Shown: positions 1 through 34,596 of the stretch, piece by piece
Layout: every line of letters starts with the position of its first letter
Numbering within the stretch: the first letter of the stretch is position 1
Origin: a virus
Lineage: Duplodnaviria > Heunggongvirae > Uroviricota > Caudoviricetes
Reading direction: 5' to 3' (one strand)
Length of the DNA stretch: 34,596 nucleotides
Virus record (IMG/VR): IMGVR_UViG_2541047860_000003
Span: 1 to 34,596 of that record
Position numbers and translations under genes: made by a program
Notes under the pieces: generated by a model
The model's database searches: none
What the model was told of the DNA's origin: nothing
What the model saw: the letters and a program-made list of their open reading frames with translations, nothing else

Positions 1-1254
1 ATGCTGGAACAAATGGGCATTGCCGCGAAGCAAGCCTCGTATAAATTAGCGCAACTCTCCAGCCGCGAAAAAAATCGCGTGCTGGAAAAAATCGCCGATG
101 AACTGGAAGCACAAAGCGAAATCATCCTCAACGCTAACGCCCAGGATGTTGCTGACGCGCGAGCCAATGGCCTTAGCGAAGCGATGCTTGACCGTCTGGC
201 ACTGACGCCCGCACGGCTGAAAGGCATTGCCGACGATGTACGTCAGGTGTGCAACCTCGCCGATCCGGTGGGGCAGGTAATCGATGGCGGCGTACTGGAC
301 AGCGGCCTGCGTCTTGAGCGTCGTCGCGTACCGCTGGGGGTTATTGGCGTGATTTATGAAGCGCGCCCGAACGTGACGGTTGATGTCGCTTCGCTGTGCC
401 TGAAAACCGGTAATGCGGTGATCCTGCGCGGTGGCAAAGAAACGTGTCGCACTAACGCTGCAACGGTGGCGGTGATTCAGGACGCCCTGAAATCCTGCGG
501 CTTACCGGCGGGTGCCGTGCAGGCGATTGATAATCCTGACCGTGCGCTGGTCAGTGAAATGCTGCGTATGGATAAATACATCGACATGCTGATCCCGCGT
601 GGTGGCGCTGGTTTGCATAAACTGTGCCGTGAACAGTCGACAATCCCGGTGATCACAGGTGGTATAGGCGTATGCCATATTTACGTTGATGAAAGTGTAG
701 AGATCGCTGAAGCATTAAAAGTGATCGTCAACGCGAAAACTCAGCGTCCGAGCACATGTAATACGGTTGAAACGTTGCTGGTGAATAAAAACATCGCCGA
801 TAGCTTCCTGCCCGCATTAAGCAAACAAATGGCGGAAAGCGGCGTGACATTACACGCAGATGCAGCTGCACTGGCGCAGTTGCAGGCAGGCCCTGCGAAG
901 GTGGTTGCTGTTAAAGCCGAAGAGTATGACGATGAGTTTCTGTCATTAGATTTGAACGTCAAAATCGTCAGCGATCTTGACGATGCCATCGCCCATATTC
1001 GTGAACACGGCACACAACACTCCGATGCGATCCTGACCCGCGATATGCGCAACGCCCAGCGTTTTGTTAACGAAGTGGATTCGTCCGCTGTTTACGTTAA
1101 CGCCTCTACGCGTTTTACCGACGGCGGCCAGTTTGGTCTGGGTGCGGAAGTGGCGGTAAGCACACAAAAACTCCACGCGCGTGGCCCAATGGGGCTGGAA
1201 GCACTGACCACTTACAAGTGGATCGGCATTGGTGATTACACCATTCGTGCGTAA
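1..1254 (+). CDS. proA: gamma-glutamyl phosphate reductase (complete, 417 aa)
   Basis: Full ORF starting at the first base; translation [30 protein letters not shown]... matches the enterobacterial ProA sequence and length as I recall it; sits directly upstream of tRNA-Thr as in E. coli. Confidence 0.95.
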
Positions 1255-1368
1255 ATAAAACCGGGTGATGCAAAAGTAGCCATTTGATTCACAAGGCCAT
1301 TGACGCATCGCCCGGTTAGTTTTAACCTTGTCCACCGTGATTCACGTTCGTGAACATGTCCTTTCAGG

Positions 1369-1444
1369 GCCGATATAGCTCAGTTGGTAGAGCAGCGCAT
1401 TCGTAATGCGAAGGTCGTAGGTTCGACTCCTATTATCGGCACCA
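1369..1444 (+). tRNA. thrW: tRNA-Thr (anticodon CGU)
   Basis: 76-nt GCCGATATAGCTCAGTTGGTAGAGCAGCGCATTCGTAATGCG...GGTTCGACTCCTATTATCGGCACCA with D-loop, CGT anticodon loop, T-loop GGTTCGA and 3' CCA; a known prophage attachment locus next to proA. Confidence 0.9.
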
Positions 1445-1458
1445 TTAAAATCAATAAG

Positions 1459-2622
1459 TTACACATCATTAGTACCTTCCTTATTTTTTGACTGGGACAA
1501 ATTTGGGACCGATGGGTTCAGGATCGAGTCTATTTGCCGTGCGTGTTCGGTAAGGTGATTAGGTGCAAGGTGAGCATATCGACGAACCATTTCGATAGAC
1601 TCCCAGCCTCCCATTTCCTGTAACACTGACAACGGGACTCCGGCTTGAACCAGCCAACTTGCCCAGGTGTGTCTCAAGTCGTGAAATCTGAAATCATCAA
1701 TACCAGCCCGTCTCAGCGCCGCTTTCCAGGCTGTGTTTGCGTCATACCGCATCTTCCTTACTGTTGGCGCTTTCGTTCCGTCTGGTTTGGTACAGCTTTC
1801 CTTGTACACAAATACCCAACGGTGATGATTCCCGATTTGTTTTTTCAATACGCGACATGCAGTATCATTCAGCGCAACGCCAATTGCGCGGTTTGATTTA
1901 CTCTCTTCCGGGTTTATCCATGCCACCCGGCGCTGCATATCTATTTGTTGCCATTCAAGGTTGATGATGTTCGAGCGTCTTAAGCCTGTTGCCAGTGCAA
2001 ATTCAACAACAGACTTTAATGGCTCCGGACATTCATCAATCAGCCTTTGTGCTTCATGGGGCTCCAGCCAGCGGATCCGTTTATTCTTTGGTTGAGGCAC
2101 TTTAATAATTGGTGCCTTATCCAGCATTTTCCATTCACGCTCTGCGGCTCTTAGTAGGGCCTTTATAAATGAAAGATGCGTAGCCTTCGTTGCAACGGAC
2201 GCTGGTTTTGGCGTGTATTCTGGAACAGGTTTCCCTTTTTTTCTGCATGCTTCTGCCCTGAGTTTCCAGTTTTCCTCATGACGCCGGTTCGTCATTTTCT
2301 GCATTGCTGAATAAATTTTTGATTCAGTAATGTCTCTTAGTTGCATTCCTGCGAAATGTTGAAGCCAGAATCCGATCCGGCTTTTGTCATCGTCCAGTGA
2401 TTTTTTATGTGCTTTCTCTTCAAGCCACCTGACACACGCTTCCTCGAACGTTATATCAGGTATTTCACCAAGTTTGCTGACCCGCCATGCTTCAGCCTTT
2501 AGCTTGTCATGGAGTTCTGTCGCCTGCCTTTTGTCCTTTGTTCCAAGAGACTGTTTAAATCTTTTACCGTTCGGCAATGTGAAACTGGCGTACCATATTT
2601 CACCTCTGCGGAAGAGTGACAT
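1459..2622 (-). CDS. int: Tyrosine-type phage integrase
   Basis: 387-aa ORF 15 bp downstream of the tRNA; C-terminal catalytic region ...[42 protein letters not shown] fits the R..H-x-x-R..Y tyrosine recombinase signature. Confidence 0.85.
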
Positions 2623-2849
2623 TTTCTTTCCTCTGTTATGCCATCACCCGCGCTCACCTGGACAGTATGCAGCGGAGACTGAAGAGCCGCAATGCAGGCT
2701 TGTCGTGTTGTGAGGTAAGGAGATTTATTCTTAGTGGGATCTTTGCGTGTTGCCTGAAGACGCCCTGTGCGTATCCAGTTAATGGCAGTCGGTCTGGATA
2801 TCTTGAGAAAATGACAGGCCTCATCGAGTGTGAGGCTGTATGGCTCCAT
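2499..2849 (-). CDS. xis: Excisionase-like HTH protein (Xis/AlpA-type)
   Basis: Internal ATG at 2849 with SD AGAGGTGA; [31 protein letters not shown] resembles excisionase-family HTH; start overlaps the stop of the upstream gene (TAATG). Its 3' end overlaps the int start by about 120 nt, which is unusual. Confidence 0.55.
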
Positions 2850-3154
2850 TATTTCACCTCTTGCTGTGACATTGTTGAAAAATGGATACCAGCTCGTTGC
2901 TGCCAGACGATCCAACCGAGAGTCATATCCCATGCCATGTATTCGTTATTGCCGTTTTTTGCTCTCCGACGATCTACTAAGTCACCGAAACGCTTTTCCA
3001 TGAATAATTCATAAGCTTCGCGTTCATCTGGTTCTACTTCCAGAGATAGGAGTGCGATTTCATAAGCACGGCGCTCAATATCGTCTCGCACGTCAAGGCT
3101 GCTGATACGCTCTTTAATTTCTTTAATCAGTTCTTTGTCGGTAAAAGTGGTCAT
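2849..3154 (-). CDS. Small phage early protein (YfdT-like position)
   Basis: 101-aa ORF, acidic; last in a co-oriented, translationally coupled block (overlapping stop/start codons) upstream of xis-int; order matches yfdQ-R-S-T of E. coli CPS-53 by recollection. Confidence 0.45.
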   Translation of the reverse strand: MTTFTDKELIKEIKERISSLDVRDDIERRAYEIALLSLEVEPDEREAYELFMEKRFGDLVDRRRAKNGNNEYMAWDMTLGWIVWQQRAGIHFSTMSQQEVK

Positions 3155-3516
3155 TATGCTCCAGCCTCCGGTGCTTTTGGCATTACTGCCCAGTGAGTGA
3201 TATTGACGTTTTCAAGGTCCCCGACCTGAAATGTCCACTGCCATTCTCCGGTTTCTTTTTGTCCCCAGGTGTACCAGAGAGAACGCCAGCCAATTAGCCA
3301 GCCTTCTCCGTTAGCATCGAATAACAAAACACTTTCATTTGCTGGTGGCAGTTCAGTTGACACTGGTATTACTTTGTTTTCCTGTGCTGCACATTTAGCT
3401 TCAAGCGCATCGAATTTACGCACCAGGTATTCAGCATCTGTTTCATTTACTTTCAGATCTCGCGGTACACATCTCCCACGAAGAAACCCTTCCATTTCGA
3501 AAACATTCATGCGCAT
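3154..3516 (-). CDS. DUF551-like phage protein (YfdS-like)
   Basis: 120-aa ORF with Trp-rich C-terminal motif (GWLIGWRSLWYTWGQKETGEWQW) recalled for DUF551 phage proteins; SD GGAG 8 nt upstream of ATG. Confidence 0.5.
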   Translation of the reverse strand: MRMNVFEMEGFLRGRCVPRDLKVNETDAEYLVRKFDALEAKCAAQENKVIPVSTELPPANESVLLFDANGEGWLIGWRSLWYTWGQKETGEWQWTFQVGDLENVNITHWAVMPKAPEAGA

Positions 3517-4043
3517 TTGCGTAACTCCGATAACTCGTTAAAGCGTTCCATAAACATCCCGTAGGCATGGCCCGGTGCCAGTGGAATCACGTTGAACATC
3601 TCTGTTGCCGGGATACCTTCCAGTACAGGCCAGAAAGAGCCATCATCAAGCCCGAGATCGCGGCGTTCGGTTGCCAGCATGATGAGATCGGCATATTTCA
3701 CGGGCGTACTCATAACTGGGGGTAACCCGTATTTCTCACGGATTACGGCGTCTATTTTTTCTTCCATTTGTTTATAGTCAGGAAGAAGGCGTTTCAGTGG
3801 TGCGGGAATGTCCTGGCAATACGCTTCTGTTGCATCATGCATTAACGCTTCAAAAGCAAATTCCTGCGGCACCAGCTGGCTGCAAAGAACCGCATGTTGG
3901 GCGACGCTGTAGAAGTGCGAAAGATGACCGGCAAAGCGACAGATATTTGAAAGGGAAACCGCGATATCGTTAATATCGATGTCGTCTTTATTTATCCTGT
4001 CATAATAAAAATGCTTCCCGGAAAAAGTTTTAATAAATGACAT
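3507..4043 (-). CDS. HD-domain phosphohydrolase (YfdR-like)
   Basis: 178 aa from ATG at 4043 (SD GGAG); contains H...HD motif (HFYSVAQHAV...LMHDATEAY) typical of HD metal-dependent phosphohydrolases. Confidence 0.7.
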   Translation of the reverse strand: MSFIKTFSGKHFYYDRINKDDIDINDIAVSLSNICRFAGHLSHFYSVAQHAVLCSQLVPQEFAFEALMHDATEAYCQDIPAPLKRLLPDYKQMEEKIDAVIREKYGLPPVMSTPVKYADLIMLATERRDLGLDDGSFWPVLEGIPATEMFNVIPLAPGHAYGMFMERFNELSELRKCA

Positions 4044-4170
4044 TTTGTTCTCCACGTATATGCGCTGCACCGCGCTGAATTCTGGTAAAAAGAATCCCTC
4101 ACCATCCGGCGATTATTGAGTAAATTACGTTTCCATAAATGCCCCCGCAGGGGCATTTGCAGTAATGAAA

Positions 4171-4995
4171 TCAGGCGGTGAAAGTACCAATAAAGGTTTC
4201 TACTTTGCTGTCCTTGAATTTCTCAACAAGCAGATCACGAAATTCGTTAGCCATTTCTTCCTGCACCGCCTCCAGCTGAATAATGCGCAGAACCAGTACA
4301 GGACGATCGCCAGTGATAATACTGAGGCGTAATTTAAACGGACGTTCTTTCAGACCTTCAAACGGAACGCATTTAAATTCAAATGCCACTGGCATAATGT
4401 CTTTGGTCTTCGCTTCGACAGACTCCATCAGGGAGCGTTTGCCGCTGAAGTCATTATCTTCAAAATCAGCGGTCTGGTTTGCTTCAATCGTGATTTTACG
4501 GACAGCCGCAGCCGCTTTTGTTGCCTGAATAGCGTCACCATTAGCATCAAAGCCCACAAGATAGTCGGCCCAGTCTTCAATCCATTCTGCTAGTGACTTC
4601 TGGGAGTTACGCTCGCCGTTAACAGACAACAGAGCAGAGAACGGTGCTGTCTTTTTCAGTTTGAGTGTGGCGGTGTTATCTGCGTGACCTGGTTCATCAA
4701 TAGTACCTAGGTTAAGCACACTGACGGCACGCATATTATCAGCATCGATAAAGCAGCGGGTGCCTTCATCTGCAAGATCTTTAGAATAACGGGTAAAATC
4801 ATCGATGCTGGCAGTGGAAAGCGCACCACGGAAACGGAAGCGATTTAAATTAAATTTTTCCAGATCATGAATGCGGAAATTCTCAGGCAATGCCACAGCA
4901 TCGGCACCAATCTTACTGATAATTTCATTAACACCCTGAGCAGAAATAAGGGCATGGATTTGATTAATTGCGGTTGCGTCTAAGTTCTGAGACAT
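4171..4995 (-). CDS. YfdQ-like (DUF2303-type) prophage protein
   Basis: 274-aa ORF; size and position match YfdQ of CPS-53-type prophages by recollection; no catalytic motif recognised. Confidence 0.55.
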
Positions 4996-5060
4996 AATAA
5001 GTCCTCACTATATAAAGATATTCAGTGATGAGATAAATAATCAGTTAATTAAAAACGATA

Positions 5061-5423
5061 TTAACGACCTGCTGCGCGGAGTTTTCCGTCAGGTTCACCG
5101 GCAAGAGTCAGCAACTGTCCCTGGTCTTCCTGCAGAATAGTCAGGCGACCACCGCGATTGACATACATCGGCGTTTCGGTGGTGTCTTCTTCGGAAATTT
5201 TCCCGCGGTTAGTCGGGCGAACATATGAGAGTTTGTGTTTGATTTTCACTCGGTTCTCATCAAACGGTTCGATTTCTAGGTTGAGCGAGACCTTACCTTT
5301 GGTTTTCGTGTTCATCACACCGGAAGCGACTTCACTGAGAACTGCGCCGATTTTGGTTTCAAATACGCCGCCGTCCAGCTCCCCGATAAATGCCTGCACA
5401 TCAGTACTGCGTTCGCTAGCCAT
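5061..5423 (-). CDS. YfdP-like small prophage protein
   Basis: Start assigned to internal ATG at 5423 preceded by SD GAGGAG with 7-nt spacer; the longer 226-aa reading extends into a GC-rich hairpin region and has no RBS. Confidence 0.5.
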   Translation of the reverse strand: MASERSTDVQAFIGELDGGVFETKIGAVLSEVASGVMNTKTKGKVSLNLEIEPFDENRVKIKHKLSYVRPTNRGKISEEDTTETPMYVNRGGRLTILQEDQGQLLTLAGEPDGKLRAAGR

Positions 5424-5891
5424 TTTGCTGCTCCTCATCATATCGACCCTGCAAGGTCGGTTAGTTTCTCCACAAAACAGAGAAGAACACCTGCGGTGAC
5501 TGCCGCCCGGATGGATTGGGTTATGAGCCCGTCGTCCGGTGATGCTCTTCTCTGTTTTGTAAAAAGGACGGTACCAGCCGGAAGCAAGGGTACAAGCTGG
5601 TACCGCCAAGACTACACACAGCATAAAGTTGTGGTGCCGGGTGCCTCCCGGTGCCTGGCGAAGGTTGCACACCAGGCGGGTGGGTATCCACAGAAGGTCG
5701 ACTGTCAGCCTCAACCTTAACCCGCGTGCGCTGAGCCGCATTCACCACAACGCTAAGGATTCTCTCTGGTTGAAAATACTTAGCTGTTATGTGCCTGCTT
5801 TTAGCCACATCAGGCGAGGTGGACCTAGTTATTCCCCAACAACAAGGATTCGGTTAATCTGGTTATCCCCAACAACGCAAAAGGAAAAGAA

Positions 5892-6326
5892 ATGTCCGGT
5901 AATATCTATACGCTGTACAAATCCCACTGTGAAAATGTTGGAAAGTATCGGGGCATTGAAATCAGTGGGGTAGTGTCATCAGTCGAAATAAGCAAAGTTG
6001 AATCAAGGGCAACATTACTTACTCTTTTGGACCTTGTCTTACATGAGCACCGGAAGAAATTCGGCACTCCCTATAATCAGTTGAATGGGAAAAAGGCTCT
6101 GGTTCACCTTATTCTGATGAAGCATCACTGGATGCCAAAACAGATTAATGAGATGAAATTTGATGAACTTCTTCTTTCAATTCAGGATGAACTCACACTT
6201 GATAAAATAAGCGTAACCGCCCAGAAATTTTTAGATTATCGAGACTGGAGATCACAAATTCATCACTTTGATGATTTTGACGAAAATGAATGGGATCCTA
6301 ATTTGTCTGCACAATATCTAAAGTAA
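5892..6326 (+). CDS. Hypothetical 144-aa protein (AT-rich cargo gene in immunity region)
   Basis: ATG at 5892 with AAGGA SD; visibly AT-richer than the flanking phage genes; convergent with and overlapping the 68-aa minus-strand gene; no recognisable motif. Confidence 0.5.
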   Translation: MSGNIYTLYKSHCENVGKYRGIEISGVVSSVEISKVESRATLLTLLDLVLHEHRKKFGTPYNQLNGKKALVHLILMKHHWMPKQINEMKFDELLLSIQDELTLDKISVTAQKFLDYRDWRSQIHHFDDFDENEWDPNLSAQYLK

Positions 6327-6504
6327 CATCCTGTGATAAAACCGTGATTTCCTGATCCAGTTTTTTTAAGGAGTCTATTGTTTCCTGTCGATAAGACAGC
6401 ACTTCACGAAGCTGGTTTATAGCTGCCAGCTTCTTTGTCATCCACTCATAAATTTCCTCATCTGTGTAGCCAGGCGCGACGATTTTGGGTTCTGTTTTGT
6501 GCAT
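6298..6504 (-). CDS. Hypothetical 68-aa protein, first gene downstream of predicted PL
   Basis: ATG at 6504 preceded by GAGGAG with 7-nt spacer; predicted coiled-coil-like, not Arg-rich, so not an obvious N homolog. Confidence 0.45.
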   Translation of the reverse strand: MHKTEPKIVAPGYTDEEIYEWMTKKLAAINQLREVLSYRQETIDSLKKLDQEITVLSQDVTLDIVQTN

Positions 6505-6549
6505 TTCACATCTCCTCAAGTTATCAGTTACTTGTTGATGGGGACCAGA

Positions 6550-6561
6550 TTGTTAAAGAGC
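6550..6561 (-). promoter_or_regulatory. boxA-like element (GCTCTTTAACAA) on the leftward early transcript
   Basis: Minus-strand GCTCTTTAACAA matches 11 of 12 positions of the E. coli rrn boxA (TGCTCTTTAACAA) as recalled, 3 nt after a hairpin, between predicted PL and the first leftward gene. Confidence 0.4.
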
Positions 6562-6564
6562 TAA

Positions 6565-6586
6565 GCGTCCTGTAGGGCGCTTTTTT
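6565..6586 (+). terminator. Plus-strand hairpin plus T6 run (putative terminator for the 144-aa gene)
   Basis: GCGTCCTGTAGGGCGC followed by TTTTTT; on the opposite strand the same hairpin immediately precedes an rrn-like boxA. Confidence 0.4.
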
Positions 6587-6754
6587 GTTGCTAACGAATC
6601 ATCCTGGACTTCATATGCCCCAGGCGGCTACTTCGTGGGCGTCCTGCCTGTTCGTTTTTGACATTTACTGACTGCTTACGACACATGCACCGTGTTGCAA
6701 CCAGATTTTGTTGTAATCCTGTAGTTGGTCTGGAACAAAAGATAAAATTAAATT

Positions 6755-6796
6755 GTGAGATATGCAAGTGGTATTTGCGTGATATGCAAGTTGATA
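6755..6796 (-). promoter_or_regulatory. Putative OL/PL operator-promoter region
   Basis: Contains TTGCGTGATA, the same 10-mer present in the cI-cro intergenic region, plus direct repeat ATATGCAAGT twice; lies just beyond the cI terminator. Confidence 0.4.
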
Positions 6797-6800
6797 GGTA

Positions 6801-6823
6801 ATAAAAAGCCACCTTTCGGTGGC
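6801..6823 (-). terminator. Intrinsic terminator downstream of cI
   Basis: Minus-strand hairpin GCCACCGAAAGGTGGC followed by TTTTTAT, about 20 bp after the cI stop. Confidence 0.5.
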
Positions 6824-6842
6824 CGATGGAAGGATATTGAGG

Positions 6843-7535
6843 TTAATTATGTCTCTTAAGGGTTTGAGACTGACTGATTAAGACCTTTCCAAAGACCATG
6901 AATCGGTGTTCGTTTTCGCTAGTAATTCCCCATTCACGGTAAATCTGGTTATCAGAAATCACCAGCAGTTTGTCAGGAATCATTTGAAGTCTTTTAACGT
7001 ATATTTTGTCATCAAAACCAAAGACATATATACCATCACCATCAAACTGATTGATGCTGACATCAACGAAGATGAGATCTCCTGGCTCAATGGTTGGACA
7101 CATACTGTCCCCACGAACGTTGATAACTTTGATGTGATTGGCTGGTCGTCCGCCGAACATTGATACAGCATTATCAGTTCTGTATTCGATGGCATGAATC
7201 ACATCAATGACATCACCGCCCTGGATAAGGCCATTTCCCGCACTGGCACTGATATCCAGCATTTCAATACGGAACACATCCTTCACCTGCGCAACATCCT
7301 CATTATTACTGTTTTTATATACAGTATTACTTTTGTGGGCAGAGGTAAAGAGATCAGCAATATCAACACCTAAGCTCTTGGCAATATTACTCAGTGTTTG
7401 TTCGGTAAATTGTTTTTGCTTACCCGTTTCTAAGCGCGAGATGTTCGCCGCATCTACTCCTATTGCTTCAGCGAGATCGGCGATTTTCATGTTCTTCGCT
7501 TGGCGAAGTTGTCTGACTCGGTTTCCTATGTTCAT
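6843..7535 (-). CDS. cI: CI-type phage repressor (HTH + S24 LexA-like peptidase)
   Basis: N-terminal HTH (QAKNMKIADLAEAIGVDAANISRLETGK), Ala-Gly site (SASAGNG), S24 motifs (GDSM ... KR); divergent from cro across an operator-bearing intergenic region. Confidence 0.9.
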   Translation of the reverse strand: MNIGNRVRQLRQAKNMKIADLAEAIGVDAANISRLETGKQKQFTEQTLSNIAKSLGVDIADLFTSAHKSNTVYKNSNNEDVAQVKDVFRIEMLDISASAGNGLIQGGDVIDVIHAIEYRTDNAVSMFGGRPANHIKVINVRGDSMCPTIEPGDLIFVDVSINQFDGDGIYVFGFDDKIYVKRLQMIPDKLLVISDNQIYREWGITSENEHRFMVFGKVLISQSQTLKRHN

Positions 7536-7632
7536 GCGTTTATTACATTTCTTTATTGCGTGATAAGCAAATCAACTTGCGCAAAATAATTGCGTGAAAT
7601 AACATGCATAACGCGCAATATTTGGAGGGCGT
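7536..7632. promoter_or_regulatory. OR region with divergent PRM/PR promoters
   Basis: 97-bp cI-cro intergenic region carrying four related operator-like sites (TTGCGTGATA, TTGCGCAA, TTGCGTGAAAT, ACGCGCAAT). Confidence 0.6.
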
Positions 7633-7893
7633 ATGCAATCACCATTACGAAATGTGCGTAAGGCGCATGGTTTCACTTTGCAGCATGTTGCTGCGGGTGT
7701 TCAAGTCAATCCAGCGACGTTGAGTCGTATTGAGAGGCTGGAGCAGATTCCATCTATCGAGCTTGCAGAACGTTTAGCCAATTTTTTTAAGGGTGAAGTC
7801 AGCGAAATGCAGATTCTTTATCCGGCACGTTTTCAATCTAGCCAAAACCAGAATGGGTTTAAACCACAGGAACAGGAGGTGAACCGTGGGTAA
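7633..7893 (+). CDS. cro: Cro-like HTH regulator
   Basis: 86-aa ORF with HTH (TLQHVAAGVQVNPATLSRIE), GGAGG SD, divergent from cI. Confidence 0.75.
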   Translation: MQSPLRNVRKAHGFTLQHVAAGVQVNPATLSRIERLEQIPSIELAERLANFFKGEVSEMQILYPARFQSSQNQNGFKPQEQEVNRG

Positions 7894-8437
7894 GCATCAC
7901 TGGAAAGTAGAAAAACAGCCTGAGTGGTACGTGAAAGCTGTCAGAAAAACTATCGCAGCGTTGCCGGGGGGGTACGCTGAAGCTGCTGACTGGCTGGATG
8001 TAACAGAGCACGCATTATTTAACCGCCTTCGTGCCGATGGCGATCAGATTTTCCCGCTGGGATGGGCAATGATTTTGCAACGTGCTGGTGGAACTCACTT
8101 CATTGCTGACGCTGTGGCGCAGTCTGCAAATGGCGTCTTTGTGTCTCTTCCTGATGTCGAGGATGTGGACAACGCCGATATCAACCAACGCCTGCTGGAA
8201 GTCATTGAACAGATCGGCAGTTATTCAAAACAGATTCGTTCAGCAATTGAAGACGGTGTAGTGGAACCGCATGAGAAGACAGCAATTAACGATGAGCTGT
8301 ACCTCTCAATTTCGAAGCTGCAGGAGCATGCAGCTCTGGTCTACAAAATCTTTTGCGTTTCAGAAAGTAGTGACGCCCGCGAGTGTGCAGCTCCGGGCGC
8401 CGTGGCGTGTCGTGACTGTGGAGAAACTAACGCATGA
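7886..8437 (+). CDS. CII-like lysogeny regulator (phage 186 CII/CP76-type, by position and size)
   Basis: 183-aa ORF with GTG start after AGGAGG SD, immediately after cro; family assignment from memory only. Confidence 0.45.
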
Positions 8438-8612
8438 ACAGTTTAACAACACACTACCGTCGCTCGCAACTGATTGCGCTTCCTGTACCGGGTGGAAAAG
8501 CGAAGGTGGAGTATTGCTATGCAGTAAATGTACCAGGTGACAGGGAAATTGTAACCCACAGCTTTGCAGAGTGGGCTGTGGGTGATTTCAACCGGCAGAA
8601 GGAGACAGTCCT

Positions 8613-8792
8613 TTGCGACAAGTTAACCGCTGGTTCAAAGATCACTACGGAGTGCCCGTCAGAGTCATTCGTTGGGAGCCGGAAACACAACGTGTTATCT
8701 ACCTCCGCGAAGGCTATGAGCATGAGTGCTTCAGCCCGCTCGAACAGTTTCGTCGTAAATTCAGGGAAATAGAGGTCGGTCATGAGCACTAA
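8613..8792 (+). CDS. DUF4222-like small protein (TTG start)
   Basis: Alternate frame reads ...[52 protein letters not shown], matching the recalled DUF4222 pattern; AAGGAG SD 8 nt upstream of TTG at 8613. Overlaps the listed 8434..8772 ORF in another frame. Confidence 0.35.
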
Positions 8793-9723
8793 ATTAACCG
8801 GCTATGTATGGGATGGTTGCGCTGCATCAGGCATGAAATTATCCAGCGTGGCAATTATGGCCCGCCTGGCTGATTTCAGTAATGACGAAGGTGTGTGCTG
8901 GCCATCAATTGAAACCATTGCCCGCCAGATTGGCGCGGGAATGAGTACCGTCAGAACGGCTATCGCACGGCTGGAAGCAGAAGGCTGGTTAACGCGTAAG
9001 GCGCGTCGCCAGGGTAACCGCAATGCGTCGAATGTTTATCAGCTTAACGTTGCGAAGCTTCAGGCAGCGGCATTTTCTCAACTGTCAGATTCTGACCCGT
9101 CAAAATCTGACGCATCAAAATCTGACCCGTCAAAATTTGATGCGTCGAAATCTGGCAAAAAAGCGGGTTTTCACCCGTCAGAATCTGGCGGGGATCCGTC
9201 AGTAAAATCAAAACATGATCCGTCAGATAAAAAACCTTCTCGTCCGGACGCTTCGCAACCGGACACGCAGACGGCTGAACAGGAGTTTTTAACTCGCCAT
9301 CCTGATGCGGTTGTATTCAGCCCTAAAAAGCGCCAGTGGGGAACGCAGGATGATTTGACCTGCGCACAGTGGCTCTGGAAAAAAATCATCGCCCTGTACG
9401 AGCAGGCCGCCGAATGTGACGGCGAGGTGGTTCGTCCCAAAGAACCGAACTGGACAGCCTGGGCAAACGAAATTCGCCTGATGTGTGTGCAGGATGGTCG
9501 TACTCATAAACAAATCTGCGAGATGTACAGCCGCGTCAGTCGCGATCCGTTCTGGTGCCGTAACGTGCTCAGCCCGTCGAAGCTGCGGGAAAAATGGGAT
9601 GAGCTTTCCCTGCGCTTATCGCCGTCCGTCAGCACGTACACCGAAAAACGCGAAGACCCGTACTTCAAAGCCAGTTACGACAACGTGGACTACAGCCAGA
9701 TCCCGGCAGGATTCAGGGGGTGA
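8782..9723 (+). CDS. Replication initiator, lambda O-like (HTH N-domain, repeat linker)
   Basis: 313-aa ORF; N-terminal winged-helix region (GMSTVRTAIARLEAEGWLTRKAR); internal tandem 15-bp repeats encoding SDPSK/SDASK as in iteron-bearing O-type genes. Confidence 0.7.
   Translation: MSTKLTGYVWDGCAASGMKLSSVAIMARLADFSNDEGVCWPSIETIARQIGAGMSTVRTAIARLEAEGWLTRKARRQGNRNASNVYQLNVAKLQAAAFSQLSDSDPSKSDASKSDPSKFDASKSGKKAGFHPSESGGDPSVKSKHDPSDKKPSRPDASQPDTQTAEQEFLTRHPDAVVFSPKKRQWGTQDDLTCAQWLWKKIIALYEQAAECDGEVVRPKEPNWTAWANEIRLMCVQDGRTHKQICEMYSRVSRDPFWCRNVLSPSKLREKWDELSLRLSPSVSTYTEKREDPYFKASYDNVDYSQIPAGFRG
9091..9150. repeat. Four tandem 15-bp iterons inside the O-like gene (putative phage ori)
   Basis: TCTGACCCGTCAAAA / TCTGACGCATCAAAA / TCTGACCCGTCAAAA / TTTGATGCGTCGAAA in tandem, followed by further CCGTCAG copies and an A-rich stretch to about 9240. 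Confidence 0.5.
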
Positions 9724-9725
9724 TC

Positions 9726-10214
9726 ATGAGTCTTTTGAATGACGTTCAGAAATTCATTGAAGCCCATCCGGGGTGTACTTCCGGAGACATTGCGGATGCT
9801 TTTGCAGGTTACTCACGACAGCGCGTTCTGCAGTCAGCAAGCAAGTTACGTCAGAGTGGGCGTGTGGCTCACCGTTGTGAAGGGGATACACGCAGACATT
9901 TCCCGCGGCTGACTGAGATACCGCAGGAGCCGGAACCGCAACCAGTTCGTGAATCCAGACCTGTGCGCAATTTCTATGTCGGCACTAACGATCCCCGGGT
10001 GATTTTGTGCCTGACCCGCCAGGCGGAAGAACTGGAGTCCAGGGGCTTATACCGTCGTGCTGCAACGGTGTGGATGGCGGCATTCCGTGAAAGCCACTCC
10101 CAGCAAGAGCGAAACAATTTTCTTGCGCGTCGTGAGCGGTGTTTACGGAAAAGCAGCAAGCGCGCTGTATCGGGTGAAGAGTGGTATCTGTCAGGGAATT
10201 ACGTGGGGGCTTAA
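9726..10214 (+). CDS. PerC-like transcriptional regulator
   Basis: C-terminal LESRGLYRRAATVWMAAFRESHSQQERNNFLARRERCLRK resembles the PerC/Pch motif as recalled; stop overlaps the next gene start (TAATG). Confidence 0.45.
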   Translation: MSLLNDVQKFIEAHPGCTSGDIADAFAGYSRQRVLQSASKLRQSGRVAHRCEGDTRRHFPRLTEIPQEPEPQPVRESRPVRNFYVGTNDPRVILCLTRQAEELESRGLYRRAATVWMAAFRESHSQQERNNFLARRERCLRKSSKRAVSGEEWYLSGNYVGA

Positions 10215-10540
10215 TGACGACGTTAACTCAATGCCAGCAGCAGGTGCTGGATATGCTGATTTCTTACCAGAAAGAACGTGGCTTCCCGCCAACCAATCAG
10301 GAGGTGGCTACCATGCTGGGATACCGTTCAGTGAATGCAGCGGTGGAGCATCTTCGCGCACTGGAGAAAAAAGGCGTCATCACGATAAAGCGTGGCGTGG
10401 CCCGGGGCATCACGCTTCATACCGCGGTGAAGGACGACGACAGCGAGGTGGCCGGGATTATCCGCGCACTGCTTGCTGGTGAGGAAAACGCCAGGCTGCG
10501 TGCAGCCCACTGGTTACATGAGAGGGGGCTGAAAGTATGA
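10214..10540 (+). CDS. LexA N-terminal DNA-binding-domain protein (no peptidase domain)
   Basis: TARQQEV/DMLISY...GFPPTNQEVATMLGYRSVNAAVEHLRALEKKGVITIKRGVARGITL aligns with the LexA winged-helix N-domain; the ORF ends after about 108 aa with no S24 domain. Confidence 0.6.
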   Translation: MTTLTQCQQQVLDMLISYQKERGFPPTNQEVATMLGYRSVNAAVEHLRALEKKGVITIKRGVARGITLHTAVKDDDSEVAGIIRALLAGEENARLRAAHWLHERGLKV

Positions 10541-10926
10541 AGCTGATTCTGCCTTTTCCACCCAGCGTGAACACCTACTGGCGACACCCCAACAAAGGGG
10601 CATTTGCTGGTAAGAGCCTGATAAGCGCGGCGGGGCGAAAATTCCAGAGTGCGGCGTGCACAGCAATAGTTGAGCAGTTACGTCGTCTGCCGAAACCAAC
10701 GTCGGCACCTGCTTCAGTGGAGATCGTGTTGTTTCCTCCGGATAACCGGATCCGCGATCTGGACAACTATAACAAGGCGCTGTTTGACGCCCTGACCCAC
10801 GCGGGTGTGTGGGAAGACGACAGTCAGGTGAAAAGAATGCTGGTGGAGTGGGGACCGGTTATCCCGGAAGGGAAGGTCGAGATCACTATCAGTAAGTACG
10901 AGAAAACGGCGGGTGCAGCCGCCTGA
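10537..10926 (+). CDS. rusA: RusA Holliday junction resolvase
   Basis: LPFPPSVNTYWRH...DLDNYNKALFDALTHAGVWEDDSQV matches RusA catalytic-region hallmarks. Confidence 0.85.
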   Translation: MKLILPFPPSVNTYWRHPNKGAFAGKSLISAAGRKFQSAACTAIVEQLRRLPKPTSAPASVEIVLFPPDNRIRDLDNYNKALFDALTHAGVWEDDSQVKRMLVEWGPVIPEGKVEITISKYEKTAGAAA

Positions 10927-10945
10927 TCAAGAGGAGAAACGAAGT

Positions 10946-11743
10946 ATGAATAATCTGATGGTCATTGATGGTATTGAAGTTCGTCGTGATGCTTTTGGGC
11001 GTTACAGCCTGAACGATCTGCACAGGGCTGCCGGTTCTCTGGATAAGCATAAGCCTGCATTCTGGCTCCGCAATGAGCAAACTGAACGTTTAATAAGCGA
11101 GTTGCAGATTTGCAACTCGGTCAATATAGAGCCAGTTAACGTTATTCGTGGCGGAAATAACCAGGGGACGTATGTCTGCAAAGAACTGGTGTATGCCTAT
11201 GCAATGTGGATCAGCCCGTCATTCCATCTGAAGGTGATCCGTACTTTCGACATGGTAACCAGCGCACCGGAAAAATTATCCGGACAGGCTGCTGACAAGA
11301 TGCAGGCTGGTGTGATTCTGCTGGACTTTATGCGCCGGGAATTAAACCTGTCTAACTCTTCAGTGCTTGGGGCCTGTCAGAAACTCCAGGAGGCTGTTGG
11401 CTTACCGAATCTGGCACCGCGCTATGCCATTGATGCTCCTGCTGACGCGCCTGATGGCTCAAGTCGCCCTACGCTGTCGCTGAGTGCACTGCTGAAACAG
11501 TATGGTATCCGCCTTACGGCTAATCAGGCATATCACCAGATGGCGAAGCTGGGGATCGTCGAACAGCGCGAACGATACAGCCGTACAGCGATTAACAACA
11601 TCAAAAAATTCTGGTCGCTGACGGCGAAAGGCTGCATGTTCGGCAAGAACATCACCAGTCCCGCAAATCCGCGCGAGACGCAGCCGCATTTCTTCGAATC
11701 CCGATTCCCTGAGCTGTTAAAGCTGCTCGATACCGTTCATTGA
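10946..11743 (+). CDS. KilA-N domain antirepressor-like protein
   Basis: N-terminal KilA-N-like region (MVIDGIEVRRDAFGRYSLNDLHRAAG...YVCKELVYAYAMWISPSFHLKV); ATG at 10946 after GAGGAG. Confidence 0.65.
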   Translation: MNNLMVIDGIEVRRDAFGRYSLNDLHRAAGSLDKHKPAFWLRNEQTERLISELQICNSVNIEPVNVIRGGNNQGTYVCKELVYAYAMWISPSFHLKVIRTFDMVTSAPEKLSGQAADKMQAGVILLDFMRRELNLSNSSVLGACQKLQEAVGLPNLAPRYAIDAPADAPDGSSRPTLSLSALLKQYGIRLTANQAYHQMAKLGIVEQRERYSRTAINNIKKFWSLTAKGCMFGKNITSPANPRETQPHFFESRFPELLKLLDTVH

Positions 11744-11744
11744 G

Positions 11745-12740
11745 GTGACTGTGAGAGCACTACTGACCCCTGAAATTGCCCCGCGTATGGGGATCGTATT
11801 GTTCAGACCTGGTTCAGAGCTGATGCCCCTGTTTATGCAGGGGCGTGTCCTGCTGGAGCCTGAGCCGGAACGTTATTCATCTTTCGCCAGCGGTGCCGTT
11901 CCGGCGGCATCACAACCGCTGGCGGATGATCCTGCCGTTCGGGCCGTGTTCCGCAATGAGGCAGTGATCCGTCGTGCTGGTGGCGTGGAATGTCTTGAAA
12001 GCTGGTTACTTCGTGAAAAAGGCTGCCAGTGGCCTCATTCCGACTGGCACAGCGAGAACATGACCACAATGCGACACGCTCCGGGTGCAATCCGTCTGTG
12101 CTGGCACTGCGATAACCAGCTGCGCGATCAGTTCACGGAACGGCTGGAATCAATGGCAACGGATAACTGTGCCCGCTGGGTGTTGTCTGTTGTGCGTCGG
12201 GATCTCGGTTTTGATGACAGTCACGTTGTGACAATGCCGGAACTGTGCTGGTGGCTGATTCGTAATGACCTGGCGGATGCCTTACCGGAAAGTGCAGCCC
12301 GTAAGGCACTGAGATTACCGAAGCCTGTTGTGCCGTCTGTCACCCGGGAAAGTGACCTTGTGCCTTCGGTTCCTGCCACCAGCATCATCCAGGATAAGGC
12401 AAAAAAGGTGCTGGCGCTGAAAGTGGATCCGGAGTCGCCGGAGTCTTTTATGTTACGCCCAAAACGTCGCCGCTGGGTTAATGAAAAGTACACGCGCTGG
12501 GTTAAGACACAGCCGTGTGCATGTTGTGGAAAGCCCGCTGATGATCCCCACCACCTGATAGGCCACGGTCAGGGGGGAATGGGTACAAAAGCGCATGACC
12601 TCTTTGTGTTGCCTTTGTGCAGAAAGCATCACGACGAGCTGCATGCGGATACCGTGGCATTTGAAGAGAAGTATGGCTCCCAGCTGGAGCTGATATTTCG
12701 TTTTATCGATCGTGCGCTGGCAATTGGCGTGCTGGCCTGA
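11745..12740 (+). CDS. DUF968-type phage protein with C-terminal HNH-like zinc motif
   Basis: C-terminal CACCGKPADDPHHLIGHGQGGMGTKAHDLFVLPLCRKHHDELH pattern recalled for DUF968 nin-region proteins. Confidence 0.6.
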   Translation: MTVRALLTPEIAPRMGIVLFRPGSELMPLFMQGRVLLEPEPERYSSFASGAVPAASQPLADDPAVRAVFRNEAVIRRAGGVECLESWLLREKGCQWPHSDWHSENMTTMRHAPGAIRLCWHCDNQLRDQFTERLESMATDNCARWVLSVVRRDLGFDDSHVVTMPELCWWLIRNDLADALPESAARKALRLPKPVVPSVTRESDLVPSVPATSIIQDKAKKVLALKVDPESPESFMLRPKRRRWVNEKYTRWVKTQPCACCGKPADDPHHLIGHGQGGMGTKAHDLFVLPLCRKHHDELHADTVAFEEKYGSQLELIFRFIDRALAIGVLA

Positions 12741-12757
12741 TCTTGTGGAGAAAGTTG

Positions 12758-13135
12758 ATGCGTGATATTCAAATGGTTCTGGATCGTTGGGGAGCATGGG
12801 CGGCGAGTGATAGTTCAGGAGTAGACTATTCTCCTATAGCTGCTGGGTTTAAAGGGCTTCTTCCCTATACAAGCAAAACACGTCAGGCATGTTCAGATAG
12901 TGATGCATTAATTATTGAAAGTTGTCTTGCTCGTCTAAGGCAAAAAAGGCCGGACGAACATTCGCTTCTTGTTGCCCATTATCTATACGGTATCTCTAAA
13001 AGAAAGCTCGCCAAGGCTCGTAAAAAGGATGAGAAACTAATACGCATTGAGATACAGATGGCTGAGGGGTTTATTGATGGCTGCCTATCGATGTTGGAAA
13101 TTAGTCTAGAGATGGACCCCGAAGTTAAAGATTGA
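12758..13135 (+). CDS. Late-gene antiterminator Q (QuuD / phage 21-type)
   Basis: MRDIQMVLDRWGAWAASD...IAAGFKGLLPY matches the QuuD-type Q N-terminus as recalled; ATG at 12758 after GGAG SD. Confidence 0.75.
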   Translation: MRDIQMVLDRWGAWAASDSSGVDYSPIAAGFKGLLPYTSKTRQACSDSDALIIESCLARLRQKRPDEHSLLVAHYLYGISKRKLAKARKKDEKLIRIEIQMAEGFIDGCLSMLEISLEMDPEVKD

Positions 13136-13141
13136 TTATTG

Positions 13142-13164
13142 AAGCCCGATTACTCGGGCTTTTG
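13142..13164. terminator. Hairpin terminator shared by Q (+) and the convergent 339-aa gene (-)
   Basis: AAGCCCGA-TTAC-TCGGGCTT followed by TTTG on the plus strand; the 339-aa gene stop codon lies in the loop. Confidence 0.6.
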
Positions 13165-14169
13165 TTCCACATCTCGAACATAGAGAATTACTGCTGACTT
13201 AATGTCACCATCGACGTGTTTTGCGTTAATGCTCAAATGTACAGGCTTTCTTTCCCACTCAGCTCGCTGCAATGCTTCTTTGTTTCCGGATTCATCAAGG
13301 AAAACATCCTGAACTACGCAGGTTAGACGTTGGTCGGTATCTACGCGTCGGACCTTAACTTTGAAACTCTCTGGGTCAGTATTATTGACTTCTTCAATTC
13401 GGTAAATACCATCAATCCTCATTTCTGATGAACGTCTACGAGCATTCGTAACCAACTCTTTCGCCATTTCAGAATCAATAGTAACGCCATCAATTTGAGC
13501 GTTATCTGAACGCACAAAGGATTTGACCATTTGGGTTTTAGCGTCATACGACATACGGTCCATGTTATCGAGAAGTGGTTTTTCCGCAATCATTTCTGAA
13601 ATAACCCGCAGGCGTTTAGTTTCTTGTTCGCTCATGATCTGCATAGTCCGGAGATGTTCTTTCTCTCCATCCTTAGCAATTTCTGCAAGGCGAATATCTT
13701 TGCGGTTGTCCAAGAACCGTTTAAATACTGTTACTCCGCCCCAGATGACTGCTGCGCCGAGAACAGTAAACATGATCTCAGTTGCGTTCATTTTACCAAC
13801 AAGTTCCTGTGTGAGTTTGGTTAAAAAGCCATCAATATTGATTTCTACTATTGAAGAACCTTGTTCTACCGTAACTTCTATTTCTAGGGCATCAAGTTCT
13901 TCTTTGGTCAGTTTGCGGACGTCAGGGACACCGTACTTGGCAAGGGCATATGATTTGTTGATTTGAGCTTGCATTTCAACAAATCCCTTCATAACTGAAG
14001 GTGTTAGCGATCTGTTGAATTTTTCACCGGTTAATCTGATGGTAAGGTTTGGCCATCCGTTGAAACTTAAACTGTCAGGTAAACCATAACCATCAAGATA
14101 GCTTTCAAGCAAATCGAAGGCTTGCTGCTCAGATTCAATGTCTACATGAATCTCATCAAACTTATCCAA
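13150..14169 (-). CDS. Hypothetical 339-aa single-pass membrane protein (reverse-oriented cargo between Q and lysis genes)
   Basis: Long ORF on the opposite strand to all flanking late genes; TTG start preceded by GAGGA with 7-nt spacer; one hydrophobic segment near the middle (ATEIMFTVLGAAVIWGGVTVF); AT-richer than neighbours; no recognisable catalytic motif. Confidence 0.6.
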   Translation of the reverse strand: MDKFDEIHVDIESEQQAFDLLESYLDGYGLPDSLSFNGWPNLTIRLTGEKFNRSLTPSVMKGFVEMQAQINKSYALAKYGVPDVRKLTKEELDALEIEVTVEQGSSIVEINIDGFLTKLTQELVGKMNATEIMFTVLGAAVIWGGVTVFKRFLDNRKDIRLAEIAKDGEKEHLRTMQIMSEQETKRLRVISEMIAEKPLLDNMDRMSYDAKTQMVKSFVRSDNAQIDGVTIDSEMAKELVTNARRRSSEMRIDGIYRIEEVNNTDPESFKVKVRRVDTDQRLTCVVQDVFLDESGNKEALQRAEWERKPVHLSINAKHVDGDIKSAVILYVRDVEQKPE

Positions 14170-14341
14170 AAGTATGTCCTCATTCTAAGCCAACTGTCAC
14201 CGTGAGGTTTGGCAACGCCTGCTTTATTTTTCGTTTTAAGCTGTGTGGCAAAAAAATAATGGAAAAACAGATAAAAATCACTAACGCGGTCCGCATTTTC
14301 TAGATTACTGTGTTAAGAGTGGTTACTTCGCCACGCAGCTT

Positions 14342-14366
14342 AAACCCGCCGTCGAGCGGGTTTTGT
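14342..14366 (+). terminator. tR'-like terminator downstream of the presumed late promoter
   Basis: AAACCCGC-CGTCGA-GCGGGTTT followed by TTTGTC, about 150 bp upstream of the holin; PR' -35/-10 elements could not be placed with confidence. Confidence 0.45.
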
Positions 14367-14515
14367 CATTTCTGGGCCTTGGTATTCGTTGGGCTTGGTC
14401 TCTCTAGTACTTATCCATTGGCTCGGCTTCTTTTACGTTTCCGCTTCTGGTTTGCGGTTCGTGGTACTCCCTCAATTTGCACCTCCTGTATCGGCGAGGT
14501 GAGAGATAACTACAA

Positions 14516-14842
14516 ATGCCTCATAACCCAAATACTTGGCTGGAGTTGGTCCAGAGCTGGTGGCGTGGAGACACGCCGCTGGGCGCAGTAATTATGTCGA
14601 TCGTTATGGCTGGCTTGCGCATTGCCTATTTTGGCGGTGGTGGTGGCTGGAAGCGAAAAACGCTCGAGATTTTGCTCTGTGGCGCTCTGACACTGACTTT
14701 TGCATCCGCTCTTGAGTATGTCGGATGGCCTAAATCACTTTCTGTTGCCATTGGTGGTGGAGTGGGGCTGATCGGTGTCGATGCTATTCGTGGGGCAGCA
14801 ATGCGAGTAATCGGTAACAAATTTGGTGGCTCTAAGGAGTAA
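14516..14842 (+). CDS. Holin (lambda S-like topology)
   Basis: 108 aa with hydrophobic helices, a GGGGG turn and a charged C-terminus; immediately precedes the R-Rz-Rz1 genes. Confidence 0.6.
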   Translation: MPHNPNTWLELVQSWWRGDTPLGAVIMSIVMAGLRIAYFGGGGGWKRKTLEILLCGALTLTFASALEYVGWPKSLSVAIGGGVGLIGVDAIRGAAMRVIGNKFGGSKE

Positions 14843-14845
14843 TTT

Positions 14846-15322
14846 ATGCAGGTACTAAATTCCCAGCGTAAAGCTTTCCTTGATATGGTGGCTTGGTCAG
14901 AAGGAACGGATAACGGGCGACAACCGACACGTAACCACGGTTATGATGTTATTGTTGGTGGCAAACTGTTCACTGATTACTCCGATCACCCTCGCAAACT
15001 TGTCACGCTAAACCCCAAACTCAAATCAACAGCCGCCGGACGTTACCAGCTTCTTTCACGCTGGTGGGATGCCTACCGTAAGCAGCTTGCTCTGAAAGAC
15101 TTCTCTCCGAAAAGCCAGGACGCTGTGGCATTGCAGCAGATTAAGGAGCGTGGCGCTTTACCGATGATTGATCGCGGTGATATTCGTCAGGCAATTGACC
15201 GTTGCAGCAATATCTGGGCTTCACTGCCGGGCGCTGGTTATGGTCAGTTCGAGCATAAGGCTGACAGCCTGATTGCAAAATTCAAAGAAGCAGGCGGAAC
15301 GGTCAGAGAGATTGAGGTATGA
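14846..15322 (+). CDS. Endolysin, lambda R-type lytic transglycosylase
   Basis: 158 aa; [35 protein letters not shown]...[20 protein letters not shown] is near-identical to lambda R as I recall it. Confidence 0.9.
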
Positions 15323-15780
15323 GCAGAGTAACGGCGATTATTTCCGCTCTGGTTATCTGCATCATCGTTTGCTTGTCATGGGCTGTTAATCATTACCGCG
15401 ATAACGCCATTACCTACAAAGCCCAGCTCGACAAAAATGCCAGAGAACTGAAGCTGGCGAACTCGACAATTACTGACATGCAGATGCGTCAGCGTGATGT
15501 TGCTGCGCTCGATGCAAAATACACGAAGGAGTTAGCTGATGCGAAAGCTGAAAATGATGCTCTGCGTGATGATGTTGCCGCTGGTCGTCGTCGGTTGCAC
15601 ATCAAAGCAGTCTGTCAGTCAGTGCGTGAAGCCACCACCGCCTCCGGCGTGGATAATGCAGCCTCCCCCCGACTGGCAGACACCGCTGAACGGGATTATT
15701 TCACCCTCAGAGAGAGGCTGATCACTATGCAAAAACAACTGGAAGGAACCCAGAAGTATATTAATGAGCAGTGCAGATAG
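15319..15780 (+). CDS. Rz i-spanin
   Basis: N-terminal TM segment plus coiled-coil; close to lambda Rz; start overlaps the R stop. Confidence 0.85.
15539..15721 (+). CDS. Rz1 o-spanin lipoprotein (embedded in Rz, +1 frame)
   Basis: Lipobox LVVVGC followed by the Pro-rich [21 protein letters not shown] stretch characteristic of lambda Rz1. Confidence 0.8.
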
Positions 15781-15811
15781 CGCTGCCCATATCGATGGGC
15801 AACTCATGCAA

Positions 15812-16105
15812 TTATTGTGAGCAATACACCCGCGCTTCCAGCGGAGTATAAATGCCTAAAGTAATAAAACCGAGCAATCCATTTACGAATGTTTGCTGGG
15901 TTTCTGTTTTAACCACATTTTCTGCGCCGCCACAAATTTTGGCTGCATCAACAGTTTTCTCCTGTCCAATTCCCGAAACGAAGAAATGATGGGTGATGGT
16001 TTCCTTTGGTGTTACTGCTGTCGGTTTGTTTCCAACAGTAAACGTCTGTTGAGCACATCCTGTAATAAGCATTGCCAGAGCGGCAGAAAACAACATTTTT
16101 TTCAT
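15812..16105 (-). CDS. bor: Bor lipoprotein (serum-resistance moron)
   Basis: 97 aa from ATG at 16105 (AGGA SD); MKKMLFSAALAMLITGCAQQTFTV...EARVYCSQ matches lambda Bor. Confidence 0.85.
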   Translation of the reverse strand: MKKMLFSAALAMLITGCAQQTFTVGNKPTAVTPKETITHHFFVSGIGQEKTVDAAKICGGAENVVKTETQQTFVNGLLGFITLGIYTPLEARVYCSQ

Positions 16106-16285
16106 CTTATTATCCTGCATTGTTAAAAACGGCAGAATCCTATGTGACAACAATTAAACGATAGTTAAATGGATTGATGAAAATTAAAACTATATAGGTG
16201 TACGGTCAGACTATTGGAGGTAGTCAGGATTTGAATGTCAGTCTGTTGTCGGCATTCTGGCAATGCAATTTGGATAAAGCGGGGA

Positions 16286-16408
16286 TTAAAAAGATAGAGG
16301 CGAGCCGGTCAGGTAGAAATGACTCAGGCTCAAAGTGAAGCGGAAAAGGTCTGTGGCACAAGCTGATGCAGCCATAATTACAGCCTGATGATTTGTGGAA
16401 TGAAACAT
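16286..16408 (-). CDS. Possible 40-aa small ORF with strong SD
   Basis: ATG preceded by AAGGAGG with 6-nt spacer; MFHSTNHQAVIMAASACATDLFRFTLSLSHFYLTGSPLSF; not in the ORF track (below 60 aa); speculative. Confidence 0.25.
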   Translation of the reverse strand: MFHSTNHQAVIMAASACATDLFRFTLSLSHFYLTGSPLSF

Positions 16409-16630
16409 GTTGAACCTCCTTAATTGATGTTATTCGAGTGATGAAGGCATTCTGTCCTTCTATAGTGTCCAGTAAATCAAACAGGAAACTTGTCCAACGT
16501 GTTGGACAAGCCTCTCCATTAGTGAGTTGTATTGATCACAACTCTACAAAGAATTCATTACTGGGTAGATGAAAATAGTTTCACGATGAATGGAGGAGGC
16601 TATGTCGGTGGCTTCTTCATTGGAGTACAT

Positions 16631-16981
16631 ATGCCATCACGAATCCCAAAAGCCTGCCGTGTTCGTGGCTGCCGCCATACCACCACAGACCCGTCAGGCT
16701 ACTGCGAAAGCCACAAAAGCGAAGGCTGGAGGCAATACAAGCCAGGCCAGTCCCGTCATCAGCGCGGCTACGGTTCGAAATGGGATGCTATCCGTGAACG
16801 TGTACTGAAGCGTGACAAAGGCCTGTGTCAGTTATGTCTGCGTGGTGGTGTGGTACGTGAGGCGAAAACCGTTGACCACATCATCCCTAAAGCGCATGGC
16901 GGTACAGATGCCGACAGTAATCAGCAGAGCCTGTGCTGGCCGTGCCATAAGGCGAAGACGGCCCGTGAACGGTTGAAGTGA
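16631..16981 (+). CDS. HNH endonuclease (packaging-associated)
   Basis: CQLCLRGGVVREAKTVDHIIPKAHGGTDADSNQQSLCWPCHKAKT HNH/zinc motif; directly upstream of terminase genes as in HK97-type packaging modules; ATG at 16631 after GGAG. Confidence 0.75.
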   Translation: MPSRIPKACRVRGCRHTTTDPSGYCESHKSEGWRQYKPGQSRHQRGYGSKWDAIRERVLKRDKGLCQLCLRGGVVREAKTVDHIIPKAHGGTDADSNQQSLCWPCHKAKTARERLK

Positions 16982-17107
16982 TAATAATTCTCAACTGTCT
17001 GCGAGGGAGGGGCGGGTCAAATCCCTGTGACCTGACGTCTTCCGGACTGCCCGCCCCATCGTTTTTTTATACCCGCGAAAAATGAAATTTAACCAGGAGT
17101 GCCGCAT

Positions 17108-17602
17108 ATGGCTGGAACGGCGGGGCGTTCCGGGCGTCGCCCCAAGCCAACGGCGCGCAAGGCGCTGGCCGGAAACCCCGGCAAGCGAGCCCTGAATAAA
17201 GATGAACCTGTTTTTACGCCCATCAAAGGTGTTGAGCCACCGGAGTGGTTCGCTGAAGAAGATCTCCCTCTCGCTACGATCATGTGGCAACTGACAACTA
17301 AAGAACTCTGCGGTCAGGGCCTGCTGTGCGTGACTGACCTCGCGGTGCTTGAGCGGTGGTGCGTGGCCTACGAGTTCTGGCGACGTGCCGTGAAAAATAT
17401 TGCCAGACAGGGCAACACCATCACCGGTGCAATGGGCGGTATGGTCAAAAATCCGGAGCTGACCGCCAAAAAAGAACAGGAGTCCGAGATGAGCAGTACG
17501 GGGGCAATGCTCGGACTCGACCCCAGCAGCCGCCAGCGTCTGATTGGCCTGGCGGGGCAGAAGAAAGCCACTAACCCGTTTCTGAAAATCATCGAATCAT
17601 GA
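17108..17602 (+). CDS. Terminase small subunit (P27-like)
   Basis: 165 aa, basic N-terminus ([22 protein letters not shown]) typical of P27-family TerS; AGGAG SD; immediately upstream of TerL. Confidence 0.65.
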
Positions 17603-19332
17603 GCCGGAAATCTTACCCCAACGTAAATGCTGCCAATCAGTATGCCCGTGATGTCGTGCGCGGAAAGATTGTGGCCTGCCAGTTTGTGATTCAGGCCTGC
17701 CAGCGCCATCTTGATGACCTAATGGAGGAAAAAAGTAAGTCGTTTCGTTACCGCTTCGACAAGGACCTGGCTGAACGGGCCGCGAAATTTATTCAGCTGT
17801 TGCCGCACACCAAGGGTGAGTGGGCATTTAAGAGGATGCCCATCACGCTGGAGCCGTGGCAGCTCTTTGTGATCTGCTGCGCGTTTGGCTGGGTCAATAA
17901 AGGCTCCCGGCTGCGCCGCTTCCGTGAGGTGTATACCGAAATCCCCCGTAAGAATGGCAAATCGGCAATCTCTGCCGGTGTCGCCCTGTATTGTTTTGCC
18001 TGTGATAACGAGTTCGGCGCGGAAGTGTATTCCGGTGCCACGACGGAGAAACAGGCATGGGAAGTCTTTCGTCCGGCAAGACTGATGTGTAAACGCACAC
18101 CCATGCTGACGGAAGCGTTCGGGATTGAGGTTAACGCCTCAAACATGAACCGTCCGGAGGATGGTGCGCGTTTTGAACCGCTGATCGGTAACCCCGGTGA
18201 TGGTTCATCACCCCACTGTGCGGTGGTGGATGAATATCACGAGCACGCCACAGATGCGCTTTACACCACGATGCTTACCGGGATGGGGGCGCGACGTCAG
18301 CCACTGATGTGGGCTATCACTACCGCCGGGTACAACATTGAGGGGCCGTGCTACGACAAACGGCGGGAAGTCATCGAGATGCTCAACGGCTCGGTGCCTA
18401 ACGATGAACTGTTCGGGATCATCTATACCGTTGATGAAGGTGACGACTGGACCGACCCGCAGGTGCTGGAAAAAGCCAATCCAAATATTGGCGTGTCGGT
18501 TTATCGCGAATTTTTGTTAAGTCAGCAGCAGCGTGCGAAAAATAACGCCCGTCTGGCAAACGTCTTTAAAACAAAACACCTCAATATCTGGGTGTCGGCG
18601 CGTTCGGCGTATTTCAACCTGGTGAGCTGGAAGAGCTGCGAGGATAAATCACTGACCCTTGAGCAGTTCGAGGGGCAGCCGTGCATTCTGGCCTTTGACC
18701 TGGCGCGTAAGCTGGATATGAACAGCATGGCGCGACTTTATACCCGCGAGATTGACGGTAAAACGCATTACTACAGTGTAGCCCCGCGTTTCTGGGTACC
18801 GTATGACACGGTGTACAGCGTCGAGAAAAATGAAGATCGACGGACAGCCGAACGCTTTCAGAAATGGGTGGAAATGGGCGTTCTGACCGTTACCGATGGT
18901 GCGGAGGTGGATTATCGCTACATCCTCGAGGAGGCCAAAGCGGCGAACAAAATCAGCCCGGTCAGTGAGTCACCTATCGACCCCTTCGGGGCGACCGGGC
19001 TGTCGCATGACCTTGCTGATGAAGACCTGAACCCCATCACCATCATTCAGAACTACACCAACATGTCCGATCCGATGAAAGAGCTGGAAGCGGCGATTGA
19101 ATCGGGGCGCTTTCATCATGACGGCAATCCCATCATGACCTGGTGTATCGGCAACGTGGTCGGCAAAACCATTCCGGGTAACGATGATGTGGTGAAGCCT
19201 GTCAAGGAGCAGGCGGAAAACAAAATCGATGGTGCAGTTGCGCTGATTATGGCGGTTGGCAGAGCCATGCTGTACGAGAAAGAAGACACGCTGTCTGACC
19301 ACATTGAGTCCTATGGGATCCGCTCGCTTTAA
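17599..19332 (+). CDS. Terminase large subunit
   Basis: 577 aa, size and architecture of Terminase_1-type TerL; Walker A-like region near the N-terminus ([13 protein letters not shown]); precedes the portal. Confidence 0.85.
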
Positions 19333-19343
19333 CTGAGGTAATT

Positions 19344-19526
19344 ATGATCATGCTGATTCTCGCGCCTCTGGTGGGCGTGCTGGGGGCGCTTTTGCTGGCG
19401 TATGGTGCCTGGCTGATTTATCCCCCGGCGGGGTTTGTTGTTGCCGGGGCGTTGTGCCTGTTCTGGTCGTGGCTGGTGGCGCGATATCTCGACCGTACAC
19501 AGTCGTCTGTCGGCGGAGGTAAATAG
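19344..19526 (+). CDS. Small hydrophobic protein (two predicted TM helices)
   Basis: 60-aa ORF with GAGG SD between terminase and portal. Confidence 0.35.
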
Positions 19527-20569
19527 TGTTCTTTTCGGGATTATTTCAACGAAAAAGTGACGCACCGGTGACCACGCCAGCAGAGCTGGCGGATGCCATC
19601 GGGTTGTCCTACGACACCTATACCGGAAAGCAGATCAGCAGCCAGCGGGCCATGCGACTGACGGCGGTTTTTTCCTGTGTCAGGGTGCTGGCAGAGTCGG
19701 TCGGGATGTTGCCCTGCAATCTGTATCACCTGAACGGCAGCCTGAAACAGAGAGCCACCGGCGAGCGTCTGCATAAGCTGATCTCCACGCATCCCAATGG
19801 CTATATGACGCCGCAGGAGTTCTGGGAGCTGGTGGTCACCTGTCTGTGCCTGCGGGGAAACTTTTACGCCTACAAAGTGAAAGCATTTGGCGAAGTGGCT
19901 GAACTGCTGCCCGTCGATCCCGGCTGTGTGGTACCGAAGCTTAACAGTAGCTGGGAGCCGGTCTATCAGGTCACATTCCCGGACGGCTCCACGGATGTAC
20001 TGAGCCAGGAAGATATCTGGCATGTGCGCACGCTGACGCTGGACGGTCTGGTGGGACTGAATCCCATCGCCTATGCCCGCGAGGCAATATCGCTGGCAGC
20101 TGCGACCGAAGAGCACGGGGCCAGACTGTTCAGCAATGGTGCGGTGACGTCCGGTGTGTTGCGTACAGAGCAGACGCTGTCGGATCAGGCTTATGAGCGC
20201 CTGAAGAAAGATTTTGAGGAGCGTCACACCGGGCTTGGCAATGCTCACCGCCCGATGATCCTTGAGATGGGGCTGGACTGGAAGTCGATGGCGCTGAACG
20301 CCGAGGACAGCCAGTTCCTGGAAACCCGCAAGTTTCAGCTTGAAGAAATCTGTCGTCTGTTCCGGGTGCCATTGCACATGGTGCAGAACACCGATCGCGC
20401 CACCTTCAACAATATCGAAGAGCTGGGGCTGGGATTTATCAACTATTCACTGGTGCCGTATCTGACCCGCATTGAGCAACGGATCAACACCGGACTGGTA
20501 CGAAAAAGTAAGCAGGGCGTTTATTACGCCAAATTTAACGCCGGGGCGTTACTGCGCGGGGATATGAAG

Positions 20570-21908
20570 CATAAGCGCTAACTTAAGGGTTGAACCATCT
20601 GAAGAATGCGACGCCTCGGTGCCTCGTTAAGACGATGCCTCGCGTTCTTCAATTGCGTTTTGTAGGCTGTCAGGGATACTGTCCCACGAATGGCCACCTG
20701 TAAGCTCCAGATGACCATTTTTGTTATTCTCCACAACGAGTTAGTTCTTCTTTTCGGATCCGGCACTTCTGGGGGGGAAATCCAGCGATGGCTGGATTAT
20801 GTCGTCAATTAAAAATGCGGCGAGTAGATTAGCAAATATCCACGCTTTCGCGAGTTCAGGTTCCTTTGCACGCAAAGCATCCAGGTGCAGCAAACTTTTG
20901 AGCCGCTTAAAAGCCAGTTCAATTTGCCATCGCAGACGGTAACAATCAGCCACTTGCTCTGCTGAATATTCATCTTCCGGTAATGATGTTAGCAATAGCA
21001 CATGGCCCGCTGCTTCCAGCGTTTCCGCCTGAACTACTCGTCCTTTTCGACGATTCTCGCTGAGCAGTCGGGTTTTACTGATTAATGCTTTTTCGGGAGG
21101 AAGTGATACGGCAATGAGACGTGCCGGAAAGGGAGCTCCGGCTTTTTTATTACCTGAATTGCCTATCATTACAGTGGTTTCACCGTTCTTACCGCAATCC
21201 AGCCCGCGCAGAAAACCCATCATGTCAAAGCGCATTCCTTCTGCAGTTAACCAGCGCAATCCTCGCCAGTGAACCCGGACGATATAATCAGCTTCTCCAA
21301 AAGCAAGTGAGCGGATACATTCGGGACGCGAACCGAATCCCCGGTCAGCAATGCGTATCTCGTCTGCCGTTTGCGCAAATCGGTCCAGCCGTTCAGCGTC
21401 TCTGCTGTCGGTTAGCTCAAAATCAGTGAACTGACAGGTATGAGGATCATATCCCATATGTAGTCGCCATTCAGCGCTGCCGCCCCCGGGCGCACTGATT
21501 GCTGTTCCATCGACAAGACGCAATCTCTTTCCGCTTGTACAACCCGTAACTGCGGCGCGTACAGCAAGTGTTTGTGCGGCAAGTATGCCAAACCAGTCGG
21601 CGGCATTCCGCAGCCGCTTCAGGAGAGCCACGTCAGATAATGTTGCAACGTCATGGAGCTGAGCCCATGCAGTGACTTCACGTAATGACATCCCCCCGGG
21701 GCCGTAAGCCAGCCCCAGACGTAGCAGAGTTGCAGCATCACGAATTTCGCGGCGGCGGGTTAGAGCCCCGGCATTACGTGCCGAAGTATCCAGTTCTTCG
21801 GGCTTACCAATATGGGCCAGAATTGCTGACCAGTTATCGTGAGAGTAATTCATCGGCACGTTAAATCATATCAGGCGTAATACCACAACCCTTAAGTTAG
21901 CGCTTATG
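20570..21908 (-). mobile_element. IS186 (IS4 family), complete copy
   Basis: Perfect 23-bp terminal inverted repeats CATAAGCGCTAACTTAAGGGTTG / CAACCCTTAAGTTAGCGCTTATG; flanked by 10-bp direct duplication GGATATGAAG (20560..20569 and 21909..21918). Confidence 0.9.
20741..21859 (-). CDS. insL: IS186 transposase
   Basis: 372-aa ORF; translation NYSHDNWSAILAHIGKPEELDTSARNAGALTRRREIRD... matches the IS186 transposase as I recall it. Confidence 0.9.
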   Translation of the reverse strand: MPMNYSHDNWSAILAHIGKPEELDTSARNAGALTRRREIRDAATLLRLGLAYGPGGMSLREVTAWAQLHDVATLSDVALLKRLRNAADWFGILAAQTLAVRAAVTGCTSGKRLRLVDGTAISAPGGGSAEWRLHMGYDPHTCQFTDFELTDSRDAERLDRFAQTADEIRIADRGFGSRPECIRSLAFGEADYIVRVHWRGLRWLTAEGMRFDMMGFLRGLDCGKNGETTVMIGNSGNKKAGAPFPARLIAVSLPPEKALISKTRLLSENRRKGRVVQAETLEAAGHVLLLTSLPEDEYSAEQVADCYRLRWQIELAFKRLKSLLHLDALRAKEPELAKAWIFANLLAAFLIDDIIQPSLDFPPRSAGSEKKN

Positions 21909-22093
21909 GGATATGAAGTCCCGTTTTGAAGCCTACGCCACCGGGATCAACTGGGGAATTTACTCTCCCAATGACTGCCGCGACCTGGAAGATATGAATC
22001 CGCGTCCCGGTGGTGATGTTTATCTCACACCGATGAACATGACCACGAAACCCTCCGATGGCAGTAAAGCCGGTAAGCAGAAGGATAACGCCA

Positions 22094-22744
22094 ATGCAGA
22101 CGAAACAACGTCTTGATGTACCGCTGAGTCTGAAATCTGTCAGTGACTCCGGTGAGTTTGAAGGGTATGGCTCCGTCTTTGGTGTAAAGGACAGCCACGA
22201 TGATGTGGTGATGTCCGGGGCATTTGCTGCTTCCCTGCGGGCGTGGAGTGACAGAAAAGCGTTACCTGCGCTGCTCTGGCAGCACCGCATGGATGAGCCC
22301 ATCGGTGTTTACACCGAAATGAAGGAAGACGATGTCGGGCTTTACGTCAGGGGGCGGTTGCTCATTGATGATGATCCCCTGGCAAAACGCGCACATGCAC
22401 ACATGAAGGCCGGTTCGTTAACCGGCCTTTCTATTGGGTACGTCCTGAAGGACTGGGAATACGACCGGACGAAAGAAGCCTTTCTGCTGAAAGAAATCGA
22501 CCTCTGGGAAGTCAGTCTGGTGACATTCCCGTCTAACGACGAGGCGCGGATCAGCGACGTCAAGAACGCACTGGCCCGCGGGGAAATCCCCGAACAGAAA
22601 AAAATCGAAAGAGTCCTGCGTGATGTCGGACTCTCCCGTACCCAGGCCAAAGCATTCATGGCAGGGGGCTATGGCGCACTGTCCCTGCGCGACGCTGAGG
22701 ATGTGGGCTCTGCACTGAATGCACTGAAAAATCTGAACTTCTAA
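22094..22744 (+). CDS. Prohead protease (HK97 family)
   Basis: Located between portal and major capsid; about 216 aa; ATG at 22094 after AAGGA. Confidence 0.75.
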   Translation: MQTKQRLDVPLSLKSVSDSGEFEGYGSVFGVKDSHDDVVMSGAFAASLRAWSDRKALPALLWQHRMDEPIGVYTEMKEDDVGLYVRGRLLIDDDPLAKRAHAHMKAGSLTGLSIGYVLKDWEYDRTKEAFLLKEIDLWEVSLVTFPSNDEARISDVKNALARGEIPEQKKIERVLRDVGLSRTQAKAFMAGGYGALSLRDAEDVGSALNALKNLNF

Positions 22745-22758
22745 TCAGGAGAAATACG

Positions 22759-23964
22759 ATGGCGGTTGATATTAAAGATGTCGAACAGGTCGCGCAGGAG
22801 CTGCAGCAGAAGTTTGACGACTTCAAAGCAAAGAACGACAAGCGCGTGGATGCGATTGAGCAGGAAAAAGGCAAACTTGCCGGGCAGGTGGAAACCCTGA
22901 ACGGGAAACTCAGCGAGCTGGAAAACCTCAAAAGCGATCTTGAAAAAGAGCTGCTTGAGCTGAAACGTCCGGCAGGTGGTGCGCAAAATAAACTGGCCAC
23001 CGAGCATAAAGAGGCGTTTGTGGGCTTCCTGCGTAAAGGCCGTGAAGACGGTCTGCGCGATCTGGAGCGTAAGGCATTGCAGGTGGGCACCGATGAAGAC
23101 GGTGGCTACGCCGTGCCGGAAGAACTGGATCGCAACATTCTTAACCTGCTGAAAGATGAAGTGGTGATGCGTCAGGAAGCCACGGTGATCACCGTTGGTG
23201 GTTCCGACTACAAAAAACTGGTGAATCTGGGCGGCACGGCTTCCGGATGGGTTGGCGAGACTGACGCGCGCTCCCAGACTGCCACCTCAAAACTGGGGCT
23301 GATTGAACCTTTCATGGGGGAAATCTACGGTAACCCGCAGGCCACCCAGAAAATGCTGGATGATGCCTTTTTCAACGTGGAGGCCTGGATCAACAGCGAG
23401 CTGGCAACCGAATTTGCCGAACAGGAAGAAATTGCCTTTACCACCGGCGATGGTACCAAGAAGCCGAAAGGGTTCCTGGCGTATGAATCCACGGATGAAA
23501 CCGATAAGGTCCGGGCGTTCGGCAAACTTCAGCATATTGTATCCGGCGACGCGACTGCGGTGACCGCAGACGCCATTATCAAACTGATTTACACGCTGCG
23601 AAAGGCACACCGCACTGGCGCGAAGTTCATGATGAACAACAACAGCCTGTTTGCCATCCGTCTGCTGAAAGACACCGAGGGTAACTATCTGTGGCGTCCG
23701 GGGCTGGAACTGGGGCAGCCGTCCTCTCTGGCGGGTTACGGTATCGCTGAAAACGAACAGATGCCGGATATCGCCGCTGATGCGAAAGCCATTGCATTTG
23801 GTAACTTCAAACGGGGTTACACCATCGTTGACCGTATCGGCACCCGCATTCTGCGTGACCCGTACACCAATAAACCGTTTGTCGGTTTTTATACCACCAA
23901 GCGCACCGGCGGGATGCTGGTCGATTCGCAGGCCATCAAACTGCTGAAGATTGCAGCGGCGTAA
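22759..23964 (+). CDS. Major capsid protein (HK97 fold)
   Basis: 401 aa with N-terminal coiled-coil scaffold-like delta domain then capsid core; follows the protease. Confidence 0.85.
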   Translation: MAVDIKDVEQVAQELQQKFDDFKAKNDKRVDAIEQEKGKLAGQVETLNGKLSELENLKSDLEKELLELKRPAGGAQNKLATEHKEAFVGFLRKGREDGLRDLERKALQVGTDEDGGYAVPEELDRNILNLLKDEVVMRQEATVITVGGSDYKKLVNLGGTASGWVGETDARSQTATSKLGLIEPFMGEIYGNPQATQKMLDDAFFNVEAWINSELATEFAEQEEIAFTTGDGTKKPKGFLAYESTDETDKVRAFGKLQHIVSGDATAVTADAIIKLIYTLRKAHRTGAKFMMNNNSLFAIRLLKDTEGNYLWRPGLELGQPSSLAGYGIAENEQMPDIAADAKAIAFGNFKRGYTIVDRIGTRILRDPYTNKPFVGFYTTKRTGGMLVDSQAIKLLKIAAA

Positions 23965-23971
23965 TCACTCA

Positions 23972-23998
23972 GGGGCGCGGAACCGCGCCCCCTGTTCT
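23972..23998 (+). terminator. Hairpin downstream of the capsid gene (partial terminator)
   Basis: GGGGCGCGG-AAC-CGCGCCCC followed by TGTTCTG. Confidence 0.4.
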
Positions 23999-24013
23999 GA
24001 CGGGTGAAGAATC

Positions 24014-24214
24014 ATGATCCTGAAACAAGATCTGAAATGGTCACCGGACGGTATGCGTGTTGAGGTCATTCGGGCCGGTGAGTATGACGACGGGGCGCTT
24101 CCTGCCCGGGTGCAGGAGATTGCACTTCAGGCCGGGTTAGCAGAGCGCGGAACCAGTGCAAAAAGCAGTAAAGCGGCAAAAGAGAAAAAAGCCACGACCA
24201 GTAAAGAGGGCTGA
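24014..24214 (+). CDS. Hypothetical small head-module protein
   Basis: 66-aa ORF with Lys/Ala-rich tail; weak RBS. Confidence 0.3.
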   Translation: MILKQDLKWSPDGMRVEVIRAGEYDDGALPARVQEIALQAGLAERGTSAKSSKAAKEKKATTSKEG

Positions 24215-24216
24215 GT

Positions 24217-24540
24217 ATGCTTCTGACAATGGAAGAGATTAAAGCCCAACTCCGGCTGGATGAGGATTTCGATGCTGATGACCGCCATCTGCAACTGCTG
24301 GCCTGTGCGGCGCAAAAGCGGACGGAAACGTATCTGAACCGGAAGCTCTATGCACCGGATGAAACCATTCCGGACAGCGATCCGGACGGGCTGCACCTGT
24401 CGGATGATATTCGTCTGGGGATGCTGATGCTTATCAGCCATTTTTACGAAAACCGCTCTTCGGTTACGGAAGTGGAGAAACTCGACATGCCGCAGAGTTT
24501 TGGCTGGCTTGTCGGCCCGTATAGGTACTTTCCGCAATGA
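24217..24540 (+). CDS. Head-tail connector (gp6-like)
   Basis: 107 aa; position after capsid and translational coupling to the next gene; family by recollection. Confidence 0.55.
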   Translation: MLLTMEEIKAQLRLDEDFDADDRHLQLLACAAQKRTETYLNRKLYAPDETIPDSDPDGLHLSDDIRLGMLMLISHFYENRSSVTEVEKLDMPQSFGWLVGPYRYFPQ

Positions 24541-24947
24541 AAATTCGTCAGGCGCAGACCAGCGCAACCTACATTCTGCCGGACCCCGGCGAACTGAATA
24601 AACGCGTCCTGATCCGCCAGCGGGTGGATATGCCCGCGGATAACTTTGGCGTGGAGCCTCAATACCCGGTTGCGTTCCGGGCATGGGCGAAGGTTGTCCA
24701 GACCAGTGCCACCACCTGGCAGGAAACCGCGCAGACCGGAGACGCCATCACCCATTACATCACCATTCGCTACCGCCGGGGGATCACCGCTGATTATGAG
24801 GTGGTCTGCGGTGACAGTGTGTACCGGGTGAAACGTCAGCGCGATCTGAACGGGGCGCGGCGCTTTCTGCTGCTGGAGTGTACGGAACTGGGCGAATTTA
24901 CGCAGAGTCACGGAGGCAGCAATGGCGACTCCCTTTTTTCACGTTGA
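24537..24947 (+). CDS. Head closure / head-tail adaptor protein
   Basis: Position and size within the head-completion block. Confidence 0.45.
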   Translation: MKIRQAQTSATYILPDPGELNKRVLIRQRVDMPADNFGVEPQYPVAFRAWAKVVQTSATTWQETAQTGDAITHYITIRYRRGITADYEVVCGDSVYRVKRQRDLNGARRFLLLECTELGEFTQSHGGSNGDSLFSR

Positions 24948-25428
24948 TGTTCAGCAGCCCGCGGAGATGCGCTTTAACCGCGCACGTGTCCGGCGGGCGT
25001 TTGTCACGATTGGGCAGCGTCATATGCGTGATGCCCGTCGGCTGGTGATGCGCCGTGCGCGGTCGGCACCGGGTGAAAACCCCGGTTATCAGACCGGACG
25101 CCTGGCTCGTTCGATTGGTTACATGGTGCCGAGAGCCAGTAAAAAGCGAGCCGGTTTTATGACACGCATTGCCCCTAACCAGCGCAACGGGAAGGGGAAC
25201 CGGATGATCTCTGGTGACTTCTATCCGGCGTTTCTGTTTTTTGGTGTCCGGGGAGGAGCAAAACGTCGTCGTAGTCATCATCGTGGTGCATCCGGTGGCA
25301 GCGGCTGGCGGCTGGCTCCACGTAATAACTTTATGGTGGAAACTCTTGAAAAGAACCGCAGCTGGACACGCTATTTTCTGGCGCGGGAATTGCGTAAATC
25401 ACTGAAGCCGGAGCGACGACACAGATGA
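24922..25428 (+). CDS. HK97 gp10-like neck protein
   Basis: Position; basic, Arg-rich 168-aa ORF. Confidence 0.45.
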   Translation: MATPFFHVDVQQPAEMRFNRARVRRAFVTIGQRHMRDARRLVMRRARSAPGENPGYQTGRLARSIGYMVPRASKKRAGFMTRIAPNQRNGKGNRMISGDFYPAFLFFGVRGGAKRRRSHHRGASGGSGWRLAPRNNFMVETLEKNRSWTRYFLARELRKSLKPERRHR

Positions 25429-25985
25429 AACTGACGCCTGTTATTGCTGCGCTGCGTGCCCGCTGCCCGTATTTTGAAAACCGGGTGGCAGGCGCGGCAC
25501 AGTTCAAAAATCTGCCGGAGGTCGGAAAGCTGAGACTCCCGGCGGCGTATGTGGTACCGGGTGATGACTCTCCGGGAGAAAACAAAAGCCAGACCGACTA
25601 CTGGCAGGAGCTGAAAGAGGGCTTCTCCGTGGTTGTCATACTGAGTAACTGGCGTGATGAGCGCGGTCAGTTTGCCTCGTATGATGTGGTGGACGATGTC
25701 CGGCAGATGCTCTTTAAGGCCCTGCTGGGCTGGAACCCGGAAGCGTGCGGTAACCCGATTACCTATGACGGCGGCACGCTGCTGGATCTGAATCGTCATG
25801 AGCTGATTTATCAGTTCGATTTTTCGGTCATCAGCGAGCTGACTGAAGACGATACCCGCCAGCAGGATGAGCTGAACAGTCTGGATGAACTGCGAACGCT
25901 GGCGATTGATGTTGATTATCTCGATCCCGGTAACGGGCCTGACGGCGATATCGAACATCACACCGAAATAACCCTTCCTTCCTGA
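25425..25985 (+). CDS. Putative tail terminator / neck protein (Mu gpK-like position)
   Basis: 186-aa ORF immediately upstream of the small ORF and sheath. Confidence 0.4.
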   Translation: MKLTPVIAALRARCPYFENRVAGAAQFKNLPEVGKLRLPAAYVVPGDDSPGENKSQTDYWQELKEGFSVVVILSNWRDERGQFASYDVVDDVRQMLFKALLGWNPEACGNPITYDGGTLLDLNRHELIYQFDFSVISELTEDDTRQQDELNSLDELRTLAIDVDYLDPGNGPDGDIEHHTEITLPS

Positions 25986-25993
25986 GGATCATC

Positions 25994-26164
25994 ATGTTTG
26001 TGAAACCTGTTAAAGGGCGGTCGGTACCTGACCCTGCCCACGGCGACCTTTTGCCCGCCGAGGGGCGAAATGTTGATGAGAACAACTACTGGCTGCGCCG
26101 TGAAGCAGTGGGTGATATCCGGCGCGTGAATGAAAAGGTGAATACCGATGACGATAAGCTTTAA
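25994..26164 (+). CDS. Small protein preceding tail sheath (DUF2635-like)
   Basis: 56-aa ORF MFVKPVKGRSVPDPAHGDLLPAEGRNVDENNYWLRREAVGD... with GAGGA SD; small ORFs of this kind precede Mu-type sheath genes. Confidence 0.35.
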   Translation: MFVKPVKGRSVPDPAHGDLLPAEGRNVDENNYWLRREAVGDIRRVNEKVNTDDDKL

Positions 26165-27644
26165 CACCATTCCGTCGAATACGCTGGTTCCGCTGTTTTA
26201 TGCGGAAATGGATAACTCGGCGGCGAATACTGCACAGGACAGCGGAGCATCACTGCTGATTGGTCATGCCAATAACGGTGCAGAGATTGTTGCCAACAGT
26301 CTGGTGCTGATGCCGTCGGCAGACTATGCACGTCAGATTTGTGGTGCGGGAAGTCAGCTGGCGCGTATGGTCGAGGCTTATCGCCAGACCGACCCGTTTG
26401 GTGAGCTGTATGTGATTGCCGTTCCTGAATCCACGGGCGCGGCGGCAACGGTTACGCTGACGGTGACCGGGGCGGCAACCGAAACCGGCACGGTAAATGT
26501 TTATGTGGGACGTACCCGCGTGCAGGCACCGGTGACCAACGGCGATAACGTCGCGACGATTGCCAGCAGTATCAAGGATGCCATCAATGCCGTTCCGGCT
26601 CTGCCGTTTACGGCCTCATCTTCGGCAGGCGTGGTCACGCTGACCGCGCGTCATAAGGGGCTTTGCGGGAATGAAATTCCTGTCAGCCTCAATTACTACG
26701 GCTTTGGTGGGGGCGAAGTGCTGCCAGCGGGCGTACAGATTGCCGTGGCGGCGGGGACCGCCGGAACGGGCGCTCCTGTTCTCACCGGCGCGGTGGCTGC
26801 AATGGCGGATGAGCCGTTTGATTATATCGGTCTGCCGTTCAACGACACTGCCTCCGTTAACACGCTGGTGACCGAGATGAACGATACCAGCGGTCGCTGG
26901 AGCTATGCGCGTCAGCTGTATGGTCATGTGTATACGGCAAAGATCGGCACGCTGTCAGAACTGGTGACCGCAGGTGATCAGTTTAACCAGCAGCACATTA
27001 CCCTGGCGGGGTACGAAAAAGAGACCCAGACGCCTGCCGACGAGCTGGCGGCAAGCCGTACCGCCCGCGCAGCGGTGTTTATTCGCAACGATCCGGCACG
27101 TCCCACGCAGACCGGTGAGCTGGTGGGTATGCTGCCTGCGCCGAAGGGGAAACGGTTCACGATGACCGAACAACAGACCCTGCTGTCTCATGGCGTGGCA
27201 ACGGCGTATGTCGAAAGCGGGGTACTACGCATTCAGCGTGATGTCACCACGTACAGGAAAAACGCTTACGGGGTTGCGGATAACAGCTACCTCGACAGTG
27301 AGACGCTGCATACCAGCGCGTATGTACTGCGCAAACTGAAATCCGTCATTACCAGTAAGTACGGGCGTCACAAGCTTGCCAGTGACGGTACCCGCTTTGG
27401 TCCCGGTCAGGCGATTGTCACCCCGGCGGTGATCAAAGGGGAACTGCTGGCAACCTACCGTCAGCTTGAGCGTGCGGGGATCGTGGAAAACTACGAACTG
27501 TTTAAGCAGTACCTGGTTGTGGAGCGTGATGCCAGCGATCCGAACCGCCTGAACACGCTGTTCCCGCCTGACTATGTTAACCAGTTGCGTGTCTTTGCCG
27601 TGGTTAACCAGTTCCGTCTTCAGTATTCAGAGGAGTCTGCATAA
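26148..27644 (+). CDS. Contractile tail sheath protein (Mu gpL-like)
   Basis: 498 aa; N-terminus FNTIPSNTLVPLFYAEMDNS resembles the Mu L sheath N-terminus; followed by a tube gene. Confidence 0.8.
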   Translation: MTISFNTIPSNTLVPLFYAEMDNSAANTAQDSGASLLIGHANNGAEIVANSLVLMPSADYARQICGAGSQLARMVEAYRQTDPFGELYVIAVPESTGAAATVTLTVTGAATETGTVNVYVGRTRVQAPVTNGDNVATIASSIKDAINAVPALPFTASSSAGVVTLTARHKGLCGNEIPVSLNYYGFGGGEVLPAGVQIAVAAGTAGTGAPVLTGAVAAMADEPFDYIGLPFNDTASVNTLVTEMNDTSGRWSYARQLYGHVYTAKIGTLSELVTAGDQFNQQHITLAGYEKETQTPADELAASRTARAAVFIRNDPARPTQTGELVGMLPAPKGKRFTMTEQQTLLSHGVATAYVESGVLRIQRDVTTYRKNAYGVADNSYLDSETLHTSAYVLRKLKSVITSKYGRHKLASDGTRFGPGQAIVTPAVIKGELLATYRQLERAGIVENYELFKQYLVVERDASDPNRLNTLFPPDYVNQLRVFAVVNQFRLQYSEESA

Positions 27645-28000
27645 TGGCCCGTATCGGGGGAACCTGTTATTTCAAAATTGACGGTCAACAGCTATCGCTG
27701 ACCGGCGGCATTGAGGTGCCCATGAACAGGACGGTCAATGATGACATCATCGGCCTGGACGGTTCAGTGGACCGCAAGGAAACTCACCGTGCGCCTTATG
27801 TCAAAGGGACTTTCAAGGTGCCGAAGAATTTTCCGGTGAACAAAATCACCTCGTCTGATGAGATGACTATCACTGCCGAGCTGGCGAACGGTCAGGTCTA
27901 TGTACTGTCGTCTGCCTGGCTGCACGGCGAAGCGAACCATAATGCCGAAGAAGGTACGGTTGATCTTGAGTTCCACGGTGAAGAAGGGGATTACCAGTAA
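27644..28000 (+). CDS. Tail tube protein
   Basis: 118 aa directly after the sheath, start overlapping the sheath stop. Confidence 0.7.
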   Translation: MARIGGTCYFKIDGQQLSLTGGIEVPMNRTVNDDIIGLDGSVDRKETHRAPYVKGTFKVPKNFPVNKITSSDEMTITAELANGQVYVLSSAWLHGEANHNAEEGTVDLEFHGEEGDYQ

Positions 28001-28269
28001 TGAAAGAGCTTGAGTTAAAGAAACCGATTACTGCTCATGGCGAGACACTCTCCGTACTGGAGTTTGATGAGCCTACCGGGAAGGATGTCCGCGAGCTGGG
28101 GTATCCCTACCAGATGAATCAGGATGAGTCCGTCAGACTTCTGGCGCATGTGGTGTCGAAATACATTGTGCGGCTGGCGAAAGTGCCGCAAAGCTCTGTC
28201 GACCAGATGTCTCCGGCAGACCTGAATGCAGCGGCGTGGCTTGTGGCTGGTTTTTTCCTCCAGGCCTGA
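28000..28269 (+). CDS. Tail assembly chaperone (G-like)
   Basis: 89 aa after the tube; the slippery heptamer T_TTT_TTC sits in its last codons, allowing a -1 shift into the following frame. Confidence 0.55.
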   Translation: MKELELKKPITAHGETLSVLEFDEPTGKDVRELGYPYQMNQDESVRLLAHVVSKYIVRLAKVPQSSVDQMSPADLNAAAWLVAGFFLQA

Positions 28270-29783
28270 CGGCTGAATACCTCACTGATCGCTTCTTTGA
28301 CTGCGCCAGCTACTGGCGCATTAATCCCTTCGAATTGCTGAATTTGCCGTTCAGTAAAGTTGGAGCGAAAGCGCGGATTGCCAGGGTGCTCGATAAGCAT
28401 GGTCTTGTCGGTGATTATCGCGATGTGACCCGATATAGCATTGCCTCTGGTTATCCTTTCGACGGTGATGAGGTGACCGCCGAAATGGCAGAGTGTGAAA
28501 ACCTGTTTTCTGTGCCGGTTGACGTAATGATCACAAAGGTACAGGAAGATAAAGTCAGTGGCGTAGAGGTCGTAAAGGCGTGGAAATCTCTGCCTACCGC
28601 CGAAAATATCCAATGGGTATTTGAGCGCATCGGAGCCATGCCCGCTCGTAACATGATGTCGGCAAAAATTGAGCTTCTCAGCCTGGACGGCTGCAACTCT
28701 GGTGTTAGCGAGGTATCAGCGACCAGCCAGTTATTGAGCGAGTGCGCTCGCCGTGGAGTTCCCGACAAGAACTACGCAGCACACCTGGAATCAATCGCAG
28801 AACGCAATGCGTTTCACCCCATCAATGAGATTCTCAAATTCCGGCAATGGGATGGCAAAAACCGCGTTGCTGATGTGCTAGGCGCTATCAAGACTGATGA
28901 TGACCCATATTCTCATCAAATCCTGCTGAAATGGCTGGCTGGCGCGATTTGCGCCATTGATAGCGGCAGCGTGGCTATTAAGTTTTGCCCGGTCATTCAT
29001 AGCAAGGCCAACAACTGGTACAAGTCGCAGCTACCGGAGCGCCTGTTTAATCTGGTTGAAGGTGCTTTTGGTGGCGCTATCGGCATCCCGGAGCCATCGA
29101 ACAAAGACGACCTGATGAAATCAATTAGCGCCTGGTGTTATGAATTTGGCGAACTGGCTGGAATGACTAAGCGTGACGCAGAGGCTATCAAAAGCTTTAT
29201 CCCGATGAGTGAGGATATTTTCCGGTTGCCGTATGGCCGGTGTAATCTTTCCAAGCCGCGTCAGACGGTGTACATCGGCACAACTAACCGTGATGACTTC
29301 ATTCATGATGAGACAATCGCTACACGCTTCCCGGTTATTAAGCTCGCCTCACCGATTGACATCGAGCGTATCAATAAAGCACTTGGCTACGAGTTCGACG
29401 GCAACAGGGCCGTACTGACTGACCGCGAACAACTGATCCAATTCTGGCTTGAGGTTCGCCAGATGGTTGCAGACGGCCTTAATTACGTTATTGACGGTGA
29501 GTTGCTGGCTATTACCAGAGGGAAGAACAAAGAGTTCGAGTCGAGAACCAGCTATGACACCACGCTGCTTGATACGCTGGCGATGCACGATGGCCGCACA
29601 TATCAGACCACAACGCAGATATGCAATGAAATCGGCGTGCCGGTTGATAAGCGAGTACATGTGGGCAGGGCTCTCAACAAGCTTTCGGATAATGGTGTTA
29701 TTGAAAAGAAAGTGACAGGTGGAGTGGCTTACTACACCTTCCCCACGCGGGTTAACTATTTACCAACCCGAAATCCCGAATAA
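28236..29783 (+). CDS. VirE-like protein with degenerate P-loop and C-terminal winged helix; N-terminus continuous with the chaperone -1 frame (possible fusion)
   Basis: 515-aa ORF; central region ...KSFIPMSEDIFRLPYGRCNLSKPRQTVYIGTTNRDDFIHDETIATRFPVIKL resembles the VirE / primase C-terminal family, but the Walker A position reads HSKANNWYKS; C-terminal 60 aa are similar to the C-terminus of the 118-aa protein at 30441..30797. Confidence 0.45.
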   Translation: MACGWFFPPGLTAEYLTDRFFDCASYWRINPFELLNLPFSKVGAKARIARVLDKHGLVGDYRDVTRYSIASGYPFDGDEVTAEMAECENLFSVPVDVMITKVQEDKVSGVEVVKAWKSLPTAENIQWVFERIGAMPARNMMSAKIELLSLDGCNSGVSEVSATSQLLSECARRGVPDKNYAAHLESIAERNAFHPINEILKFRQWDGKNRVADVLGAIKTDDDPYSHQILLKWLAGAICAIDSGSVAIKFCPVIHSKANNWYKSQLPERLFNLVEGAFGGAIGIPEPSNKDDLMKSISAWCYEFGELAGMTKRDAEAIKSFIPMSEDIFRLPYGRCNLSKPRQTVYIGTTNRDDFIHDETIATRFPVIKLASPIDIERINKALGYEFDGNRAVLTDREQLIQFWLEVRQMVADGLNYVIDGELLAITRGKNKEFESRTSYDTTLLDTLAMHDGRTYQTTTQICNEIGVPVDKRVHVGRALNKLSDNGVIEKKVTGGVAYYTFPTRVNYLPTRNPE

Positions 29784-29799
29784 CCAGAACACAATCCAA

Positions 29800-29824
29800 C
29801 CCTGCTACGGCAGGGTTTTTTTTG
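29800..29824 (+). terminator. Strong intrinsic terminator
   Basis: CCCTGC-TACG-GCAGGG followed by nine T residues. Confidence 0.75.
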
Positions 29825-29920
29825 CCTCGTGATCGTGACTGCTTAGCCAGAAAAGGTCAAAAGAAAGCCACTGGAAAGAAAGTCAAAACCGGCCCCTGCT
29901 ATCCCGCCGCGCTCAGGTGG

Positions 29921-30265
29921 GGTACTCCACCTACTCCCCCTACTGATGTTACTCCACCTTGTTACTCCACCTGTTTAACTGAATGATATTAAATAAGAAA
30001 AACCAAAAGGTGGAGTAGGTGGGGTAAAAAGCCGCAAAAACTCCAGAGATTTAATCAGCGGTAAAAATACAACCACCTATGGGCTATATACTACTTATCT
30101 AATTAAATAATAATTATATATAAAGTTACTCCACCTACTCCCCCTAAAGAAAATAAAGTTAAATATAAACAATATGTTAGCTCATAAAAGGCATTTAATT
30201 TACCCCCCCTTTTACCCCACCTTTACTCCCCCTATGAAACTTACCCCCCCTGATTTACCCCACCT
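29921..30265. repeat. Iteron array with AT-rich region (putative plasmid-type origin)
   Basis: At least 12 copies of the 10-mer TAC(T/C)CC(A/C)CCT in both orientations (29921..29972 direct, 30007..30025 inverted, 30126..30145, 30198..30265) around an AT-rich stretch at 30060..30180. Confidence 0.6.
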
Positions 30266-30385
30266 GATGCAGGAATCTAGCAGGAAAGTTGATAGAAAAG
30301 GCATTTTGTATTTGCGGAAGTGGTATGTAGACGATCCGCTTTCTTTTCCCAGTGGCTTACTTCCACTATCTCTGCAATTCGCTCG

Positions 30386-30414
30386 CGTAGTCTGATGTTG
30401 GTATAATGAACCAT
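30386..30414 (+). promoter_or_regulatory. Sigma70-type promoter with extended -10 (TGgTATAATGAACC)
   Basis: GTTGGTATAATGAACC about 30 bp upstream of the 118-aa gene; near-identical to GGTGGTATAATGAACC at 31973..31988. Confidence 0.5.
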
Positions 30415-30440
30415 ATAACCAACAATGCAGAGATGCGACG

Positions 30441-30797
30441 ATGACCAATGAAACAAAGGCTTTCACGGTACGAATTCCCGCAGTCGTTTATCAGGCAATT
30501 GCTGAACGGGCAAAAAATGAAGGCCGGTCACTCAGCTACATGGTGAGCAATGCGCTCTGCGCGTTCGCTGGCATTGATGACGCCCAGGATGATTACGAAA
30601 CGCTTTTGCTTGAGGCAGTTAATACCGGGTCAAATATAAGGGCGCAGACAGTGACGGAAATTTGCAGCGTTATCGGTGTGGATGCTGCCAGGCGGATTCA
30701 TGTAGGCAAGGCATTGCGAAAACTGGCAAGTGGCGGAGCGGTAGTCATGCGGAACCGCAGCGGGTGCAGAGTCTATAAATTTCCTTCTAGCGTATAA
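30441..30797 (+). CDS. RHH (CopG-like) N-domain plus winged-helix C-domain regulator
   Basis: N-terminal KAFTVRIPAVVYQAIAERAKNEGRSLSYMVSNALCAF is ribbon-helix-helix-like; C-terminus similar to that of the 515-aa protein. Confidence 0.5.
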   Translation: MTNETKAFTVRIPAVVYQAIAERAKNEGRSLSYMVSNALCAFAGIDDAQDDYETLLLEAVNTGSNIRAQTVTEICSVIGVDAARRIHVGKALRKLASGGAVVMRNRSGCRVYKFPSSV

Positions 30798-31024
30798 TGG
30801 GCAACATGAACAAATTCGACAGAGTGAAACGCCTTGAAGCGTTCAAGCCAAAGCAGCATGAAGCTGTTCTATCAATTCTCCGGGAGCGTGCTGACATGCC
30901 GTCAGGCAATGCCGGGGAATGCGTGTTTGCCATTCTCATGAAGAAATATGCTTCGGCACAGCAAAAGCCCGCAGGTATCCAGGCGTCCGGCGGGGAAAAT
31001 TCTTTTCTTCCAGTGGCTAATTGA
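30797..31024 (+). CDS. Hypothetical 75-aa protein
   Basis: ORF start overlaps the preceding stop (TAATGG); no motif recognised. Confidence 0.3.
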   Translation: MGNMNKFDRVKRLEAFKPKQHEAVLSILRERADMPSGNAGECVFAILMKKYASAQQKPAGIQASGGENSFLPVAN

Positions 31025-31056
31025 CAGAATAACCCAACGGCAAAGTTGAGGCGTGT

Positions 31057-31512
31057 ATGAAAGACAATACCGTAAATGACGCACCTGATAACGAGCAGCC
31101 CGATATCGAACGTGATAAGCGGGGGCGGTTTACTAAGGGGCAATCAGGAAACCCATCAGGGCGAACCAGAAAGGAGCGCCAGTTATTAACAATGATGGGT
31201 GATGATGCTGACAGCGTGGCGCAAATCGTCATTGATGCGGCAAAGGGCGGTGACATGCAGGCTTGCCGCTTGGTACTTGAAAGGGTGCTTCCCGTCCGCA
31301 AGGCCAGATATGAGGCCGTAGAGTTTGAAATTGATGACACCACACTTGCAGGCTCTGCAAAGTCAATTCTTGCAGCTGTAGCAGGTGGAGATCTGCCACC
31401 AGACGTGGGCGCAATGCTTCTCCAATCAGTAGCTCAAACGGCGAAGATTATCGAGATTGACGAACTTGAGCGGCGAATCGCAGCACTGGAGAAAGGCAAT
31501 GAAACTGAATAA
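31057..31512 (+). CDS. DUF5681-like protein
   Basis: N-terminal KRGRFTKGQSGNPSGRTRKER motif recalled for DUF5681-type plasmid/phage proteins. Confidence 0.4.
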   Translation: MKDNTVNDAPDNEQPDIERDKRGRFTKGQSGNPSGRTRKERQLLTMMGDDADSVAQIVIDAAKGGDMQACRLVLERVLPVRKARYEAVEFEIDDTTLAGSAKSILAAVAGGDLPPDVGAMLLQSVAQTAKIIEIDELERRIAALEKGNETE

Positions 31513-31954
31513 ACGGCTTGAAGCTCTGGAGCAGCGTAGGCCCACGAAGAAGGGCGCAGAGGCTCTCACCGATGAAGAGCTGGCCGCAGCTATCGCCAGG
31601 TTTACACCGGAAGAGATCCGCGCAGCAGAACGGGAGTTATTGCTATGGTTAGGTTAACGCGACGCCTTGAGGTTCTGGAGGAGCAGAGACAGCGTCAGCA
31701 ACCGAAGATCGATTTCCCGCTATATACCATCATTGACAAGCCATCTATACAGACACCCCGCAAGCACTCATTTTCCAATCCTCCCGCTTATCTCTTGGTG
31801 AACTCCTGAAACGAAAAAGCCCCCACATTTCTGTAGGGGCCGTTTCGTCAATCTGCGTTTGATGGTCGGAAGGATGGCCGACAACCTAATTATGCACCGG
31901 CCTGTAAAAATGTACCAGCCTTAAATACAGAAAATCGTAAAAACTTAATCACGA

Positions 31955-31990
31955 TTTTCCGTAAATCATTAACGGTGGTATAATGAACCG
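31955..31990 (+). promoter_or_regulatory. Promoter with extended -10 plus palindromic operator
   Basis: ACAGAAAATCGTAAAAACTTAATCACGATTTTCCGT palindrome followed by GGTGGTATAATGAACC, upstream of the 134-aa gene. Confidence 0.45.
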
Positions 31991-32005
31991 TCAATCCTTC
32001 TTTTA

Positions 32006-32410
32006 ATGGTGATAGCGATGAACGAAGTAGATTCAATTCTGGCCGAGCAGAAAAGAGCCGCAGAACAACGCCGCTTGGCTAATGAGAAGAAGCGCCATCC
32101 ATCCGGCCTGTACGATGCGGGTGATGGGTGGTATGTGAAGCAAATCGAAGAGCTTCACTCCCCGCTGGGTCTCAGTAAGGTGGTTCTGGTAAGCCCTGAT
32201 GATGTTTGTGTGAGATATCAGCGCCAATATGGCAAAGCACTCACCACTGACAAATTGAAGGAATGGAGCAGGGACGGGAACTTCCCGTTGCCGCGCTCTA
32301 TTAATGGGGTTATCGGTTGGGAATCGAATGTTGTGACCAATGGCCTGAATGAACTGAGCAAAGCAGCCGGTCGCGGCTTTACCTGTATCACTCGAGGATT
32401 CGCACGATGA
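32006..32410 (+). CDS. Hypothetical 134-aa protein
   Basis: ORF downstream of the promoter/operator; no motif recognised. Confidence 0.35.
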   Translation: MVIAMNEVDSILAEQKRAAEQRRLANEKKRHPSGLYDAGDGWYVKQIEELHSPLGLSKVVLVSPDDVCVRYQRQYGKALTTDKLKEWSRDGNFPLPRSINGVIGWESNVVTNGLNELSKAAGRGFTCITRGFAR

Positions 32411-32613
32411 GCAAAGAATCTGTAATCGCGGCATTGAAAAAAGCGCGTGAAGCGCGTGAAGGCAATATCTTCGGTGGTACTGGGCAGGCCGAATTTAACA
32501 AAGATTTTTATGCTGGCCGCGCCACCAAAACAGATGGTGTCAGTAAGACCGACAGTAACGAGCCGATGAACCAAAAGGCATTTAATGCCCGGTTCTACTC
32601 CGGTAAAGGCTGA
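32407..32613 (+). CDS. Hypothetical 68-aa protein
   Basis: Start overlaps the previous stop (ATGA); Lys/Gly-rich. Confidence 0.3.
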   Translation: MSKESVIAALKKAREAREGNIFGGTGQAEFNKDFYAGRATKTDGVSKTDSNEPMNQKAFNARFYSGKG

Positions 32614-32708
32614 TTATAGGCAATCGGGCATATCGCAATTGCTGCCCGACTGTTTGGATTGTGACTGTTGAGAAATAGACGCAATTCCGCAATTACAGAA
32701 AATCGCAT

Positions 32709-32933
32709 TTACTTATTTCCGTATTTCTCCATTAGTAACTCTCTAACCTCATCGGCAATCTTTGCTCCTCTCTCTGCTGTTTGCATCTTGATGGCACGGT
32801 GCAAAGATTCAGGGATATCAATCGTCAGGCGCTTCATTTTTTCCGTTTCTTCTGGCGCTGTTACGCGGTCACTAATCCAGGCGTCTGCTGATGCTGGCGT
32901 TGGTTTTTTGCCAATTGAAATCTTCTTGCTCAC
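32709..32933 (-). CDS. ParG-like RHH centromere-binding protein
   Basis: 74 aa; GTG start overlapping the parA stop; C-terminal KRLTIDIPESLHRAIKMQTAERGAKIADEVRELL is ribbon-helix-helix-like. Confidence 0.55.
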   Translation of the reverse strand: MSKKISIGKKPTPASADAWISDRVTAPEETEKMKRLTIDIPESLHRAIKMQTAERGAKIADEVRELLMEKYGNK

Positions 32934-33559
32934 TTCATTATCTCCAGCAGTTCATTAATCAGGTTCTCAATCTCTGCAACAGCCTGGCTGTTAGCGTCTA
33001 CCTCATGCAGAGCTTTACCACTCGCCGCAGCCTCTGCGAATATCACTCGCTGGGTTATTGCAGTTTGCAATGTTGGGATGTCATAAGCGGCTAAAGCCTC
33101 GCGAACATCACGCCCAATAGCTGTATTTGCGATTTTACGATTAATCACAAAACATGATTTGATGTTTTCTTTAAATACAGAAGCCTCAGCAATGAGTTTT
33201 ACTATCTCATCGGCGGCCCATATGTCATATGGTGATGGTTGAACCGGTATAAGCACCGCATCGGATGCCATGATTGCAGAACGTGCCAGGTCAGTGACTC
33301 GCGGGGCACTATCAATTACAACATGGTCATAGCCTTTCGCCAGTTCCTGAACCTCTTTATGAATTGTGGCGCGGGGAAGCCCAACGACAGAGAATAATGG
33401 TTCCCCATCTCTCGCCGCCTGCCAATCTAACGCGCTCCCTTGCGGGTCTGCATCGAGCAGCAGCACCCGGCAGCCTCTCCGGGCAAGGCTTGCCGCAACG
33501 TTCACAGAAAGCGTTGTTTTACCCACTCCGCCTTTTTGATTCAGTACGCCAATTATCAT
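32930..33559 (-). CDS. parA: ParA-type partition ATPase (small type Ib)
   Basis: Deviant Walker A MIIGVLNQKGGVGKTT..., LLDADPQGS, 209 aa. Confidence 0.85.
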   Translation of the reverse strand: MIIGVLNQKGGVGKTTLSVNVAASLARRGCRVLLLDADPQGSALDWQAARDGEPLFSVVGLPRATIHKEVQELAKGYDHVVIDSAPRVTDLARSAIMASDAVLIPVQPSPYDIWAADEIVKLIAEASVFKENIKSCFVINRKIANTAIGRDVREALAAYDIPTLQTAITQRVIFAEAAASGKALHEVDANSQAVAEIENLINELLEIMK

Positions 33560-33703
33560 GTCGACCTCTATCCAGTTTTGGCCAGATGGTACAGAAAATC
33601 GTAAAAACTTAAAAGCGTATCTTCTAATTTACAGATGAATAATCCTGTTAAATACACGCGGCAGCCCTCGTTTTTTCGTCCAGTGGCCATATTAGCGGGC
33701 CAT

Positions 33704-33735
33704 TTGACATGGCTTCAAAACGGCTTCAAAATGAT
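33704..33735 (+). promoter_or_regulatory. Sigma70-like promoter with direct-repeat operator
   Basis: TTGACA at 33704..33709, 17-bp spacer containing GGCTTCAAAA twice, then CAAAAT; upstream of the RHH gene. Confidence 0.4.
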
Positions 33736-33756
33736 GCCATAACCATAGGGGGATTT

Positions 33757-33915
33757 ATGCCAACACCAAAACCGAAAACCATCACATTCAGGCTTTCAGA
33801 TGAACTACTGGAAGATCTTAAGCGCCTTGCCGACGATGAAGGACGCTCTATTAATTCGATGCTCACGGAGTTGGTGAAGCGAGCCGCTAAAAAGCAGGAT
33901 GGCGAAAGTAAATGA
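33757..33915 (+). CDS. Small RHH (CopG/Arc-type) DNA-binding protein
   Basis: 52 aa from internal ATG; KTITFRLSDELLEDLKRLADDEGRSINSMLTELV is an RHH signature. Confidence 0.5.
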   Translation: MPTPKPKTITFRLSDELLEDLKRLADDEGRSINSMLTELVKRAAKKQDGESK

Positions 33916-34337
33916 GAAAAACACTCCTGGCATTAATCGTTATCTTGGGGTCAGTTTGGAGATCGGAAATTTCTGTACGTTAAGCGCATTATTTAACCAA
34001 TCTTGGTTCGTAAGGGGTTGATTTTGCGTCAGTGGCTATCGCTTTTAAGTTGTCGCTCTTGCAGTATCGCATTTAGGTTATCCGATTAAGGTCAAACCTC
34101 TGAAAATGCCGTATAGCGCGGGAGTACACCCTATTGCGATAGCGCGATCTGTTCAAAAAACAGGCTTAACGTACAATAATTTCCGATCTCCAAACTCACC
34201 CCTTATTCACGCTGGCCAACCTGTTTCGGGCGGACCAAATGATACGTCAGTGGGAGAGATCTCACTAAAAACTGGGGATAGCGCCTTAAATGGCGAAGAA
34301 ACGGTCTAAATAGGCTGATTCAAGGCATTTACGGGAG

Positions 34338-34596
34338 GGTGATGCTGCCAACTTACTGATTTAGTGTATGATGGTGTTTTTGAGGTGCTCCAGTGGCTTC
34401 TGTTTCTATCAGCTGTCCCTCCTGTTCAGCTACTGACGGGGTGGTGCGTAACGGCAAAAGCACCGCCGGACATCAGCGCTATCTCTGCTCTCACTGCCGT
34501 AAAACATGGCAACTGCAGTTCACTTACACCGCTTCTCAACCCGGTACGCACCAGAAAATCATTGATATGGCCATGAATGGCGTTGGATGCCGGGCA
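34338..34596 (+). mobile_element. IS1 left end (partial, continues beyond window)
   Basis: Starts with the IS1 terminal repeat GGTGATGCTGCCAACTTACTGATTTAGTGTATGATGG and continues into insA; matches IS1 from memory. Confidence 0.9.
34393..34596 (+). CDS. insA: IS1 InsA (5' portion, truncated by window end)
   Basis: GTG start; translation [68 protein letters not shown] matches IS1 InsA. Confidence 0.85.

Follow-up and report, generated by a model that had tools for sequence, protein, structure and literature searches.

An intact yfdPQRST early-gene module in a defective prophage at thrW

The window analysed here, the whole stretch of 34,596 nucleotides of viral DNA, carries at 2849-5423 on the minus strand an intact yfdP-yfdQ-yfdR-yfdS-yfdT block, which is an ordinary, previously described phage early-gene module. 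The ORF map showed minus-strand reading frames of 120, 274, 178, 120 and 101 aa in the P, Q, R, S, T order. The first gene of the block, yfdP (5061..5423), encodes a protein of phrog_204 (1e-49), identical to K-12 YfdP at 118 of 120 residues. The product of yfdQ (4171..4995) is covered end to end by DUF2303 (PF10065; 309.7 bits with a GA of 26.6, E 2e-92, profile positions 2-269 of 269) and is identical to K-12 YfdQ at 272 of 274 residues. The yfdR gene (3507..4043) encodes an HD-domain phosphohydrolase (phrog_318, 3e-110; 174/178 identical to K-12 YfdR), yfdS (3154..3516) a protein of phrog_583 (1e-82; 115/120 identical to K-12 YfdS) with a C-terminal DUF551 scoring 22.2 bits in Pfam against a GA of 22, and yfdT (2849..3154) a protein of phrog_660, annotated as yfdT in L001 (96/101 identical to K-12 YfdT). 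On the same strand lie the excisionase gene xis (2499..2849; Pfam HTH_17, 3e-08; phrog_2907 excisionase, 1e-50) and, ending the leftward arm, the tyrosine integrase gene int (1459..2622), annotated as integrase in L001 and in SfIV.

The initial annotation had described five co-oriented genes in the yfdPQRST order of K-12, with which the comparison of the ORF map and the K-12 annotation agrees, xis lying downstream; the block is also intact as described, all five ORFs being full length. The interval given for the five genes, 3154-5423, holds exactly four (yfdS, yfdR, yfdQ and yfdP), because yfdT falls just outside. The proposed translational coupling applies to some of the junctions only: in the junction sequence yfdR and yfdS share 10 nt, and TAATG-type overlaps are found at the yfdS/yfdT and yfdT/xis junctions (yfdT stop, xis start), whereas yfdP and yfdQ are separated by 65 nt and yfdQ and yfdR by 127 nt. 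The yfdQ-yfdR spacer contains, on the minus strand at 4137..4158, a GC-rich 9-bp hairpin, AAAUGCCCC-UGCG-GGGGCAUUU, followed by a short U run, whose fold z-score of -1.8 is by itself not significant; its role may be that of an attenuator or of a structure that stabilises the transcript. An in-frame GTG upstream of yfdR, at 4070, would give a protein of 187 aa; the ATG is the start used by K-12 and RefSeq. A 226-aa ORF at 5061-5741 was rejected as a gene; it is yfdP extended by a frame that stays open upstream across a structured sRNA region, where RefSeq has a frameshifted hypothetical.

The alignment to the K-12 proteins, proposed as a check in the initial annotation, gave 95-99% identity and products orthologous one by one, with values of 98.3, 99.3, 97.8, 95.8 and 95.0% for YfdP, YfdQ, YfdR, YfdS and YfdT of CPS-53, i.e. 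2-5 amino-acid substitutions per protein. The order, lengths, overlaps and spacers are the same as in K-12 CPS-53 (KpLE1, b2359-b2363), and in both the block is followed by an excisionase gene (torI in K-12). Where this DNA occurs elsewhere, RefSeq gives the names yfdP, yfdQ, yfdR, yfdT and, for yfdS, 'phage protein' or YfdS family. As judged from the sequences, this agreement of identity, order and RefSeq names cannot be chance. The dN/dS values of the five genes relative to K-12 are 0.04-0.12. The two copies differ in their attachment site, thrW here and argW for CPS-53, and the homology to K-12 reaches no further than 18 nt upstream of the yfdP ATG. The native leader, the STnc100-like element, orf68 and PL, all kept here, have accordingly been lost from K-12. 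Window positions 2800-6000 have a match in 3846 of 5426 complete E. coli genomes (about 71%), 1667 of which match over at least 80% of the length. The genes are thus named, annotated, common in E. coli and covered by a dedicated paper, and are already known.

The integration site is the tRNA-Thr gene thrW (1369..1441, plus strand; Rfam tRNA, 71.8 bits; annotated as tRNA-Thr in L001), and the homology to phage SfIV begins at 1399, within the tRNA 3' end (attL). From there to 6659 the window is 99.3% identical to this functional phage, over a span that begins with att-int, includes yfdP and runs up to the PL leader, and the shared features include att, int, xis, yfdT to yfdP, the sRNA-like element, an ECs1072-family gene and orf68, whereas the SfIV immunity region has a specificity unlike that of window 6660-7857. 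SfV carries the same early-left arm block as orf29-32, and related early-left arms occur in SfII, mEp460, Stx2a_WGPS2, ST64B (sb35-37) and LLS (gp37-39). The block adjoins cI in SfV, SfII, mEp460 and the Stx2 phages; in mEp460, Stx2a_WGPS2 and ST64B, yfdP-Q-R lie on the side of the arm nearest cI, and mEp460 and Stx2a_WGPS2 differ from the window by being without the STnc100-like element and having ea22-type genes in place of yfdT. The prophage analysed here is disrupted, an IS186-like element splitting the portal gene and the distal tail genes being replaced, and it is defective. The module therefore cannot serve productive phage growth in this strain, and its genes persist as cryptic-prophage cargo, like those in K-12.

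Upstream of yfdP, on the strand of the block, an STnc100/PasD-family sRNA-like element is found at 5558..5781, matching Rfam RF02076 over the full model length (model positions 1-206) with a terminal terminator and a score of 43.4 bits, below the GA of 47 (E 3e-08). The PasD family is related to STnc100 and, according to its authors, can be mistaken for it (2026 preprint, doi 10.64898/2026.05.13.724894). The same match was found in SfIV and L001. The intrinsic terminator of the element, with a 13-bp stem (5607..5567) and a U5 tract (5565..5561), folds at -31.1 kcal/mol (z = -3.9) and sits 140 nt before the yfdP ATG. The yfdP leader also contains, on the minus strand at 5472..5560, a long hairpin with 25-nt arms that are 84% complementary (inverted repeat I1), and the fold of 5800..5424 has a z-score of -6.9. 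Matches to DicF (19.4 bits) and ftsZ-DE (18.1 bits) in the sRNA-like region are far under the gathering thresholds and were taken as chance.

Further upstream, the gene of a cI-type repressor with an XRE HTH and an S24 peptidase domain (6843..7535, minus strand; annotated as an XRE family regulator in L003) is followed on the same strand by the intrinsic terminator of the repressor transcript at 6807..6824, a 7-bp stem and then TTTTTATT in the terminator scan. Directly downstream of this terminator, the OL operators (6753-6769 and 6775-6791; repeat family D1) and a putative PL occupy 6739..6791, minus strand. The two OL sites and the OR copy (7556-7572) each contain the 15-mer TTGCGTGATA(A/T)GCAA, in OR at 7556-7570, and with up to 3 mismatches this 15-mer has 6 matches where 1.24 are expected. 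The hexamers of the candidate PL, read from the sequence, are a -35 TTGCAT (6767..6762) and, after a 17-nt spacer, a -10 TATCTT (6744..6739); at the same place SfIV has a clear TTGACA-16-CATAAT promoter and its own operators. This is the layout of a lambda-type PL, a leftward promoter under repressor-operator control just past the repressor gene. The first ORF after PL is orf68 (6298..6504, minus strand; phrog_1744, 6e-35), with a strong GAGGAG ribosome-binding site and an acidic product (pI 4.8) that is not N-like. An ECs1072-family phage-associated gene of 144 aa (5892..6326, plus strand; NCBIfam NF033230, 157.8 bits with a cut-off of 70; phrog_5286) lies convergent and antisense to the leftward early transcript. 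On the strand of the block, orf68 is the only ORF between PL and yfdP, and no N-type antiterminator was found there; the PL leader (6520-6660) showed no put- or nut-like structure (z = -0.16 relative to shuffles) and no Rfam match, and no sigma-70 promoter for yfdP was seen in 5424-5560. The statement of the initial annotation that the block is positioned for expression from PL is thus correct in so far as the block belongs to the leftward early arm and a repressor-controlled promoter precedes it, but PL lies about 1.3 kb away, and orf68, the convergent gene and the sRNA terminator intervene.

The HD-domain protein announced for the block is YfdR, with an intact motif (H50, H69-D70 and D119) and residues 19-175 that align to the HD protein Atu1052 (PDB 2gz4) with an E value of 3e-14. 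The HD fold and the metal-ligand motif are common to YfdR, Atu1052 and E. coli YfbR, a 5'-deoxynucleotidase (PF12917). The scores of YfdR are below the YfbR family thresholds, 25.0 against 25.9 bits for PF12917 and 20.5 against 122 for the NCBIfam equivalog NF003009. By sequence comparison, YfdR is an HD-fold protein and is not a YfbR equivalog. A weak nucleotidase activity of YfdR has been reported, with a nucleotide affinity far below that of YfbR (PMC4776307).

The K-12 literature cited in the initial annotation, i.e. inhibition of replication upon overexpression and binding of YfdR to DnaA, exists and says so. Noguchi & Katayama (2016; PMC4776307) showed that YfdR binds DnaA domain I in a Phe46-dependent manner and competes moderately with DiaA and DnaB, all of which use the Phe46 patch, and that yfdQRST in multicopy is inhibitory to initiation both in vivo and in vitro; the DnaA and initiation results are restated in PMC12122000. 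The set that inhibits oriC initiation in multicopy is yfdQ plus yfdR plus one of yfdS and yfdT (PMC4776307). The replication inhibitor is accordingly not the whole P-Q-R-S-T cluster, as had been stated, but a part of it, yfdP being unnecessary. No replication phenotype results from deletion of yfdQRST, and an overexpression artefact is conceded as possible by the authors (PMC4776307); host takeover, for which the initial annotation made the block a candidate, is therefore a published hypothesis and not a demonstrated phage function. These corrections, an active set of QR(S/T) in place of PQRST and a phenotype on overexpression only, are part of the value of the present analysis. Considering the 97.8% identity of YfdR, the proteins of this locus would be expected to bind DnaA domain I and to inhibit oriC initiation; the 4 residues that differ from K-12 YfdR count against the transfer of the DnaA result. 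DnaA boxes (TTWTNCACA) were not found within 2400-7700. Lambda P and B. subtilis SirA are functional analogues according to Noguchi & Katayama, each being a phage or developmental protein that binds DnaA and blocks initiation, and SirA, like YfdR, uses the residue equivalent to Phe46. Neither has sequence or fold kinship with YfdR; lambda P binds domain III of DnaA whereas YfdR binds domain I, and YfdR, unlike both, requires partner proteins in vivo.

Within the block, yfdP and yfdQ form a pair that is notable for its wide occurrence in phages. YfdP is present in 180 and YfdQ in 184 phage records with an identical taxon breakdown, and the pair is kept in Pseudomonas, Xanthomonas and Vibrio phages without an adjacent yfdR, the two genes being adjacent in phages PG1 and MET23-P3, where the neighbours are not YfdR-like. 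YfdR-like proteins occur in 324 phage records with a host spectrum unlike that of YfdP and YfdQ, including Bacillus and Caulobacter phages. This distribution marks the module as composite, with yfdP-yfdQ an old and tightly linked pair in phages of many Proteobacteria and yfdR, yfdS and yfdT separately mobile add-ons. The presence of the pair in phages without an adjacent yfdR suggests that its native role is not the effect on E. coli DnaA; since yfdP, the tightest-linked partner of yfdQ, is dispensable for the replication phenotype, the pair probably does something else. The sole solved relative of YfdQ is PDB 9o7m ('YfdQ Protein'), with 36 chains of a single sequence, and a literature search found no paper mentioning it; there are no solved relatives of YfdP, YfdS or YfdT. 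A fold search with the predicted YfdQ model, in a library without 9o7m, gave no recombinase-type match and no informative relatives.

Taken as a whole, the locus is very probably the yfdPQRST accessory module of an SfIV/SfV-type phage early-left arm at thrW, orthologous to the CPS-53 module, and would be driven by PL and act as an early-lytic block of host initiation. Inactivation of the repressor would start leftward transcription from PL (near 6740, overlapped by the two operators); the transcript would pass through orf68, then antisense through the ECs1072-family gene, then through the STnc100-like sRNA, and only the fraction reading through the sRNA terminator would reach yfdP to yfdT, xis and int. 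YfdPQRST would in that case be early lytic products, made at a time when a halt to new rounds of host initiation could leave DnaB and other replisome proteins free for the phage replicon. Counting against expression from PL are the strong terminator and the convergent gene that separate it from yfdP.

Nucleotide metabolism could also be the main job of the module, YfdR being a dNMP phosphatase of the phage T5 Dmp type that reshapes the early nucleotide pool and binds DnaA incidentally. The intact HD catalytic residues fit this, as do the PGAP product name, 5'-deoxynucleotidase, the title of PHROG families 318, 6402 and 8467, 'deoxyribonucleoside 5' monophosphate phosphatase', and the presence of YfdR-like proteins in lytic jumbo phages of Caulobacter and Bacillus, hosts with different DnaA partners. 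The YfbR-like Pfam and NCBIfam scores under the cut-offs argue against it, the need for yfdQ and yfdS or yfdT in the replication phenotype is left unexplained, and we consider it rather unlikely. That the block is instead a stress-tolerance 'moron', a lysogen-benefit cargo expressed from the prophage, appears improbable from its place and orientation in a repressed early-left operon between cI and xis/int, with no sigma-70-like promoter directly upstream of yfdP. Purifying selection in two defective prophages (the present one and CPS-53) and the occurrence in about 71% of complete E. coli genomes would suit such cargo, although abundant SfV/ST64B/Stx-type prophages can explain the prevalence; deletion of CPS-53, yfdQ or yfdS raises the sensitivity to H2O2, acid or MMS according to Wang et al. 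(2010) and Rooney et al. (2009), as these are cited in PMC4776307, but the reported phenotypes are weak.

A recombination or DNA-transaction role for yfdP-yfdQ, with or without yfdR, in place of a missing exo/bet/gam-type Rec module would agree with an early-left arm in which no Rec module is recognisable by Pfam or PHROG. Chi sites in the window number 10 on one strand and 1 on the other, which fits a pattern ('no Rec module, high Chi') described in PMC12315714; recombinase, exonuclease and SSB genes follow closely downstream of the P-Q pair in Xanthomonas phage MET23-P3; the 36 chains of one sequence in the structure of the YfdQ homologue fit a large oligomer; and the yfdQ deletion is described as mildly MMS- and H2O2-sensitive in PMC4776307. 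We rejected this role as very improbable because the Pfam, PHROG and YfdQ-model fold searches gave no likeness to Redbeta/RecT/Erf/Sak/Rad52, Sak4/Rad51, Exo or Gam, and because complete Rec modules are found together with the cluster. A somewhat better, still tentative, possibility is that yfdP-yfdQ constitutes an ancient obligate unit of temperate phages of Gamma- and other Proteobacteria, with a native role unrelated to DnaA and YfdQ as a large homo-oligomer, that the enterobacterial add-on YfdR alone leads to the replication phenotype, and that expression from yfdP to int is gated by read-through of the STnc100/PasD-type terminator. If so, the gating by the sRNA terminator would be an unstudied excision control point in SfV/SfIV-type phages.

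A PADLOC-DB search (E ≤ 0.01) returned no match for the five Yfd proteins, the orf68 product or the ECs1072-family protein; membership in a defence system is rejected on this ground, in accordance with the initial annotation, which had placed the block outside defence. For the preferred reading, an early-lytic module under PL, the leader and PL context is kept here and lost in K-12, and this copy, or better its intact relative SfIV, is the right template for the host-takeover question.

The CPS-53 region of E. coli K-12 was retrieved and each of the five proteins of the block was aligned pairwise with its K-12 counterpart. YfdP, YfdQ, YfdR, YfdS and YfdT are identical at 118/120, 272/274, 174/178, 115/120 and 96/101 residues, respectively, with dN/dS values of 0.07, 0.04, 0.06, 0.12 and 0.12, and synonymous changes make up the majority of the nucleotide differences between the block and K-12. 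The same DNA in other strains bears the RefSeq labels yfdP, yfdQ, yfdR, YfdS family and yfdT, and 3846 of 5426 complete E. coli genomes match window positions 2800-6000. Considering these alignments, labels and genome matches together, the identity of the block as yfdPQRST, which the initial annotation had proposed, is certain at the level of sequence.

The window starts inside proA (1-1254), which is followed by a tRNA-Thr gene (1369-1441) and, on the minus strand, by the genes for the integrase (1459-2622, 387 aa) and the excisionase Xis (2499-2849, 116 aa), then yfdT (2849-3154, 101 aa), yfdS (3154-3516, 120 aa), yfdR (3507-4043, 178 aa), yfdQ (4171-4995, 274 aa) and yfdP (5061-5423, 120 aa). 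The interval 3154-5423, to which all five genes had been assigned, holds only four of them, yfdT lying outside. The translational coupling claimed for the whole block is in keeping with the overlaps yfdR/yfdS, yfdS/yfdT and yfdT/xis, but not with the distances of 65 nt between yfdP and yfdQ and of 127 nt between yfdQ and yfdR, the latter spacer containing a GC-rich hairpin.

YfdQ matches DUF2303 along its full length (2e-92), and its 617 detected homologues are DUF2303 proteins without exception. YfdS gives a marginal match to DUF551; the Pfam family search returned none for YfdP and YfdT. One YfdQ homologue of 274 aa has been solved (PDB 9o7m, 'YfdQ Protein', phmmer E 1e-44) with 36 chains of one sequence, which implies a large assembly; a literature search found no paper on this entry. 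The HD-domain protein expected in the block is YfdR, which keeps the H...HD...D ligands (H50, H69-D70, D119) and can be aligned to Atu1052, another HD protein (PDB 2gz4, E 3e-14), the YfbR-like and HD_3 models scoring slightly under threshold. None of the five proteins matched a PADLOC defence model, in agreement with the view that the block is not a defence system.

The work on replication initiation to which the initial annotation referred is that of Noguchi & Katayama 2016 (PMC4776307), and its content had been given correctly, except that yfdP had been wrongly included and a role implied as settled. A multicopy fragment with yfdP-T suppressed the over-initiation mutant hda-185; with extra copies, initiation was inhibited whether the background was wild-type, dnaAcos, seqA, DARS-deleted or diaA, and hydroxyurea resistance rose (PMC4776307). 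The purified YfdR protein was shown to bind DnaA, dependent on Phe46, and to be a moderate competitor of DiaA and DnaB; YfdQRST-enriched extracts inhibited oriC replication in vitro, and deletion of yfdQRST had no effect. The authors allowed for an artefact of overexpression, pointed out homologues in phage SfV and proposed for the genes, in the ancestral phage, a use like that of P in lambda (PMC4776307). The YfdR-DnaB competition model was restated in a 2025 eLife paper (PMC12122000).

Very likely, the block is a known accessory module of the early-left arm, documented to inhibit DnaA-dependent initiation through an activity centred on YfdR; as a role in phage development, such inhibition is a candidate only. 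All five proteins were assigned to PHROG families, the sole named one being that of YfdR, 'deoxyribonucleoside 5' monophosphate phosphatase'. A main function of YfdR as nucleotide phosphatase, to which this name and the retained ligands would point, is less supported than the inhibition of initiation. Also less supported are a hidden recombination module and a gain of stress tolerance by the lysogen.

Of 50,697 phage records searched by tblastn, 180 contain YfdP and 184 YfdQ, distributed over taxa in nearly the same way. Two phages in which the genes are adjacent are PG1 of Stutzerimonas (38% and 44% identity) and MET23-P3 of Xanthomonas (32% and 37%), where the genes neighbouring the pair are not YfdR-like. 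HD proteins similar to YfdR appear in 324 records; these have another host spectrum and include lytic Bacillus and Caulobacter phages. The phages mEp460 and Stx2a_WGPS2 carry ea22-type genes in place of yfdT. These distributions argue for a composite block, made of a conserved P-Q pair and separately mobile R, S and T. Since yfdP is dispensable for the DnaA phenotype (PMC4776307) and yet an obligate neighbour of yfdQ, the P-Q pair probably has another native role.

Over window positions 1399-6659, identity to SfIV, a functional phage of Shigella, is 99.3%, a stretch spanning the attachment site, int, xis, the five yfd genes and about 1.2 kb beyond; SfV, SfII, mEp460, ST64B and several Stx phages have the same block in their leftward early arm. 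The immunity region (6660-7857; OL/PL, cI, OR, cro) is unrelated to that of SfIV, whereas its flanks are 97-99% identical; immunity specificity has been swapped here in a clean mosaic exchange. An operator-like sequence of 15-17 nt, TTGCGTGATA(A/T)GCAA, is present in two copies at 6753-6791, just past the repressor terminator, and in a third at 7556-7572, between cI and cro (6 matches at ≤3 mismatches versus 1.24 expected), while the SfIV operators are GGTACA-type. PL is predicted inside the 6753-6791 operators (TTGCAT-17-TATCTT, minus strand). The matching layout of SfIV, which has operators of its own and a promoter close to consensus (TTGACA-16-CATAAT), supports reading the entire left arm as a PL operon.

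Expression of the block from PL, as had been proposed, would fit this layout, but about 1.3 kb intervenes and the link is indirect. The intervening DNA holds a convergent two-gene cassette, orf68 (6504..6298, minus) and an ECs1072-family gene (5892-6326, plus), with 3' ends overlapping by 29 nt. Both cassette 5' leaders contain a motif of about 20 nt, AATCTGGT..CCCCA(A/T)CAACAAG, at 5856-5875 and 6532-6551, forming an inverted pair around the cassette; the motif may serve both genes as a regulatory site or be left over from a module boundary. The region upstream of yfdP is highly structured (fold z = -6.9) and matches the model of STnc100, a prophage sRNA family, over the full length of the model (5558-5781, minus; 43.4 bits versus gathering 47, E 3e-08). 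About 140 nt upstream of the yfdP ATG, this STnc100/PasD-family sRNA-like element ends in a strong intrinsic terminator (5561-5607; 13-bp stem and five U), which shares its strand with yfdP-int. The match is also present in SfIV but absent from the examined mEp460 and Stx2a_WGPS2 regions (L005, L006), and K-12 has lost the PL-to-yfdP leader region, its homology ending 18 nt before the yfdP ATG. No N-like antiterminator was found between PL and yfdP, no significant structure in the PL leader and no sigma-70-like promoter between terminator and yfdP.

The block is intact, as had been stated, but the surrounding prophage is not. A 1339-bp insertion sequence at 20570-21908, bounded by perfect 23-bp terminal inverted repeats (CATAAGCGCTAACTTAAGGGTTG) and coding for a DDE transposase of 372 aa, splits the portal gene, so that the prophage cannot make particles; the ends of the element look IS186-like. 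Homology to SfIV ends at 28076, past the tail tube and assembly genes, and 28076-34596 lacks tape-measure, baseplate, fibre and gtr genes and holds foreign DNA instead, with a VapE-like-domain protein (28236-29783), a ParA ATPase (32930-33559, minus) and small ORFs, possibly belonging to a further mobile element. Over its final 259 bases the window is 100% identical to SfIV DNA beside a transposase gene. Here, as in K-12, the module is carried as cargo of a cryptic prophage.

In the early-right arm, 9720-10214 (plus) and its neighbours are homologues of CPS-53 yfdN (PerC family) and of the adjacent replication-region genes, so CPS-53 appears to be what is left, in rearranged form, of the SfV/SfIV-type phage that this window holds more completely. 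Next to the lysis genes lies a lipoprotein gene of the iss/bor type ('increased serum survival'; about 15812-16105, minus), labelled as in the annotated, near-identical locus of E. coli C10 (L003 18299-18592). Over the whole window, Chi (GCTGGTGG) occurs ten times on the plus strand (3341, 8084, 10839, 11976, 12247, 14556, 15060, 19472, 19828 and 27119) and once on the minus strand (12376), versus about 0.5 expected per strand.

Follow-up and report, generated by a model that had tools for sequence, protein, structure and literature searches.

Several small RNAs carried by enterobacterial prophages have been described. Eleven copies of STnc100 are transcribed in EDL933, one of them detected by northern blot (PMC5331693), and the STnc100 RNA EcOnc27/sRNA103 binds Hfq (PMC12711010). 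Discrete, Hfq-associated RNAs of ~160-210 nt have been reported for other STnc100 copies (PMC5331693, PMC12711010). PasD was found by RIL-seq, and common ancestry with STnc100 has been proposed for it (bioRxiv 10.64898/2026.05.13.724894); neither a pseudoknot nor promoters turned up in text searches of the preprint. A further example is sRNA-17 of E. coli K1 RS218, a 193-nt RNA encoded in an mEp460-type prophage and defined by 5' and 3' RACE and northern blot (PMC7719688). Its ends, as given by the published primer table, are 5' CGTTGTGGTGAATGCGCAGGCTGATGCGCGAAA and 3' ...GGCTGGTACCGCTCTTTT (PMC7719688). The authors of that study reported no Rfam homologue, named similar matches 'degenerative sRNA-17' and made no link to STnc100 (PMC7719688). 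In the delta-sRNA-17::Cm mutant, yfdP is ~95-fold up and yfdR is also up (PMC7719688).

Here we describe a locus that is, judged from sequence and covariation, an unannotated, sub-threshold relative of STnc100/PasD and of sRNA-17, homologous to both. It lies in the viral record IMGVR_UViG_2541047860_000003 (Caudoviricetes), the whole 34,596 nucleotides of which were analysed and are referred to here as the window. The element is common and of a kind already known, and it is not a new RNA class: 1,324 of 5,426 complete E. coli genomes, roughly one in four, contain at least 80% of a 501-nt query, and 74 phage records have a match to the query. Because its score falls just under the Rfam threshold, the allele has been annotated either as a frameshifted pseudogene or as nothing.

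A minus-strand RNA element upstream of yfdP

An earlier note on this DNA, made from the letters alone, described positions 5464-5890 as a GC-rich, hairpin-dense island without a convincing ORF, and all of the sequence features that it listed were found in place. GC content peaks at 0.56-0.585 (5500-5800), compared with 0.35-0.45 on either side, and the four ORFs of the island returned zero Pfam matches. RefSeq/PGAP annotates 5438-5748 on the minus strand as a 'frameshifted hypothetical protein' pseudogene, a frame stays open from 5741 on into yfdP, and hypothetical proteins are annotated across the island in several phage records. Folding of both strands, as the note had proposed, gave -100.9 kcal/mol for a 236-nt stretch of the minus strand (z = -4.85, equalled by 0 of 200 shuffles) versus -88.8 kcal/mol (z = -2.65) for the same stretch of the plus strand; the core alone reaches z = -1.08 on the plus strand. 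Based on these z-scores against shuffles, compared between the strands, the structure of the island is beyond chance and strand-specific.

A scan with Rfam covariance models, likewise proposed, yielded a full-length match to STnc100 (RF02076) on the minus strand, with model positions 1-206 lying over 5781-5558 at 43.4 bits (E = 5.3e-8 in a scan of the region and 2.3e-6 in a scan of the whole window), short of the gathering score of 47 bits. No second STnc100 copy was found in the window at E up to 1. The features of the island make sense only on the minus strand, which is the strand of the PL operon. Of the three possibilities that the note had raised, the structured noncoding RNA is the one borne out by covariation, on the minus strand and co-oriented with yfdP and the PL operon. 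The tL-type terminator cluster reduces to one intrinsic terminator, on the minus strand and inside the early-left operon; there is no cluster. The third, a 5' leader of the neighboring 144-aa gene, is considered below. The island is probably a highly structured small-RNA gene on the minus strand, followed by a terminator and then by a structured leader of the yfdP operon, and is made up of the following features.

5785-5822, minus strand: conserved upstream segment ACCUCGCCUGAUGUGGCUAAAAGCAGGCACAUAAC, delimited by a homology boundary
5752-5784, minus strand: 5' hairpin with arms GCUAAGGAUUCUC/GAAAAUACUUAGC (5752-5764 / 5772-5784), from an inverted repeat and MFE folding
5752 to ~5561, minus strand: predicted sRNA of ~192 nt (core, linker and terminator), its ends placed from sRNA-17 full-length primers mapped on mEp460
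5628-5751, minus strand: structured core, from the covariance model built here and covariation
5751-5743 with 5636-5628, minus strand: long-range closing helix P0, 9 bp, from an inverted-repeat search
5742-5740, minus strand: junction AAU of the core
5739-5724, minus strand: P1 of the core, GCGGC-UCAGC-GC(A)CGC
within the core after P1, minus strand: P2, short
5712-5718, minus strand: 5' strand of the pseudoknot, AAGGUUG, pairing with CAACCUU of the P3 loop (5667-5661)
5677-5653, minus strand: P3 hairpin of the core
5651-5637, minus strand: P4 hairpin of the core, CCGGG-AGGCA-CCCGG
5608-5623, minus strand: conserved single-stranded linker UGCUGUGUGUAGUCUU, 16 nt, candidate seed region
5561-5607, minus strand: intrinsic terminator with a 12-13-bp GC-rich stem, a 17-nt loop and then CUUUUU, from an inverted repeat and folding
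5565-5561, minus strand: terminator U-tract (U5), read from the sequence
5472-5560, minus strand: long hairpin of ~22 bp in the yfdP 5' UTR with conserved apical GACGGGCUCAUAACCCAAUCCAUCCGG, from an inverted repeat, folding and covariation
5424-5471, minus strand: remainder of the yfdP leader (small hairpin and RBS)
5461-5442, minus strand: small hairpin of the yfdP leader, from folding
5436-5431, minus strand: yfdP RBS GAGGAG, read from the sequence
5423-5421, minus strand: annotated yfdP start codon
5830-5843 and 5863-5876, plus strand: two direct repeats ahead of the ECs1072-family gene, beyond the conserved RNA module

The 5' and 3' ends of the RNA in the window were placed by homology, using the full-length (RACE-based) primers of sRNA-17 and mEp460 as a proxy for the RS218 prophage. 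The primers map to mEp460 2355-2548, directly upstream of the yfdP homologue, and give a 5' end of CGTTGTGGTGAATGCG... and a 3' end at the same terminator as in the window. The predicted 5' end at 5752 may be a transcription start or a processing site. A consensus scan found no sigma70-like promoter upstream of the element on the minus strand. The 5' hairpin at 5752-5784 adjoins this end on its upstream side and is missing in ST64B and mEp460. Homology to SfV/SfII begins at 5822, and segment ACCUCGCCUGAUGUGGCUAAAAGCAGGCACAUAAC also precedes the element in Cronobacter phiES15 and Klebsiella Kp4866-6; 5785-5822 marks the 5' boundary of the mobile module and may hold a promoter or be part of a precursor, although no sigma70-like promoter was found within it.

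What the earlier note took for a perfect 9-bp stem is a perfect 10-bp stem, CGGTACCAGC/GCTGGTACCG (5569-5578 and 5596-5605), that extends to ~12-13 bp. The terminator hairpin proper spans 5607-5567 on the minus strand and is followed by U5, and its minus-strand fold has -23 kcal/mol (z = -4.6). It matches the 3' end of sRNA-17. In ST64B, phiES15 and Kp4866-6 the terminator stem sequences are unrelated and the CCUUUUU tail is retained, and some early-left relatives (L006, L042) have no obvious terminator. Immediately before the terminator, linker UGCUGUGUGUAGUCUU is kept in four genera, represented by E. coli, Salmonella ST64B, Cronobacter phiES15 and Klebsiella Kp4866-6. An unpaired conserved stretch just before the terminator is the usual seed position of Hfq-dependent sRNAs, and we infer that the linker is a seed, through which an Hfq-dependent RNA would reach targets in trans. 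No site complementary to the linker at up to 3 mismatches occurs within the window.

Directly after the terminator U-tract begins the long hairpin. It contains the 17-bp inverted repeat of the earlier note, which is real and longer than described, with arms at 5472-5496/5536-5560 (25 nt, 84% complementary) separated by 39 nt; it is outside the sRNA. The 139-nt stretch 5562-5424, comprising the long and the small hairpin, folds at -56.3 kcal/mol (z = -5.0). Five sequences of the long hairpin show 3 compensatory pairs and 96.9% pairing, versus 41-58% in slid controls, and its G-U pairs suit the minus strand only. It is 95-97% identical in mEp460, cdtI and Stx2c phages and missing from phiES15. 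Its own folding, compensatory pairs and phage distribution therefore identify it as a separate structure in the yfdP 5' UTR, possibly a site for RNase III or for translational control.

Architecture and covariation of the core

The members of the family share one architecture: P0 is followed by the junction AAU and by P1, which has a one-nucleotide bulge and a UNNGC pentaloop, and then come P2, P3, the dinucleotide 'CA' and P4, which abuts the 3' strand of P0. P2 is 3 bp and encloses a variable hairpin. In the window, the GC stems that the earlier note had placed at 5637..5680 resolve into two hairpins, 5637-5651 and 5653-5677, and the long-range helix P0 had been missed by that note.

Homologues were retrieved with an invariant 19-mer, CCGGGAGGCACCCGGCACC, which is present in at least 120 viral contigs and at least 120 genome contigs. 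Among the matches listed, the genome contigs span Enterobacterales, apart from a few in high-GC unrelated taxa that are taken to be chance. A covariance model (R1) seeded with 32 representatives identified 137 instances in 100 loci. The model scores the window at 84.5 bits, a value that is not independent, as the window sequence is part of the seed. Pairing holds in 97.3% of cells across 102 distinct family sequences; shuffles give 84.6% and slid controls 42-46%. Compensatory changes on both sides occur at 16 of the 25 pairs. Helix sequences change completely within the family with pairing maintained. P4 appears invariant because of the 19-mer retrieval, and it does covary, reading GGUGG-AGGCA-CCACC in Klebsiella phage Kp4866-6. 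Many of the G-U pairs of the core fit the minus strand only, and on the plus strand become A-C mismatches.

Nearly every member can pair its P3 loop with the segment that directly follows P1/P2 on the 3' side. At least 15 different complementary sequence pairs form this pseudoknot across the family, with a mean complementarity of 6.67 nt matched versus 4.43 nt in cross-paired controls. The first 124 nt of the RNA fold into a compact domain, in which a 9-bp helix closes a five-helix junction locked by the pseudoknot. A core this elaborate suggests a conserved binding partner.

Operon context and alternative readings

Most members of the family are free-standing, late-type units, with the Q antiterminator gene (or stx) on one side and the holin/endolysin genes on the other. 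These have a consensus sigma70 promoter (TTGACx, a spacing of 17-18 nt, and TAAATT or similar) whose +1 is the first base of P0, and an intrinsic terminator after the element. Late-type units often form tandem arrays of 2-5 with a period of ~250 nt, and some are then followed by a terminator facing the opposite strand. They pass the RF02076 gathering score at 57-132 bits. The window belongs to an early-left subtype with a P1 of the GCGGC type and P0 GUUGUGGUG, positioned downstream of a cI-type repressor gene at the head of the early-left genes, which run from yfdP onward in E. coli, Shigella and Salmonella and are kil-gam in Cronobacter phiES15. By a heuristic search, a promoter-like site occurs at 0 of 33 unique early-left instances versus 62 of 153 late-type ones. 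All early-left homologues tested (SfV, ST64B, phiES15, Kp4866-6, L006 and L014) fall below the RF02076 gathering score.

On the minus strand of the window, the element has as neighbors cI (7535-6843) and yfdP, yfdQ and yfdR. A putative PL with operator-like repeats lies at ~6795-6745 on the same strand, ~980 nt upstream of the element. The order is PL, a 64-nt leader, the ECs1072 cassette, the RNA element and yfdP-yfdQ-yfdR. Strand and position, compared with those of cI, PL and yfdP, thus place the element within the early-left operon of an SfV/ST64B-like prophage. Between PL and yfdP, the window has no evident N-like gene.

Past the putative PL, the 64-nt leader (6656-6593, minus strand) is a second, unannotated and strongly covarying RNA. 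Its identity is 80-100% across 49 phage records, with hosts in Escherichia, Shigella, Salmonella, Citrobacter, Pantoea, Yersinia, Klebsiella and Pectobacterium and with T5-like Providencia phages among them, and a consensus promoter stands 8-25 nt upstream of it in the other phages examined. Across eight sequences, pairing holds in 95.5% of cells, and 11 of 14 pairs are compensatory. It has no Rfam match, a literature search for its sequence returned no match, and it bears no resemblance to the put RNAs of HK022/HK639. It may be more novel than the RNA of the island.

We consider it probable that the element as a whole is a prophage sRNA module of ~192 nt, consisting of a pseudoknotted core and a terminator that also limits transcription into yfdP. 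This reading builds on the strand, the covarying fold, the homology to STnc100 and sRNA-17, the terminator-like hairpin and the operon context, and from these we infer the exact RNA ends, the role and partner of the core and the means of read-through. Minus-strand transcripts starting at PL, or at a weak promoter in 5822-5785, would fold the core and end at the terminator. The product would be a ~192-nt sRNA that exposes its linker, ends in a U-tail and could act in trans. As the element is inside the early-left operon, its terminator would therefore also stop, or insulate against, transcription entering yfdP, so that entry into yfdP-yfdQ-yfdR would be limited until read-through is permitted. 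Transcripts that do read through would carry the second conserved hairpin (5560-5472) in the yfdP leader.

Alternatively, the element could act purely in cis on the early-left operon, as a leader, an attenuator or an RNA domain related to antitermination, and the ~190-nt species would then be no more than a by-product. Here the core would modulate RNA polymerase or the adjacent downstream terminator, possibly together with the 64-nt leader. Such a role would suit an element that is promoter-less, co-oriented with yfdP and directly followed by an intrinsic terminator, and that sits between PL and the first early-left gene in phages of E. coli, Shigella, Salmonella, Cronobacter, Klebsiella and Pantoea, with no N-like gene evident from PL to yfdP in the window. 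Of ~32 early-left elements, 17 also have the PL-leader motif on their strand 400-1100 nt upstream, versus 0 of ~191 late-type ones, and disruption of sRNA-17 strongly raises yfdP and yfdR (PMC7719688). That rise may reflect a cis link to the downstream operon, which fits a cis insulating role, or it may be an effect of the inserted cassette. However, the late-type relatives are autonomous, with their own promoter and terminator and often in tandem arrays of 2-5, as suits sRNA genes rather than cis elements, and relatives accumulate as discrete 160-210-nt Hfq-binding RNAs (PMC5331693, PMC12711010). The element has no sequence similarity to HK022/HK639 put RNAs, and no convincing conserved alternative pairing of the core with the terminator, of the kind expected of an antiterminator, was found by eye. 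We therefore regard a purely cis-acting role as rather unlikely.

A more elaborate version combines both functions, and we think it distinctly unlikely: the core would be a factor- or polymerase-binding domain that forms, with the 64-nt leader, an RNA-only termination/antitermination switch gating yfdP through xis-int, and the terminated product would serve as a trans sRNA in the lysogen. The switch would operate in SfV/ST64B-like phages, in which no N gene was seen.

That the island instead serves the 144-aa ECs1072-family gene as a regulatory region or 5' leader on the plus strand, as the earlier note had also suggested, is very improbable. The island is directly upstream of that gene (5892), whose promoter must fall somewhere in 5780-5890, and the two direct repeats are just before its RBS. 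Nevertheless, the plus-strand fold is the weaker one for the whole stretch and for the core, and the G-U pairs that suit the minus strand are lost as mismatches when the plus strand is read. The conserved module stops at ~5822, and the RNA is kept in SfV, ST64B, phiES15, Kp4866-6 and Pantoea AH07 with no adjacent annotated or matched ECs1072-family gene. Only the 70 nt carrying the repeats (5823-5891) travel with the ECs1072 cassette, and this segment is missing from SfV/SfII. The repeats themselves, TTAT(T)CCCCAACAAC, are present twice as the note had claimed, but not beyond chance, the pattern giving 9 matches at up to 3 mismatches versus 5.07 +/- 2.27 expected. Their minus-strand sequences (GUUGUUGGGGAU/GUUGUUGGGGAAU) are degenerate copies of the beginning of the sRNA (GUUGUGGUGAAU), with 76-78% identity to 5740-5762.

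Finally, a degraded coding remnant without RNA function (5438-5748, minus strand), the reading behind the PGAP pseudogene, the open frame into yfdP and the hypothetical proteins of phage records, is extremely improbable, given four ORFs without a Pfam match, compensatory changes, G-U pairs and a covarying pseudoknot in more than 100 distinct sequences, helices rewritten with pairing kept, and an experimentally mapped sRNA (sRNA-17) at the same locus (PMC7719688). Recognizing the allele for what it is clears away a spurious pseudogene annotation and contributes an sRNA gene.

Comparison with known RNAs

Other identities were considered and rejected. ARAGORN found no tRNA or tmRNA in 5300-6000, and the only matches to other Rfam families, ftsZ-DE and a DicF match to the terminator hairpin (E = 0.15), are weak and at chance level. 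The element is absent from E. coli K-12 CPS-53, which has yfdP. Phage lambda 44849-44945 resembles a degenerate relative by eye (GUUGUGCUGAAU...CAGCACAAC) and gave no covariance-model match. We also read and folded putL and putR of HK022 and the annotated putL of HK639, and compared the put consensus CGAACGGCGCG...AAACCAUGCGUCGG...UCAGGAUGAACGGCAAU; neither the sequence nor the two-stem-loop arrangement matches. The likeness to put is at most a possible functional analogy, both being structured RNAs in early operons of lambdoid phages without N, with terminators after them. In contrast to the element, which is ~980 nt beyond PL, put consists of two stem-loops in ~70 nt directly after PL or PR, and the relatives of the window element terminate at their own terminators.

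The closest counterpart by position is sRNA-17. Both are immediately upstream of yfdP in the early-left operon, at the same locus and in the same orientation on the yfdP strand, and have a predicted length of ~192-194 nt. Their first 16 nt are identical, CGUUGUGGUGAAUGCG, a stretch that takes in the 5' strand of P0, the AAU junction and the beginning of P1, and the terminator and yfdP leader (window 5609-5440) are 95-97% identical to mEp460-type phages. However, the interior ~110 nt is replaced in sRNA-17, which has its own P1 (GCGCA-GGCUGA-UGCGC), middle hairpins and linker, and a P4-like hairpin, CCGG-AGAUCAGCA-CCGG. BLAST of the window region against mEp460-type phages aligns only 5609-5440 (37% of the query), so similarity to sRNA-17 does not extend over the full length. 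By shared position and flanking sequence, the locus is the SfV-type allele of sRNA-17. The window also differs in a ~700-bp cassette inserted between the PL-proximal region and P0, which in the published sRNA-17 EMSA fragment (ArcA) form one span (PMC7719688). The forward primer used for sRNA-17 qPCR lies near PL, ~45 nt downstream when mapped on mEp460 (PMC7719688); therefore at least some transcripts originate further upstream, and processing may create the 5' end at P0. This suggests that sRNA-17 is co-transcribed from PL and then processed.

The window element has the full consensus structure of STnc100, with its closing helix, P1, penultimate hairpin, CCGGG-AGGCA-CCCGG hairpin and 3' terminator. 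Motifs UGGUGAAU (5747-5740, minus strand) and the invariant CACCGGGAGGCACCCGGCACCA (5653-5632, minus strand) are exact in the window. It further shares with STnc100/PasD the UNNGC pentaloop and bulge of P1 and the pseudoknot-forming hairpin loop followed by a linker and an intrinsic terminator, and all are prophage-borne and found across Enterobacterales. In contrast to STnc100, P1 begins GCGGC... rather than CCCCC..., the middle region is longer and the linker (seed) is not alike. The element is in the early-left operon after cI rather than between Q (or stx) and the lysis genes, and its subtype has no promoter placing +1 at P0. For sRNA-17 itself, Rfam gives no match at any E up to 10, and the covariance model built here only 26 bits. 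It is therefore the window allele that links sRNA-17 with STnc100. By bridging sRNA-17, published without an Rfam homologue, to STnc100/PasD, it joins them into one Enterobacterales-wide superfamily of prophage RNAs that has a covarying, five-helix pseudoknotted core and occurs in two settings, as promoter-bearing late-region units and as promoter-less early-left units.

A possible leader RNA and a gene cassette in the early-left operon

Between the putative PL promoter and the predicted sRNA, a minus-strand relative of STnc100 located upstream of yfdP, the window carries the following elements:

5892-6326, plus strand, 144-aa gene of the ECs1072 family (phrog_5286)
6298-6504, minus strand, 68-aa gene (phrog_1744)
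6563-6582, plus strand, terminator past the 68-aa gene
6593-6656, minus strand, unannotated 64-nt structured RNA downstream of putative PL

The 64-nt RNA, AACGAACAGGCAGGACGCCCACGAAGUAGCCGCCUGGGGCAUAUGAAGUCCAGGAUGAUUCGUU, is shared at 80-100% identity by 49 phage records spanning nine genera, including T5-like Providencia phages. Counterparts are located at about 2405-2470 in SfV and at about 1500-1570 in the compared records L131-L136, and in the other phages examined a consensus promoter lies 8-25 nt upstream of the RNA. Covariation is seen in the outer stem and the second hairpin, with compensatory changes at 11 of the 14 pairs among eight sequences. No Rfam family and no match in the literature were found for this RNA, and its sequence bears no likeness to put. 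In phages that do not have N, its role may be that of a PL leader or of an antitermination RNA.

The 144-aa and 68-aa genes, both of unknown function, form the ECs1072 cassette, which is flanked by the PL leader on one side and by the sRNA on the other. The two genes converge, with an overlap of about 29 bp at their ends. Given that the plus-strand terminator is located past the 68-aa gene, the mRNA of the 144-aa gene would be antisense to the entire 68-aa gene as well as to the PL transcript.

Sequences bordering and overlapping the sRNA

The earlier note had pointed out two direct repeats upstream of the 144-aa gene, which are listed here with an annotation that overlaps the sRNA:

5830-5843, first direct repeat
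5863-5876, second direct repeat
5438-5748, minus strand, "frameshifted hypothetical protein" pseudogene (PGAP, in RefSeq records such as NZ_CP023366.1)

On the minus strand the repeats read GUUGUUGGGGAAU and GUUGUUGGGGAU; both are degenerate versions of the sequence that opens the sRNA, GUUGUGGUGAAU, and their identity to window 5740-5762 is 76-78%. The repeats may have been left behind by module exchange at the conserved sRNA-start sequence during insertion of the ECs1072 cassette. The PGAP pseudogene covers both the sRNA and the yfdP leader, and is most likely a mis-annotation that arose because ORFs had been called spuriously across this RNA in other genomes.

Other RNA genes

Additional RNA genes were identified in the window and in two related phages:

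Window 1369-1441, plus strand, tRNA gene near the left end (71.8 bits)
SfV 226-414 and ST64B 409-597, C4 antisense RNA and isrK matches, on the opposite strand to cI/cro and upstream of both

The tRNA gene reads as tRNA-Thr(CGU) from its anticodon loop and presumably serves as attachment site for the prophage. In SfV and ST64B, C4 antisense RNA and isrK score above the Rfam gathering score; neither gives such a match in the window.

Tandem, reduced and possible relic relatives of the sRNA

STnc100-type units, the late-type members of the family, occur as tandem arrays, each with 2-5 copies that repeat about every 250 nt, with Q on one side and lysis genes on the other, and tRNA genes often adjoin them. 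Arrays and diverged relatives are located as follows:

L031 1702-2340; L069 4349-5513 and 8357-8555; L012 2265-3380; L022 365-996, STnc100-type arrays
HK639 44331-45164, same place in the late region, four terminators in the annotation at intervals of about 160-380 nt
Lambda 44849-44945, between tR' and gene S, candidate relic
mEp237 about 1618-1700 and mEp460 2355-2548, reduced or diverged core variants at the same early-left position

In L031, the array read in detail, each unit has a promoter-like -10 with the predicted +1 on P0, the closing helix of the core, and most units have their own terminator. HK639 has one model match (44803-44930), and our covariance model of the family core does not detect the lambda segment. 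The latter, GUUGUGCUGAAU...CAGCACAAC, resembles by eye a degenerate remnant of this RNA in which P0 and the AAU junction that follows its 5' strand would be left and the P4 hairpin is missing. The mEp237 and mEp460 variants retain P0 and the AAU junction, together with a P4-like hairpin capped by a AGAUCAGC loop, and the mEp460 variant is the published sRNA-17.

Follow-up and report, generated by a model that had tools for sequence, protein, structure and literature searches.

A conserved convergent pair of ECs1072-like and YdfC-like genes in a swappable slot beside the immunity region of an SfIV-like Escherichia coli prophage

The stretch of DNA analyzed here (34,596 nucleotides, the window) is a Shigella SfIV-like E. 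coli prophage, lambdoid and of the SfIV/SfII/SfV/CPS-53 type, whose integration site is a tRNA-Thr gene next to proA. Its immunity region contains cI (6843-7535, minus strand; HTH and Peptidase_S24 domains), a Cro-like gene (7633-7893, plus strand), and a CII/YmfL-like gene (7886-8437, plus strand), while the leftward genes are yfdP, yfdQ, yfdR, yfdT, xis, and int. The cI terminator was located by the terminator scan at 6807..6824 on the minus strand, and the SfV and SfII annotations mark it as well. The original prediction had placed OL and PL near 6755..6823. This placement is reasonable, because two operator-like 17-nt repeats (family D1; 6753-6769 and 6775-6791) match a third copy between cI and cro (7556-7572). 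Reading by eye yielded TTGCAT-17 nt-TATCTT (6739..6767, minus strand) as a candidate PL. The sigma-70 consensus scan did not list this element, and we infer the position of PL from the reading. Searches with Pfam, PHROG, and the annotation gave no match to N-type antiterminator families among the early-left proteins of the window, and the N-terminus of the 68-aa protein described below is not Arg-rich. These results agree with the claim that no N-like Arg-rich protein is encoded at this locus. SfV transcription-termination immunity was rejected as a lead, since the annotated "immunity region" orf37 is part of the rightward operon and not of this locus.

Two small genes converge to the left of OL. 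The first is a 144-aa ECs1072-family gene with an ATG start (5892..6326, plus strand), which is antisense to the PL operon. As had been noted, it is AT-rich, with a GC content of 0.379 compared with 0.507 for the whole window. Its product is named "ECs1072 family phage-associated protein" in RefSeq (NCBIfam NF033230). It scored 157.8 bits against NF033230 (142 positions; curated cut-off of 70 bits), with residues 4-144 aligned to model positions 2-142, and it matched phrog_5286 along its whole length (1.5e-90, residues 1-144/144). An exhaustive profile search returned 76 representative clusters for the family, nearly all of them 143-157 aa long. In an alignment of 44 representatives, L50, R54, L64, G66, A69, H72, and W134 (window numbering) were near-invariant and all of them are present in the 144-aa protein; no catalytic motif was found among the conserved positions of this alignment. 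The AF2 model is all-helical with a pLDDT of 92.9. A structure search with this model returned no recognizable relative, and the PDB sequence profiles gave myoglobin only, with an E value of 0.8. The Pfam, PDB profile, and structure searches revealed no DNA- or RNA-binding signature in the protein. A further search for loci carrying the gene found only 100%-identical E. coli copies, and a blastn search of E. coli genomes with the ECs1072-like gene of Salmonella phage ST64B gave almost no matches.

The second gene encodes a YdfC-like small coiled-coil protein of 68 aa (6298..6504, minus strand). A longer ORF form (6298..6519, minus strand) has 73 aa from a TTG, and the internal ATG at 6504 gives the 68-aa product. 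The strong GAGGAG Shine–Dalgarno sequence attributed to this gene can be read on the complement at 6512..6517, 7 nt before the ATG. The gene was also predicted to be the first on the PL transcript, and indeed no other conserved gene lies between it and the predicted PL. It lies downstream of the OL repeats and upstream of an STnc100-like sRNA region with a DicF-like 3' part (5558..5781, minus strand), which belongs to the PL operon. This region scored 43.4 bits against the full RF02076 model, below the gathering score of 47 (E value of 1.1e-7), and the DicF score was 19.4 bits at 5566-5620. A matching back-to-back arrangement is found in Klebsiella phage KPP5665-2, where STnc100 reaches 108 bits.

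The 68-aa protein matched phrog_1744 over its full length (6e-35, residues 1-68/68), whereas the curated Pfam and NCBIfam models gave no match. By tblastn, it is 39-41% identical over 97% of its length to genes annotated as ydfC in Qin-type and PPompW phages, a homology that the original prediction had missed. In the alignment, the N-terminus shows the motif EPxIxxPGYTDEEIxEW, and a coiled coil comes after it. The only profile matches in the PDB were designed coiled coils, which bears out the description of the protein as coiled-coil-like. Taken over both proteins, the homology and structure searches that had been suggested named the two families, but they returned neither a defence nor a fold relative.

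The ORF listing confirmed that the two reading frames converge and share 29 bp at their 3' ends (6298..6326), a segment that holds both stop codons. The overlap adjoins TGGGATCC, the W-D-P codons at 6291-6299, which carry the family-invariant Trp134, and the stop codon of the 68-aa gene (complement of 6298-6300) overlaps the Pro codon of the 144-aa gene. The proposal had made its case dependent on conservation and purifying selection. Both ORFs match full-length families, and pairwise dN/dS values were 0.08-0.23 for the ECs1072-family genes and 0.18-0.23 for the YdfC-like genes. The 80 IMG/VR copies of the ECs1072 gene carry 23 synonymous and 0 non-synonymous differences; they were chosen for an identical protein, so this count is no test of selection. 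Judged by sequence comparison, both ORFs are real, conserved genes under purifying selection.

The main new result is that, in the genomes compared, ECs1072-like and YdfC-like genes form a conserved convergent module. We found the pair in Salmonella ST64B and in Klebsiella, Proteus, and Pantoea phages at approximately 30% protein identity, and also in Sakai Sp4. All relatives exceeded the NF033230 cut-off. The E. albertii locus (L009) has an ECs1072-like protein with 72% identity; its convergent partner is present with a frameshifted C-terminus, and the ECs1072 gene is intact despite this. A metagenome contig (L010, 52% identity) has a 66-aa YdfC-like gene with a 44-bp overlap. In Salmonella ST64B (about 30-32% identity), an unannotated 144-aa ORF (L005 3281-3715) overlaps sb50 (3645-4004) by 71 bp. 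In Klebsiella KPP5665-2 (about 30% identity), the ORF at L006 3818-4291 converges on GP45 (4197-4553) with a 95-bp overlap. The YdfC motif occurs as QQPYFFNPGMTxxQLEDWL... in both sb50 and GP45, and the two pairs lie between Q and holin. The pair of a Pantoea P2-like prophage (26% identity) is located in the early (Cox to A) operon with a 62-bp overlap, while in Proteus (27% identity) the YdfC-like gene is one gene further away. The family namesake in Sakai Sp4, now ECs_5703, scored 43.4 bits against the family profile built here. It lies between cII and the replication gene O, antisense to PR, and faces a convergent plus-strand ORF that carries the YdfC motif (E value of 3e-4 with a model built without that ORF).

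The polarity of the module was constant. In each of the 11 distinct contexts, the ECs1072-like gene is read antisense to the lytic operon around it, and any YdfC-like gene there is co-directional with that operon. The operons that host the pair are of the PL, PR, late, and P2-type early types. Since the module also occurs in PR, late, and P2-type operons, a position adjacent to cI is not essential for it; the original prediction had not recorded this recurrence. In the ST64B/Klebsiella clade, the convergent partner was found at 80/80 IMG/VR loci (49 distinct haplotypes), with 71-95 bp of overlap at 77 of them and a gap of approximately 100 bp at the other three. Q, holin, or lysozyme genes were found at 68 loci of this survey, in every case on the strand opposite to the ECs1072-like gene. 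On these counts, the convergent arrangement is conserved far beyond chance.

The same comparison bears on the simplest alternative, namely that an antisense moron landed beside ydfC and the two genes drifted together without functional coupling. The overlap of 44-95 bp in relatives, compared with 29 bp in the window, makes for a range of 29 to 95 bp, which, along with the approximately 100-bp gap in 3/80 clade members, fits an incidental overlap. So do the ydfC homologues that stand alone in many PL operons and the ECs1072 genes that have no partner: a YdfC-like gene was not detected in 3/11 contexts (L008, Pectobacterium, and Lonsdalea). On the other hand, the pair was kept at approximately 30% identity in four operon types and on different phage backbones, with a constant relative orientation. 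Such persistence is hard to reconcile with incidental overlap without co-transfer and selection, and we regard this alternative as unlikely.

The position of the YdfC-like gene within the lytic operons was also informative. In KPP5665-2, a strong late-strand terminator (4499-4474) is located immediately upstream of the YdfC-like ATG at 4454. The YdfC-like gene is therefore the first gene past the Q-dependent terminator in this phage. The equivalent hairpin of ST64B was seen by eye, and the terminator scan did not list it. In ST64B, the YdfC-like gene is thus probably also the first after the Q-dependent terminator, as its counterpart in the window is the first after PL.

Published expression data exist for the ST64B pair. 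Owen et al. (2020) reported that STMMW_20121 of ST64B has its own transcription start site and is transcribed in almost all lysogenic conditions, and they listed it as a candidate "accessory or regulatory" gene (PMC7067206). According to their Table S5, STMMW_20121 (2090066-2090500, 435 bp) adjoins the holin gene and is overlapped by STMMW_20131 (2090430-2090789) by 71 bp (PMC7067206). The length, the holin neighbor, and the overlap identify these two as the ECs1072-like/sb50 pair. The pair resembles that of the window in belonging to the same two families, in its convergent 3' overlap, and in its antisense orientation to lytic genes. It differs in its protein identity of approximately 32%, in its location, which is the interval from Q to holin and not the neighborhood of cI, in its 71-bp overlap, and in its longer partner, which has 85 aa from the conserved start compared with 68 aa in the window. 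Neither the partner relationship nor the family of STMMW_20121 is mentioned by Owen et al. (PMC7067206).

Median TPM values in ST64B, calculated from the published data, were 113 for STMMW_20121 and 93 for STMMW_20131, compared with 3.7 for both holin and sb49 (PMC7067206). The expression of the two genes was weakly correlated (rho of 0.37). A promoter-like TTGAAA-16-TATGAT at L005 4038-4011 ends 7 nt from the annotated STMMW_20131 start. PR' is constitutive in lambda, and the STMMW_20131 signal in lysogens may represent a constitutive PR'-type short RNA. Alternatively, both genes may be on in ST64B lysogens; the STMMW_20131 signal calls for caution with a simple ON/OFF model. For the window, expression of the ECs1072 gene in the lysogen is likely by orthology, although the transfer from ST64B, which exceeds the family cut-off, has to bridge an identity of approximately 32%. 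Lysogenic expression of the 144-aa gene had been anticipated from its location; the architecture and the transcription of the ST64B orthologue are in line with this, but no consensus promoter was found in the window. In one array study of Sakai, ECs1072 showed a 2.1-fold change at a growth transition.

The apparent transcription of both genes in ST64B lysogens could also be explained by an addiction pair of the toxin–antitoxin type, in which one protein is harmful and the other protein or an antisense RNA restrains it in the lysogen. The harmful component could be, for example, a YdfC-like host-takeover factor leaking from the lytic operon; the module would then stabilize the prophage and exclude no phages. 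The joint travel of the two genes between unrelated operon contexts fits this explanation, as does the convergent 3' overlap, which is typical of antisense-controlled pairs. Moreover, the Qin dicBF operon, which carries ydfC, is toxic when expressed (PMC5069750). Against these points, no toxin–antitoxin or defence model matched, and neither protein is a small hydrophobic peptide. The two genes are also separable: there are ECs1072-like genes without the partner and ydfC genes without ECs1072, and in E. albertii the ECs1072 gene remained intact beside its frameshifted partner. Weighing both sides, we consider an addiction pair improbable.

To the left and right of the pair, SfV and SfII align with the window at 95-98% identity, on one side as far as 5822 and on the other from 6593 onward; the DNA between these points is unrelated. 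The intervening 770 bp (5823..6592) form a swappable cassette of a leader, the ECs1072 gene, the ydfC-like gene, and a plus-strand terminator. The full-length cassette occurs in 408 of the 5426 complete E. coli genomes, and in most of the remaining 485 genomes with a match, only the cassette ends are shared. In two slot variants, the plus-strand gene encodes either a 171-aa protein with a coiled coil and a Cys-rich tail (phrog_1244) or a 167-aa protein (phrog_3983); both cargos follow the common leader and end at the common plus-strand terminator. Accordingly, three alternative cargos use one leader and one plus-strand terminator, and a fourth (SfII_36) has the same conserved upstream flank. 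Because the variants share the leader and the terminator, we regard 5823-6592 as one cargo of an expression platform that points against PL. The cassette was found with at least two cI alleles, and the cI allele of the window was found with other cargos; in these alignments, the cassette is independent of the immunity type.

The leader (5823..5891, plus strand; defined by the alignments) precedes the ECs1072 ATG and contains the direct repeat TTATTCCCCAACAAC / TTATCCCCAACAAC. Its first 50-55 nt or so (5823-~5877) are common to the alternative cargos, with 4-5 substitutions near the end in cassette L096, and it is kept even where IS1 has replaced the cassette genes. At the edge of the left flank, we found a conserved motif, GTGCCTG-N-CCAC-N2-CAGGC-N-GGTGG (5791..5822, plus strand). 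It recurs 45-50 nt upstream of the ECs1072-like genes in Proteus, Pectobacterium, and Lonsdalea, and also upstream of the SfII and SfV cargos. In the relatives, the motif aligns with a promoter-like TTCACC/TTGCCA-N16-17-TATCTT, a promoter assignment made by eye, whereas the -10 position in the cassette type of the window reads ACCTAG instead of TATCTT. The sigma-70 consensus scan listed no promoter for the 144-aa gene within the window, and the candidates selected by eye are weak.

Two hairpins may end the rightward transcript. The first is terminator-like (6408..6433, plus strand) and lies inside the ydfC-like coding region, 82 nt past the ECs1072 stop codon; hairpins occupy the equivalent position in ST64B (3760-3780) and in KPP5665-2 (4326-4342). 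The second, an intrinsic terminator (6563..6582, plus strand), closes the cassette on the right and lies approximately 60 nt past the start codon of the 68-aa gene. This terminator and approximately 15 nt upstream of it are common to the cargo cassettes L095 and L096. Its minus-strand version, read by eye, lacks a T run, and the stem contains a C-A mismatch. On the basis of the two hairpins, the rightward RNA should be antisense to much or all of the 68-aa gene.

This architecture raises the question of regulation. The ECs1072 protein, the antisense transcript, or both could tune the lytic operon that hosts them, for example by reducing transcriptional leakage from PL, PR, or PR' or by delaying commitment, with no anti-phage role. 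A switch point always directly precedes the module, namely PL in the window, the Q-dependent terminator in KPP5665-2, and cII in Sp4, and in the window the first PL gene would be covered in antisense by the plus-strand RNA. The "accessory or regulatory" rating of STMMW_20121 by Owen et al. also fits a regulator (PMC7067206). The slot, however, takes unrelated cargos, and SfV and SfII are without the pair, so it must be dispensable for the basic switch of the phage; nor was a DNA- or RNA-binding signature found in the protein. A lysis–lysogeny regulator therefore seems to us an unlikely explanation.

The unit shares several traits with morons, which, reportedly, were described by Hendrix and colleagues as autonomous promoter–gene–terminator units inserted in phage operons. 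The 144-aa gene has its own terminators, a deviant GC content of 0.379, and presence/absence between near-identical phages; it is antisense, and its orthologue is expressed in a prophage. In contrast to morons, the second gene of the unit belongs to the opposing lytic transcript, and the leader and the terminator are common to several alternative cargos. The Qin/Kim dicBF operon (ydfA-ydfB-ydfC-dicF-dicB) is the closest parallel on the YdfC side. It encodes an approximately 40% identical YdfC in an early-left operon under repressor control, exerted by dicA, with ydfC followed by a DicF/STnc100-type sRNA region as in the window. In Qin-type operons, ydfC occurs alone and no ECs1072 gene converges on it, whereas the window lacks ydfA and ydfB, so that the ydfC-like gene comes first. 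The literature describes ydfC as uncharacterized (PMC5069750).

The location had also suggested an exclusion function of the rex/sieB type. The 144-aa gene resembles lambda rexAB/sieB and BTP1 bstA in lying near the immunity region, in the variable content of its site, and in its expected lysogenic expression. The rexAB and bstA genes follow cI on its own strand, and sieB likewise has a leftward orientation. The 144-aa gene differs from all three, being placed beyond OL/PL and read in the opposite direction, and it has no sequence or fold similarity to them. In BTP1, cI and bstA are adjacent and both are highly expressed (PMC7067206). Neither gene of the pair matched RexA, RexB, or SieB in Pfam, PHROG, or PADLOC. 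The PADLOC-DB v2 defence models assigned 0 families to the two window proteins and to the ST64B pair, and no exclusion or defence relatives were found by the PADLOC, Pfam, or structure searches. The 144-aa gene lies close to cI and in an accessory slot, but its sequence is unlike rex and sieB and it is no part of the cI operon, so that the analogy to rex/sieB extends to position and no further.

With the above results in hand, we favor, with somewhat better than even confidence, a lysogen-expressed accessory gene that is coupled by convergent transcription to a partner in the lytic operon. The two genes would constitute a prophage accessory module carried within a lytic operon. In the lysogen, the ECs1072 gene would be an independent rightward transcription unit directed against PL, its expression there being assumed by orthology. 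Upon induction, the YdfC-like gene would become the first PL product once cI repression is lifted. The transcripts would converge and overlap by at least 29 bp; with a plus-strand RNA end at 6433 or 6590, the overlap would reach about 110-260 nt. A strongly active PL would then yield the YdfC-like protein while its transcription passes antisense through the ECs1072 gene. This passage would lower ECs1072 expression through collision and RNA duplex formation. The predicted orientation of the 144-aa gene against PL holds, as it is on the plus strand while PL reads leftward, and the slot content differs between near-identical phages; the built-in lysogenic/lytic switch that was proposed from it is what we infer from the geometry.

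As for function, the ECs1072 protein may act in the lysogen in a phage–phage or phage–host conflict (superinfection exclusion, defence, or host modulation), and the YdfC-like protein may be its lytic-phase counterpart, either a neutralizer or a partner. The promoter position, the reciprocal regulation, the interaction between the proteins, and their biological activity are all presumptive parts of this scheme. A more specific two-component version, which we hold as doubtful, assumes that the lysogenic effector excludes phages, that the partner in the lytic operon confers self-immunity, and that convergent overlapping transcription makes their expression reciprocal. Its logic is similar to that of BstA/aba, with the difference that the partner here would be a protein and that the module would be portable into any lytic operon.

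Both families were already catalogued, and the lysogenic expression of one orthologue had been published. The pairing, the constant polarity over four operon types, and the shared-leader slot were not found in the searchable literature. The full cassette is carried by approximately 7.5% of the complete E. coli genomes, and relatives occur in prophages of Salmonella, Shigella, Klebsiella, Proteus, Pantoea, Pectobacterium, and EHEC. The cI-proximal slot, with its common leader and terminator, is a site of cargo exchange among E. coli SfII/SfIV-like prophages. A conserved convergent module, with one orthologue switched on in lysogens and a constant polarity across four operon types, provides a well-defined target. 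The pair could reveal prophage-encoded conflict or self-control functions, and it could show how opposing transcription couples gene expression to the lysogenic–lytic decision.

A tRNA gene (1369-1441, plus strand; 71.8 bits) corresponds to tRNA-Thr in the RefSeq relatives. The integrase gene (1459-2622, minus strand) directly adjoins this tRNA, an arrangement that marks the attachment end of the prophage.

In the convergent gene pair, a palindrome, TGGGATCC(C)A, at positions 6291-6300 of the window encoded the Trp that is invariant in the ECs1072 family (EWDP segment). In the overlap regions of Salmonella ST64B and Klebsiella KPP5665-2 (L005 and L006), the opposite strand read the same palindrome as W-D-P, within the tail of the YdfC-like protein. 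In the window palindrome, a C-to-T change gave rise to TAG, the stop codon of the 68-aa gene. A weak terminator-like hairpin was located on the minus strand at 6208-6223, inside the ECs1072 coding region and 75 nt downstream of this stop, and it could limit read-through from PL.

In E. albertii (L009), the homologue of the 68-aa gene (1070-1327, minus strand) was near-identical over its first 50 codons and frameshifted thereafter. The adjacent ECs1072 gene had only 72% identity, and this contrast suggests a recombination joint close to the gene overlap. No YdfC-like partner was detected in Pectobacterium (L092) and Lonsdalea (L093). In both loci, hand translation of the DNA gave an uncalled convergent ORF on the minus strand, immediately downstream of the ECs1072-like gene. 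It is about 50-56 aa long, runs up to the stop of that gene, and has a ...GVAWALSSLK... segment in common between the two loci. This ORF may be a different small partner of the ECs1072-like gene.

In two E. coli variants, the slot of the pair held alternative cargo, a plus-strand gene for a 171-aa coiled-coil/Cys-rich protein (phrog_1244; L095, 2571-3086) or for a 167-aa protein (phrog_3983; L096, 2571-3074). The latter lay beside a minus-strand gene for a ParA-family protein (L096, 3598-4674), with a partial PADLOC match to PDC-M28B. The leader (window 5823-5877) was common to three different cargo genes. It contained two GGA motifs and a direct repeat, TTATTCCCCAACAAC and TTATCCCCAACAAC, with copies 21 nt apart, which was retained in part in relatives of 56% and 52% identity. 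The repeat may act as a regulator site or as an RNA element. The motif GTGCCTG...CCAC..CAGGC..GGTGG (window 5791-5822) was conserved at the nucleotide level across E. coli, Proteus, Pectobacterium, and Lonsdalea prophages, and in the latter three (L091, L092, and L093) it preceded the ECs1072-like ATG by about 45-80 nt. The arms of the motif may pair in a pseudoknot-like order; alternatively, the motif could be a protein site.

A GC-rich conserved block (5447-5822) held a full-length match to the Rfam family STnc100 on the minus strand (5558-5781; 43.4 bits, E = 1e-7), slightly below the gathering score of 47, and a weak DicF-like match was found inside it at 5566-5620. The 226-aa minus-strand ORF at 5061-5741, annotated as SfIV_34 in Shigella phage SfIV, looks like yfdP (5061-5405 region) extended too far, across this sRNA block. 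In this region, PGAP called yfdP (363 bp) and a "frameshifted hypothetical protein" rather than one 226-aa ORF. Klebsiella phage KPP5665-2 showed the same arrangement as the window, with STnc100 (108 bits) back-to-back with the ECs1072-like gene. With its ydfC-like gene upstream of the STnc100/DicF-like region, the PL operon of the window mirrors the ydfC-dicF layout of Qin.

Follow-up and report, generated by a model that had tools for sequence, protein, structure and literature searches.

The predicted early-left (PL) transcript of the prophage analysed here carries, just ahead of its first gene, a boxA element that, judged from its sequence, is a true and conserved candidate Nus-factor site, probably functional, in a setting new for such elements. 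The window, by which the whole stretch of 34,596 nt under analysis is meant, is an SfII/SfIV/e14-like prophage (close E. coli relatives adjoin dsdC-torI), and its boxA reads GCTCTTTAACAA at positions 6561..6550 of the minus strand, with a T next at 6549. boxA in rrn operons and in phages is already known, and control by boxA and Nus factors beyond rrn and the N-dependent phages was described recently for suhB (PMC5725501) and for CRISPR arrays (PMC7665894); what is new is a lone boxA in the early leader of a prophage family without N. We lean, by a modest degree, towards the view that this boxA acts as a NusB-NusE loading site in the absence of N, shielding transcription from PL against Rho over about 870 nt of untranslated RNA. 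The hairpin beside it, which gives the locus an rrn-like appearance, is a terminator of the opposite strand, and a 68-nt structured RNA upstream of both is a more novel object than the boxA and probably of greater consequence for the PL transcript than any other element. The features of the region are collected in Table 1.

Table 1. Features of the early region of the prophage (positions in the window)
Feature	Position	Strand	Evidence or remark
yfdP, first gene of the yfdP-T block	5061..5423	-	downstream of the terminator at 5561..5607
STnc100-like sRNA region	5558..5781	-	Rfam RF02076, full-length match; distal end of the untranslated stretch
Strong intrinsic-terminator-like hairpin, then CUUUUU	5561..5607	-	the sRNA-like region has its 3' end here
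Convergent 144-aa gene, ECs1072 family	5892..6326	+	phrog_5286; PL transcript antisense through it
C-rich, G-poor untranslated PL RNA	5935..6012	-	C 31%, G 12%; sliding 78-nt composition
First leftward ORF, 68 aa	6298..6504	-	full-length phrog_1744; 'YdfC family' in related phage records
boxA GCTCTTTAACAA(T)	6549..6561	-	sole exact match in the window; identical to rrnH bar the first base; fits the consensus
Terminator stem-loop AAGCGTCCTGTAGGGCGCTT	6563..6582	+	terminator scan; hairpin less stable when read on the PL transcript
T6 tract of the terminator (A6 on the PL strand)	6581..6586	+	sequence read; terminator scan
Conserved 68-nt structured leader RNA	6591..6658	-	covariance model R1, 90.9 bits; single copy in the window
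OL operator repeats, with the predicted PL	6753..6791	-	17-nt repeats TTGTGAGATATGCAAGT, TTGCGTGATATGCAAGT
cI	6843..7535	-	window gene
cro	7633..7893		window gene
CII(CP76)-type regulator	7886..8437		window gene
Q, complete	12743..13135		PF06530

Sequence and position of the boxA

When read on the minus strand, an A6 run (6586..6581) leads into GCGCCCTACAGGACGC (6580..6565) and TTA (6564..6562), after which the boxA begins at 6561. An earlier, sequence-only reading of this DNA had counted a match to 11 of the 12 positions of the E. coli rrn boxA. The match is real but was undercounted: against the K-12 rrnH leader read directly (ACTGCTCTTTAACAATTT), the 13-mer TGCTCTTTAACAA agrees with the rrnH boxA at 12 of 13 positions, the mismatch being the first base (A for T), and the T that follows the 13-mer also agrees, which brings the total to 13 of 14. 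The 11-mer GCTCTTTAACA (6561..6551) shows no mismatch to GYTCTTTAANA, the gamma-proteobacterial boxA consensus drawn from rrn and suhB (Baniulyte et al. 2017, PMC5725501). The exact 12-mer is present once in the 34.6-kb window, where about 0.004 copies would be expected by chance on both strands (hand arithmetic). Matches with up to two mismatches are not enriched (five found versus 2.75 expected), so that only the 6561..6550 site stands out, and neither a second boxA nor a nutR with 0 or 1 mismatch was found elsewhere in the window.

As the earlier reading had it, the boxA lies between the predicted PL and the first leftward gene, the OL repeats being located upstream and the ATG of the 68-aa ORF at 6504. 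Its assignment to the PL transcript is based on the operator repeats and on synteny. The promoter, with a predicted transcript start at about 6735-6740, is placed by its operators and position, its hexamers being weak and a promoter scan giving no call. The OL repeats sit just downstream of the cI terminator (6807-6824), and a third copy of the 17-nt operator repeat is found at OR (7556-7572), where the repeats span 7556..7600. From the boxA 11-mer it is 46 nt to the ATG at 6504 and 31 nt to an alternative TTG at 6519. The mean unpaired probability of the boxA is predicted at 0.4-0.9, varying with the variant, the context and whether the outer helix P1 of the upstream leader RNA is enforced. 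Free folding predicts that the 3' half of the boxA pairs with the 3' strand of P1; this was considered and rejected, the complementary bases being unconserved in variants with a different P1.

Conservation of the boxA in related phages

Related loci were gathered with an exact 22-mer from the core of the leader RNA at 6591..6658, chosen as anchor because this leader is common to phages that differ in their immunity regions and downstream genes; at least 120 viral contigs matched it, as did 92 loci of species-representative genomes. A sense-strand consensus boxA follows within 400 nt of the leader at 25 of 132 viral or phage loci among the matches listed (the search ran to 1.5 kb downstream, and all 25 sites fall within 240 nt) and at 17 of 92 species-genome loci. 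No antisense boxA follows the leader at all, which amounts to a strand bias of 42 to 0 over both sets, again among the matches listed. These post-leader sites represent 25 of the 30 consensus matches on both strands of 2.6 Mb of viral sequence (among the matches listed) and 17 of the 25 on both strands of 1.4 Mb of species-genome sequence.

Across 13 distinct variants of the cassette, the 11-mer changes only at the consensus N, its G and C positions being invariant too, while the base preceding it takes three values; beyond ATC(T/A)G, a few bases past the boxA, the variants share no related sequence. Conservation thus continues for about 15 nt beyond the hairpin, in a direction where a plus-strand terminator would have no use for it. 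The hairpin cassette with its boxA occurs in Escherichia, Kosakonia, Enterobacter, Atlantibacter, Buttiauxella, Raoultella and Scandinavium. A naked boxA after the same leader is found in Xenorhabdus (loci L151, L191 and L199) and Kluyvera (L181). Finally, in X. bakwenae (L198) the leader is followed by a boxA and then a lambda-type boxB hairpin, GCGCUGAAAAAGCGC (GCGCU-GAAAA-AGCGC), with an N-like ORF, NARKRRHERRKEL (MHNFHGYDNARKRRHERRKEL...), located past an IS insertion, and another Xenorhabdus locus (L202) carries a 4-bp version of such a hairpin after its boxA. The occurrence of boxA in three unrelated contexts after the same leader therefore marks this as a position where boxA is known to be used. 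Degraded boxA copies were not seen among the cassette loci, and an isolated 33-nt cassette match in strain ANT is an IS1-truncated copy.

The sequence of the boxA, its conservation, its strand bias and its separability from the hairpin are direct observations, and on these grounds the match is judged not to be due to chance. As the cassette variants are closely related, recent spread and not selection may account for some of the invariance. Moreover, about 80% of the leaders in the family, among the matches listed, are without boxA, many of them facing antisense ORFs, so that boxA is not generally required; in mEp460_4F5, for instance, the leader module is present and the boxA absent. Leader module and cassette occur together in 1086 of 5426 complete E. 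coli genomes, about one in five, and the stretch of about 126 bp that they form bears no annotated feature among the matches listed.

The adjacent hairpin is a plus-strand terminator

The hairpin that precedes the boxA on the PL strand had been taken, together with it, for an rrn-type boxB-boxA signature, an assignment that does not hold. On the minus strand it folds with -6.5 kcal/mol, contains a C.A mismatch and has a stability typical of shuffled sequence (z = -0.41). The same bases, read on the plus strand, reach -11.0 kcal/mol, a G.U pair replacing the C.A mismatch, and are followed by TTTTTTGTTG, and this is the strand on which the terminator scan reports them. A GC-rich stem-loop, a T-run and the end of a transcription unit, which characterize Rho-independent terminators, are all present there: in PhiR29_1 and PhiR49_1 a convergent 242-aa gene has its stop codon about 25 nt before an identical hairpin. 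The suggestion that hairpin and T6 form an intrinsic terminator of the plus strand is therefore borne out. Among the cassette variants the loop varies freely, stem position 4 is G.U on the plus strand and C.A on the PL strand in nearly all, and an A-run of at least 5 is kept in every hairpin-type variant; of the three informative stem variants, two (L110 and L226) pair on the plus strand only and one (L040) behaves the opposite way. Because the loop is free, folding is better on the plus strand and some relatives in Xenorhabdus and Kluyvera have boxA without any hairpin, the structure is a plus-strand terminator and not a boxB. The rrn-like geometry of a hairpin followed by boxA appears to be a by-product of a terminator placed back to back with it.

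Absence of N, boxB and boxC

Pfam and PHROGs scans of the early ORFs and a scan for arginine-rich motifs revealed no N-like protein, in agreement with the earlier statement that none is recognisable, and the SfIV genome paper (PMC3851460) describes SfII, SfV and SfIV as being without N, cII and cIII. The first leftward ORF encodes an acidic protein without an arginine-rich motif, which is not an N protein. Lambda-type boxB hairpins with a GNRA-like pentaloop are missing within 45 nt 3' of the boxA at every cassette locus, in a search that does recover the Xenorhabdus hairpins of L198 and L202, and over 2.6 kb the cassette loci are free of boxB-like hairpins and of arginine-rich ORFs. A conventional N protein among the early ORFs and a separate nut site in the window would have spoken against N-independent action; neither was found. 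A lambda-type nut site fails as an interpretation on boxB, on the cognate N and on nutR. As for an rrn-type boxC, no GU-rich stretch follows the boxA, the downstream sequence being AUCUGGUCCCCAUCAACAAG as compared with CAAUCUGUGUGGGCAC in rrnH. In the comparison with HK022 and rrn that the sequence-only reading had proposed, the boxA core is that of rrnH, boxC is absent, and the put sites are unrelated to the leader RNA next to the boxA. The mEpimmI phages, termed 'Nus-dependent non-lambdoid', were considered as a parallel and set aside; they encode an N-like Gp17 with nut sites and form a different group.

The untranslated RNA downstream

Past the 68-aa ORF, RNA made in the PL direction is untranslated for about 870 nt, up to yfdP at 5423. 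The absence of N and boxB at the site and this untranslated context are, like the features of the boxA itself, observed directly. The C-rich, G-poor segment at 5935..6012 resembles a Rho loading site, and a connection to Rho may be suspected. At the distal end, the match to RF02076 scores 43.4 bits, just under the gathering score of 47 (E = 3e-07). The hairpin at its 3' end folds on the PL strand with -23 kcal/mol (z = -4.25; equalled by 0 of 200 shuffles), in keeping with the terminator-like region that had been noticed ahead of the yfdP-T block. A similar context recurs in the relatives: substantial antisense ORF cover over the next 1.2 kb is present at all 12 distinct boxA-bearing loci with enough sequence, versus 46 of 81 loci without boxA, a contrast with a hypergeometric tail of about 0.002 in a hand calculation that ignores kinship and uses a crude ORF measure.

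A conserved structured RNA at the start of the PL transcript

The 68-nt leader RNA consists of an outer helix, P1 (AACGAA/UUCGUU), a near-invariant core (AGGCAGGACGCCCACGAAGUAGCyGCC), a hairpin B of 5 bp with the loop GGCRUAYGAAnn, and a conserved GGAUGA; about 30 of its unpaired bases are near-invariant. P1 is exchanged as a whole helix by compensatory swaps (AACGAA/UUCGUU, AGCGAA/UUCGCU, GUCAUC/GAUGAC and CCACC/GGUGG), and so is hairpin B (CCUGG/CCAGG, CCGAC/GUCGG and CUACC/GGUAG). In a covariance-model alignment of 77 distinct sequences, 94.2% of cells pair and 10 of 11 pairs have changes on both sides, values reached by 0 of 500 shuffles; when the 3' partner is slid by 1-3 columns, at most 46% of cells pair. 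The search pattern itself accounts for part of the invariance of the 22-nt core, although BLAST matches in other genera show the same core. Counts of G.U versus A.C combinations (15 versus 26, with 14 of the 26 at one loop-closing pair) point clearly to neither strand; the strand is assigned from gene order, all genes at this place in SfV and ZF40 being leftward.

This RNA lies just after cI and PL in every related phage examined, about 8-20 nt past the predicted PL start where the promoter is clear (SfIV, e14, SPN3UB, AH07, YeP1 and ZF40). It has been found in more than 25 genera of Enterobacterales, including E. coli K-12, where e14 carries it in the ymfK-ymfJ spacer, around 1,202,110-1,202,180 of NC_000913. 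There is one copy per phage, with a single exception, and the single copy of the window is without a partner on the PR side. Rfam returned nothing for 6540..6665, be it at the gathering thresholds or with the limit relaxed to E<=10, and a full-text search with the core sequence retrieved no paper.

The closest analogue in position is the put RNA of HK022, which is likewise structured, measures about 70 nt and opens a PL transcript, and which is likewise found without N, as holds for most of the phages seen with the leader RNA. Membership of the put family was nevertheless rejected: covariance model R1 misses the HK022 put regions (NC_002166), and by eye the sequences are unrelated. A shared CAGGAUGA is a loop in put and stem plus linker in the leader RNA; the latter is built from a closing helix with an internal hairpin, whereas put has two side-by-side stem-loops, and it is present singly, whereas put occurs in paired L and R copies. 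That the leader RNA does not just take the place of N is shown by Xenorhabdus, where it occurs together with a boxA-boxB site and, in L198, also with an N-like gene. Very tentatively, and against what we hold to be the greater probability, the leader RNA might represent a new cis-acting class that modifies the transcription complex, as a put analogue or as a dock for an unknown factor, in SfV/SfII/SfIV/e14/ST64B/ZF40-type phages of Enterobacterales, about a fifth of its members being coupled to a lone boxA to give an N-free, RNA-plus-Nus antitermination.

A model for boxA action and its alternatives

In the mechanism that we favour, the boxA, as single-stranded RNA, would load the host pair NusB-NusE(S10) onto RNA polymerase just past PL, NusA, NusG and SuhB would join to form a Nus complex, and, there being neither boxB nor N, the polymerase would be shielded from Rho in the mode of the rrn and CRISPR-array boxA. 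Such protection would be needed at PL because the RNA is untranslated for about 870 nt, antisense to the 144-aa gene, C-rich in part and then sRNA-like. The hairpin and T6 would meanwhile keep convergent transcription out of the leader RNA, PL and cI, so that the cassette may be described as a two-way device, a terminator for rightward transcription and, for leftward transcription, a boxA that would help the polymerase through the same opposite-strand genes. Binding of Nus factors, sensitivity to Rho and the direction of the effect are what we infer from the sequence and its context.

Antitermination by Nus factors alone, as the rrn literature describes it, counters Rho and does not efficiently counter intrinsic terminators. 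Consequently, boxA alone would not carry the polymerase past the terminator at 5561..5607 and, by itself, could not deliver expression of yfdP-T and xis from PL; either PL transcripts normally stop at that terminator, which would give the sRNA-like 3' end, or something else acts.

Several known systems offer partial parallels. The rrn leader has an identical boxA core (GCTCTTTAACAAT), a gap of 1-4 nt between hairpin and boxA is common to both systems (the rrnH boxB hairpin ends 4 nt before GCUC), and in both no phage protein is involved and the downstream RNA is largely untranslated. In contrast to rrn, the PL leader has no GU-rich boxC, the first base of its boxA is A and not U, its hairpin favours the opposite strand and is missing in some relatives, and it belongs to a phage early operon with a small ORF. 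Like nutL of lambda and P22, the site is situated between PL and the first leftward gene, and its boxA is of the P22 type; however, nutL has a boxB 3' of boxA that is bound by N, and a nutR besides, none of which is found in the window. CRISPR arrays likewise present a lone boxA ahead of a long untranslated RNA, which it was shown to protect from Rho (Stringer et al. 2020, PMC7665894), although the untranslated RNA of the prophage is antisense to a convergent gene and continues into an sRNA-like region. The 5' UTR of suhB also has a consensus boxA within 50 nt of the start codon, and it is there that boxA function outside rrn was demonstrated; in that case, close to the ribosome-binding site, the boxA represses suhB (PMC5725501). 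Repression is thus the outcome at suhB, whereas the PL-leader cassette is conserved even without a following ORF.

Four other explanations have to be weighed against protection from Rho by boxA alone. The site might be composite, nut- or put-like, with the leader RNA binding RNA polymerase or another factor and the boxA binding Nus factors, such that intrinsic terminators as well as Rho are resisted. The place of the module at the extreme 5' end of PL transcripts, constant over the relatives examined, its strong covariation and near-invariant unpaired bases, the recurrence of boxA just downstream of it and its likeness to HK022 putL in position and size would fit this, as would the absence of N in SfII, SfV and SfIV in view of the strong intrinsic terminator within the PL operon of the window. 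We nevertheless hold it to be unlikely: the module is unrelated to put by sequence or covariance model, exists in one copy without a PR-side partner, is without boxA in about 80% of cases among the matches listed, and in Xenorhabdus stands alongside boxA-boxB, with an N-like gene in L198, and so is no simple replacement for N. Nor are sense-strand terminators enriched past the module (26 of 83 loci, by a crude scan that misses large-loop ones like that of the window itself). A quite different possibility is that the boxA works as at suhB, the Nus complex tethering the leader to the polymerase and blocking translation of the 68-aa ORF, so that Rho terminates and early-left expression is dampened. 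Its distances to the ATG at 6504 and to the TTG at 6519 are within the range of Baniulyte et al. (2017, PMC5725501), who place the suhB boxA 29 nt upstream, and in their Supplementary Data 1 GCTCTTTAACA is entered at 31 bp ahead of the hypothetical genes ECUMN_0866 of E. coli UMN026 and EFER_0580 of E. fergusonii, which equals the distance to the TTG here. Given the identical 11-mer at exactly the same distance, the present site was probably already caught by that screen and never discussed. What makes a suhB-like role distinctly unlikely is that in PhiR29_1, PhiR49_1 and several other variants the cassette is followed by a convergent gene and not by a nearby sense ORF; a gene-specific translational role cannot explain the conservation of a cassette kept without such an ORF.

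The two remaining explanations deny the boxA any function on the PL transcript. It could be a leftover, that is, a non-functional remnant of the nutL of an N-encoding ancestor carried along with the terminator hairpin, an idea encouraged by the relatives in which the same leader is followed by boxA and a lambda-type boxB, in one case with an N-like gene, and by the presence of GCTCTTTAACA in P22-type nut sites (cI/cII entries in the Supplementary Data of PMC5725501). A non-functional 11-mer should decay, however, and no degraded copies were seen among the cassette loci; instead, the boxA is invariant over at least 13 variants and at least seven genera while its flanks recombine, and it recurs in three unrelated sequence contexts, which leaves a leftover highly improbable. 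The resemblance to boxA might also be a coincidence, its bases being merely the flank, or U-rich far side, of a bidirectional terminator, and the PL strand past the hairpin, UUAGCUCUUU, is indeed moderately U-rich. This can scarcely be credited in view of a chance expectation of about 0.004 per window, the 42 to 0 strand bias in relatives (among the matches listed), the invariance of the G and C positions, and the boxA without hairpin in Xenorhabdus and Kluyvera.

Implications

If boxA does protect the PL transcript from Rho, the Nus-factor boxA mechanism would extend to phage early transcription, in a family present in about one in five complete E. coli genomes, and the finding would show how temperate phages transcribe through opposite-strand accessory genes inserted in their early-left operons. 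The pairing of a compact terminator with an anti-Rho signal on opposite strands could be reused in synthetic constructs. The leader RNA in the ymfK-ymfJ spacer of e14 in K-12 is a ready experimental target, and this RNA may explain how these phages manage without N.

Leader module and its distribution

The structured RNA predicted to open the early leftward (PL) transcripts has no match in Rfam. It is carried by the phages SfV, SfII, SfIV, ST64B, ZF40, phiNP, YeP1 and AH07, as well as by the E. coli K-12 prophage e14, and its range within the Enterobacterales exceeds 25 genera. Exact matches to its 22-nt core were also found in two assemblies labelled as non-Enterobacterales, Chryseobacterium sp. 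18061 (L163) and Pseudomonas lundensis I31 (L174), one of which holds the full boxA cassette, that is, the terminator hairpin together with the consensus boxA; both matches probably reflect contamination or mislabelled contigs. One viral contig, L099, contains two copies of the module, both on the minus strand and about 670 nt apart (981..1035 and 1649..1716, scoring 46.7 and 87.2 bits, respectively), and is the sole multi-copy case seen.

Features located in the window and in a relative
Feature	Sequence	Position	Strand	Remarks
Leader module, structured RNA, 68 nt	Window	6591..6658	minus	5' end of transcripts from the predicted PL; strong covariation; unannotated
STnc100-like sRNA region	Window	5558..5781	minus	Full-length family match
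Long hairpin, nearly perfect	Window	5462..5562	minus	-47.8 kcal/mol, z = -6.5
Tandem 15-nt repeats, ~4 copies, TCTGACCCGTCAAAA	Window	9091..9154		Within O-like replication gene
tRNA-Thr (CGT) gene	Window	1369..1444		Near left end
Module, second domain and small ORF	Salmonella phage SPN3UB (L136)	3556..3735		Also many IMG/VR loci, GAUGAC and GGUGGA P1 classes

Elements following the module in relatives

When sorted by the sequence of the outer helix (P1), the GAUGAC and GGUGGA classes show a second conserved domain after the module, UUAACGCGCAGCAGGU...AACGUUCCGCYRGCCNGGCGAUAAGGCA, which contains a covarying hairpin and is followed by a conserved, unannotated small ORF beginning MIDFARKP.... The P1 class of the window has neither this domain nor this ORF. 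In two further loci, L198 (Xenorhabdus bakwenae, 4230..5881) and L202, the same module precedes a lambda-type nutL. In L198 this consists of boxA GCTCTTTAACA, a 4-nt spacer and boxB GCGCUGAAAAAGCGC, while L202 has a 4-bp version of the boxB hairpin. Beyond the nutL of L198, an IS-type transposase has inserted, and past the insertion lies a 109-aa ORF whose arginine-rich motif is P22-N-like.

The region upstream of yfdP

The STnc100 match (43.4 bits, E = 3e-07) falls just under the gathering score of 47 bits, is overlapped by a weak DicF match, and has as its 3' end a terminator (5561..5607, -23 kcal/mol), an arrangement that recalls ydfABC-dicF of the Qin prophage. Between this terminator and yfdP lies the long hairpin, with the arms ACAAAACAGAGAAGA... 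and ...UCUUCUCUGUUUUGU.

Repeats, iterons and integration

Directly 3' of boxA lies AATCTGGTCCCCATCAACAA (6532..6551, minus), which recurs inverted upstream of the convergent 144-aa gene as AATCTGGTTATCCCCAACAA (5820..5880, plus), and a direct repeat, TTATTCCCCAACAACAAGG, lies nearby. These repeats may be recombination scars, left when the segment with the 144-aa gene and the 68-aa gene (the first leftward ORF after boxA) was inserted or inverted. The 15-nt tandem repeats are probably origin iterons, and the mir-5880 hit reported by Rfam over them is spurious. Finally, this prophage copy may have integrated at the tRNA-Thr (CGT) gene, whereas its close relatives elsewhere, in other strains, adjoin dsdC-torI.

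Follow-up and report, generated by a model that had tools for sequence, protein, structure and literature searches.

Overlapping frames at the ymfM locus of an SfII-like prophage: a probable gene pair in which the YmfM tail is overprinted on a DUF4222 gene

Overprinted gene pairs are known from phages, as in the case of Rz/Rz1 of lambda and the overlapping genes of phiX174, and among the small division inhibitors of phages, many are peptides that are short or disordered in part. During normal growth, the early genes of e14-type prophages stay repressed. At present the SfiC phenotype, a matter that stood open for 35 years, is credited to ymfM, which is also used as a tool for making filamentous E. 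coli. The ymfM gene of prophage e14 was reported to encode an SOS-inducible inhibitor of cell division and was proposed to be SfiC, and a clone of the K-12 ymfM ORF was reported to inhibit Z-ring formation and to cause filamentation (Ansari et al., bioRxiv 10.1101/2020.11.19.390815). The published e14 work treats ymfM as a single-product gene. Its experiments used whole-ORF clones and deletions only, and no frame-specific mutant of ymfM or DUF4222 was found in it. The region is annotated in two ways: the MG1655 annotation contains ymfM only, and NCBI PGAP calls DUF4222 only. In the literature on DUF4222, ymfM/e14, sfiC and overlapping genes, no publication was found that connects ymfM to the DUF4222 frame.

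The window analysed here is the whole 34,596-nucleotide stretch of IMG/VR record IMGVR_UViG_2541047860_000003. The prophage carrying the locus is apparently complete and SfII-like, lies at proA/thrW and has an intact replication gene. Region 8434-8792 most probably contains two genuine protein-coding genes in overlapping frames, and neither an artefactual ORF nor a frameshifted gene; judged from the sequence, the probability of this reading is about 0.82. Both ORFs described in the first-pass annotation are present on the (+) strand. One is ymfM, which runs from ATG at 8434 to a TAG ending at 8772 (112 aa), and the other is the DUF4222 gene, from TTG at 8613 to a TAA ending at 8792 (59 aa). 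The shorter frame had been called unlisted, but the ORF list at a minimum length of 30 aa includes it. The overlap of 160 nt (8613-8772) comprises the YmfM tail and almost the whole of DUF4222; the DUF4222 frame is -1 relative to ymfM, and that of ymfM is +1 relative to DUF4222. Upstream lies a gene for a CII-like regulator, ymfL (7886-8437, (+) strand, 183 aa), which matches Pfam Phage_CP76 (E = 3.7e-13) and is annotated as ymfL or cII in SfII and E. coli genomes. Its TGA stop (8435-8437) overlaps the ymfM start codon (ATGA). Downstream, a gene for an O-like replication initiator (8782-9723, (+) strand, 313 aa) matches Pfam HTH_36, DnaD_N and RP-C and is annotated as replication protein O or primosomal protein. 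The DUF4222 TAA (8790-8792) overlaps the start of this gene (ATGAGCACTAA). No RNA family was found in the region with Rfam. The ORF list also contains an antisense 90-aa ORF (8517-8789, (-) strand), in register with the DUF4222 codons. It is open in 30 of the 33 loci compared below, but a probability of 0.46, or 0.60 given an open +1 frame, is already expected by chance; therefore it is not claimed as a gene and is most likely a by-product.

The product of the 59-aa frame matched Pfam PF13973 (E = 8.6e-19; 67.3 bits against a cut-off of 27; model positions 3-52 of 53), in agreement with the DUF4222-like character first assigned to it, and the family is also represented by phrog_1343. The product is identical at 59/59 positions to the PGAP-annotated RefSeq protein WP_001250269.1, and the same sequence is annotated in the sampled E. 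coli genomes. DUF4222 is under purifying selection, with pN/pS of ~0.12-0.19 (pS 0.62-0.66, pN 0.08-0.13) and 14 synonymous to 1 nonsynonymous SNPs in the population. The AF2 model of the protein (pLDDT 84) is an SH3/Tudor/KOW-like barrel. The Shine-Dalgarno sequence AAGGAG was confirmed at 8599-8604, within the ymfM codons for Q-K-E and 8 nt before the TTG, and DUF4222 would be translated by independent internal initiation within ymfM from these two elements. In most of the aligned loci, including all three types of N-terminal module, a purine-rich sequence (GGAG, GGAGGG or AAGGGG) precedes the DUF4222 start, as judged by eye and uncounted; L022, L030 and L032 are among the few loci in which it is weak or missing. 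A start codon (ATG, TTG or GTG) is present in every locus and is ATG in 28 of 34. DUF4222 directly precedes the replication-initiator gene in all loci examined except Kosakonia L024, in which no long ORF follows, and this fixed place suggests a replication-linked role. In distant phages (Serratia BZS1, Citrobacter phiNP, Yersinia YeP3, Elizabethkingia EKP1 and locus L054) DUF4222 is free-standing, with no overlapping upstream ORF. It is the older, widely distributed gene of the pair and is more conserved than YmfM.

The 112-aa product is 97% identical (109/112) to K-12 b1148 (NP_415666.1, "cell division inhibitor YmfM") and matches phrog_1170 over residues 1-112 (E = 4.6e-70). Its length and its place between ymfL and the O-like gene also agree with the K-12 gene, whose coordinates in K-12 are 1203822-1204160; the DUF4222 frame there would occupy 1204001-1204180. 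The DUF4222 embedded in e14 ymfM is identical at 59/59 positions, whereas the gene downstream is a chimeric remnant in e14 and intact here. An HMM search of both translations, proposed in the first-pass annotation, gave no Pfam match for the 112-aa product; the DUF4222 product is confined to the alternate frame, as had been stated. NCBIfam gave no match for YmfM, the DUF4222 product or the other N-module types. The small upstream gene that had been surmised corresponds to the 5' part of the long ORF, its first ~58 codons. They form a separate module (aa 1-59; 8434-8610, (+) strand), conserved in the alignment and lying outside the overlap. This module is under purifying selection (pN/pS 0.28-0.5; 18 synonymous to 7 nonsynonymous population SNPs) and matches phrog_20047, a 63-aa family. 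In phiNP, Entomohabitans and L054 it occurs as a free-standing gene of 65-78 aa, and such free-standing modules carry unrelated tails of 10-20 aa. Its AF2 model has the order beta-beta-beta-alpha-alpha (pLDDT 56-73); for YmfM as a whole the confidence of the model is low (mean pLDDT 53). A phmmer search with the module gave multi-stretch matches to Flg_new and DUF7507 repeat proteins; these were rejected and are regarded as a beta-hairpin pattern and not as homology.

The two frames were compared in 33 distinct DUF4222 loci from genome contigs of ~15 enterobacterial genera (Escherichia, Shigella, Atlantibacter, Citrobacter, Enterobacter, Kosakonia, Raoultella, Leclercia, Pantoea, Silvania, Phytobacter, Buttiauxella and others). 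This comparison with orthologous regions had also been proposed at first reading; the alternate, DUF4222 frame proved to be conserved, and both frames were intact in 33/33 loci. In each of them, a +1 ORF starts 167-265 nt upstream and extends 52-54 codons into DUF4222. Across DUF4222, no stop was observed in the ymfM frame, against 2.18 expected (probability of an open frame ~0.05-0.06). An exact calculation over synonymous codons gave a median probability of an open frame of ~0.04-0.05 per sequence (range 0.016-0.165). With four phage genes added, the sequences formed 26 synonymous-divergence clusters, between which a median of 46% of the same-amino-acid codons differ; because the loci are related, they do not amount to 33 (or 26) fully independent cases. 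None of the 116 codons for V, L or I before an A ends in A or G, compared with 36 of 118 before a C. The Arg codon after Leu31 of DUF4222 is never AGR, which is common at many other Arg columns. No stop depletion was found in the control frames +2, -0 and -2, and four of five free-standing DUF4222 genes have stops in the +1 frame (4, 7, 0, 3 and 5). Both ORFs are intact in 79/79 IMG/VR population copies; more than 576 matches occur in IMG/VR, and E. coli has ~2000 copies. The population SNP sample contained no nonsense variant; only ~1 was expected, and therefore this absence is no evidence by itself. Across DUF4222, selection has removed stop codons from the ymfM frame specifically and holds it open.

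The overprinted YmfM tail (aa 61-112; 8614-8769, (+) strand) is read from DUF4222 codon positions 2, 3 and 1′. Its pN (0.24-0.28) is higher than its pS (0.08-0.16), and no purifying selection was seen on it at the amino acid level, so that conservation of this kind was not found in both frames. Nor was a reduced synonymous rate found in the overlap: the pS given above for the DUF4222 frame compares with 0.41-0.51 in the N-terminal module. Within the overlap, 14 SNPs are synonymous in DUF4222 and nonsynonymous in YmfM, and 1 is the reverse; between the window and K-12, three YmfM tail residues differ and no DUF4222 residue does. The composition of the tail is biased, with S+T+A+G at 52% (41% expected) and hydrophobic residues at 20% (30% expected). 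The third-position C/(C+T) ratio is 0.74 in the overlap, against 0.51-0.57 in the flanking genes and 0.42 in free-standing DUF4222. The tail sequence thus drifts freely while being kept stop-free, polar and low in hydrophobics, and the case for a role at the protein level consists of stop avoidance and compositional bias only. In principle, this DUF4222 clade could have a codon preference that produces the bias for unrelated reasons. The tail is predicted to be disordered (AF2 pLDDT <50 for residues 67-112) and may be translated into a disordered extension or linker at the C-terminus, the exact sequence of which would be irrelevant.

The ymfM frame ends at a conserved stop, TAG at 8770-8772 ((+) strand), which is built from a rare DUF4222 codon, ATA (I53), together with the G of the codon that follows. 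Across the loci, this column of DUF4222 has ATA 24 times, TTA 8 times, and CTA and ATT once each. The TAG lies 9 nt before the ATG of the replication gene and abuts its Shine-Dalgarno sequence GAGG (8772-8775). In most of 34 loci the distance from the stop to the first downstream start of a long ORF is 9 nt; in the others it is 18-21 nt or more. The replication gene and ymfM share a reading frame (8434 and 8782 are both 1 mod 3). The ATGA overlap of ymfL and ymfM, together with the ymfM stop near the O start, has the geometry of termination-reinitiation. From these distances only, we infer a coupling role for the ymfM frame: ribosomes starting at ymfM, coupled to ymfL through the ATGA, would read through DUF4222 and terminate beside the replication gene, and such read-through would keep ymfL, ymfM and O translationally coupled. 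A second coupled cistron seems redundant, since the stop of DUF4222 itself already overlaps the replication gene start.

A related arrangement is found in the "antirepressor" (Ash-Rha) proteins SfV orf37, ST64B sb41 and Stx2a_1447, which have the same MNSL... start directly after a cII-like gene. These SfV-type proteins include the same +1 reading across the DUF4222 gene (62.7% identical). Their frame, unlike that of ymfM, has no stop at the end of DUF4222 and continues into Phage_ASH (aa 117-210), which begins directly after the overlap, and Phage_pRha (aa 223-308), so DUF4222 is fully nested there. The overlap segment in these three phages appears to be a linker into the Ash/Rha domains. As in lambda Rz/Rz1 and the phiX174 pairs, one stretch of DNA would encode two proteins, of which the older is under purifying selection and the overprinted one is disordered and fast-evolving. 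The present locus differs from those pairs in that overprinting is confined to the C-terminal half of one gene, that the overprinted part is constrained in openness and composition and not in sequence, and that ymfM ends in frame with, and just before, the next gene.

The first-pass annotation had left a choice between an artefact past about 8600 and a frameshift, and neither explanation accounts for a frame that is held open by selection past 8612 and ends at a conserved stop. If only the first ~60 ymfM codons were real and the frame past ~8610 were open by chance or composition, without significance, the tail might well look as it does: it has no Pfam match, no PGAP annotation, a predicted disordered state and pN above pS, and the N-terminal module makes a gene without it elsewhere. 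The lack of amino acid conservation past ~8610 is the part of this claim that stands. Chance, however, does not agree with a frame open in 33/33 sequences at P ~0.05 each, with the absence of codons ending in A or G before A, with stop depletion confined to this frame and missing from the free-standing genes, with a conserved stop position formed from rare ATA and TTA codons, or with a compositional bias specific to the overlap, and we regard this explanation as improbable. Still harder to accept is a mutational or programmed -1 shift whose real product would be a fusion of the N-terminal module with DUF4222. Upstream of the TTG, the DUF4222 frame stays open over 27 nt, and fusions of this kind occur among a few proteins in the databases (P0030, P0052, P0059, P0065 and P0090), but these are rare, sporadic indel variants, mostly from read assemblies, and every junction is different. 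The slippery heptamer X_XXY_YYZ is absent from the window and none is conserved, with scattered matches in 9 of 34 loci; no indel occurs among the 79 population copies, and the geometry is the same in 33 + 79 loci. In L040 and L021 the DUF4222 frame reaches only 0-3 nt upstream of the ATG, and the gene has its own start codon in all loci, its own Shine-Dalgarno sequence in most and a free-standing existence in distant phages. This explanation can be set aside almost completely.

Two further explanations accept the overlap and concern its products. The tail might be indispensable to the working of the division inhibitor, for example as a degron or as a low-complexity segment binding the membrane or FtsZ/FtsA, and not mainly a translational bridge. 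Selection of its composition for S/T/A/G and against hydrophobic and aromatic residues, its constant length of 52-54 aa, and the short or partly disordered nature of many small phage division inhibitors are in line with such a role. On the other hand, the tail shows no positional conservation, pS in the DUF4222 frame is unreduced, the N-terminal module naturally occurs with unrelated tails, and the same segment appears to be no more than a linker in SfV-type phages; we consider an essential tail possible but doubtful. The filamentation credited to ymfM might also be due, wholly or partly, to the embedded DUF4222 product. The pBAD24 "ymfM ORF" clone includes the Shine-Dalgarno sequence, the start and residues 1-53 of 59 of DUF4222, that is, the whole Pfam domain. 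The original library clones contained the complete DUF4222 gene, and by geometry any ymfM deletion takes out its start. Clone and deletion affect both products, and therefore cannot tell which of them stops division and FtsZ-ring formation; DUF4222 is, moreover, the more conserved of the two. Against this, the pBAD24 vector Shine-Dalgarno sequence drives the ymfM ATG, the internal TTG would be weaker and occluded by ymfM ribosomes, and the place of DUF4222 before the replication gene suggests a replication-linked role. Misattribution is in our view rather unlikely, and it is with similar reserve that we suggest that SfiC of e14-type prophages may be, or require, the 59-aa SH3-like DUF4222 protein instead of the 112-aa YmfM.

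The preferred reading is that ymfM and DUF4222 form what appears, from the comparative evidence, to be a conserved out-of-frame overlapping gene pair, and that the ymfM tail is overprinted on DUF4222. Both gene models deserve annotation. The locus would represent a well-sampled case of natural overprinting, in which a frame is kept open, polar and correctly terminated while its sequence is unconstrained. It would be useful for the study of the origin of overlapping genes and as a benchmark for gene finders that reject overlaps on the same strand. Half of ymfM would be co-encoded with a second, more conserved protein, so attributions of function to ymfM need frame-specific controls.

The two overlapping ORFs (8434-8792, plus strand) are situated in a lambdoid immunity/replication block. 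A cI-like repressor gene (6843-7535, minus strand) is followed on the plus strand by a cro-like gene (7633-7893), a ymfL/CII-like gene (7886-8437; Phage_CP76), the overlapping pair, an O-like replication gene (8782-9723; HTH_36), and PerC/YfdN (9720-10214). The window opens with proA (1-1254), tRNA-Thr(CGT) (1369-1444), and an integrase ORF (1459-2622, minus strand) at the left end of the prophage, which indicates an SfII-like prophage inserted at thrW. Around the overlap, a stretch of 600 bases matched Shigella phages SfII and SfIV, as well as several E. coli phages, at 98-99% identity.

The longer ORF, ymfM, encodes 112 aa (ATG at 8434 to TAG at 8772; codon starts 1 mod 3), and the shorter one 59 aa (TTG at 8613 to TAA at 8792; 0 mod 3). 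They share 160 nt, ymfM being the +1 frame of the shorter ORF, whose TTG is preceded at a distance of 8 nt by the Shine-Dalgarno (SD) sequence AAGGAG (8599-8604). The overlap and the start signals are therefore as described in the first-pass annotation. Its assignment of DUF4222 to the alternate frame only was confirmed by a Pfam search with both translations: the 59-aa product matched PF13973 (E = 8.6e-19; 67.3 bits against a cut-off of 27 bits; model positions 3-52 of 53), and the 112-aa product gave no match. The latter is identical to K-12 b1148 at 109 of 112 positions, and the former to the DUF4222 domain-containing protein WP_001250269.1 at 59 of 59. In PHROGs, the 112-aa protein (phrog_1170), a 63-aa form of its N-terminal module (phrog_20047), and DUF4222 (phrog_1343) constitute separate families.

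The first-pass annotation suggested that ymfM is an artefact past about 8600. This was not upheld when DUF4222 loci were collected blind to the upstream gene (34 loci in about 15 genera, taken from contigs of one genome per species). All 33 complete loci have a +1-frame ORF that starts as M(N/T/S)SL directly after the cII-like gene, 167-265 nt upstream of DUF4222, and extends 52-54 codons into it, stopping at one homologous site; in most loci the +2 frame is shut within 1-7 codons. Stops in the +1 frame can arise only from DUF4222 codons xTA followed by A or G, or xTG followed by A. With each DUF4222 protein fixed and synonymous codons drawn from E. coli or local usage, the exact probability of openness to the observed stop had a median of 0.04-0.05 (range 0.016-0.165). 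No +1 stops were observed vs 2.18 expected. The control frames, which we read as at or above expectation, displayed no comparable depletion (+2, 3.55 observed vs 3.47 expected; -0, 6.55 vs 3.74; -2, 2.58 vs 3.01), and the free-standing DUF4222 genes of Serratia BZS1, phiNP, YeP3, EKP1, and locus L054 carry 4, 7, 0, 3, and 5 +1 stops, respectively. Codon choice follows the same pattern: V/L/I codons before A end in A or G in 0 of 116 cases vs 36 of 118 before C. Leu31 is mostly CTG, and the next Arg is CGN in all 34 sequences, although many other Arg columns contain AGR. Rare codons form the terminating stop (ATA 24, TTA 8, CTA 1). The 37 DUF4222 genes (loci plus four phage genes) fell into 26 clusters, between which a median of 46% of same-amino-acid codons differed, which indicates extensive turnover of synonymous sites. 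The ymfM frame across DUF4222 is thus held open by selection rather than by chance. A 90-aa antisense ORF (8517-8789, minus strand) is in register with the codons of DUF4222, and 30 of the 33 homologous loci have it open. Its chance expectation of openness is already 0.46-0.60, so that it probably arises as a side effect of the codons chosen for DUF4222.

The other explanation put forward was a frameshift, mutational or programmed, joining a small upstream gene to the DUF4222 frame. In-frame fusions of the N-module (the first ~58-59 residues of YmfM) to DUF4222 do exist among database proteins (P0030, P0052, P0059, P0065, and P0090), but their junctions differ from protein to protein and their sources are mostly read-assembled data. 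Both ORFs were intact, with no indel, in 79 of 79 IMG/VR copies (51 haplotypes), and a mutational frameshift is not supported on these grounds. Nor is a programmed one supported: no X_XXY_YYZ heptamer was found in the ymfM frame of the window, only scattered, non-conserved ones occur elsewhere, and DUF4222 has its own start codon in every locus (ATG 28, TTG 4, GTG 2), with an SD visible in most. In two loci, its frame is closed 0-3 nt upstream of the ATG. DUF4222 is most simply read as initiated internally within ymfM.

Selection on each frame was assessed by pairwise Nei-Gojobori proportions for N-module types a and b. The DUF4222 frame in the overlap (pS 0.62-0.66, pN 0.08-0.13) and the N-module outside it (pS 0.41-0.51, pN 0.12-0.26) are under purifying selection, and the amino-acid sequence of the tail, the ~52 residues encoded across DUF4222, is not (pS 0.08-0.16, pN 0.24-0.28). 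DUF4222 synonymous sites, which are the second codon positions of the tail, were not slowed. The SNPs of the IMG/VR population sample agree with this pattern (N-module, 18 synonymous and 7 nonsynonymous; overlap, 14 DUF-synonymous/YmfM-nonsynonymous and 1 reverse), and three tail residues, but no DUF4222 residue, distinguish the window from K-12. The composition of the tail, however, is not neutral. Relative to synonymous shuffles also required to keep the frame open, the tail is enriched in S+T+A+G (0.52, against 0.41 in the shuffles; all 33 sequences exceeded their shuffles) and poor in hydrophobic residues (0.20 against 0.30; none of the 33 exceeded them) and in aromatic ones (0.03 against 0.08). 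This bias stems from an excess of C at DUF4222 third codon positions that is restricted to the overlap: C/(C+T) in two-fold codons was 0.74 and C in four-fold codons 0.36, vs 0.51-0.57 and 0.19-0.25 in the flanking cII, N-module, and O genes and 0.42 and 0.25 in free-standing DUF4222 genes. In AlphaFold2 predictions, residues 67-112 of the tail are disordered (pLDDT <50), and the N-module folds into a small unit of the order beta-beta-beta-alpha-alpha (pLDDT 56-73). YmfM would accordingly consist of an N-module and an overprinted tail that is sequence-free, yet stop-free and polar.

The ymfM start overlaps the ymfL stop (ATGA), and its own TAG (8770-8772) is followed by GAGG and the replication-gene ATG at 8782, in the same frame (start positions 8434 and 8782, each 1 mod 3). 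In most of the 34 loci, a +1-frame TAG/TAA adjoining AGG/AAGGA lies 9 nt upstream of the first long-ORF start; the remainder have a gap of 18-21 nt or more. The DUF4222 stop varies in position (+178 to +259), overlapping the start of the replication gene. This classical layout suggests that ymfL, ymfM, and O may be linked by termination-reinitiation coupling.

In the phages SfV (orf37; L042, 1052-1888), ST64B (sb41; L043, 1007-2215), and Stx2a_1447 (L044, 1052-2203), a 278-402-aa ORF opens with an MNSL N-module, as does ymfM, but lacks the ymfM-type stop and runs on into a Phage_ASH domain (aa 117-210), followed in Stx2a_1447 by a Rha domain (aa 223-308). Their DUF4222 (62.7% identical, GTG start, open frame) is completely nested out of frame, and the overprinted stretch would be a linker within a multidomain protein. 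This continuation independently supports translation of the +1 frame across DUF4222. Directly before the replication gene, SfV (orf38; L042, 1881-2117) and L044 (2200-2424) have a further small ORF of 74-78 aa; it had no Pfam match and, by eye, a DUF4222-like pattern (G..L.V..VD...V..EP.G...PL..F).

DUF4222 is the older, wider-spread gene, with free-standing homologues, down to 33-50% identity, directly upstream of a replication gene in Serratia, Yersinia, Citrobacter, and Elizabethkingia phages. The N-module, too, is an independent unit. Entomohabitans has a 78-aa N-module gene directly before an O-like gene, DUF4222 being absent; in phiNP and L054, N-module genes of 65-73 aa precede Rha or KilA-N/ANT genes, beyond which lies DUF4222 as a free-standing gene. 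A whole-library search with the N-module found both short (59-77 aa) and 111-123-aa forms. Wherever the two modules were adjacent in the loci examined, the ORF of the N-module continued across DUF4222. Multi-stretch phmmer matches of N-module residues ~15-50 to P0213, P0230, P0231, P0234, and P0245 (large Flg_new Listeria-Bacteroides repeat and DUF7507 repeat proteins) were rejected as probably reflecting a beta-hairpin pattern, not homology. In E. coli NCCP 13914 (L005, 2035-3706), an IS3-family element is inserted between the N-module and the DUF4222 start, and PGAP calls 'ymfM, missing C-terminus' plus an intact DUF4222. The 68-aa protein cluster P0043 (40 members), in which a foreign C-terminus is joined directly to the N-module, may represent the same kind of event.

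Existing gene models are mutually exclusive. In curated MG1655 (NC_000913.3, 1203822-1204180), ymfM alone is annotated, as 'cell division inhibitor YmfM', and the other frame is omitted; in the sampled E. coli genomes (including L006 and L007), PGAP annotates DUF4222 alone, leaving ~175 nt after ymfL (8438-8612) blank. GenBank records of phages SfII, PhiR29_1, and 720R4 carry the 339-nt ORF, and that of 569R4 the 180-nt ORF. In the vB_EcoS-569R4 record (L001, 1029-1638), ymfL is split into two pieces, both annotated as 'putative protein YmfL', which suggests a frameshift or sequencing error there.

In published work, the ymfM 'open reading frame' was cloned into pBAD24; its expression caused Z-ring loss and filamentation without need for SulA, SlmA, or MinC, and ymfM deletion in a sulA background reduced filamentation (Ansari et al., bioRxiv 10.1101/2020.11.19.390815). 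The inserts of the original library clones spanned ymfL(142-185)-ymfM-ymfN(1-92), and the ymfN-ymfK region was enriched in a UPEC screen. A clone of the ORF up to 8772 takes in the SD and start codon of DUF4222 together with its residues 1-53 (of 59), which make up the entire Pfam domain, and any ymfM deletion loses the DUF4222 start. Since the published ymfM work examined describes no frame-specific mutants, the SfiC phenotype is formally attributable to either product. YmfM is the likelier of the two, since its ATG is driven by the vector SD; that DUF4222 is responsible seems unlikely. No paper linking ymfM with DUF4222 was found in the literature searched. Phage overprinting is a known arrangement, and ymfM/DUF4222, known here from sequence, appears to be a real and well-supported new example: a conserved pair of genes that overlap out of frame on the same strand. 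In practice, this bears on annotation and on how ymfM genetics is interpreted.

Follow-up and report, generated by a model that had tools for sequence, protein, structure and literature searches.

A probable replication origin within the initiator gene of an SfIV-type prophage, and a DnaT-like tail on its initiator

An origin of replication that lies inside the gene for its own initiator is textbook lambda biology. Since the arrangement is already known, another instance would be ordinary on its own. In lambda, initiator O's C-terminal domain is the one that interacts with P. Other in-gene origins of lambdoid phages are found in gene 18 of P22 and in gene 18 of phage L (summarized in bioRxiv 10.1101/2020.10.05.325894). 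Other relevant modules are YdaU-YdaV of the Rac prophage, the O protein and DnaC homologue of Gifsy-1, and gp16-gp17 of POCJ13, in which the initiator ends in ...PD..IPPGFRG and the gene for the phage's own DnaC-like loader is directly downstream. And DopC-DopE is a domesticated pair of O-like and P-like proteins from the Cellvibrionales/Oceanospirillales (Brezellec et al. 2017, PMC5509034).

We analyzed a 34,596-nucleotide stretch of viral DNA (IMG/VR record IMGVR_UViG_2541047860_000003; hereafter, the window). Its initiator gene belongs to the early-right operon and comes after genes that are like cI, cro, and cII. This is where lambda has its initiator, after cro and cII, and it is also the position of the Rac, Gifsy-1, and POCJ13 modules. 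The genes and protein domains that we will discuss are:

6843-7535, minus strand: repressor-like gene (an XRE-family regulator in E. coli C10; same position as cI of SfIV and SfV)
7633-7893: cro-like gene
7886-8437: cII (Phage_CP76)
8782-9723, plus strand: initiator gene, an open reading frame for a mosaic O-like replication protein of 313 amino acids (phrog_391, "replication initiation O-like", E = 1.5e-135)
8782-9075, plus strand: N-terminal winged-helix DNA-binding domain, amino acids 1-98 (Pfam HTH_36 at amino acids 23-70, E = 4e-11)
9265-9615, plus strand: lambda-O-type C-terminal domain, amino acids 162-278 (BLASTP against lambda O; AF2 pLDDT 87-97)
9652-9720, plus strand: disordered C-terminal tail, EDPYFKASYDNVDYSQIPAGFRG (low pLDDT; comparison with DnaT)
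9720-10214: PerC-like gene (PerC transcriptional activators in both Pfam and PHROGs)
10181-10540: LexA_DNA_bind gene
28236-29783: VapE/D5-type helicase gene (Pfam VapE-like_dom, E = 6e-33; PHROG "DNA helicase/primase" families)

The initiator is nearly identical to gp41 of SfIV, to the O-family protein of SfII, and to the intact form of YfdO from the CPS-53 prophage of E. coli K-12. At the nucleotide level, the gene is 98-99.9% identical to its counterparts in SfIV (which was isolated and characterized in PMC3851460), SfII, vB_EcoS-569R4, and PhiR29, and at least 80% of the gene is found in 1576 of 5426 complete E. coli genomes. In the searchable literature, we found no experimental evidence for this family of initiators, and nothing relevant about iterons or origins in SfV, SfII, SfIV, or YfdO.

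By sequence comparison, the initiator is a mosaic of an HTH_36 winged helix, a linker that contains the iterons, and a lambda-O-type C-terminal domain. In Pfam, the N-terminal domain matches HTH_36 and related winged-helix families only, and not Phage_rep_O (PF04492), which is matched by lambda O and by three loci from the comparison below (L071, L050, and L092). The AF2 model of this domain, which is presumably the iteron reader, is a winged helix-turn-helix (pLDDT 71-88). When the full model was searched with Foldseek, the best PDB matches were winged-helix regulators, many of them from the MarR family and several solved in DNA-bound form (E ~ 2e-3); these are generic matches for the N-terminal domain, and nothing more was found. 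The linker is predicted to be disordered (pLDDT 29-43). No family in Pfam or NCBIfam covers the C-terminal domain, so we identified it by its BLASTP match to lambda O: residues 70-277 align to residues 78-270 of O (E = 3e-25), with the well-conserved part at about residues 176-277, and the C-terminal domains are homologous. When the C-terminal half was compared to the sequences in the PDB, there were 0 matches, and a separate model of just the C-terminal domain had no structural relative there by Foldseek (nothing at E < 3). Thus, an earlier description of this protein as O-like holds for its C-terminal domain but not for its N-terminal domain.

The repeats lie in the part of the gene that encodes the disordered linker. 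TRF reports a period of 15 at 9091-9154 (4.3 copies, 81% matches) and also reports the same stretch with a period of 30 (88%). Between 9070 and 9192, a repeat search found six copies that share a register and are spaced by 15, 15, 15, 15, and 33. A better choice of register gives a unit that is palindromic and 13 bp long, GTCARAWTCTGAC, and the parts of the putative origin are:

9084-9156: five tandem iterons, GTCARAWTCTGAC, 15 bp from center to center, with variable 2-bp spacers
9084-9096: iteron 1, GTCAGATTCTGAC
9099-9111: iteron 2, GTCAAAATCTGAC
9114-9126: iteron 3, ATCAAAATCTGAC
9129-9141: iteron 4, GTCAAAATTTGAT
9144-9156: iteron 5, GTCGAAATCTGGC
9157-9176: A-rich/T-rich spacer between iterons 5 and 6, GCAAAAAAGCGGGTTTTCAC (from the sequence)
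9177-9189: iteron 6, GTCAGAATCTGGC
9193-9240: candidate unwinding region, with two copies of GATCCGTCAG around the AT-rich GTAAAATCAAAACAT, then ATAAAAAACC; contains two conserved Dam (GATC) sites

With up to three mismatches, ACCCGTCAAAATCTG has six matches within 9086-9187 and one elsewhere; across both strands of the 34.6-kb window, 1.08 matches are expected, and 0 of 100 shuffled sequences had seven or more. CCGTCAR occurs at 9097, 9127, 9175, 9196, and 9220, and the last two of these belong to the direct repeat of GATCCGTCAG (9193-9202 and 9217-9226). A-rich tracts are at 9157-9163 and 9228-9235. The GC content is 0.40-0.43 around 9080-9160 and 9180-9260, versus 0.52-0.63 in the flanks. 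The AT-rich core next to the iterons is kept among orthologues, but it is short (about 15-25 bp) and only moderately AT-rich, which counts against an origin. There is no overall enrichment of GATC across the window; the two sites in the putative origin are notable because they are conserved. We also considered a DnaA-assisted origin, but this is unsupported, as the window contains no DnaA boxes (TTWTNCACA).

Within the open reading frame, the array encodes the peptide SDSDPSKSDASKSDPSKFDASKS. The repetitiveness of this SDPSK/SDASK peptide is a by-product, as each 15-bp period corresponds to five whole codons and the encoded linker is disordered. An earlier note on this DNA, made from the sequence alone, had described four tandem 15-bp repeats, further degenerate copies of CCGTCAG, and an A-rich tract, all in the linker and encoding SDPSK/SDASK. 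Our analysis agrees except for the copy number, which is five tandem copies plus one.

The earlier note would have taken it as a refutation if orthologous O genes that still function had no repeats, but the array is present in 10 of the 10 orthologues examined. Across these, the core TCARAATCTG is nearly invariant and is always in the 15-nt register, at nucleotides 303-470 of the gene, with 4-10 copies. Among the orthologues shown, which come from Escherichia, Citrobacter, Pantoea, and Providencia, most share the arrangement of an A-run followed by TTTTCAC or TTTTGAC, and the 33-bp offset from iteron 5 to iteron 6 is also kept in phiNP. Compared to phiNP, identity at third codon positions is 49% for nucleotides 1-300 and 87% for nucleotides 301-459 (P = 3.5e-6). 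In principle, this excess could reflect a recent patch of recombination, but that is unlikely because the comparison of ten orthologues indicates constraint as well: where the residue is conserved, the codon is identical 86% of the time in a 60-nt core (which includes 9193-9240), versus 44% in the N-terminal domain (pooled P = 8e-21).

Across 80 related loci (one genome per species, with shared ancestry), different types of N-terminal DNA-binding domain go with different repeat units and periods, and this includes the true relatives of lambda O. Seven types of N-terminal domain correspond to seven families of repeats, with periods of 12, 15, or 21-24, and the Phage_rep_O-type proteins carry lambda-like 21-bp repeats. 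phiNP has the same N-terminal domain and the same iterons with a different C-terminal domain, while in mEp460_4F5 the C-terminal domain is the same, the N-terminal domain is different, and so are the repeats at this place, which are 23 bp long. (Matches in K-12 CPS-53 and OHT76-1 that begin at nucleotides 231-234 looked like a third type of mosaic, but these are N-terminally truncated pseudogenes, so they are uninformative about co-variation.)

In these respects the locus resembles ori-lambda, where the iterons and the N-terminal domain of O are also inherited together as a specificity module. In both, dyad-symmetric repeats occupy the mid-part of the gene, separating the DNA-binding N-terminal domain from the C-terminal domain, and are followed by an AT-rich stretch (only moderately so in the window); the annotated iterons of lambda are at the same relative position within O as the array is in the window's gene. 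So, the comparison to ori-lambda that had been suggested earlier gives the same place in the gene but a different number, size, and spacing of sites: six 13-bp sites with a strict 15-bp period in the window, and four annotated 18-bp sites, 20-24 bp apart, in lambda. The window's phage also differs from lambda in having an HTH_36 domain instead of Phage_rep_O, a DnaT-like tail instead of lambda O's W-rich tail (DLTNTDWIYGVDL), and no P gene. With a spacing of 15 bp, neighboring dimers would sit on almost opposite sides of the DNA helix, in contrast to the 20-24 bp of lambda, and because of this, the architecture of the complex may differ from lambda's.

The repeats are very probably the replication origin of the prophage, located inside its initiator gene as in lambda. 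The earlier suggestion of a lambda-style origin is strengthened by the conservation of the array, by the constraint on synonymous sites, by the co-variation with the N-terminal domain, and by the location of lambda's iterons, and we consider an iteron origin in the initiator gene to be highly likely. We also considered that the repeats might be a slippage-prone, low-complexity disordered linker, (SD[PA]SK)n, with no function as DNA. This would fit with the predicted disorder, with the varying copy number among orthologues, and with a period that is a whole number of codons. However, synonymous sites are strongly conserved in exactly the repeat stretch, and each unit is a DNA palindrome, which would be meaningless for a peptide. 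Furthermore, the sequence and period of the repeats follow the type of DNA-binding domain and not the C-terminal domain; in relatives whose period is 22 or 23 nt, the encoded peptides are not repetitive; and in lambda, the same position is occupied by iterons that are annotated as O-binding sites. A linker without a DNA function is therefore highly improbable. Another explanation is that the initiator does bind the repeats, but for autoregulation, copy control, or a transcription roadblock, with the origin elsewhere in the phage. Plasmid iterons do mediate autorepression and handcuffing as well, and the location of the origin in this family of phages rests on sequence comparison. But we found no other cluster of repeats in the early region (5000-14000), and the sole other cluster (29.9-30.3 kb) is in a separate module that is absent from SfV, SfII, and SfIV. 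Next to the iterons is a conserved AT-rich element that is flanked by repeats, an arrangement like that of ori-lambda. This also counts against a purely regulatory role, which we consider to be quite improbable.

We propose that an SfIV/SfII-type (CPS-53-like) temperate prophage has its vegetative origin at 9084-9240, where the initiator gene encodes the linker. The N-terminal winged helix would bind the six 13-bp palindromic iterons, probably as dimers, to form an O-some-like complex, and the adjacent AT-rich segment between the repeats of GATCCGTCAG would melt. As the phage encodes no P or DnaC, the initiator itself would bring in the host's DnaB helicase. Its disordered C-terminal tail, ...DYSQIPAGFRG, is the likeliest handle and would contact whatever the tail of DnaT contacts, most plausibly DnaC or the DnaB-DnaC complex, or alternatively PriA. 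Here we infer the binding of the iterons, the melting, the function as an origin, and the partner of the tail. We judge the proposal as a whole (an origin with host loading via the tail) to be probable.

When we compared lambda P, a homologue of P, and DnaC to the window with tblastn, we found nothing (all E > 1). Similarly, the complete genome of SfIV has no annotated helicase, loader, or primase, including no P or DnaC. Directly downstream of the initiator is the PerC-like gene and not a cognate P (PF06992), and SfV and SfII have the same one-gene replication module. (SfV's one-gene module is related to that of the SfII/SfIV family.) The earlier note had likewise seen no P- or DnaC-like loader, with PerC-like and LexA-N-like genes next; both gene assignments were confirmed, and a loader gene elsewhere, which that note allowed for, was found neither in the window nor in the annotation of SfIV. 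Given this, its suggestion that the recruitment of helicase may depend on host functions is a natural inference, and we are fairly confident that loading is host-dependent.

It had also been suggested that the C terminus be searched for a domain that interacts with DnaB or DnaC, and there we found the DnaT-like tail, a candidate for the handle. The last 9 residues, SQIPAGFRG, are identical at 8 of 9 positions to SQIPPGFRG of E. coli DnaT (by BLASTP), and close relatives of the window's protein are identical to the DnaT tail at up to 14 of 20 positions. A profile-profile comparison with DnaT (hhalign) gave a probability of 92.5% and E = 4.9e-7, with the similarity limited to the final 20 residues. 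The tail (...SEPD.qIPpGFRG) is at least 90% conserved across the DnaT orthologues that were aligned. The similarity of the phage tails to DnaT spans just ~9-20 residues. In both the window's protein and E. coli DnaT (primosomal protein I, of PriA-PriB-DnaT restart), a disordered tail follows a helical domain. In contrast to DnaT, the window's protein lacks the three-helix ssDNA-binding domain (PF17948; no Pfam match at E up to 10) as well as the N-terminal oligomerization domain and the acidic PriB-binding linker (no similarity to DnaT by BLASTP outside of the tail), and it is presumably a sequence-specific origin binder. We rejected the idea that the entire C-terminal domain is DnaT-like or DnaD-like, as the Foldseek search found nothing at E < 3 and the hhalign similarity is to the tail only.

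Across the phage collection, the only proteins with the DnaT-like tail are initiator-like and carry it at the C-terminus, and it is joined to three unrelated C-terminal domains: the lambda-O type, the DnaT type (SPN1S, 63% identical, and YdaU), and Phg_2220_C (phiNP). A gene for lambda P lies downstream of 0 of 16 tail-bearing initiators and of 37 of 64 others (Fisher P = 1e-5 across the 80 loci, but such P-values overstate the significance because the loci are not phylogenetically independent). All 37 of the P-coupled proteins have a different tail, W-rich and acidic, like that of lambda O. Downstream of the tail-bearing phage initiators is a DnaC-like loader (Rac YdaU-YdaV, Gifsy-1, POCJ13, and L037) or no loader. 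The window's phage has no loader and so differs from the Rac, Gifsy-1, and POCJ13 modules; it also differs from YdaU, which has a DnaT-like domain before the tail. DopC resembles the window's protein in that an O-like protein combines an HTH_36 N-terminus with a DnaT-related C-terminal sequence (PMC5509034). But DopC is paired with a P-like protein, contains the DnaT C-terminal motif (PDB 2ru8), and had no iterons detected (PMC5509034), while the window's protein has iterons, a lambda-O C-terminal domain, just the tail of DnaT, and no P.

A literature search for the PGFRG motif found nothing relevant. The tail of DnaT has been described as flexible, with 20 residues and no partner named (PMC5778457). 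How DnaT recruits DnaB/DnaC was stated in 2026 to be unknown (PMC13377028), and a proposal from cryo-EM in that study is that the N-terminal domain of DnaT, not the tail, may recruit DnaB/DnaC. The copy of the DnaT tail on the initiator suggests a way to borrow the host's helicase-loading machinery. That the tail recruits DnaC or DnaB-DnaC is a tentative proposal.

The replication of phiX174 and Mu involves the assembly of the host's PriA-PriB-DnaT restart primosome. Similarly, the tail might recruit PriA instead of DnaC/DnaB, and the initiator would assemble this primosome on the melted origin. PriA is a serious alternative because the C-terminal domain of DnaT docks on PriA via a hydrophobic and conserved interface (PMC13377028); the IPPGF of the tail is hydrophobic and conserved as well, and the site of the DnaT-PriA interaction was listed as unknown in 2017 (PMC5778457). 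However, the text of PMC13377028 does not place the tail in the interface, and tail-bearing phage initiators often come with a DnaC-like loader of their own, which is a better fit to direct contact between the tail and a loader. Also, if the tail takes up the place of DnaT on PriA, it might block DnaT instead of helping it. Overall, recruitment of PriA seems unlikely. Or, the phage might have an adaptor of its own that we do not recognize. The PerC-like gene (9720-10214) is in the position of P and appears to be translationally coupled, with a GTG start that overlaps the initiator's stop codon, and the same gene follows the initiator in SfV, in SfIV, and in 6 of 80 loci. But Pfam and PHROGs both assign it to the PerC transcriptional activators, and most tail-bearing initiators are followed by unrelated genes (methylases or DUF977), so the PerC-like gene is not a constant partner, and it is very unlikely to replace P. 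Finally, going by its Pfam and PHROG matches, the VapE/D5-type gene could give the element a helicase of its own, which might serve the O-type origin. But this gene is 18.5 kb away, directly past the end of SfV/SfI/SfII-type homology at ~28359, and beside it are an iteron-like AT-rich cluster of its own and two further genes, one Arc-like and one ParA-like, so its module looks like a separate replicon. This module is absent from SfV-type phages, and the complete genome of SfIV has the same initiator without any VapE-type gene. A role for VapE at this origin seems extremely unlikely.

A broader and more speculative reading is also possible. The motif ...(D/E)xx(I/V)PxGFRG might be a portable loader-recruitment peptide, shared by DnaT and many phage initiators, that contacts DnaC-type loaders, either the host's DnaB-DnaC or a phage paralogue of DnaC. 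The SfIV/SfV/CPS-53 phages would then have swapped the O-P handshake of lambda for direct capture of the host's DnaB-DnaC, and the dnaT-dnaC operon of the host would have arisen by domestication of a YdaU-YdaV-type pair of phage initiator and loader. We view this joint reading as possible but doubtful.

Our analysis gives coordinates for the probable origin of a very common family of prophages, which includes the serotype-converting phages SfII and SfIV of Shigella and the CPS-53 remnant of K-12. The variant without P and with a DnaT tail is new to the searchable literature, and helicase loading is the more useful result: there is a single phage-encoded replication protein, no loader, and a conserved tail shared with a host protein. 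That this tail is excluded from P-coupled initiators and is paired with DnaC-type loaders or with none leads to a concrete and cheap hypothesis, which bears on how DnaB is loaded in lambdoid phages that lack P and on the role of the conserved tail of DnaT. If the broader reading above is true, then the tail would be the long-sought contact by which DnaT passes the restart primosome to DnaB-DnaC.

The initiator gene carries a repeat array in the part that encodes its linker. The earlier note had described 15-bp tandem repeats there, accurately: with Tandem Repeats Finder, the 15-bp unit was placed at 9091–9154 (4.3 copies, 81% matches). A repeat search extended this to six copies in register, spanning 9070–9192, with spacings of 15, 15, 15, 15, and 33 bp. 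The array is most informatively read as a 13-bp palindrome, GTCARAWTCTGAC. The array and the repeats downstream of it all lie within the open reading frame (8782–9723, plus strand).

Repeats within the initiator gene
9084–9096, iteron 1, 13-bp palindrome
9099–9111, iteron 2, 13-bp palindrome
9114–9126, iteron 3, 13-bp palindrome
9129–9141, iteron 4, 13-bp palindrome
9144–9156, iteron 5, 13-bp palindrome
9177–9189, iteron 6, 13-bp palindrome, beyond the spacer GCAAAAAAGCGGGTTTTCAC
9193 and 9217, two direct repeats GATCCGTCAG, 3' of the iterons

With up to 3 mismatches, the 15-mer consensus has 6 matches in the 100-bp stretch and 7 in the whole window (both strands), where about 1 is expected by chance; no shuffle reached 7. 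The AT-rich GTAAAATCAAAACAT sits between the two direct repeats, and ATAAAAAACC comes after them. The GC content of the AT-rich and repeat part is 0.40–0.43, versus 0.52–0.63 in the flanks. As the earlier note had it, the array encodes a repetitive peptide (...SDSDPSKSDASKSDPSKFDASKS...), which is a by-product of repeating every 15 bp (five codons) within a disordered linker. The proposed origin core contains two GATC sites (9193–9196 and 9217–9220), and most of the orthologues shown, ranging from Escherichia to Providencia, retain them. A Dam methylase is encoded two genes 3' of the initiator in the phages SfV, mEp460_4F5, and Stx2a_1447, and at several related loci. Like P1 oriR and oriC, the origin may respond to methylation or to SeqA.

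Four comparative lines of evidence say that the repeats would act as DNA and be read by the initiator's N-domain (the winged-helix part). In Citrobacter phage phiNP, the N-domain is 87% identical (amino acids) and the array is the same, with spacings of 15, 15, 15, 15, and 33, while the C-domain is the unrelated Phg_2220_C; third codon positions agree with those of phiNP at 49% where the N-domain is encoded and at 87% across the repeats (P = 3.5e-6). Conversely, mEp460_4F5 has the same C-domain and an unrelated N-domain, with five or six 23-bp repeats at the equivalent place in the gene. The array is not absent from orthologues: all 10 examined (from Escherichia, Citrobacter, Pantoea, Providencia, and others) have 4–10 copies in a 15-nt register at gene nucleotides 303–470, with a nearly invariant core (TCARAATCTG). 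Codons at conserved residues are identical for 86% in the 60 nt over iteron 6 and the GATC repeats, versus 44% in the N-domain. Finally, among 80 loci that encode the initiator's C-domain (sampled as one genome per species), there are at least 7 types of N-domain, each with its own mid-gene tandem repeat. Their periods are 15 (TCTGACCCGTCAAAA), 15 (CCCCCCAAATATTGA), 23, 22 (TTCCGCAGAATCGCGGAACCCA), 21–24, 12 (CCGCGCATAACG), and, for true Phage_rep_O N-domains, 21 (CCGAAAACGGGAAAAACCTTC).

Lambda's annotated iterons are at the corresponding place in O, and the comparative evidence argues for the proposed lambda-style origin within the initiator gene. The arrangement is that of the classical lambdoid specificity module: the N-domain goes with its iterons, and the C-domain attached to them can be exchanged. 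Taken as an origin, it adds a new member, or a variant, to a well-known kind; these iterons are described neither in the SfIV genome paper nor elsewhere in the literature that we searched.

The initiator has a match to phrog_391 (replication initiation O-like, E = 1.5e-135). Replication genes in the Shigella phages SfIV and SfII, and in several E. coli phages, are 98–99.9% identical to it at the DNA level, and 80% or more of the gene occurs in 1576 of the 5426 complete E. coli genomes. The AlphaFold2 model has four parts: a winged helix (residues 1–98), a disordered linker (102–160, pLDDT 29–43) that coincides exactly with the peptide encoded by the iterons, a helical C-domain modeled with confidence (162–278), and a disordered tail. 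The description of the protein as O-like is right for its C-terminal half only, because it is the C-domain that shares homology with lambda O's (BLASTP E = 3e-25), while the DNA-binding half is Pfam HTH_36. The N-domain's Foldseek neighbors are winged-helix regulators, many from the MarR family, and several were solved with DNA bound. For the C-domain, searches of Pfam and of PDB sequences and structures found no covering family and no similar structure. In K-12, the defective prophage CPS-53 has an N-terminally truncated copy adjoining yfdN. This copy (hits H43 and H44; locus L003, 2499–3212) matches nucleotides 234–942 of the gene at 98.9% identity. Array, C-domain, and DnaT-like tail are all still present in it, and the DNA-binding N-domain is missing as the result of a deletion that fuses the copy to yfdR.

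The prophage that makes up the window is inserted beside a host aldehyde-dehydrogenase gene.

Genes and further repeats in the window
1459–2622, integrase
6843–7535, minus strand, repressor-like gene
7633–7893, cro-like gene
7886–8437, cII-like gene
8613–8792, DUF4222
8782–9723, plus strand, initiator
9720–10214, PerC-like gene
10181–10540, LexA_DNA_bind
3' of LexA_DNA_bind, in the early region: RusA, KilA-N, DUF968, and Q
28236–29783, VapE/D5-type helicase, 515 amino acids
29900–30270, AT-rich cluster of short repeats, TACTCCACC and TTACCCCACCT, with inverted copies
30441–30797, Arc-like gene
32930–33559, minus strand, ParA-like gene

Just 5' of the initiator, two overlapping ORFs in different frames each have a strong PHROG match: 8434–8772 (112 amino acids; phrog_1170, E = 5e-70; its first 63 residues also match phrog_20047) and 8613–8792 (59 amino acids; DUF4222/phrog_1343, E = 2e-34). 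GenBank annotates the former in SfIV, and in E. coli PGAP calls only the latter. Such an overlap could come from a mosaic junction or a frameshift site, or from alternative ways of calling the genes. A 339-amino-acid ORF on the opposite strand (13150–14169, minus), located between Q and the lysis genes, has no Pfam match and is annotated in E. coli C10 as hypothetical only; it is a moron-like insertion in the place downstream of Q where cargo genes usually sit. At the right end, similarity to SfV/SfI/SfII-type phages ends near 28359, just past the tail-tube and assembly genes, and a separate replicon-like module (28236–34596), with the VapE/D5-type helicase, the short-repeat cluster, and the Arc-like and ParA-like genes, lies where tape-measure and baseplate genes would be. 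E. coli C10 shares this arrangement, which has the look of a satellite or plasmid-like element joined to a truncated prophage.

The earlier note saw no helicase loader like P or DnaC downstream, and our searches agree: tblastn for homologs of lambda P or DnaC in the window gave only E > 1. There are no DnaA boxes within the window. The complete genome of SfIV (54 genes; isolated and characterized in PMC3851460) has no annotated helicase, loader, or primase, and SfV likewise has a one-gene replication module followed by a PerC-like gene. At 37 of the 80 related loci, a lambda-P homolog (Phage_lambda_P, E = 3e-58; 39% identical to lambda P) overlaps the end of the initiator gene, and two of the 80 have a DnaC/IstB-type ATPase.

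The extreme C-termini of the 80 initiators sort with the type of loader. All 37 P-coupled initiators have tails that are acidic and W-rich (HWNSPEAWENTL or NTDWIxG, for example), resembling the tail of lambda O (...DLTNTDWIYGVDL). In the window's protein and about 16 others, the C-terminus reads ...(D/E)xx(I/V)PxGFRG, and P was downstream at 0 of 16 GFRG-tailed loci versus 37 of 64 others (P = 1e-5, which is indicative only, as the loci are not independent). A third class, also without P, has an extra helical extension of about 70 amino acids. These proteins (L018, L021, L023, L024, L049, L051, L064, L066, and others; also L044–L046) have neither a W-rich nor a DnaT tail, and their extensions contain ...NRIEEIAxELAGK..AWxxIWxQA... 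or ...TAARKxA..WNxIWxEC... This may be another loader-independent solution.

E. coli DnaT has the same tail as the GFRG class. The window's protein ends in ...YDNVDYSQIPAGFRG, with 8 of the 9 final residues identical to DnaT, and relatives end in ...VNHISEPDTEIPPGFRG (14/20 identical, E = 1e-7). The similarity is limited to the final 20 residues (profile-profile probability 92.5%, E = 4.9e-7), and the aligned DnaT orthologs conserve the tail at 90% or more. Some pipelines label these phage genes "Primosomal protein I" because of this tail. When we queried a phage collection with the last 31 residues of DnaT, matches were only at the C-termini of initiator-like genes. In three of six inspected regions with the tail, a DnaC-like loader is next (Rac YdaU-YdaV, Gifsy-1, and POCJ13); no loader was found in the other three (SPN1S, HannyBb, and a Klebsiella phage). 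The tail is attached to three unrelated C-domains: the lambda-O type in the window's protein, the DnaT type (SPN1S, 63% identical to DnaT over 94 amino acids; YdaU, 37%), and Phg_2220_C in phiNP (...DVDYSLPENSGFRS). The tail thus behaves like a movable peptide module.

The host's dnaT and dnaC form one operon, mirroring ydaU-ydaV. The initiator of the epsilon15-like phage SPN1S (L093, 1781–2596) has a complete DnaT C-terminal domain plus the tail, and Rac YdaU-YdaV (ydaU, L091, 1228–2016) parallels host dnaT-dnaC (L089/L090), with a DnaT-like C-terminus and then a DnaC-like loader. These parallels suggest that dnaT-dnaC may have been domesticated from a phage initiator-loader pair.

Overall, the finding is real and the earlier note's reading is supported; as we infer the functional steps, initiator dimers would occupy the six palindromes and the conserved AT-rich segment between the direct repeats would open. 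Transcription from the early-right promoter may help, by analogy with lambda, where transcription aids origin activation. The host helicase would be brought in via the initiator's DnaT-like tail. We favor DnaC or the DnaB-DnaC complex as the tail's partner because the tail co-occurs with DnaC-type loaders or none, never with P, and because the dnaT-dnaC operon mirrors ydaU-ydaV. The main alternative is that the tail binds PriA: the C-terminal domain of DnaT docks on PriA via a hydrophobic conserved surface (PMC13377028). That paper is silent on the tail's part in the docking and states that how DnaT recruits DnaB/DnaC is unknown; elsewhere, the tail is described only as a flexible 20-residue segment (PMC5778457). 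Brezellec et al. noted similarity to the DnaT C-terminus in DopC, a domesticated O-like protein; DopC is paired with a P-like protein and lacks iterons (PMC5509034).

We found no description of a P-less initiator with a DnaT tail in the literature that we searched. This design leads to a testable hypothesis on how the helicase is loaded in a very common family of prophages, and on what the DnaT tail does.

Follow-up and report, generated by a model that had tools for sequence, protein, structure and literature searches.

The locus and its distribution

The window, by which we mean the whole stretch of 34,596 nucleotides analyzed here, is a lambdoid prophage of the SfII/SfV/mEp460 type from E. 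coli or Shigella. It contains a gene for a LexA-like protein, which lies between a PerC-like gene and the Holliday junction resolvase gene rusA (Table 1). The coordinates given to this open reading frame in the initial annotation are all correct, as are both of its junctions. It begins with the ATG at 10214, which overlaps the TAA of the PerC-like gene (10212 to 10214) in a TAATG, and ends with the TGA at 10538 to 10540; the rusA ATG at 10537 lies inside this stop, forming an ATGA overlap.

Table 1. Coordinates of the LexA-like gene, its parts, and other features of the window
Feature	Position	Strand	Basis or remark
Integrase gene	1459-2622	-	
cI, HTH and S24 domains	6843-7535	-	
Perfect SOS box TACTGTTTTTATATACAGTA inside cI	7307-7326		Sole exact CTGT-N8-ACAG in the window
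cro	between cI and cII		
cII, CP76 type	7886-8437		
O-like replication gene	8782-9723		
PerC-like/YfdN-family gene, upstream	9720..10214	+	Pfam PerC, 39.1 bits (cut-off, 22.6); PHROG 1324
LexA-N-terminal-domain-only gene, 108 residues	10214..10540	+	ORF, PF01726, PHROG 362, identical E. coli copies
Winged helix-turn-helix, residues 1-69	10214..10420	+	AlphaFold2, Foldseek, alignments
Conserved two-helix hairpin, residues 75-87 and 93-103, ..IIRALLAGEENARLRAAHWLHERG..	10436..10522	+	Model, conservation, dN/dS
rusA (Holliday junction resolvase), downstream	10537..10926	+	Pfam RusA, 56.1 bits (cut-off, 22.8)
KilA-N domain gene	10946-11743	+	Pfam
DUF968/HNH gene	11745-12740	+	Pfam
Antiterminator Q gene	12743-13135	+	Pfam
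Remainder of the conserved block (KilA-N, DUF968/HNH, Q)	10946..13135	+	
Lysis and morphogenesis genes	after Q		

When is the LexA-like gene expressed? Plus-strand genes abut or overlap throughout positions 8434 to 13135, and a simple scan found no plus-strand promoter-like site between cro and the LexA-like gene and no plus-strand terminator-like site between the cro region (7652 to 7669) and position 12169. From the tight packing and the lack of such sites, we infer that it is a delayed-early gene of the rightward cro-to-Q operon, in a nin-type position, which would be expressed early in the lytic cycle and silent in the lysogen. This corrects the first reading of the gene: its expression is probably lytic, and the product is probably not a repressor made in the lysogen. 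Directly after Q, a 338-residue gene runs antisense (13150 to 14169, minus strand) in the region where the late promoter is expected; it matches PHROG 6191 (E value of 1.6e-152), has no Pfam match, and is probably a moron (accessory cargo gene).

Over the 1.2-kb stretch from the PerC-like gene through the LexA-like gene to rusA, the DNA is 96 to 98% identical in SfV, SfII, mEp460, Stx2a_1447, SKA5, and about 40 other phage records. The gene is named orf42 in SfV, "LexA DNA binding domain protein" in mEp460, "repressor, lexA family" in Stx2a_1447, and "LexA-like protein" in SKA5. Of 5426 complete E. coli genomes, 2233 (41%) carry it, with a maximum of four copies per genome and 100% identical copies included; its PGAP name in this species is "LexA family transcriptional regulator." Being annotated already in RefSeq and PHROGs, in thousands of genomes, the gene is not a new object. 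However, our search of the full-text literature found no functional study of this coliphage family of LexA N-terminal domains, only annotation tables; genomics papers on Stx phages merely tabulate pfam01726, "LexA family transcriptional regulator," as a gene family.

The neighborhood is conserved as well. The order PerC-like gene, LexA-like gene, rusA, KilA-N gene, DUF968/HNH gene, and antiterminator gene, with one or more DNA methylase genes after the PerC-like gene in many phages, is common to mEp460 and to prophages of Salmonella (59% protein identity) and Citrobacter (65%). Gene coordinates in the Salmonella and Citrobacter loci (L081 to L087) also give the 4-base overlap with rusA. Among IMG/VR loci picked by cII alone and having enough flanking sequence, 57 of 60 carry the LexA-like gene, which is a core component of the backbone and not a mobile accessory gene. 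The length of the protein is uniform, with 105 to 108 residues in E. coli, Citrobacter, Hafnia, and Salmonella.

Several variants of this arrangement were observed. Many relatives have a Dam-type N6-adenine methylase gene inserted between the PerC-like and LexA-like genes (for example, at 11270 to 11923 in mEp460, locus L208), and in a Salmonella locus (L083, 4851 to 7985) the insert is called as a single product of 1044 residues with DNA_methylase and MethyltransfD12 matches. The junction, TAATG in the window, appears to be a preferred insertion point for methylase genes carried as cargo. In locus L001, the PerC-like gene has lost 5 bases close to its end, which produces an in-frame ORF of 271 residues (9512 to 10327) that fuses the PerC-like protein to the LexA N-terminal domain, and longer database variants (P0001, P0005, and P0141) may be similar fusions or start-site miscalls. 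Other database proteins, 140 to 350 residues long (P0143, P0148, P0150, P0153, P0156, and others), have two separate LexA DNA-binding profile matches each and may be natural tandem LexA heads, that is, single-chain dimers.

The DNA-binding domain and the hairpin

The phage protein is a LexA reading head without the protease. Residues 1 to 65 match all 65 positions of the Pfam model LexA_DNA_bind (PF01726; E value of 2.9e-19; 69 bits against a cut-off of 23.7), which bears out the family assignment first made from the sequence alone, and residues 1 to 108 align with positions 1 to 106 of the 106 positions of PHROG 362 ("transcriptional repressor"; E value of 7e-58). The closest solved relative in a PDB sequence search is the N-terminal domain of E. 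coli LexA (1lea; E value of 8e-16), aligned over residues 2 to 69 without gaps. The S24 autopeptidase domain is absent, as had been noticed at the outset: Pfam gives no Peptidase_S24 match for the protein but does give one for cI of the same window. Against the lexA equivalog model TIGR00498, the protein reaches 67.4 bits, below the cut-off of 110.95, and aligns with positions 1 to 91 of 203 only. Because the C-terminal domain was sought and found absent, we do not class the protein as a LexA repressor proper. The phage gene was probably captured from an enterobacterial lexA.

An AlphaFold2 model of the 108-residue protein, built from 30 family members (mean pLDDT of 82.7), predicts helices at residues 6 to 22, 28 to 35, and 40 to 52 and strands at residues 56 to 58 and 66 to 68 for the winged helix-turn-helix. 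Its best Foldseek match is a LexA-DNA complex (3jso_B; E value of 2.8e-6; rmsd of 1.0 Å over 68 columns; 50% identity), in agreement with the LexA winged-helix fold proposed earlier.

Which DNA sites might this domain read? In the LexA crystal structure, direct readout of CTGT is due mainly to S39, N41, A42, and E45 (review PMC11442139), and the older, NMR-based contact list adds E44 (PMC3091678, PMC13416735); we took the contact residues from secondary sources (PMC11442139, PMC3091678). The alignments place the recognition helix of the phage protein, R38-S-V-N-A-A-V-E-H-L47 (RSVNAAVEHL), opposite R-S-P-N-A-A-E-E-H-L of LexA. The likeness to LexA thus extends to S39, N41, A42, and E45, which are all identical, but not to E44, which is V in the phage protein. 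In 30 family sequences (Escherichia, Citrobacter, Hafnia, and Salmonella; 49 to 96% identity), S39 and N41 are invariant and E45 is nearly so, position 42 is A, S, or T, and position 44 is V or A. Twelve distant full-length representatives (33 to 49% identity) have A, V, F, T, L, or Y at position 44, never E; two truncated genuine LexAs in the same alignment carry E-E at positions 44 and 45. Position 40 is variable within the family. Judged from these alignments, the reading surface is largely that of host LexA, with one systematic, family-defining change at position 44. The replacement of E44 could alter affinity or specificity. Since the four base contacts are retained, the protein may recognize CTGT-type half-sites.

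Winged helices are common in initiators, and one could see in the protein, instead of a transcription regulator, a DNA-binding accessory of replication or recombination that, for example, targets or modulates RusA or the O-like initiator on phage DNA. Consistent with this, the gene lies between the replication gene and rusA, its overlap with rusA is conserved in three genera, and the protein has a weak match to PHROG 678 ("replication initiation O-like"; E value of 0.0087). However, this match is marginal compared with the LexA matches, a conserved overlap with rusA is ordinary operon packing, and the retained residues read specific bases, which suggests operator recognition. We consider an accessory role of this kind very unlikely.

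The region that takes the place of the S24 domain had been described as a short charged tail. It does replace that domain, but the last ~38 residues are more than a charged tail and hold a conserved helical hairpin under purifying selection. In the AlphaFold2 model, a linker of low confidence (residues 72 to 74) leads into the two helices, each of which has one hydrophobic face. The tail is a unit of ~30 residues with the pattern ..E-x-x-x-[IL]-[IL]-R-x-L-[LV]-A-G-E-E-N-A-R-x-R-A-x-x-[WY]-L-H-[ED]-[RK]-G.., in which L86, A97, and L101 are invariant and A88, G89, E90, E91, N92, A93, and R96 are nearly so (30 sequences, down to 49% identity). The architecture of a winged helix-turn-helix plus hairpin is found also in distant representatives at 33 to 49% identity. 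For copies from E. coli, Salmonella, and Citrobacter, dN/dS is 0.07 to 0.20 overall, and for the part outside the winged helix-turn-helix it is ~0.15 (E. coli versus Salmonella); all of these values are rough, because dS is saturated.

Could the gene be a decaying, functionless remnant of a full-length lexA or repressor gene? It encodes a truncated form of a two-domain protein, and the databases hold frameshifted and fused variants. Yet its length is uniform, dN/dS is 0.07 to 0.2, the novel tail is conserved, and 41% of the complete E. coli genomes carry it. On the strength of these conservation data we exclude decay, which would be an extremely improbable explanation.

Lone hairpins of this type are usually stabilized by pairing, and for this reason we suggest that the hairpin, a candidate oligomerization or partner surface, probably dimerizes or binds a partner. 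MAFFT aligns LLAGEE of the tail with the cleavage-site segment of LexA, VAAGEP, and the TIGR00498 alignment extends to position 91, so that the hairpin may descend from the LexA hinge. The A88-G89 dipeptide of this segment aligns near A84-G85 of LexA and lies inside a predicted helix. The protein has no protease domain able to cut it in cis, and because the dipeptide is missing from more distant relatives it is probably no conserved site of cleavage. A Foldseek search for the fold of the hairpin gave, apart from the N-terminal domain of LexA, only loose and uninformative whole-chain matches of the MarR, MntR, and ArsR types (rmsd of ~10 Å).

A different view of the hairpin is that its contacts with another protein (for example, the PerC-like protein, RNA polymerase, or host LexA or RecA) are what matters and that the DNA-binding domain serves only as a tether. 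The hairpin matches or exceeds the linker and wing in conservation and is retained in relatives at 33 to 49% identity, and its possible origin from the hinge, as read from the LLAGEE alignment and the reach of the equivalog model, would fit such contacts. On the other hand, more distant relatives lack the A-G dipeptide, the sequence and model data indicate no partner, and a methylase gene often stands between the PerC-like and LexA-like genes, so that the pair is not strict. Protein contacts as the main function therefore seem improbable to us.

SOS boxes as candidate targets

The perfect SOS box inside cI falls within the sequence that links the HTH domain to the S24 domain. It is of the high-affinity type. 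Its extended form is TACTGT-TTTTATAT-ACAGTA, and the chance of such a 12-base specification is ~0.002 per window. Across 19 cI alleles, gathered without reference to the box, all 12 bases of the arms stay the same, whereas variation is seen in the spacer center and in the six flanking bases on each side; invariant arms amid variable flanks argue for selection on a LexA-type operator. The box occurs in the SfII/mEp460 immunity type. A consensus scan finds no promoter beside it, and the best -10 candidate seen by eye (AATAAT, cI strand) is not kept across the alleles. It is possible that the box acts as a roadblock or belongs to an internal or antisense promoter.

The LexA-like gene is carried by 44 of the 50 box-bearing IMG/VR loci that have at least 6 kb of downstream sequence. 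We nevertheless rejected a coupling between box and gene. When loci are chosen by cII, the gene is present in 51 of 52 loci without the box and in 6 of 8 with it; the association is one of backbone linkage. With the backbone fixed (57 of 60 cII loci), co-occurrence statistics are uninformative on targets. The box in cI is a possible cis target that is not specifically linked to the LexA-like gene.

Related loci have SOS boxes elsewhere. In ~25 of 80 loci (L001 to L080), a gene for a 350-residue N6_N4 DNA methylase (Pfam E value of 2e-42), found 4 to 6 kb downstream of the LexA-like gene, has a strong SOS box covering its codons 3 to 9 (TACTGTAAAAATAAACAGTG; L020, 15872 to 15891), suggesting a LexA-controlled prophage gene; this box is absent from the window. 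A further box, TACTGTATTTATGAACAGTG, is found in the 150-bp intergenic region between rusA and the KilA-N gene in L001 (10765 to 10784) and in L050, in both at an offset of +766 from the start of the LexA-like gene. The KilA-N gene of these two loci looks LexA controlled, although the phage repressor is of the S24 type. In the window, the KilA-N gene follows rusA after a short gap (10927 to 10945) that contains no SOS box.

Roughly one-half of the 80 loci lack any SOS box of this kind within 10 kb of the LexA-like gene, and in the loci of Salmonella and Citrobacter no SOS-like box is present within ~8 kb of it. The box-free loci of E. coli, Salmonella, and Citrobacter mean that a cis target is not required. 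Should the protein read SOS boxes, then those of its targets that are constant must lie in trans. We also considered CTGT/ACAG pairs at noncanonical spacings as the signature of a different dimer. In the window, there are three pairs each at spacings of 7 and 19, with ~0.5 expected, and these counts are too low for any one site to stand out.

Possible functions and known systems

Why would a phage encode a LexA that lacks its protease? We tentatively favor a RecA-insensitive binder of SOS-box-type sites that is made in lytic growth, a reading that is quite possible if short of probable. The protein combines a stand-alone LexA DNA-binding domain with a short linker and a helical hairpin. Transcribed with the early-right cro-to-Q operon, it would appear only during lytic growth, and the hairpin would supply the dimerization that the missing C-terminal domain normally gives. 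RecA-stimulated self-cleavage cannot remove the protein because it has no protease domain. It would occupy operators of the SOS-box type on the host chromosome, in LexA-controlled elements resident in the same cell, and on SOS-boxed phage genes, and this occupancy would coincide with the destruction of host LexA. We hypothesize that part of the SOS regulon is thereby repressed again and that the phage benefits from this.

In favor of the SOS-box binder, related phages bear strong SOS boxes on phage genes (cI, the N6_N4 methylase gene, and upstream of the KilA-N gene). Moreover, Neher and colleagues reportedly found in 2003 that the free N-terminal fragment of LexA retains residual operator binding and that its removal by ClpXP gives full derepression; residual binding by the fragment makes repression by a stable protein consisting of the N-terminal domain only plausible. 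Against it, position 44 is never E in the family, boxes in cis are often absent, and the one precedent for such a protein, gp6 of phage GIL01, has diverged and is an activator.

This precedent supplies the other regulatory reading. GIL01, a tectivirus of Bacillus thuringiensis, encodes gp6, a truncated LexA homologue that is 44% identical to the host LexA DNA-binding domain (PMC6182141). gp6 binds, through K38, to a palindrome that its authors consider different from the site of host LexA, and it is an activator of the late promoter P3 (PMC6182141). By analogy, the coliphage protein could be a phage-specific transcription factor with its own operator that controls a phage promoter (for example, for KilA-N, Q, or late timing) and leaves the host SOS response untouched. 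Such a role would agree with the replacement of E44 throughout the family, the variable position 40, and the fixed place of the gene in a regulatory and DNA metabolism block with a second DNA-binding regulator, the PerC-like protein. However, the four residues that read bases in the crystal structure of host LexA are retained, unlike in gp6, no conserved alternative palindrome was found (the CTGT/ACAG spacing counts in the window being too few), and late transcription in such phages already lies with the Q antiterminator. We regard a private regulator of this type as the main rival reading, a serious but somewhat unlikely possibility.

Extended to the whole family, which is present in ~40% of E. 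coli genomes, in phages of Shigella, and in prophages of Salmonella and Citrobacter, the SOS-box binder would make a large group of lambdoid prophages the carriers of a natural RecA-proof LexA. This protein would join the LexA reading head to a new hairpin dimerizer and, early in lytic growth, close SOS operators again after LexA cleavage. It would silence SOS-boxed phage genes and LexA-controlled competitors, such as antirepressors of other prophages, colicin or lysis genes, and SOS toxins. In this generality the proposal is unlikely, in our estimate.

The initial observation is correct and statistically secure, and the interpretation given to it is a reasonable hypothesis that is in part supported. 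Our analysis adds the hairpin under purifying selection, the loss of E44 with the other contacts kept, and the fixed block of PerC-like gene, (methylase gene), LexA-like gene, rusA, KilA-N gene, DUF968 gene, and Q. The interest of the family lies in its prevalence, in the lack of a functional study in the literature we found, and in the ease of a decisive test. If SOS boxes are bound, many prophages of E. coli, Shigella, and Salmonella, including Stx2-converting ones, reshape the host DNA damage response during induction, which would have consequences for the antibiotic induction of Shiga toxin phages, for SOS-driven mutagenesis, and for the way in which co-resident prophages compete. If the protein has its own operator instead, it would be the second independent case, after GIL01 gp6, of a LexA reading head used as a private phage regulator.

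How does the protein compare with known systems? With E. coli LexA (1lea, 3jso) it shares the winged helix-turn-helix fold, ~50% identity over residues 2 to 69 without gaps, and S39, N41, A42, and E45 as well as K53, G54, R64, and G65. It differs from LexA in having no S24 peptidase and dimerization domain and no Ser119 and Lys156, in carrying V or A at position 44 in close relatives, and in the two-helix hairpin that replaces the C-terminal domain. In addition, it is encoded in a phage early operon, whereas lexA is an autoregulated host gene. The PHROG 362 proteins of SfV, SfII, mEp460, and Stx2 phages belong to the same family and do not differ from it; their names are annotation only.

A phage LexA DNA-binding domain without a protease is a kind of protein with a characterized precedent, and gp6 is the only characterized phage-encoded truncated LexA homologue that we found in the literature. 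Both proteins are LexA DNA-binding domains without the cleavage domain that are encoded by temperate phages (PMC6182141). gp6 is made after induction (PMC6182141), and the position in the operon suggests the same timing for the coliphage protein. gp6 is described as a winged helix-turn-helix only, whereas the coliphage protein adds the conserved hairpin tail. Because gp6 has changed its specificity and activates transcription, the repressor reading of the coliphage protein is not safe by analogy alone. However, gp6 is a proven activator with changed specificity, whereas the coliphage protein, located in a lambdoid nin-type region, keeps the reading residues of host LexA, and these host-like residues make a changed specificity less likely.

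Functional analogues of the proposed RecA-proof DNA binding exist in the noncleavable LexA alleles (for example, G85D or S119A) and in the LexA fragment of residues 1 to 84, a cleavage product. The PDB entries 1jhf and 1jhh, which represent such alleles, are both among the Foldseek matches of our model. Those forms of LexA are full-length dimers or an unstable fragment, whereas the phage protein is the product of a natural separate gene with a C-terminal module of its own.
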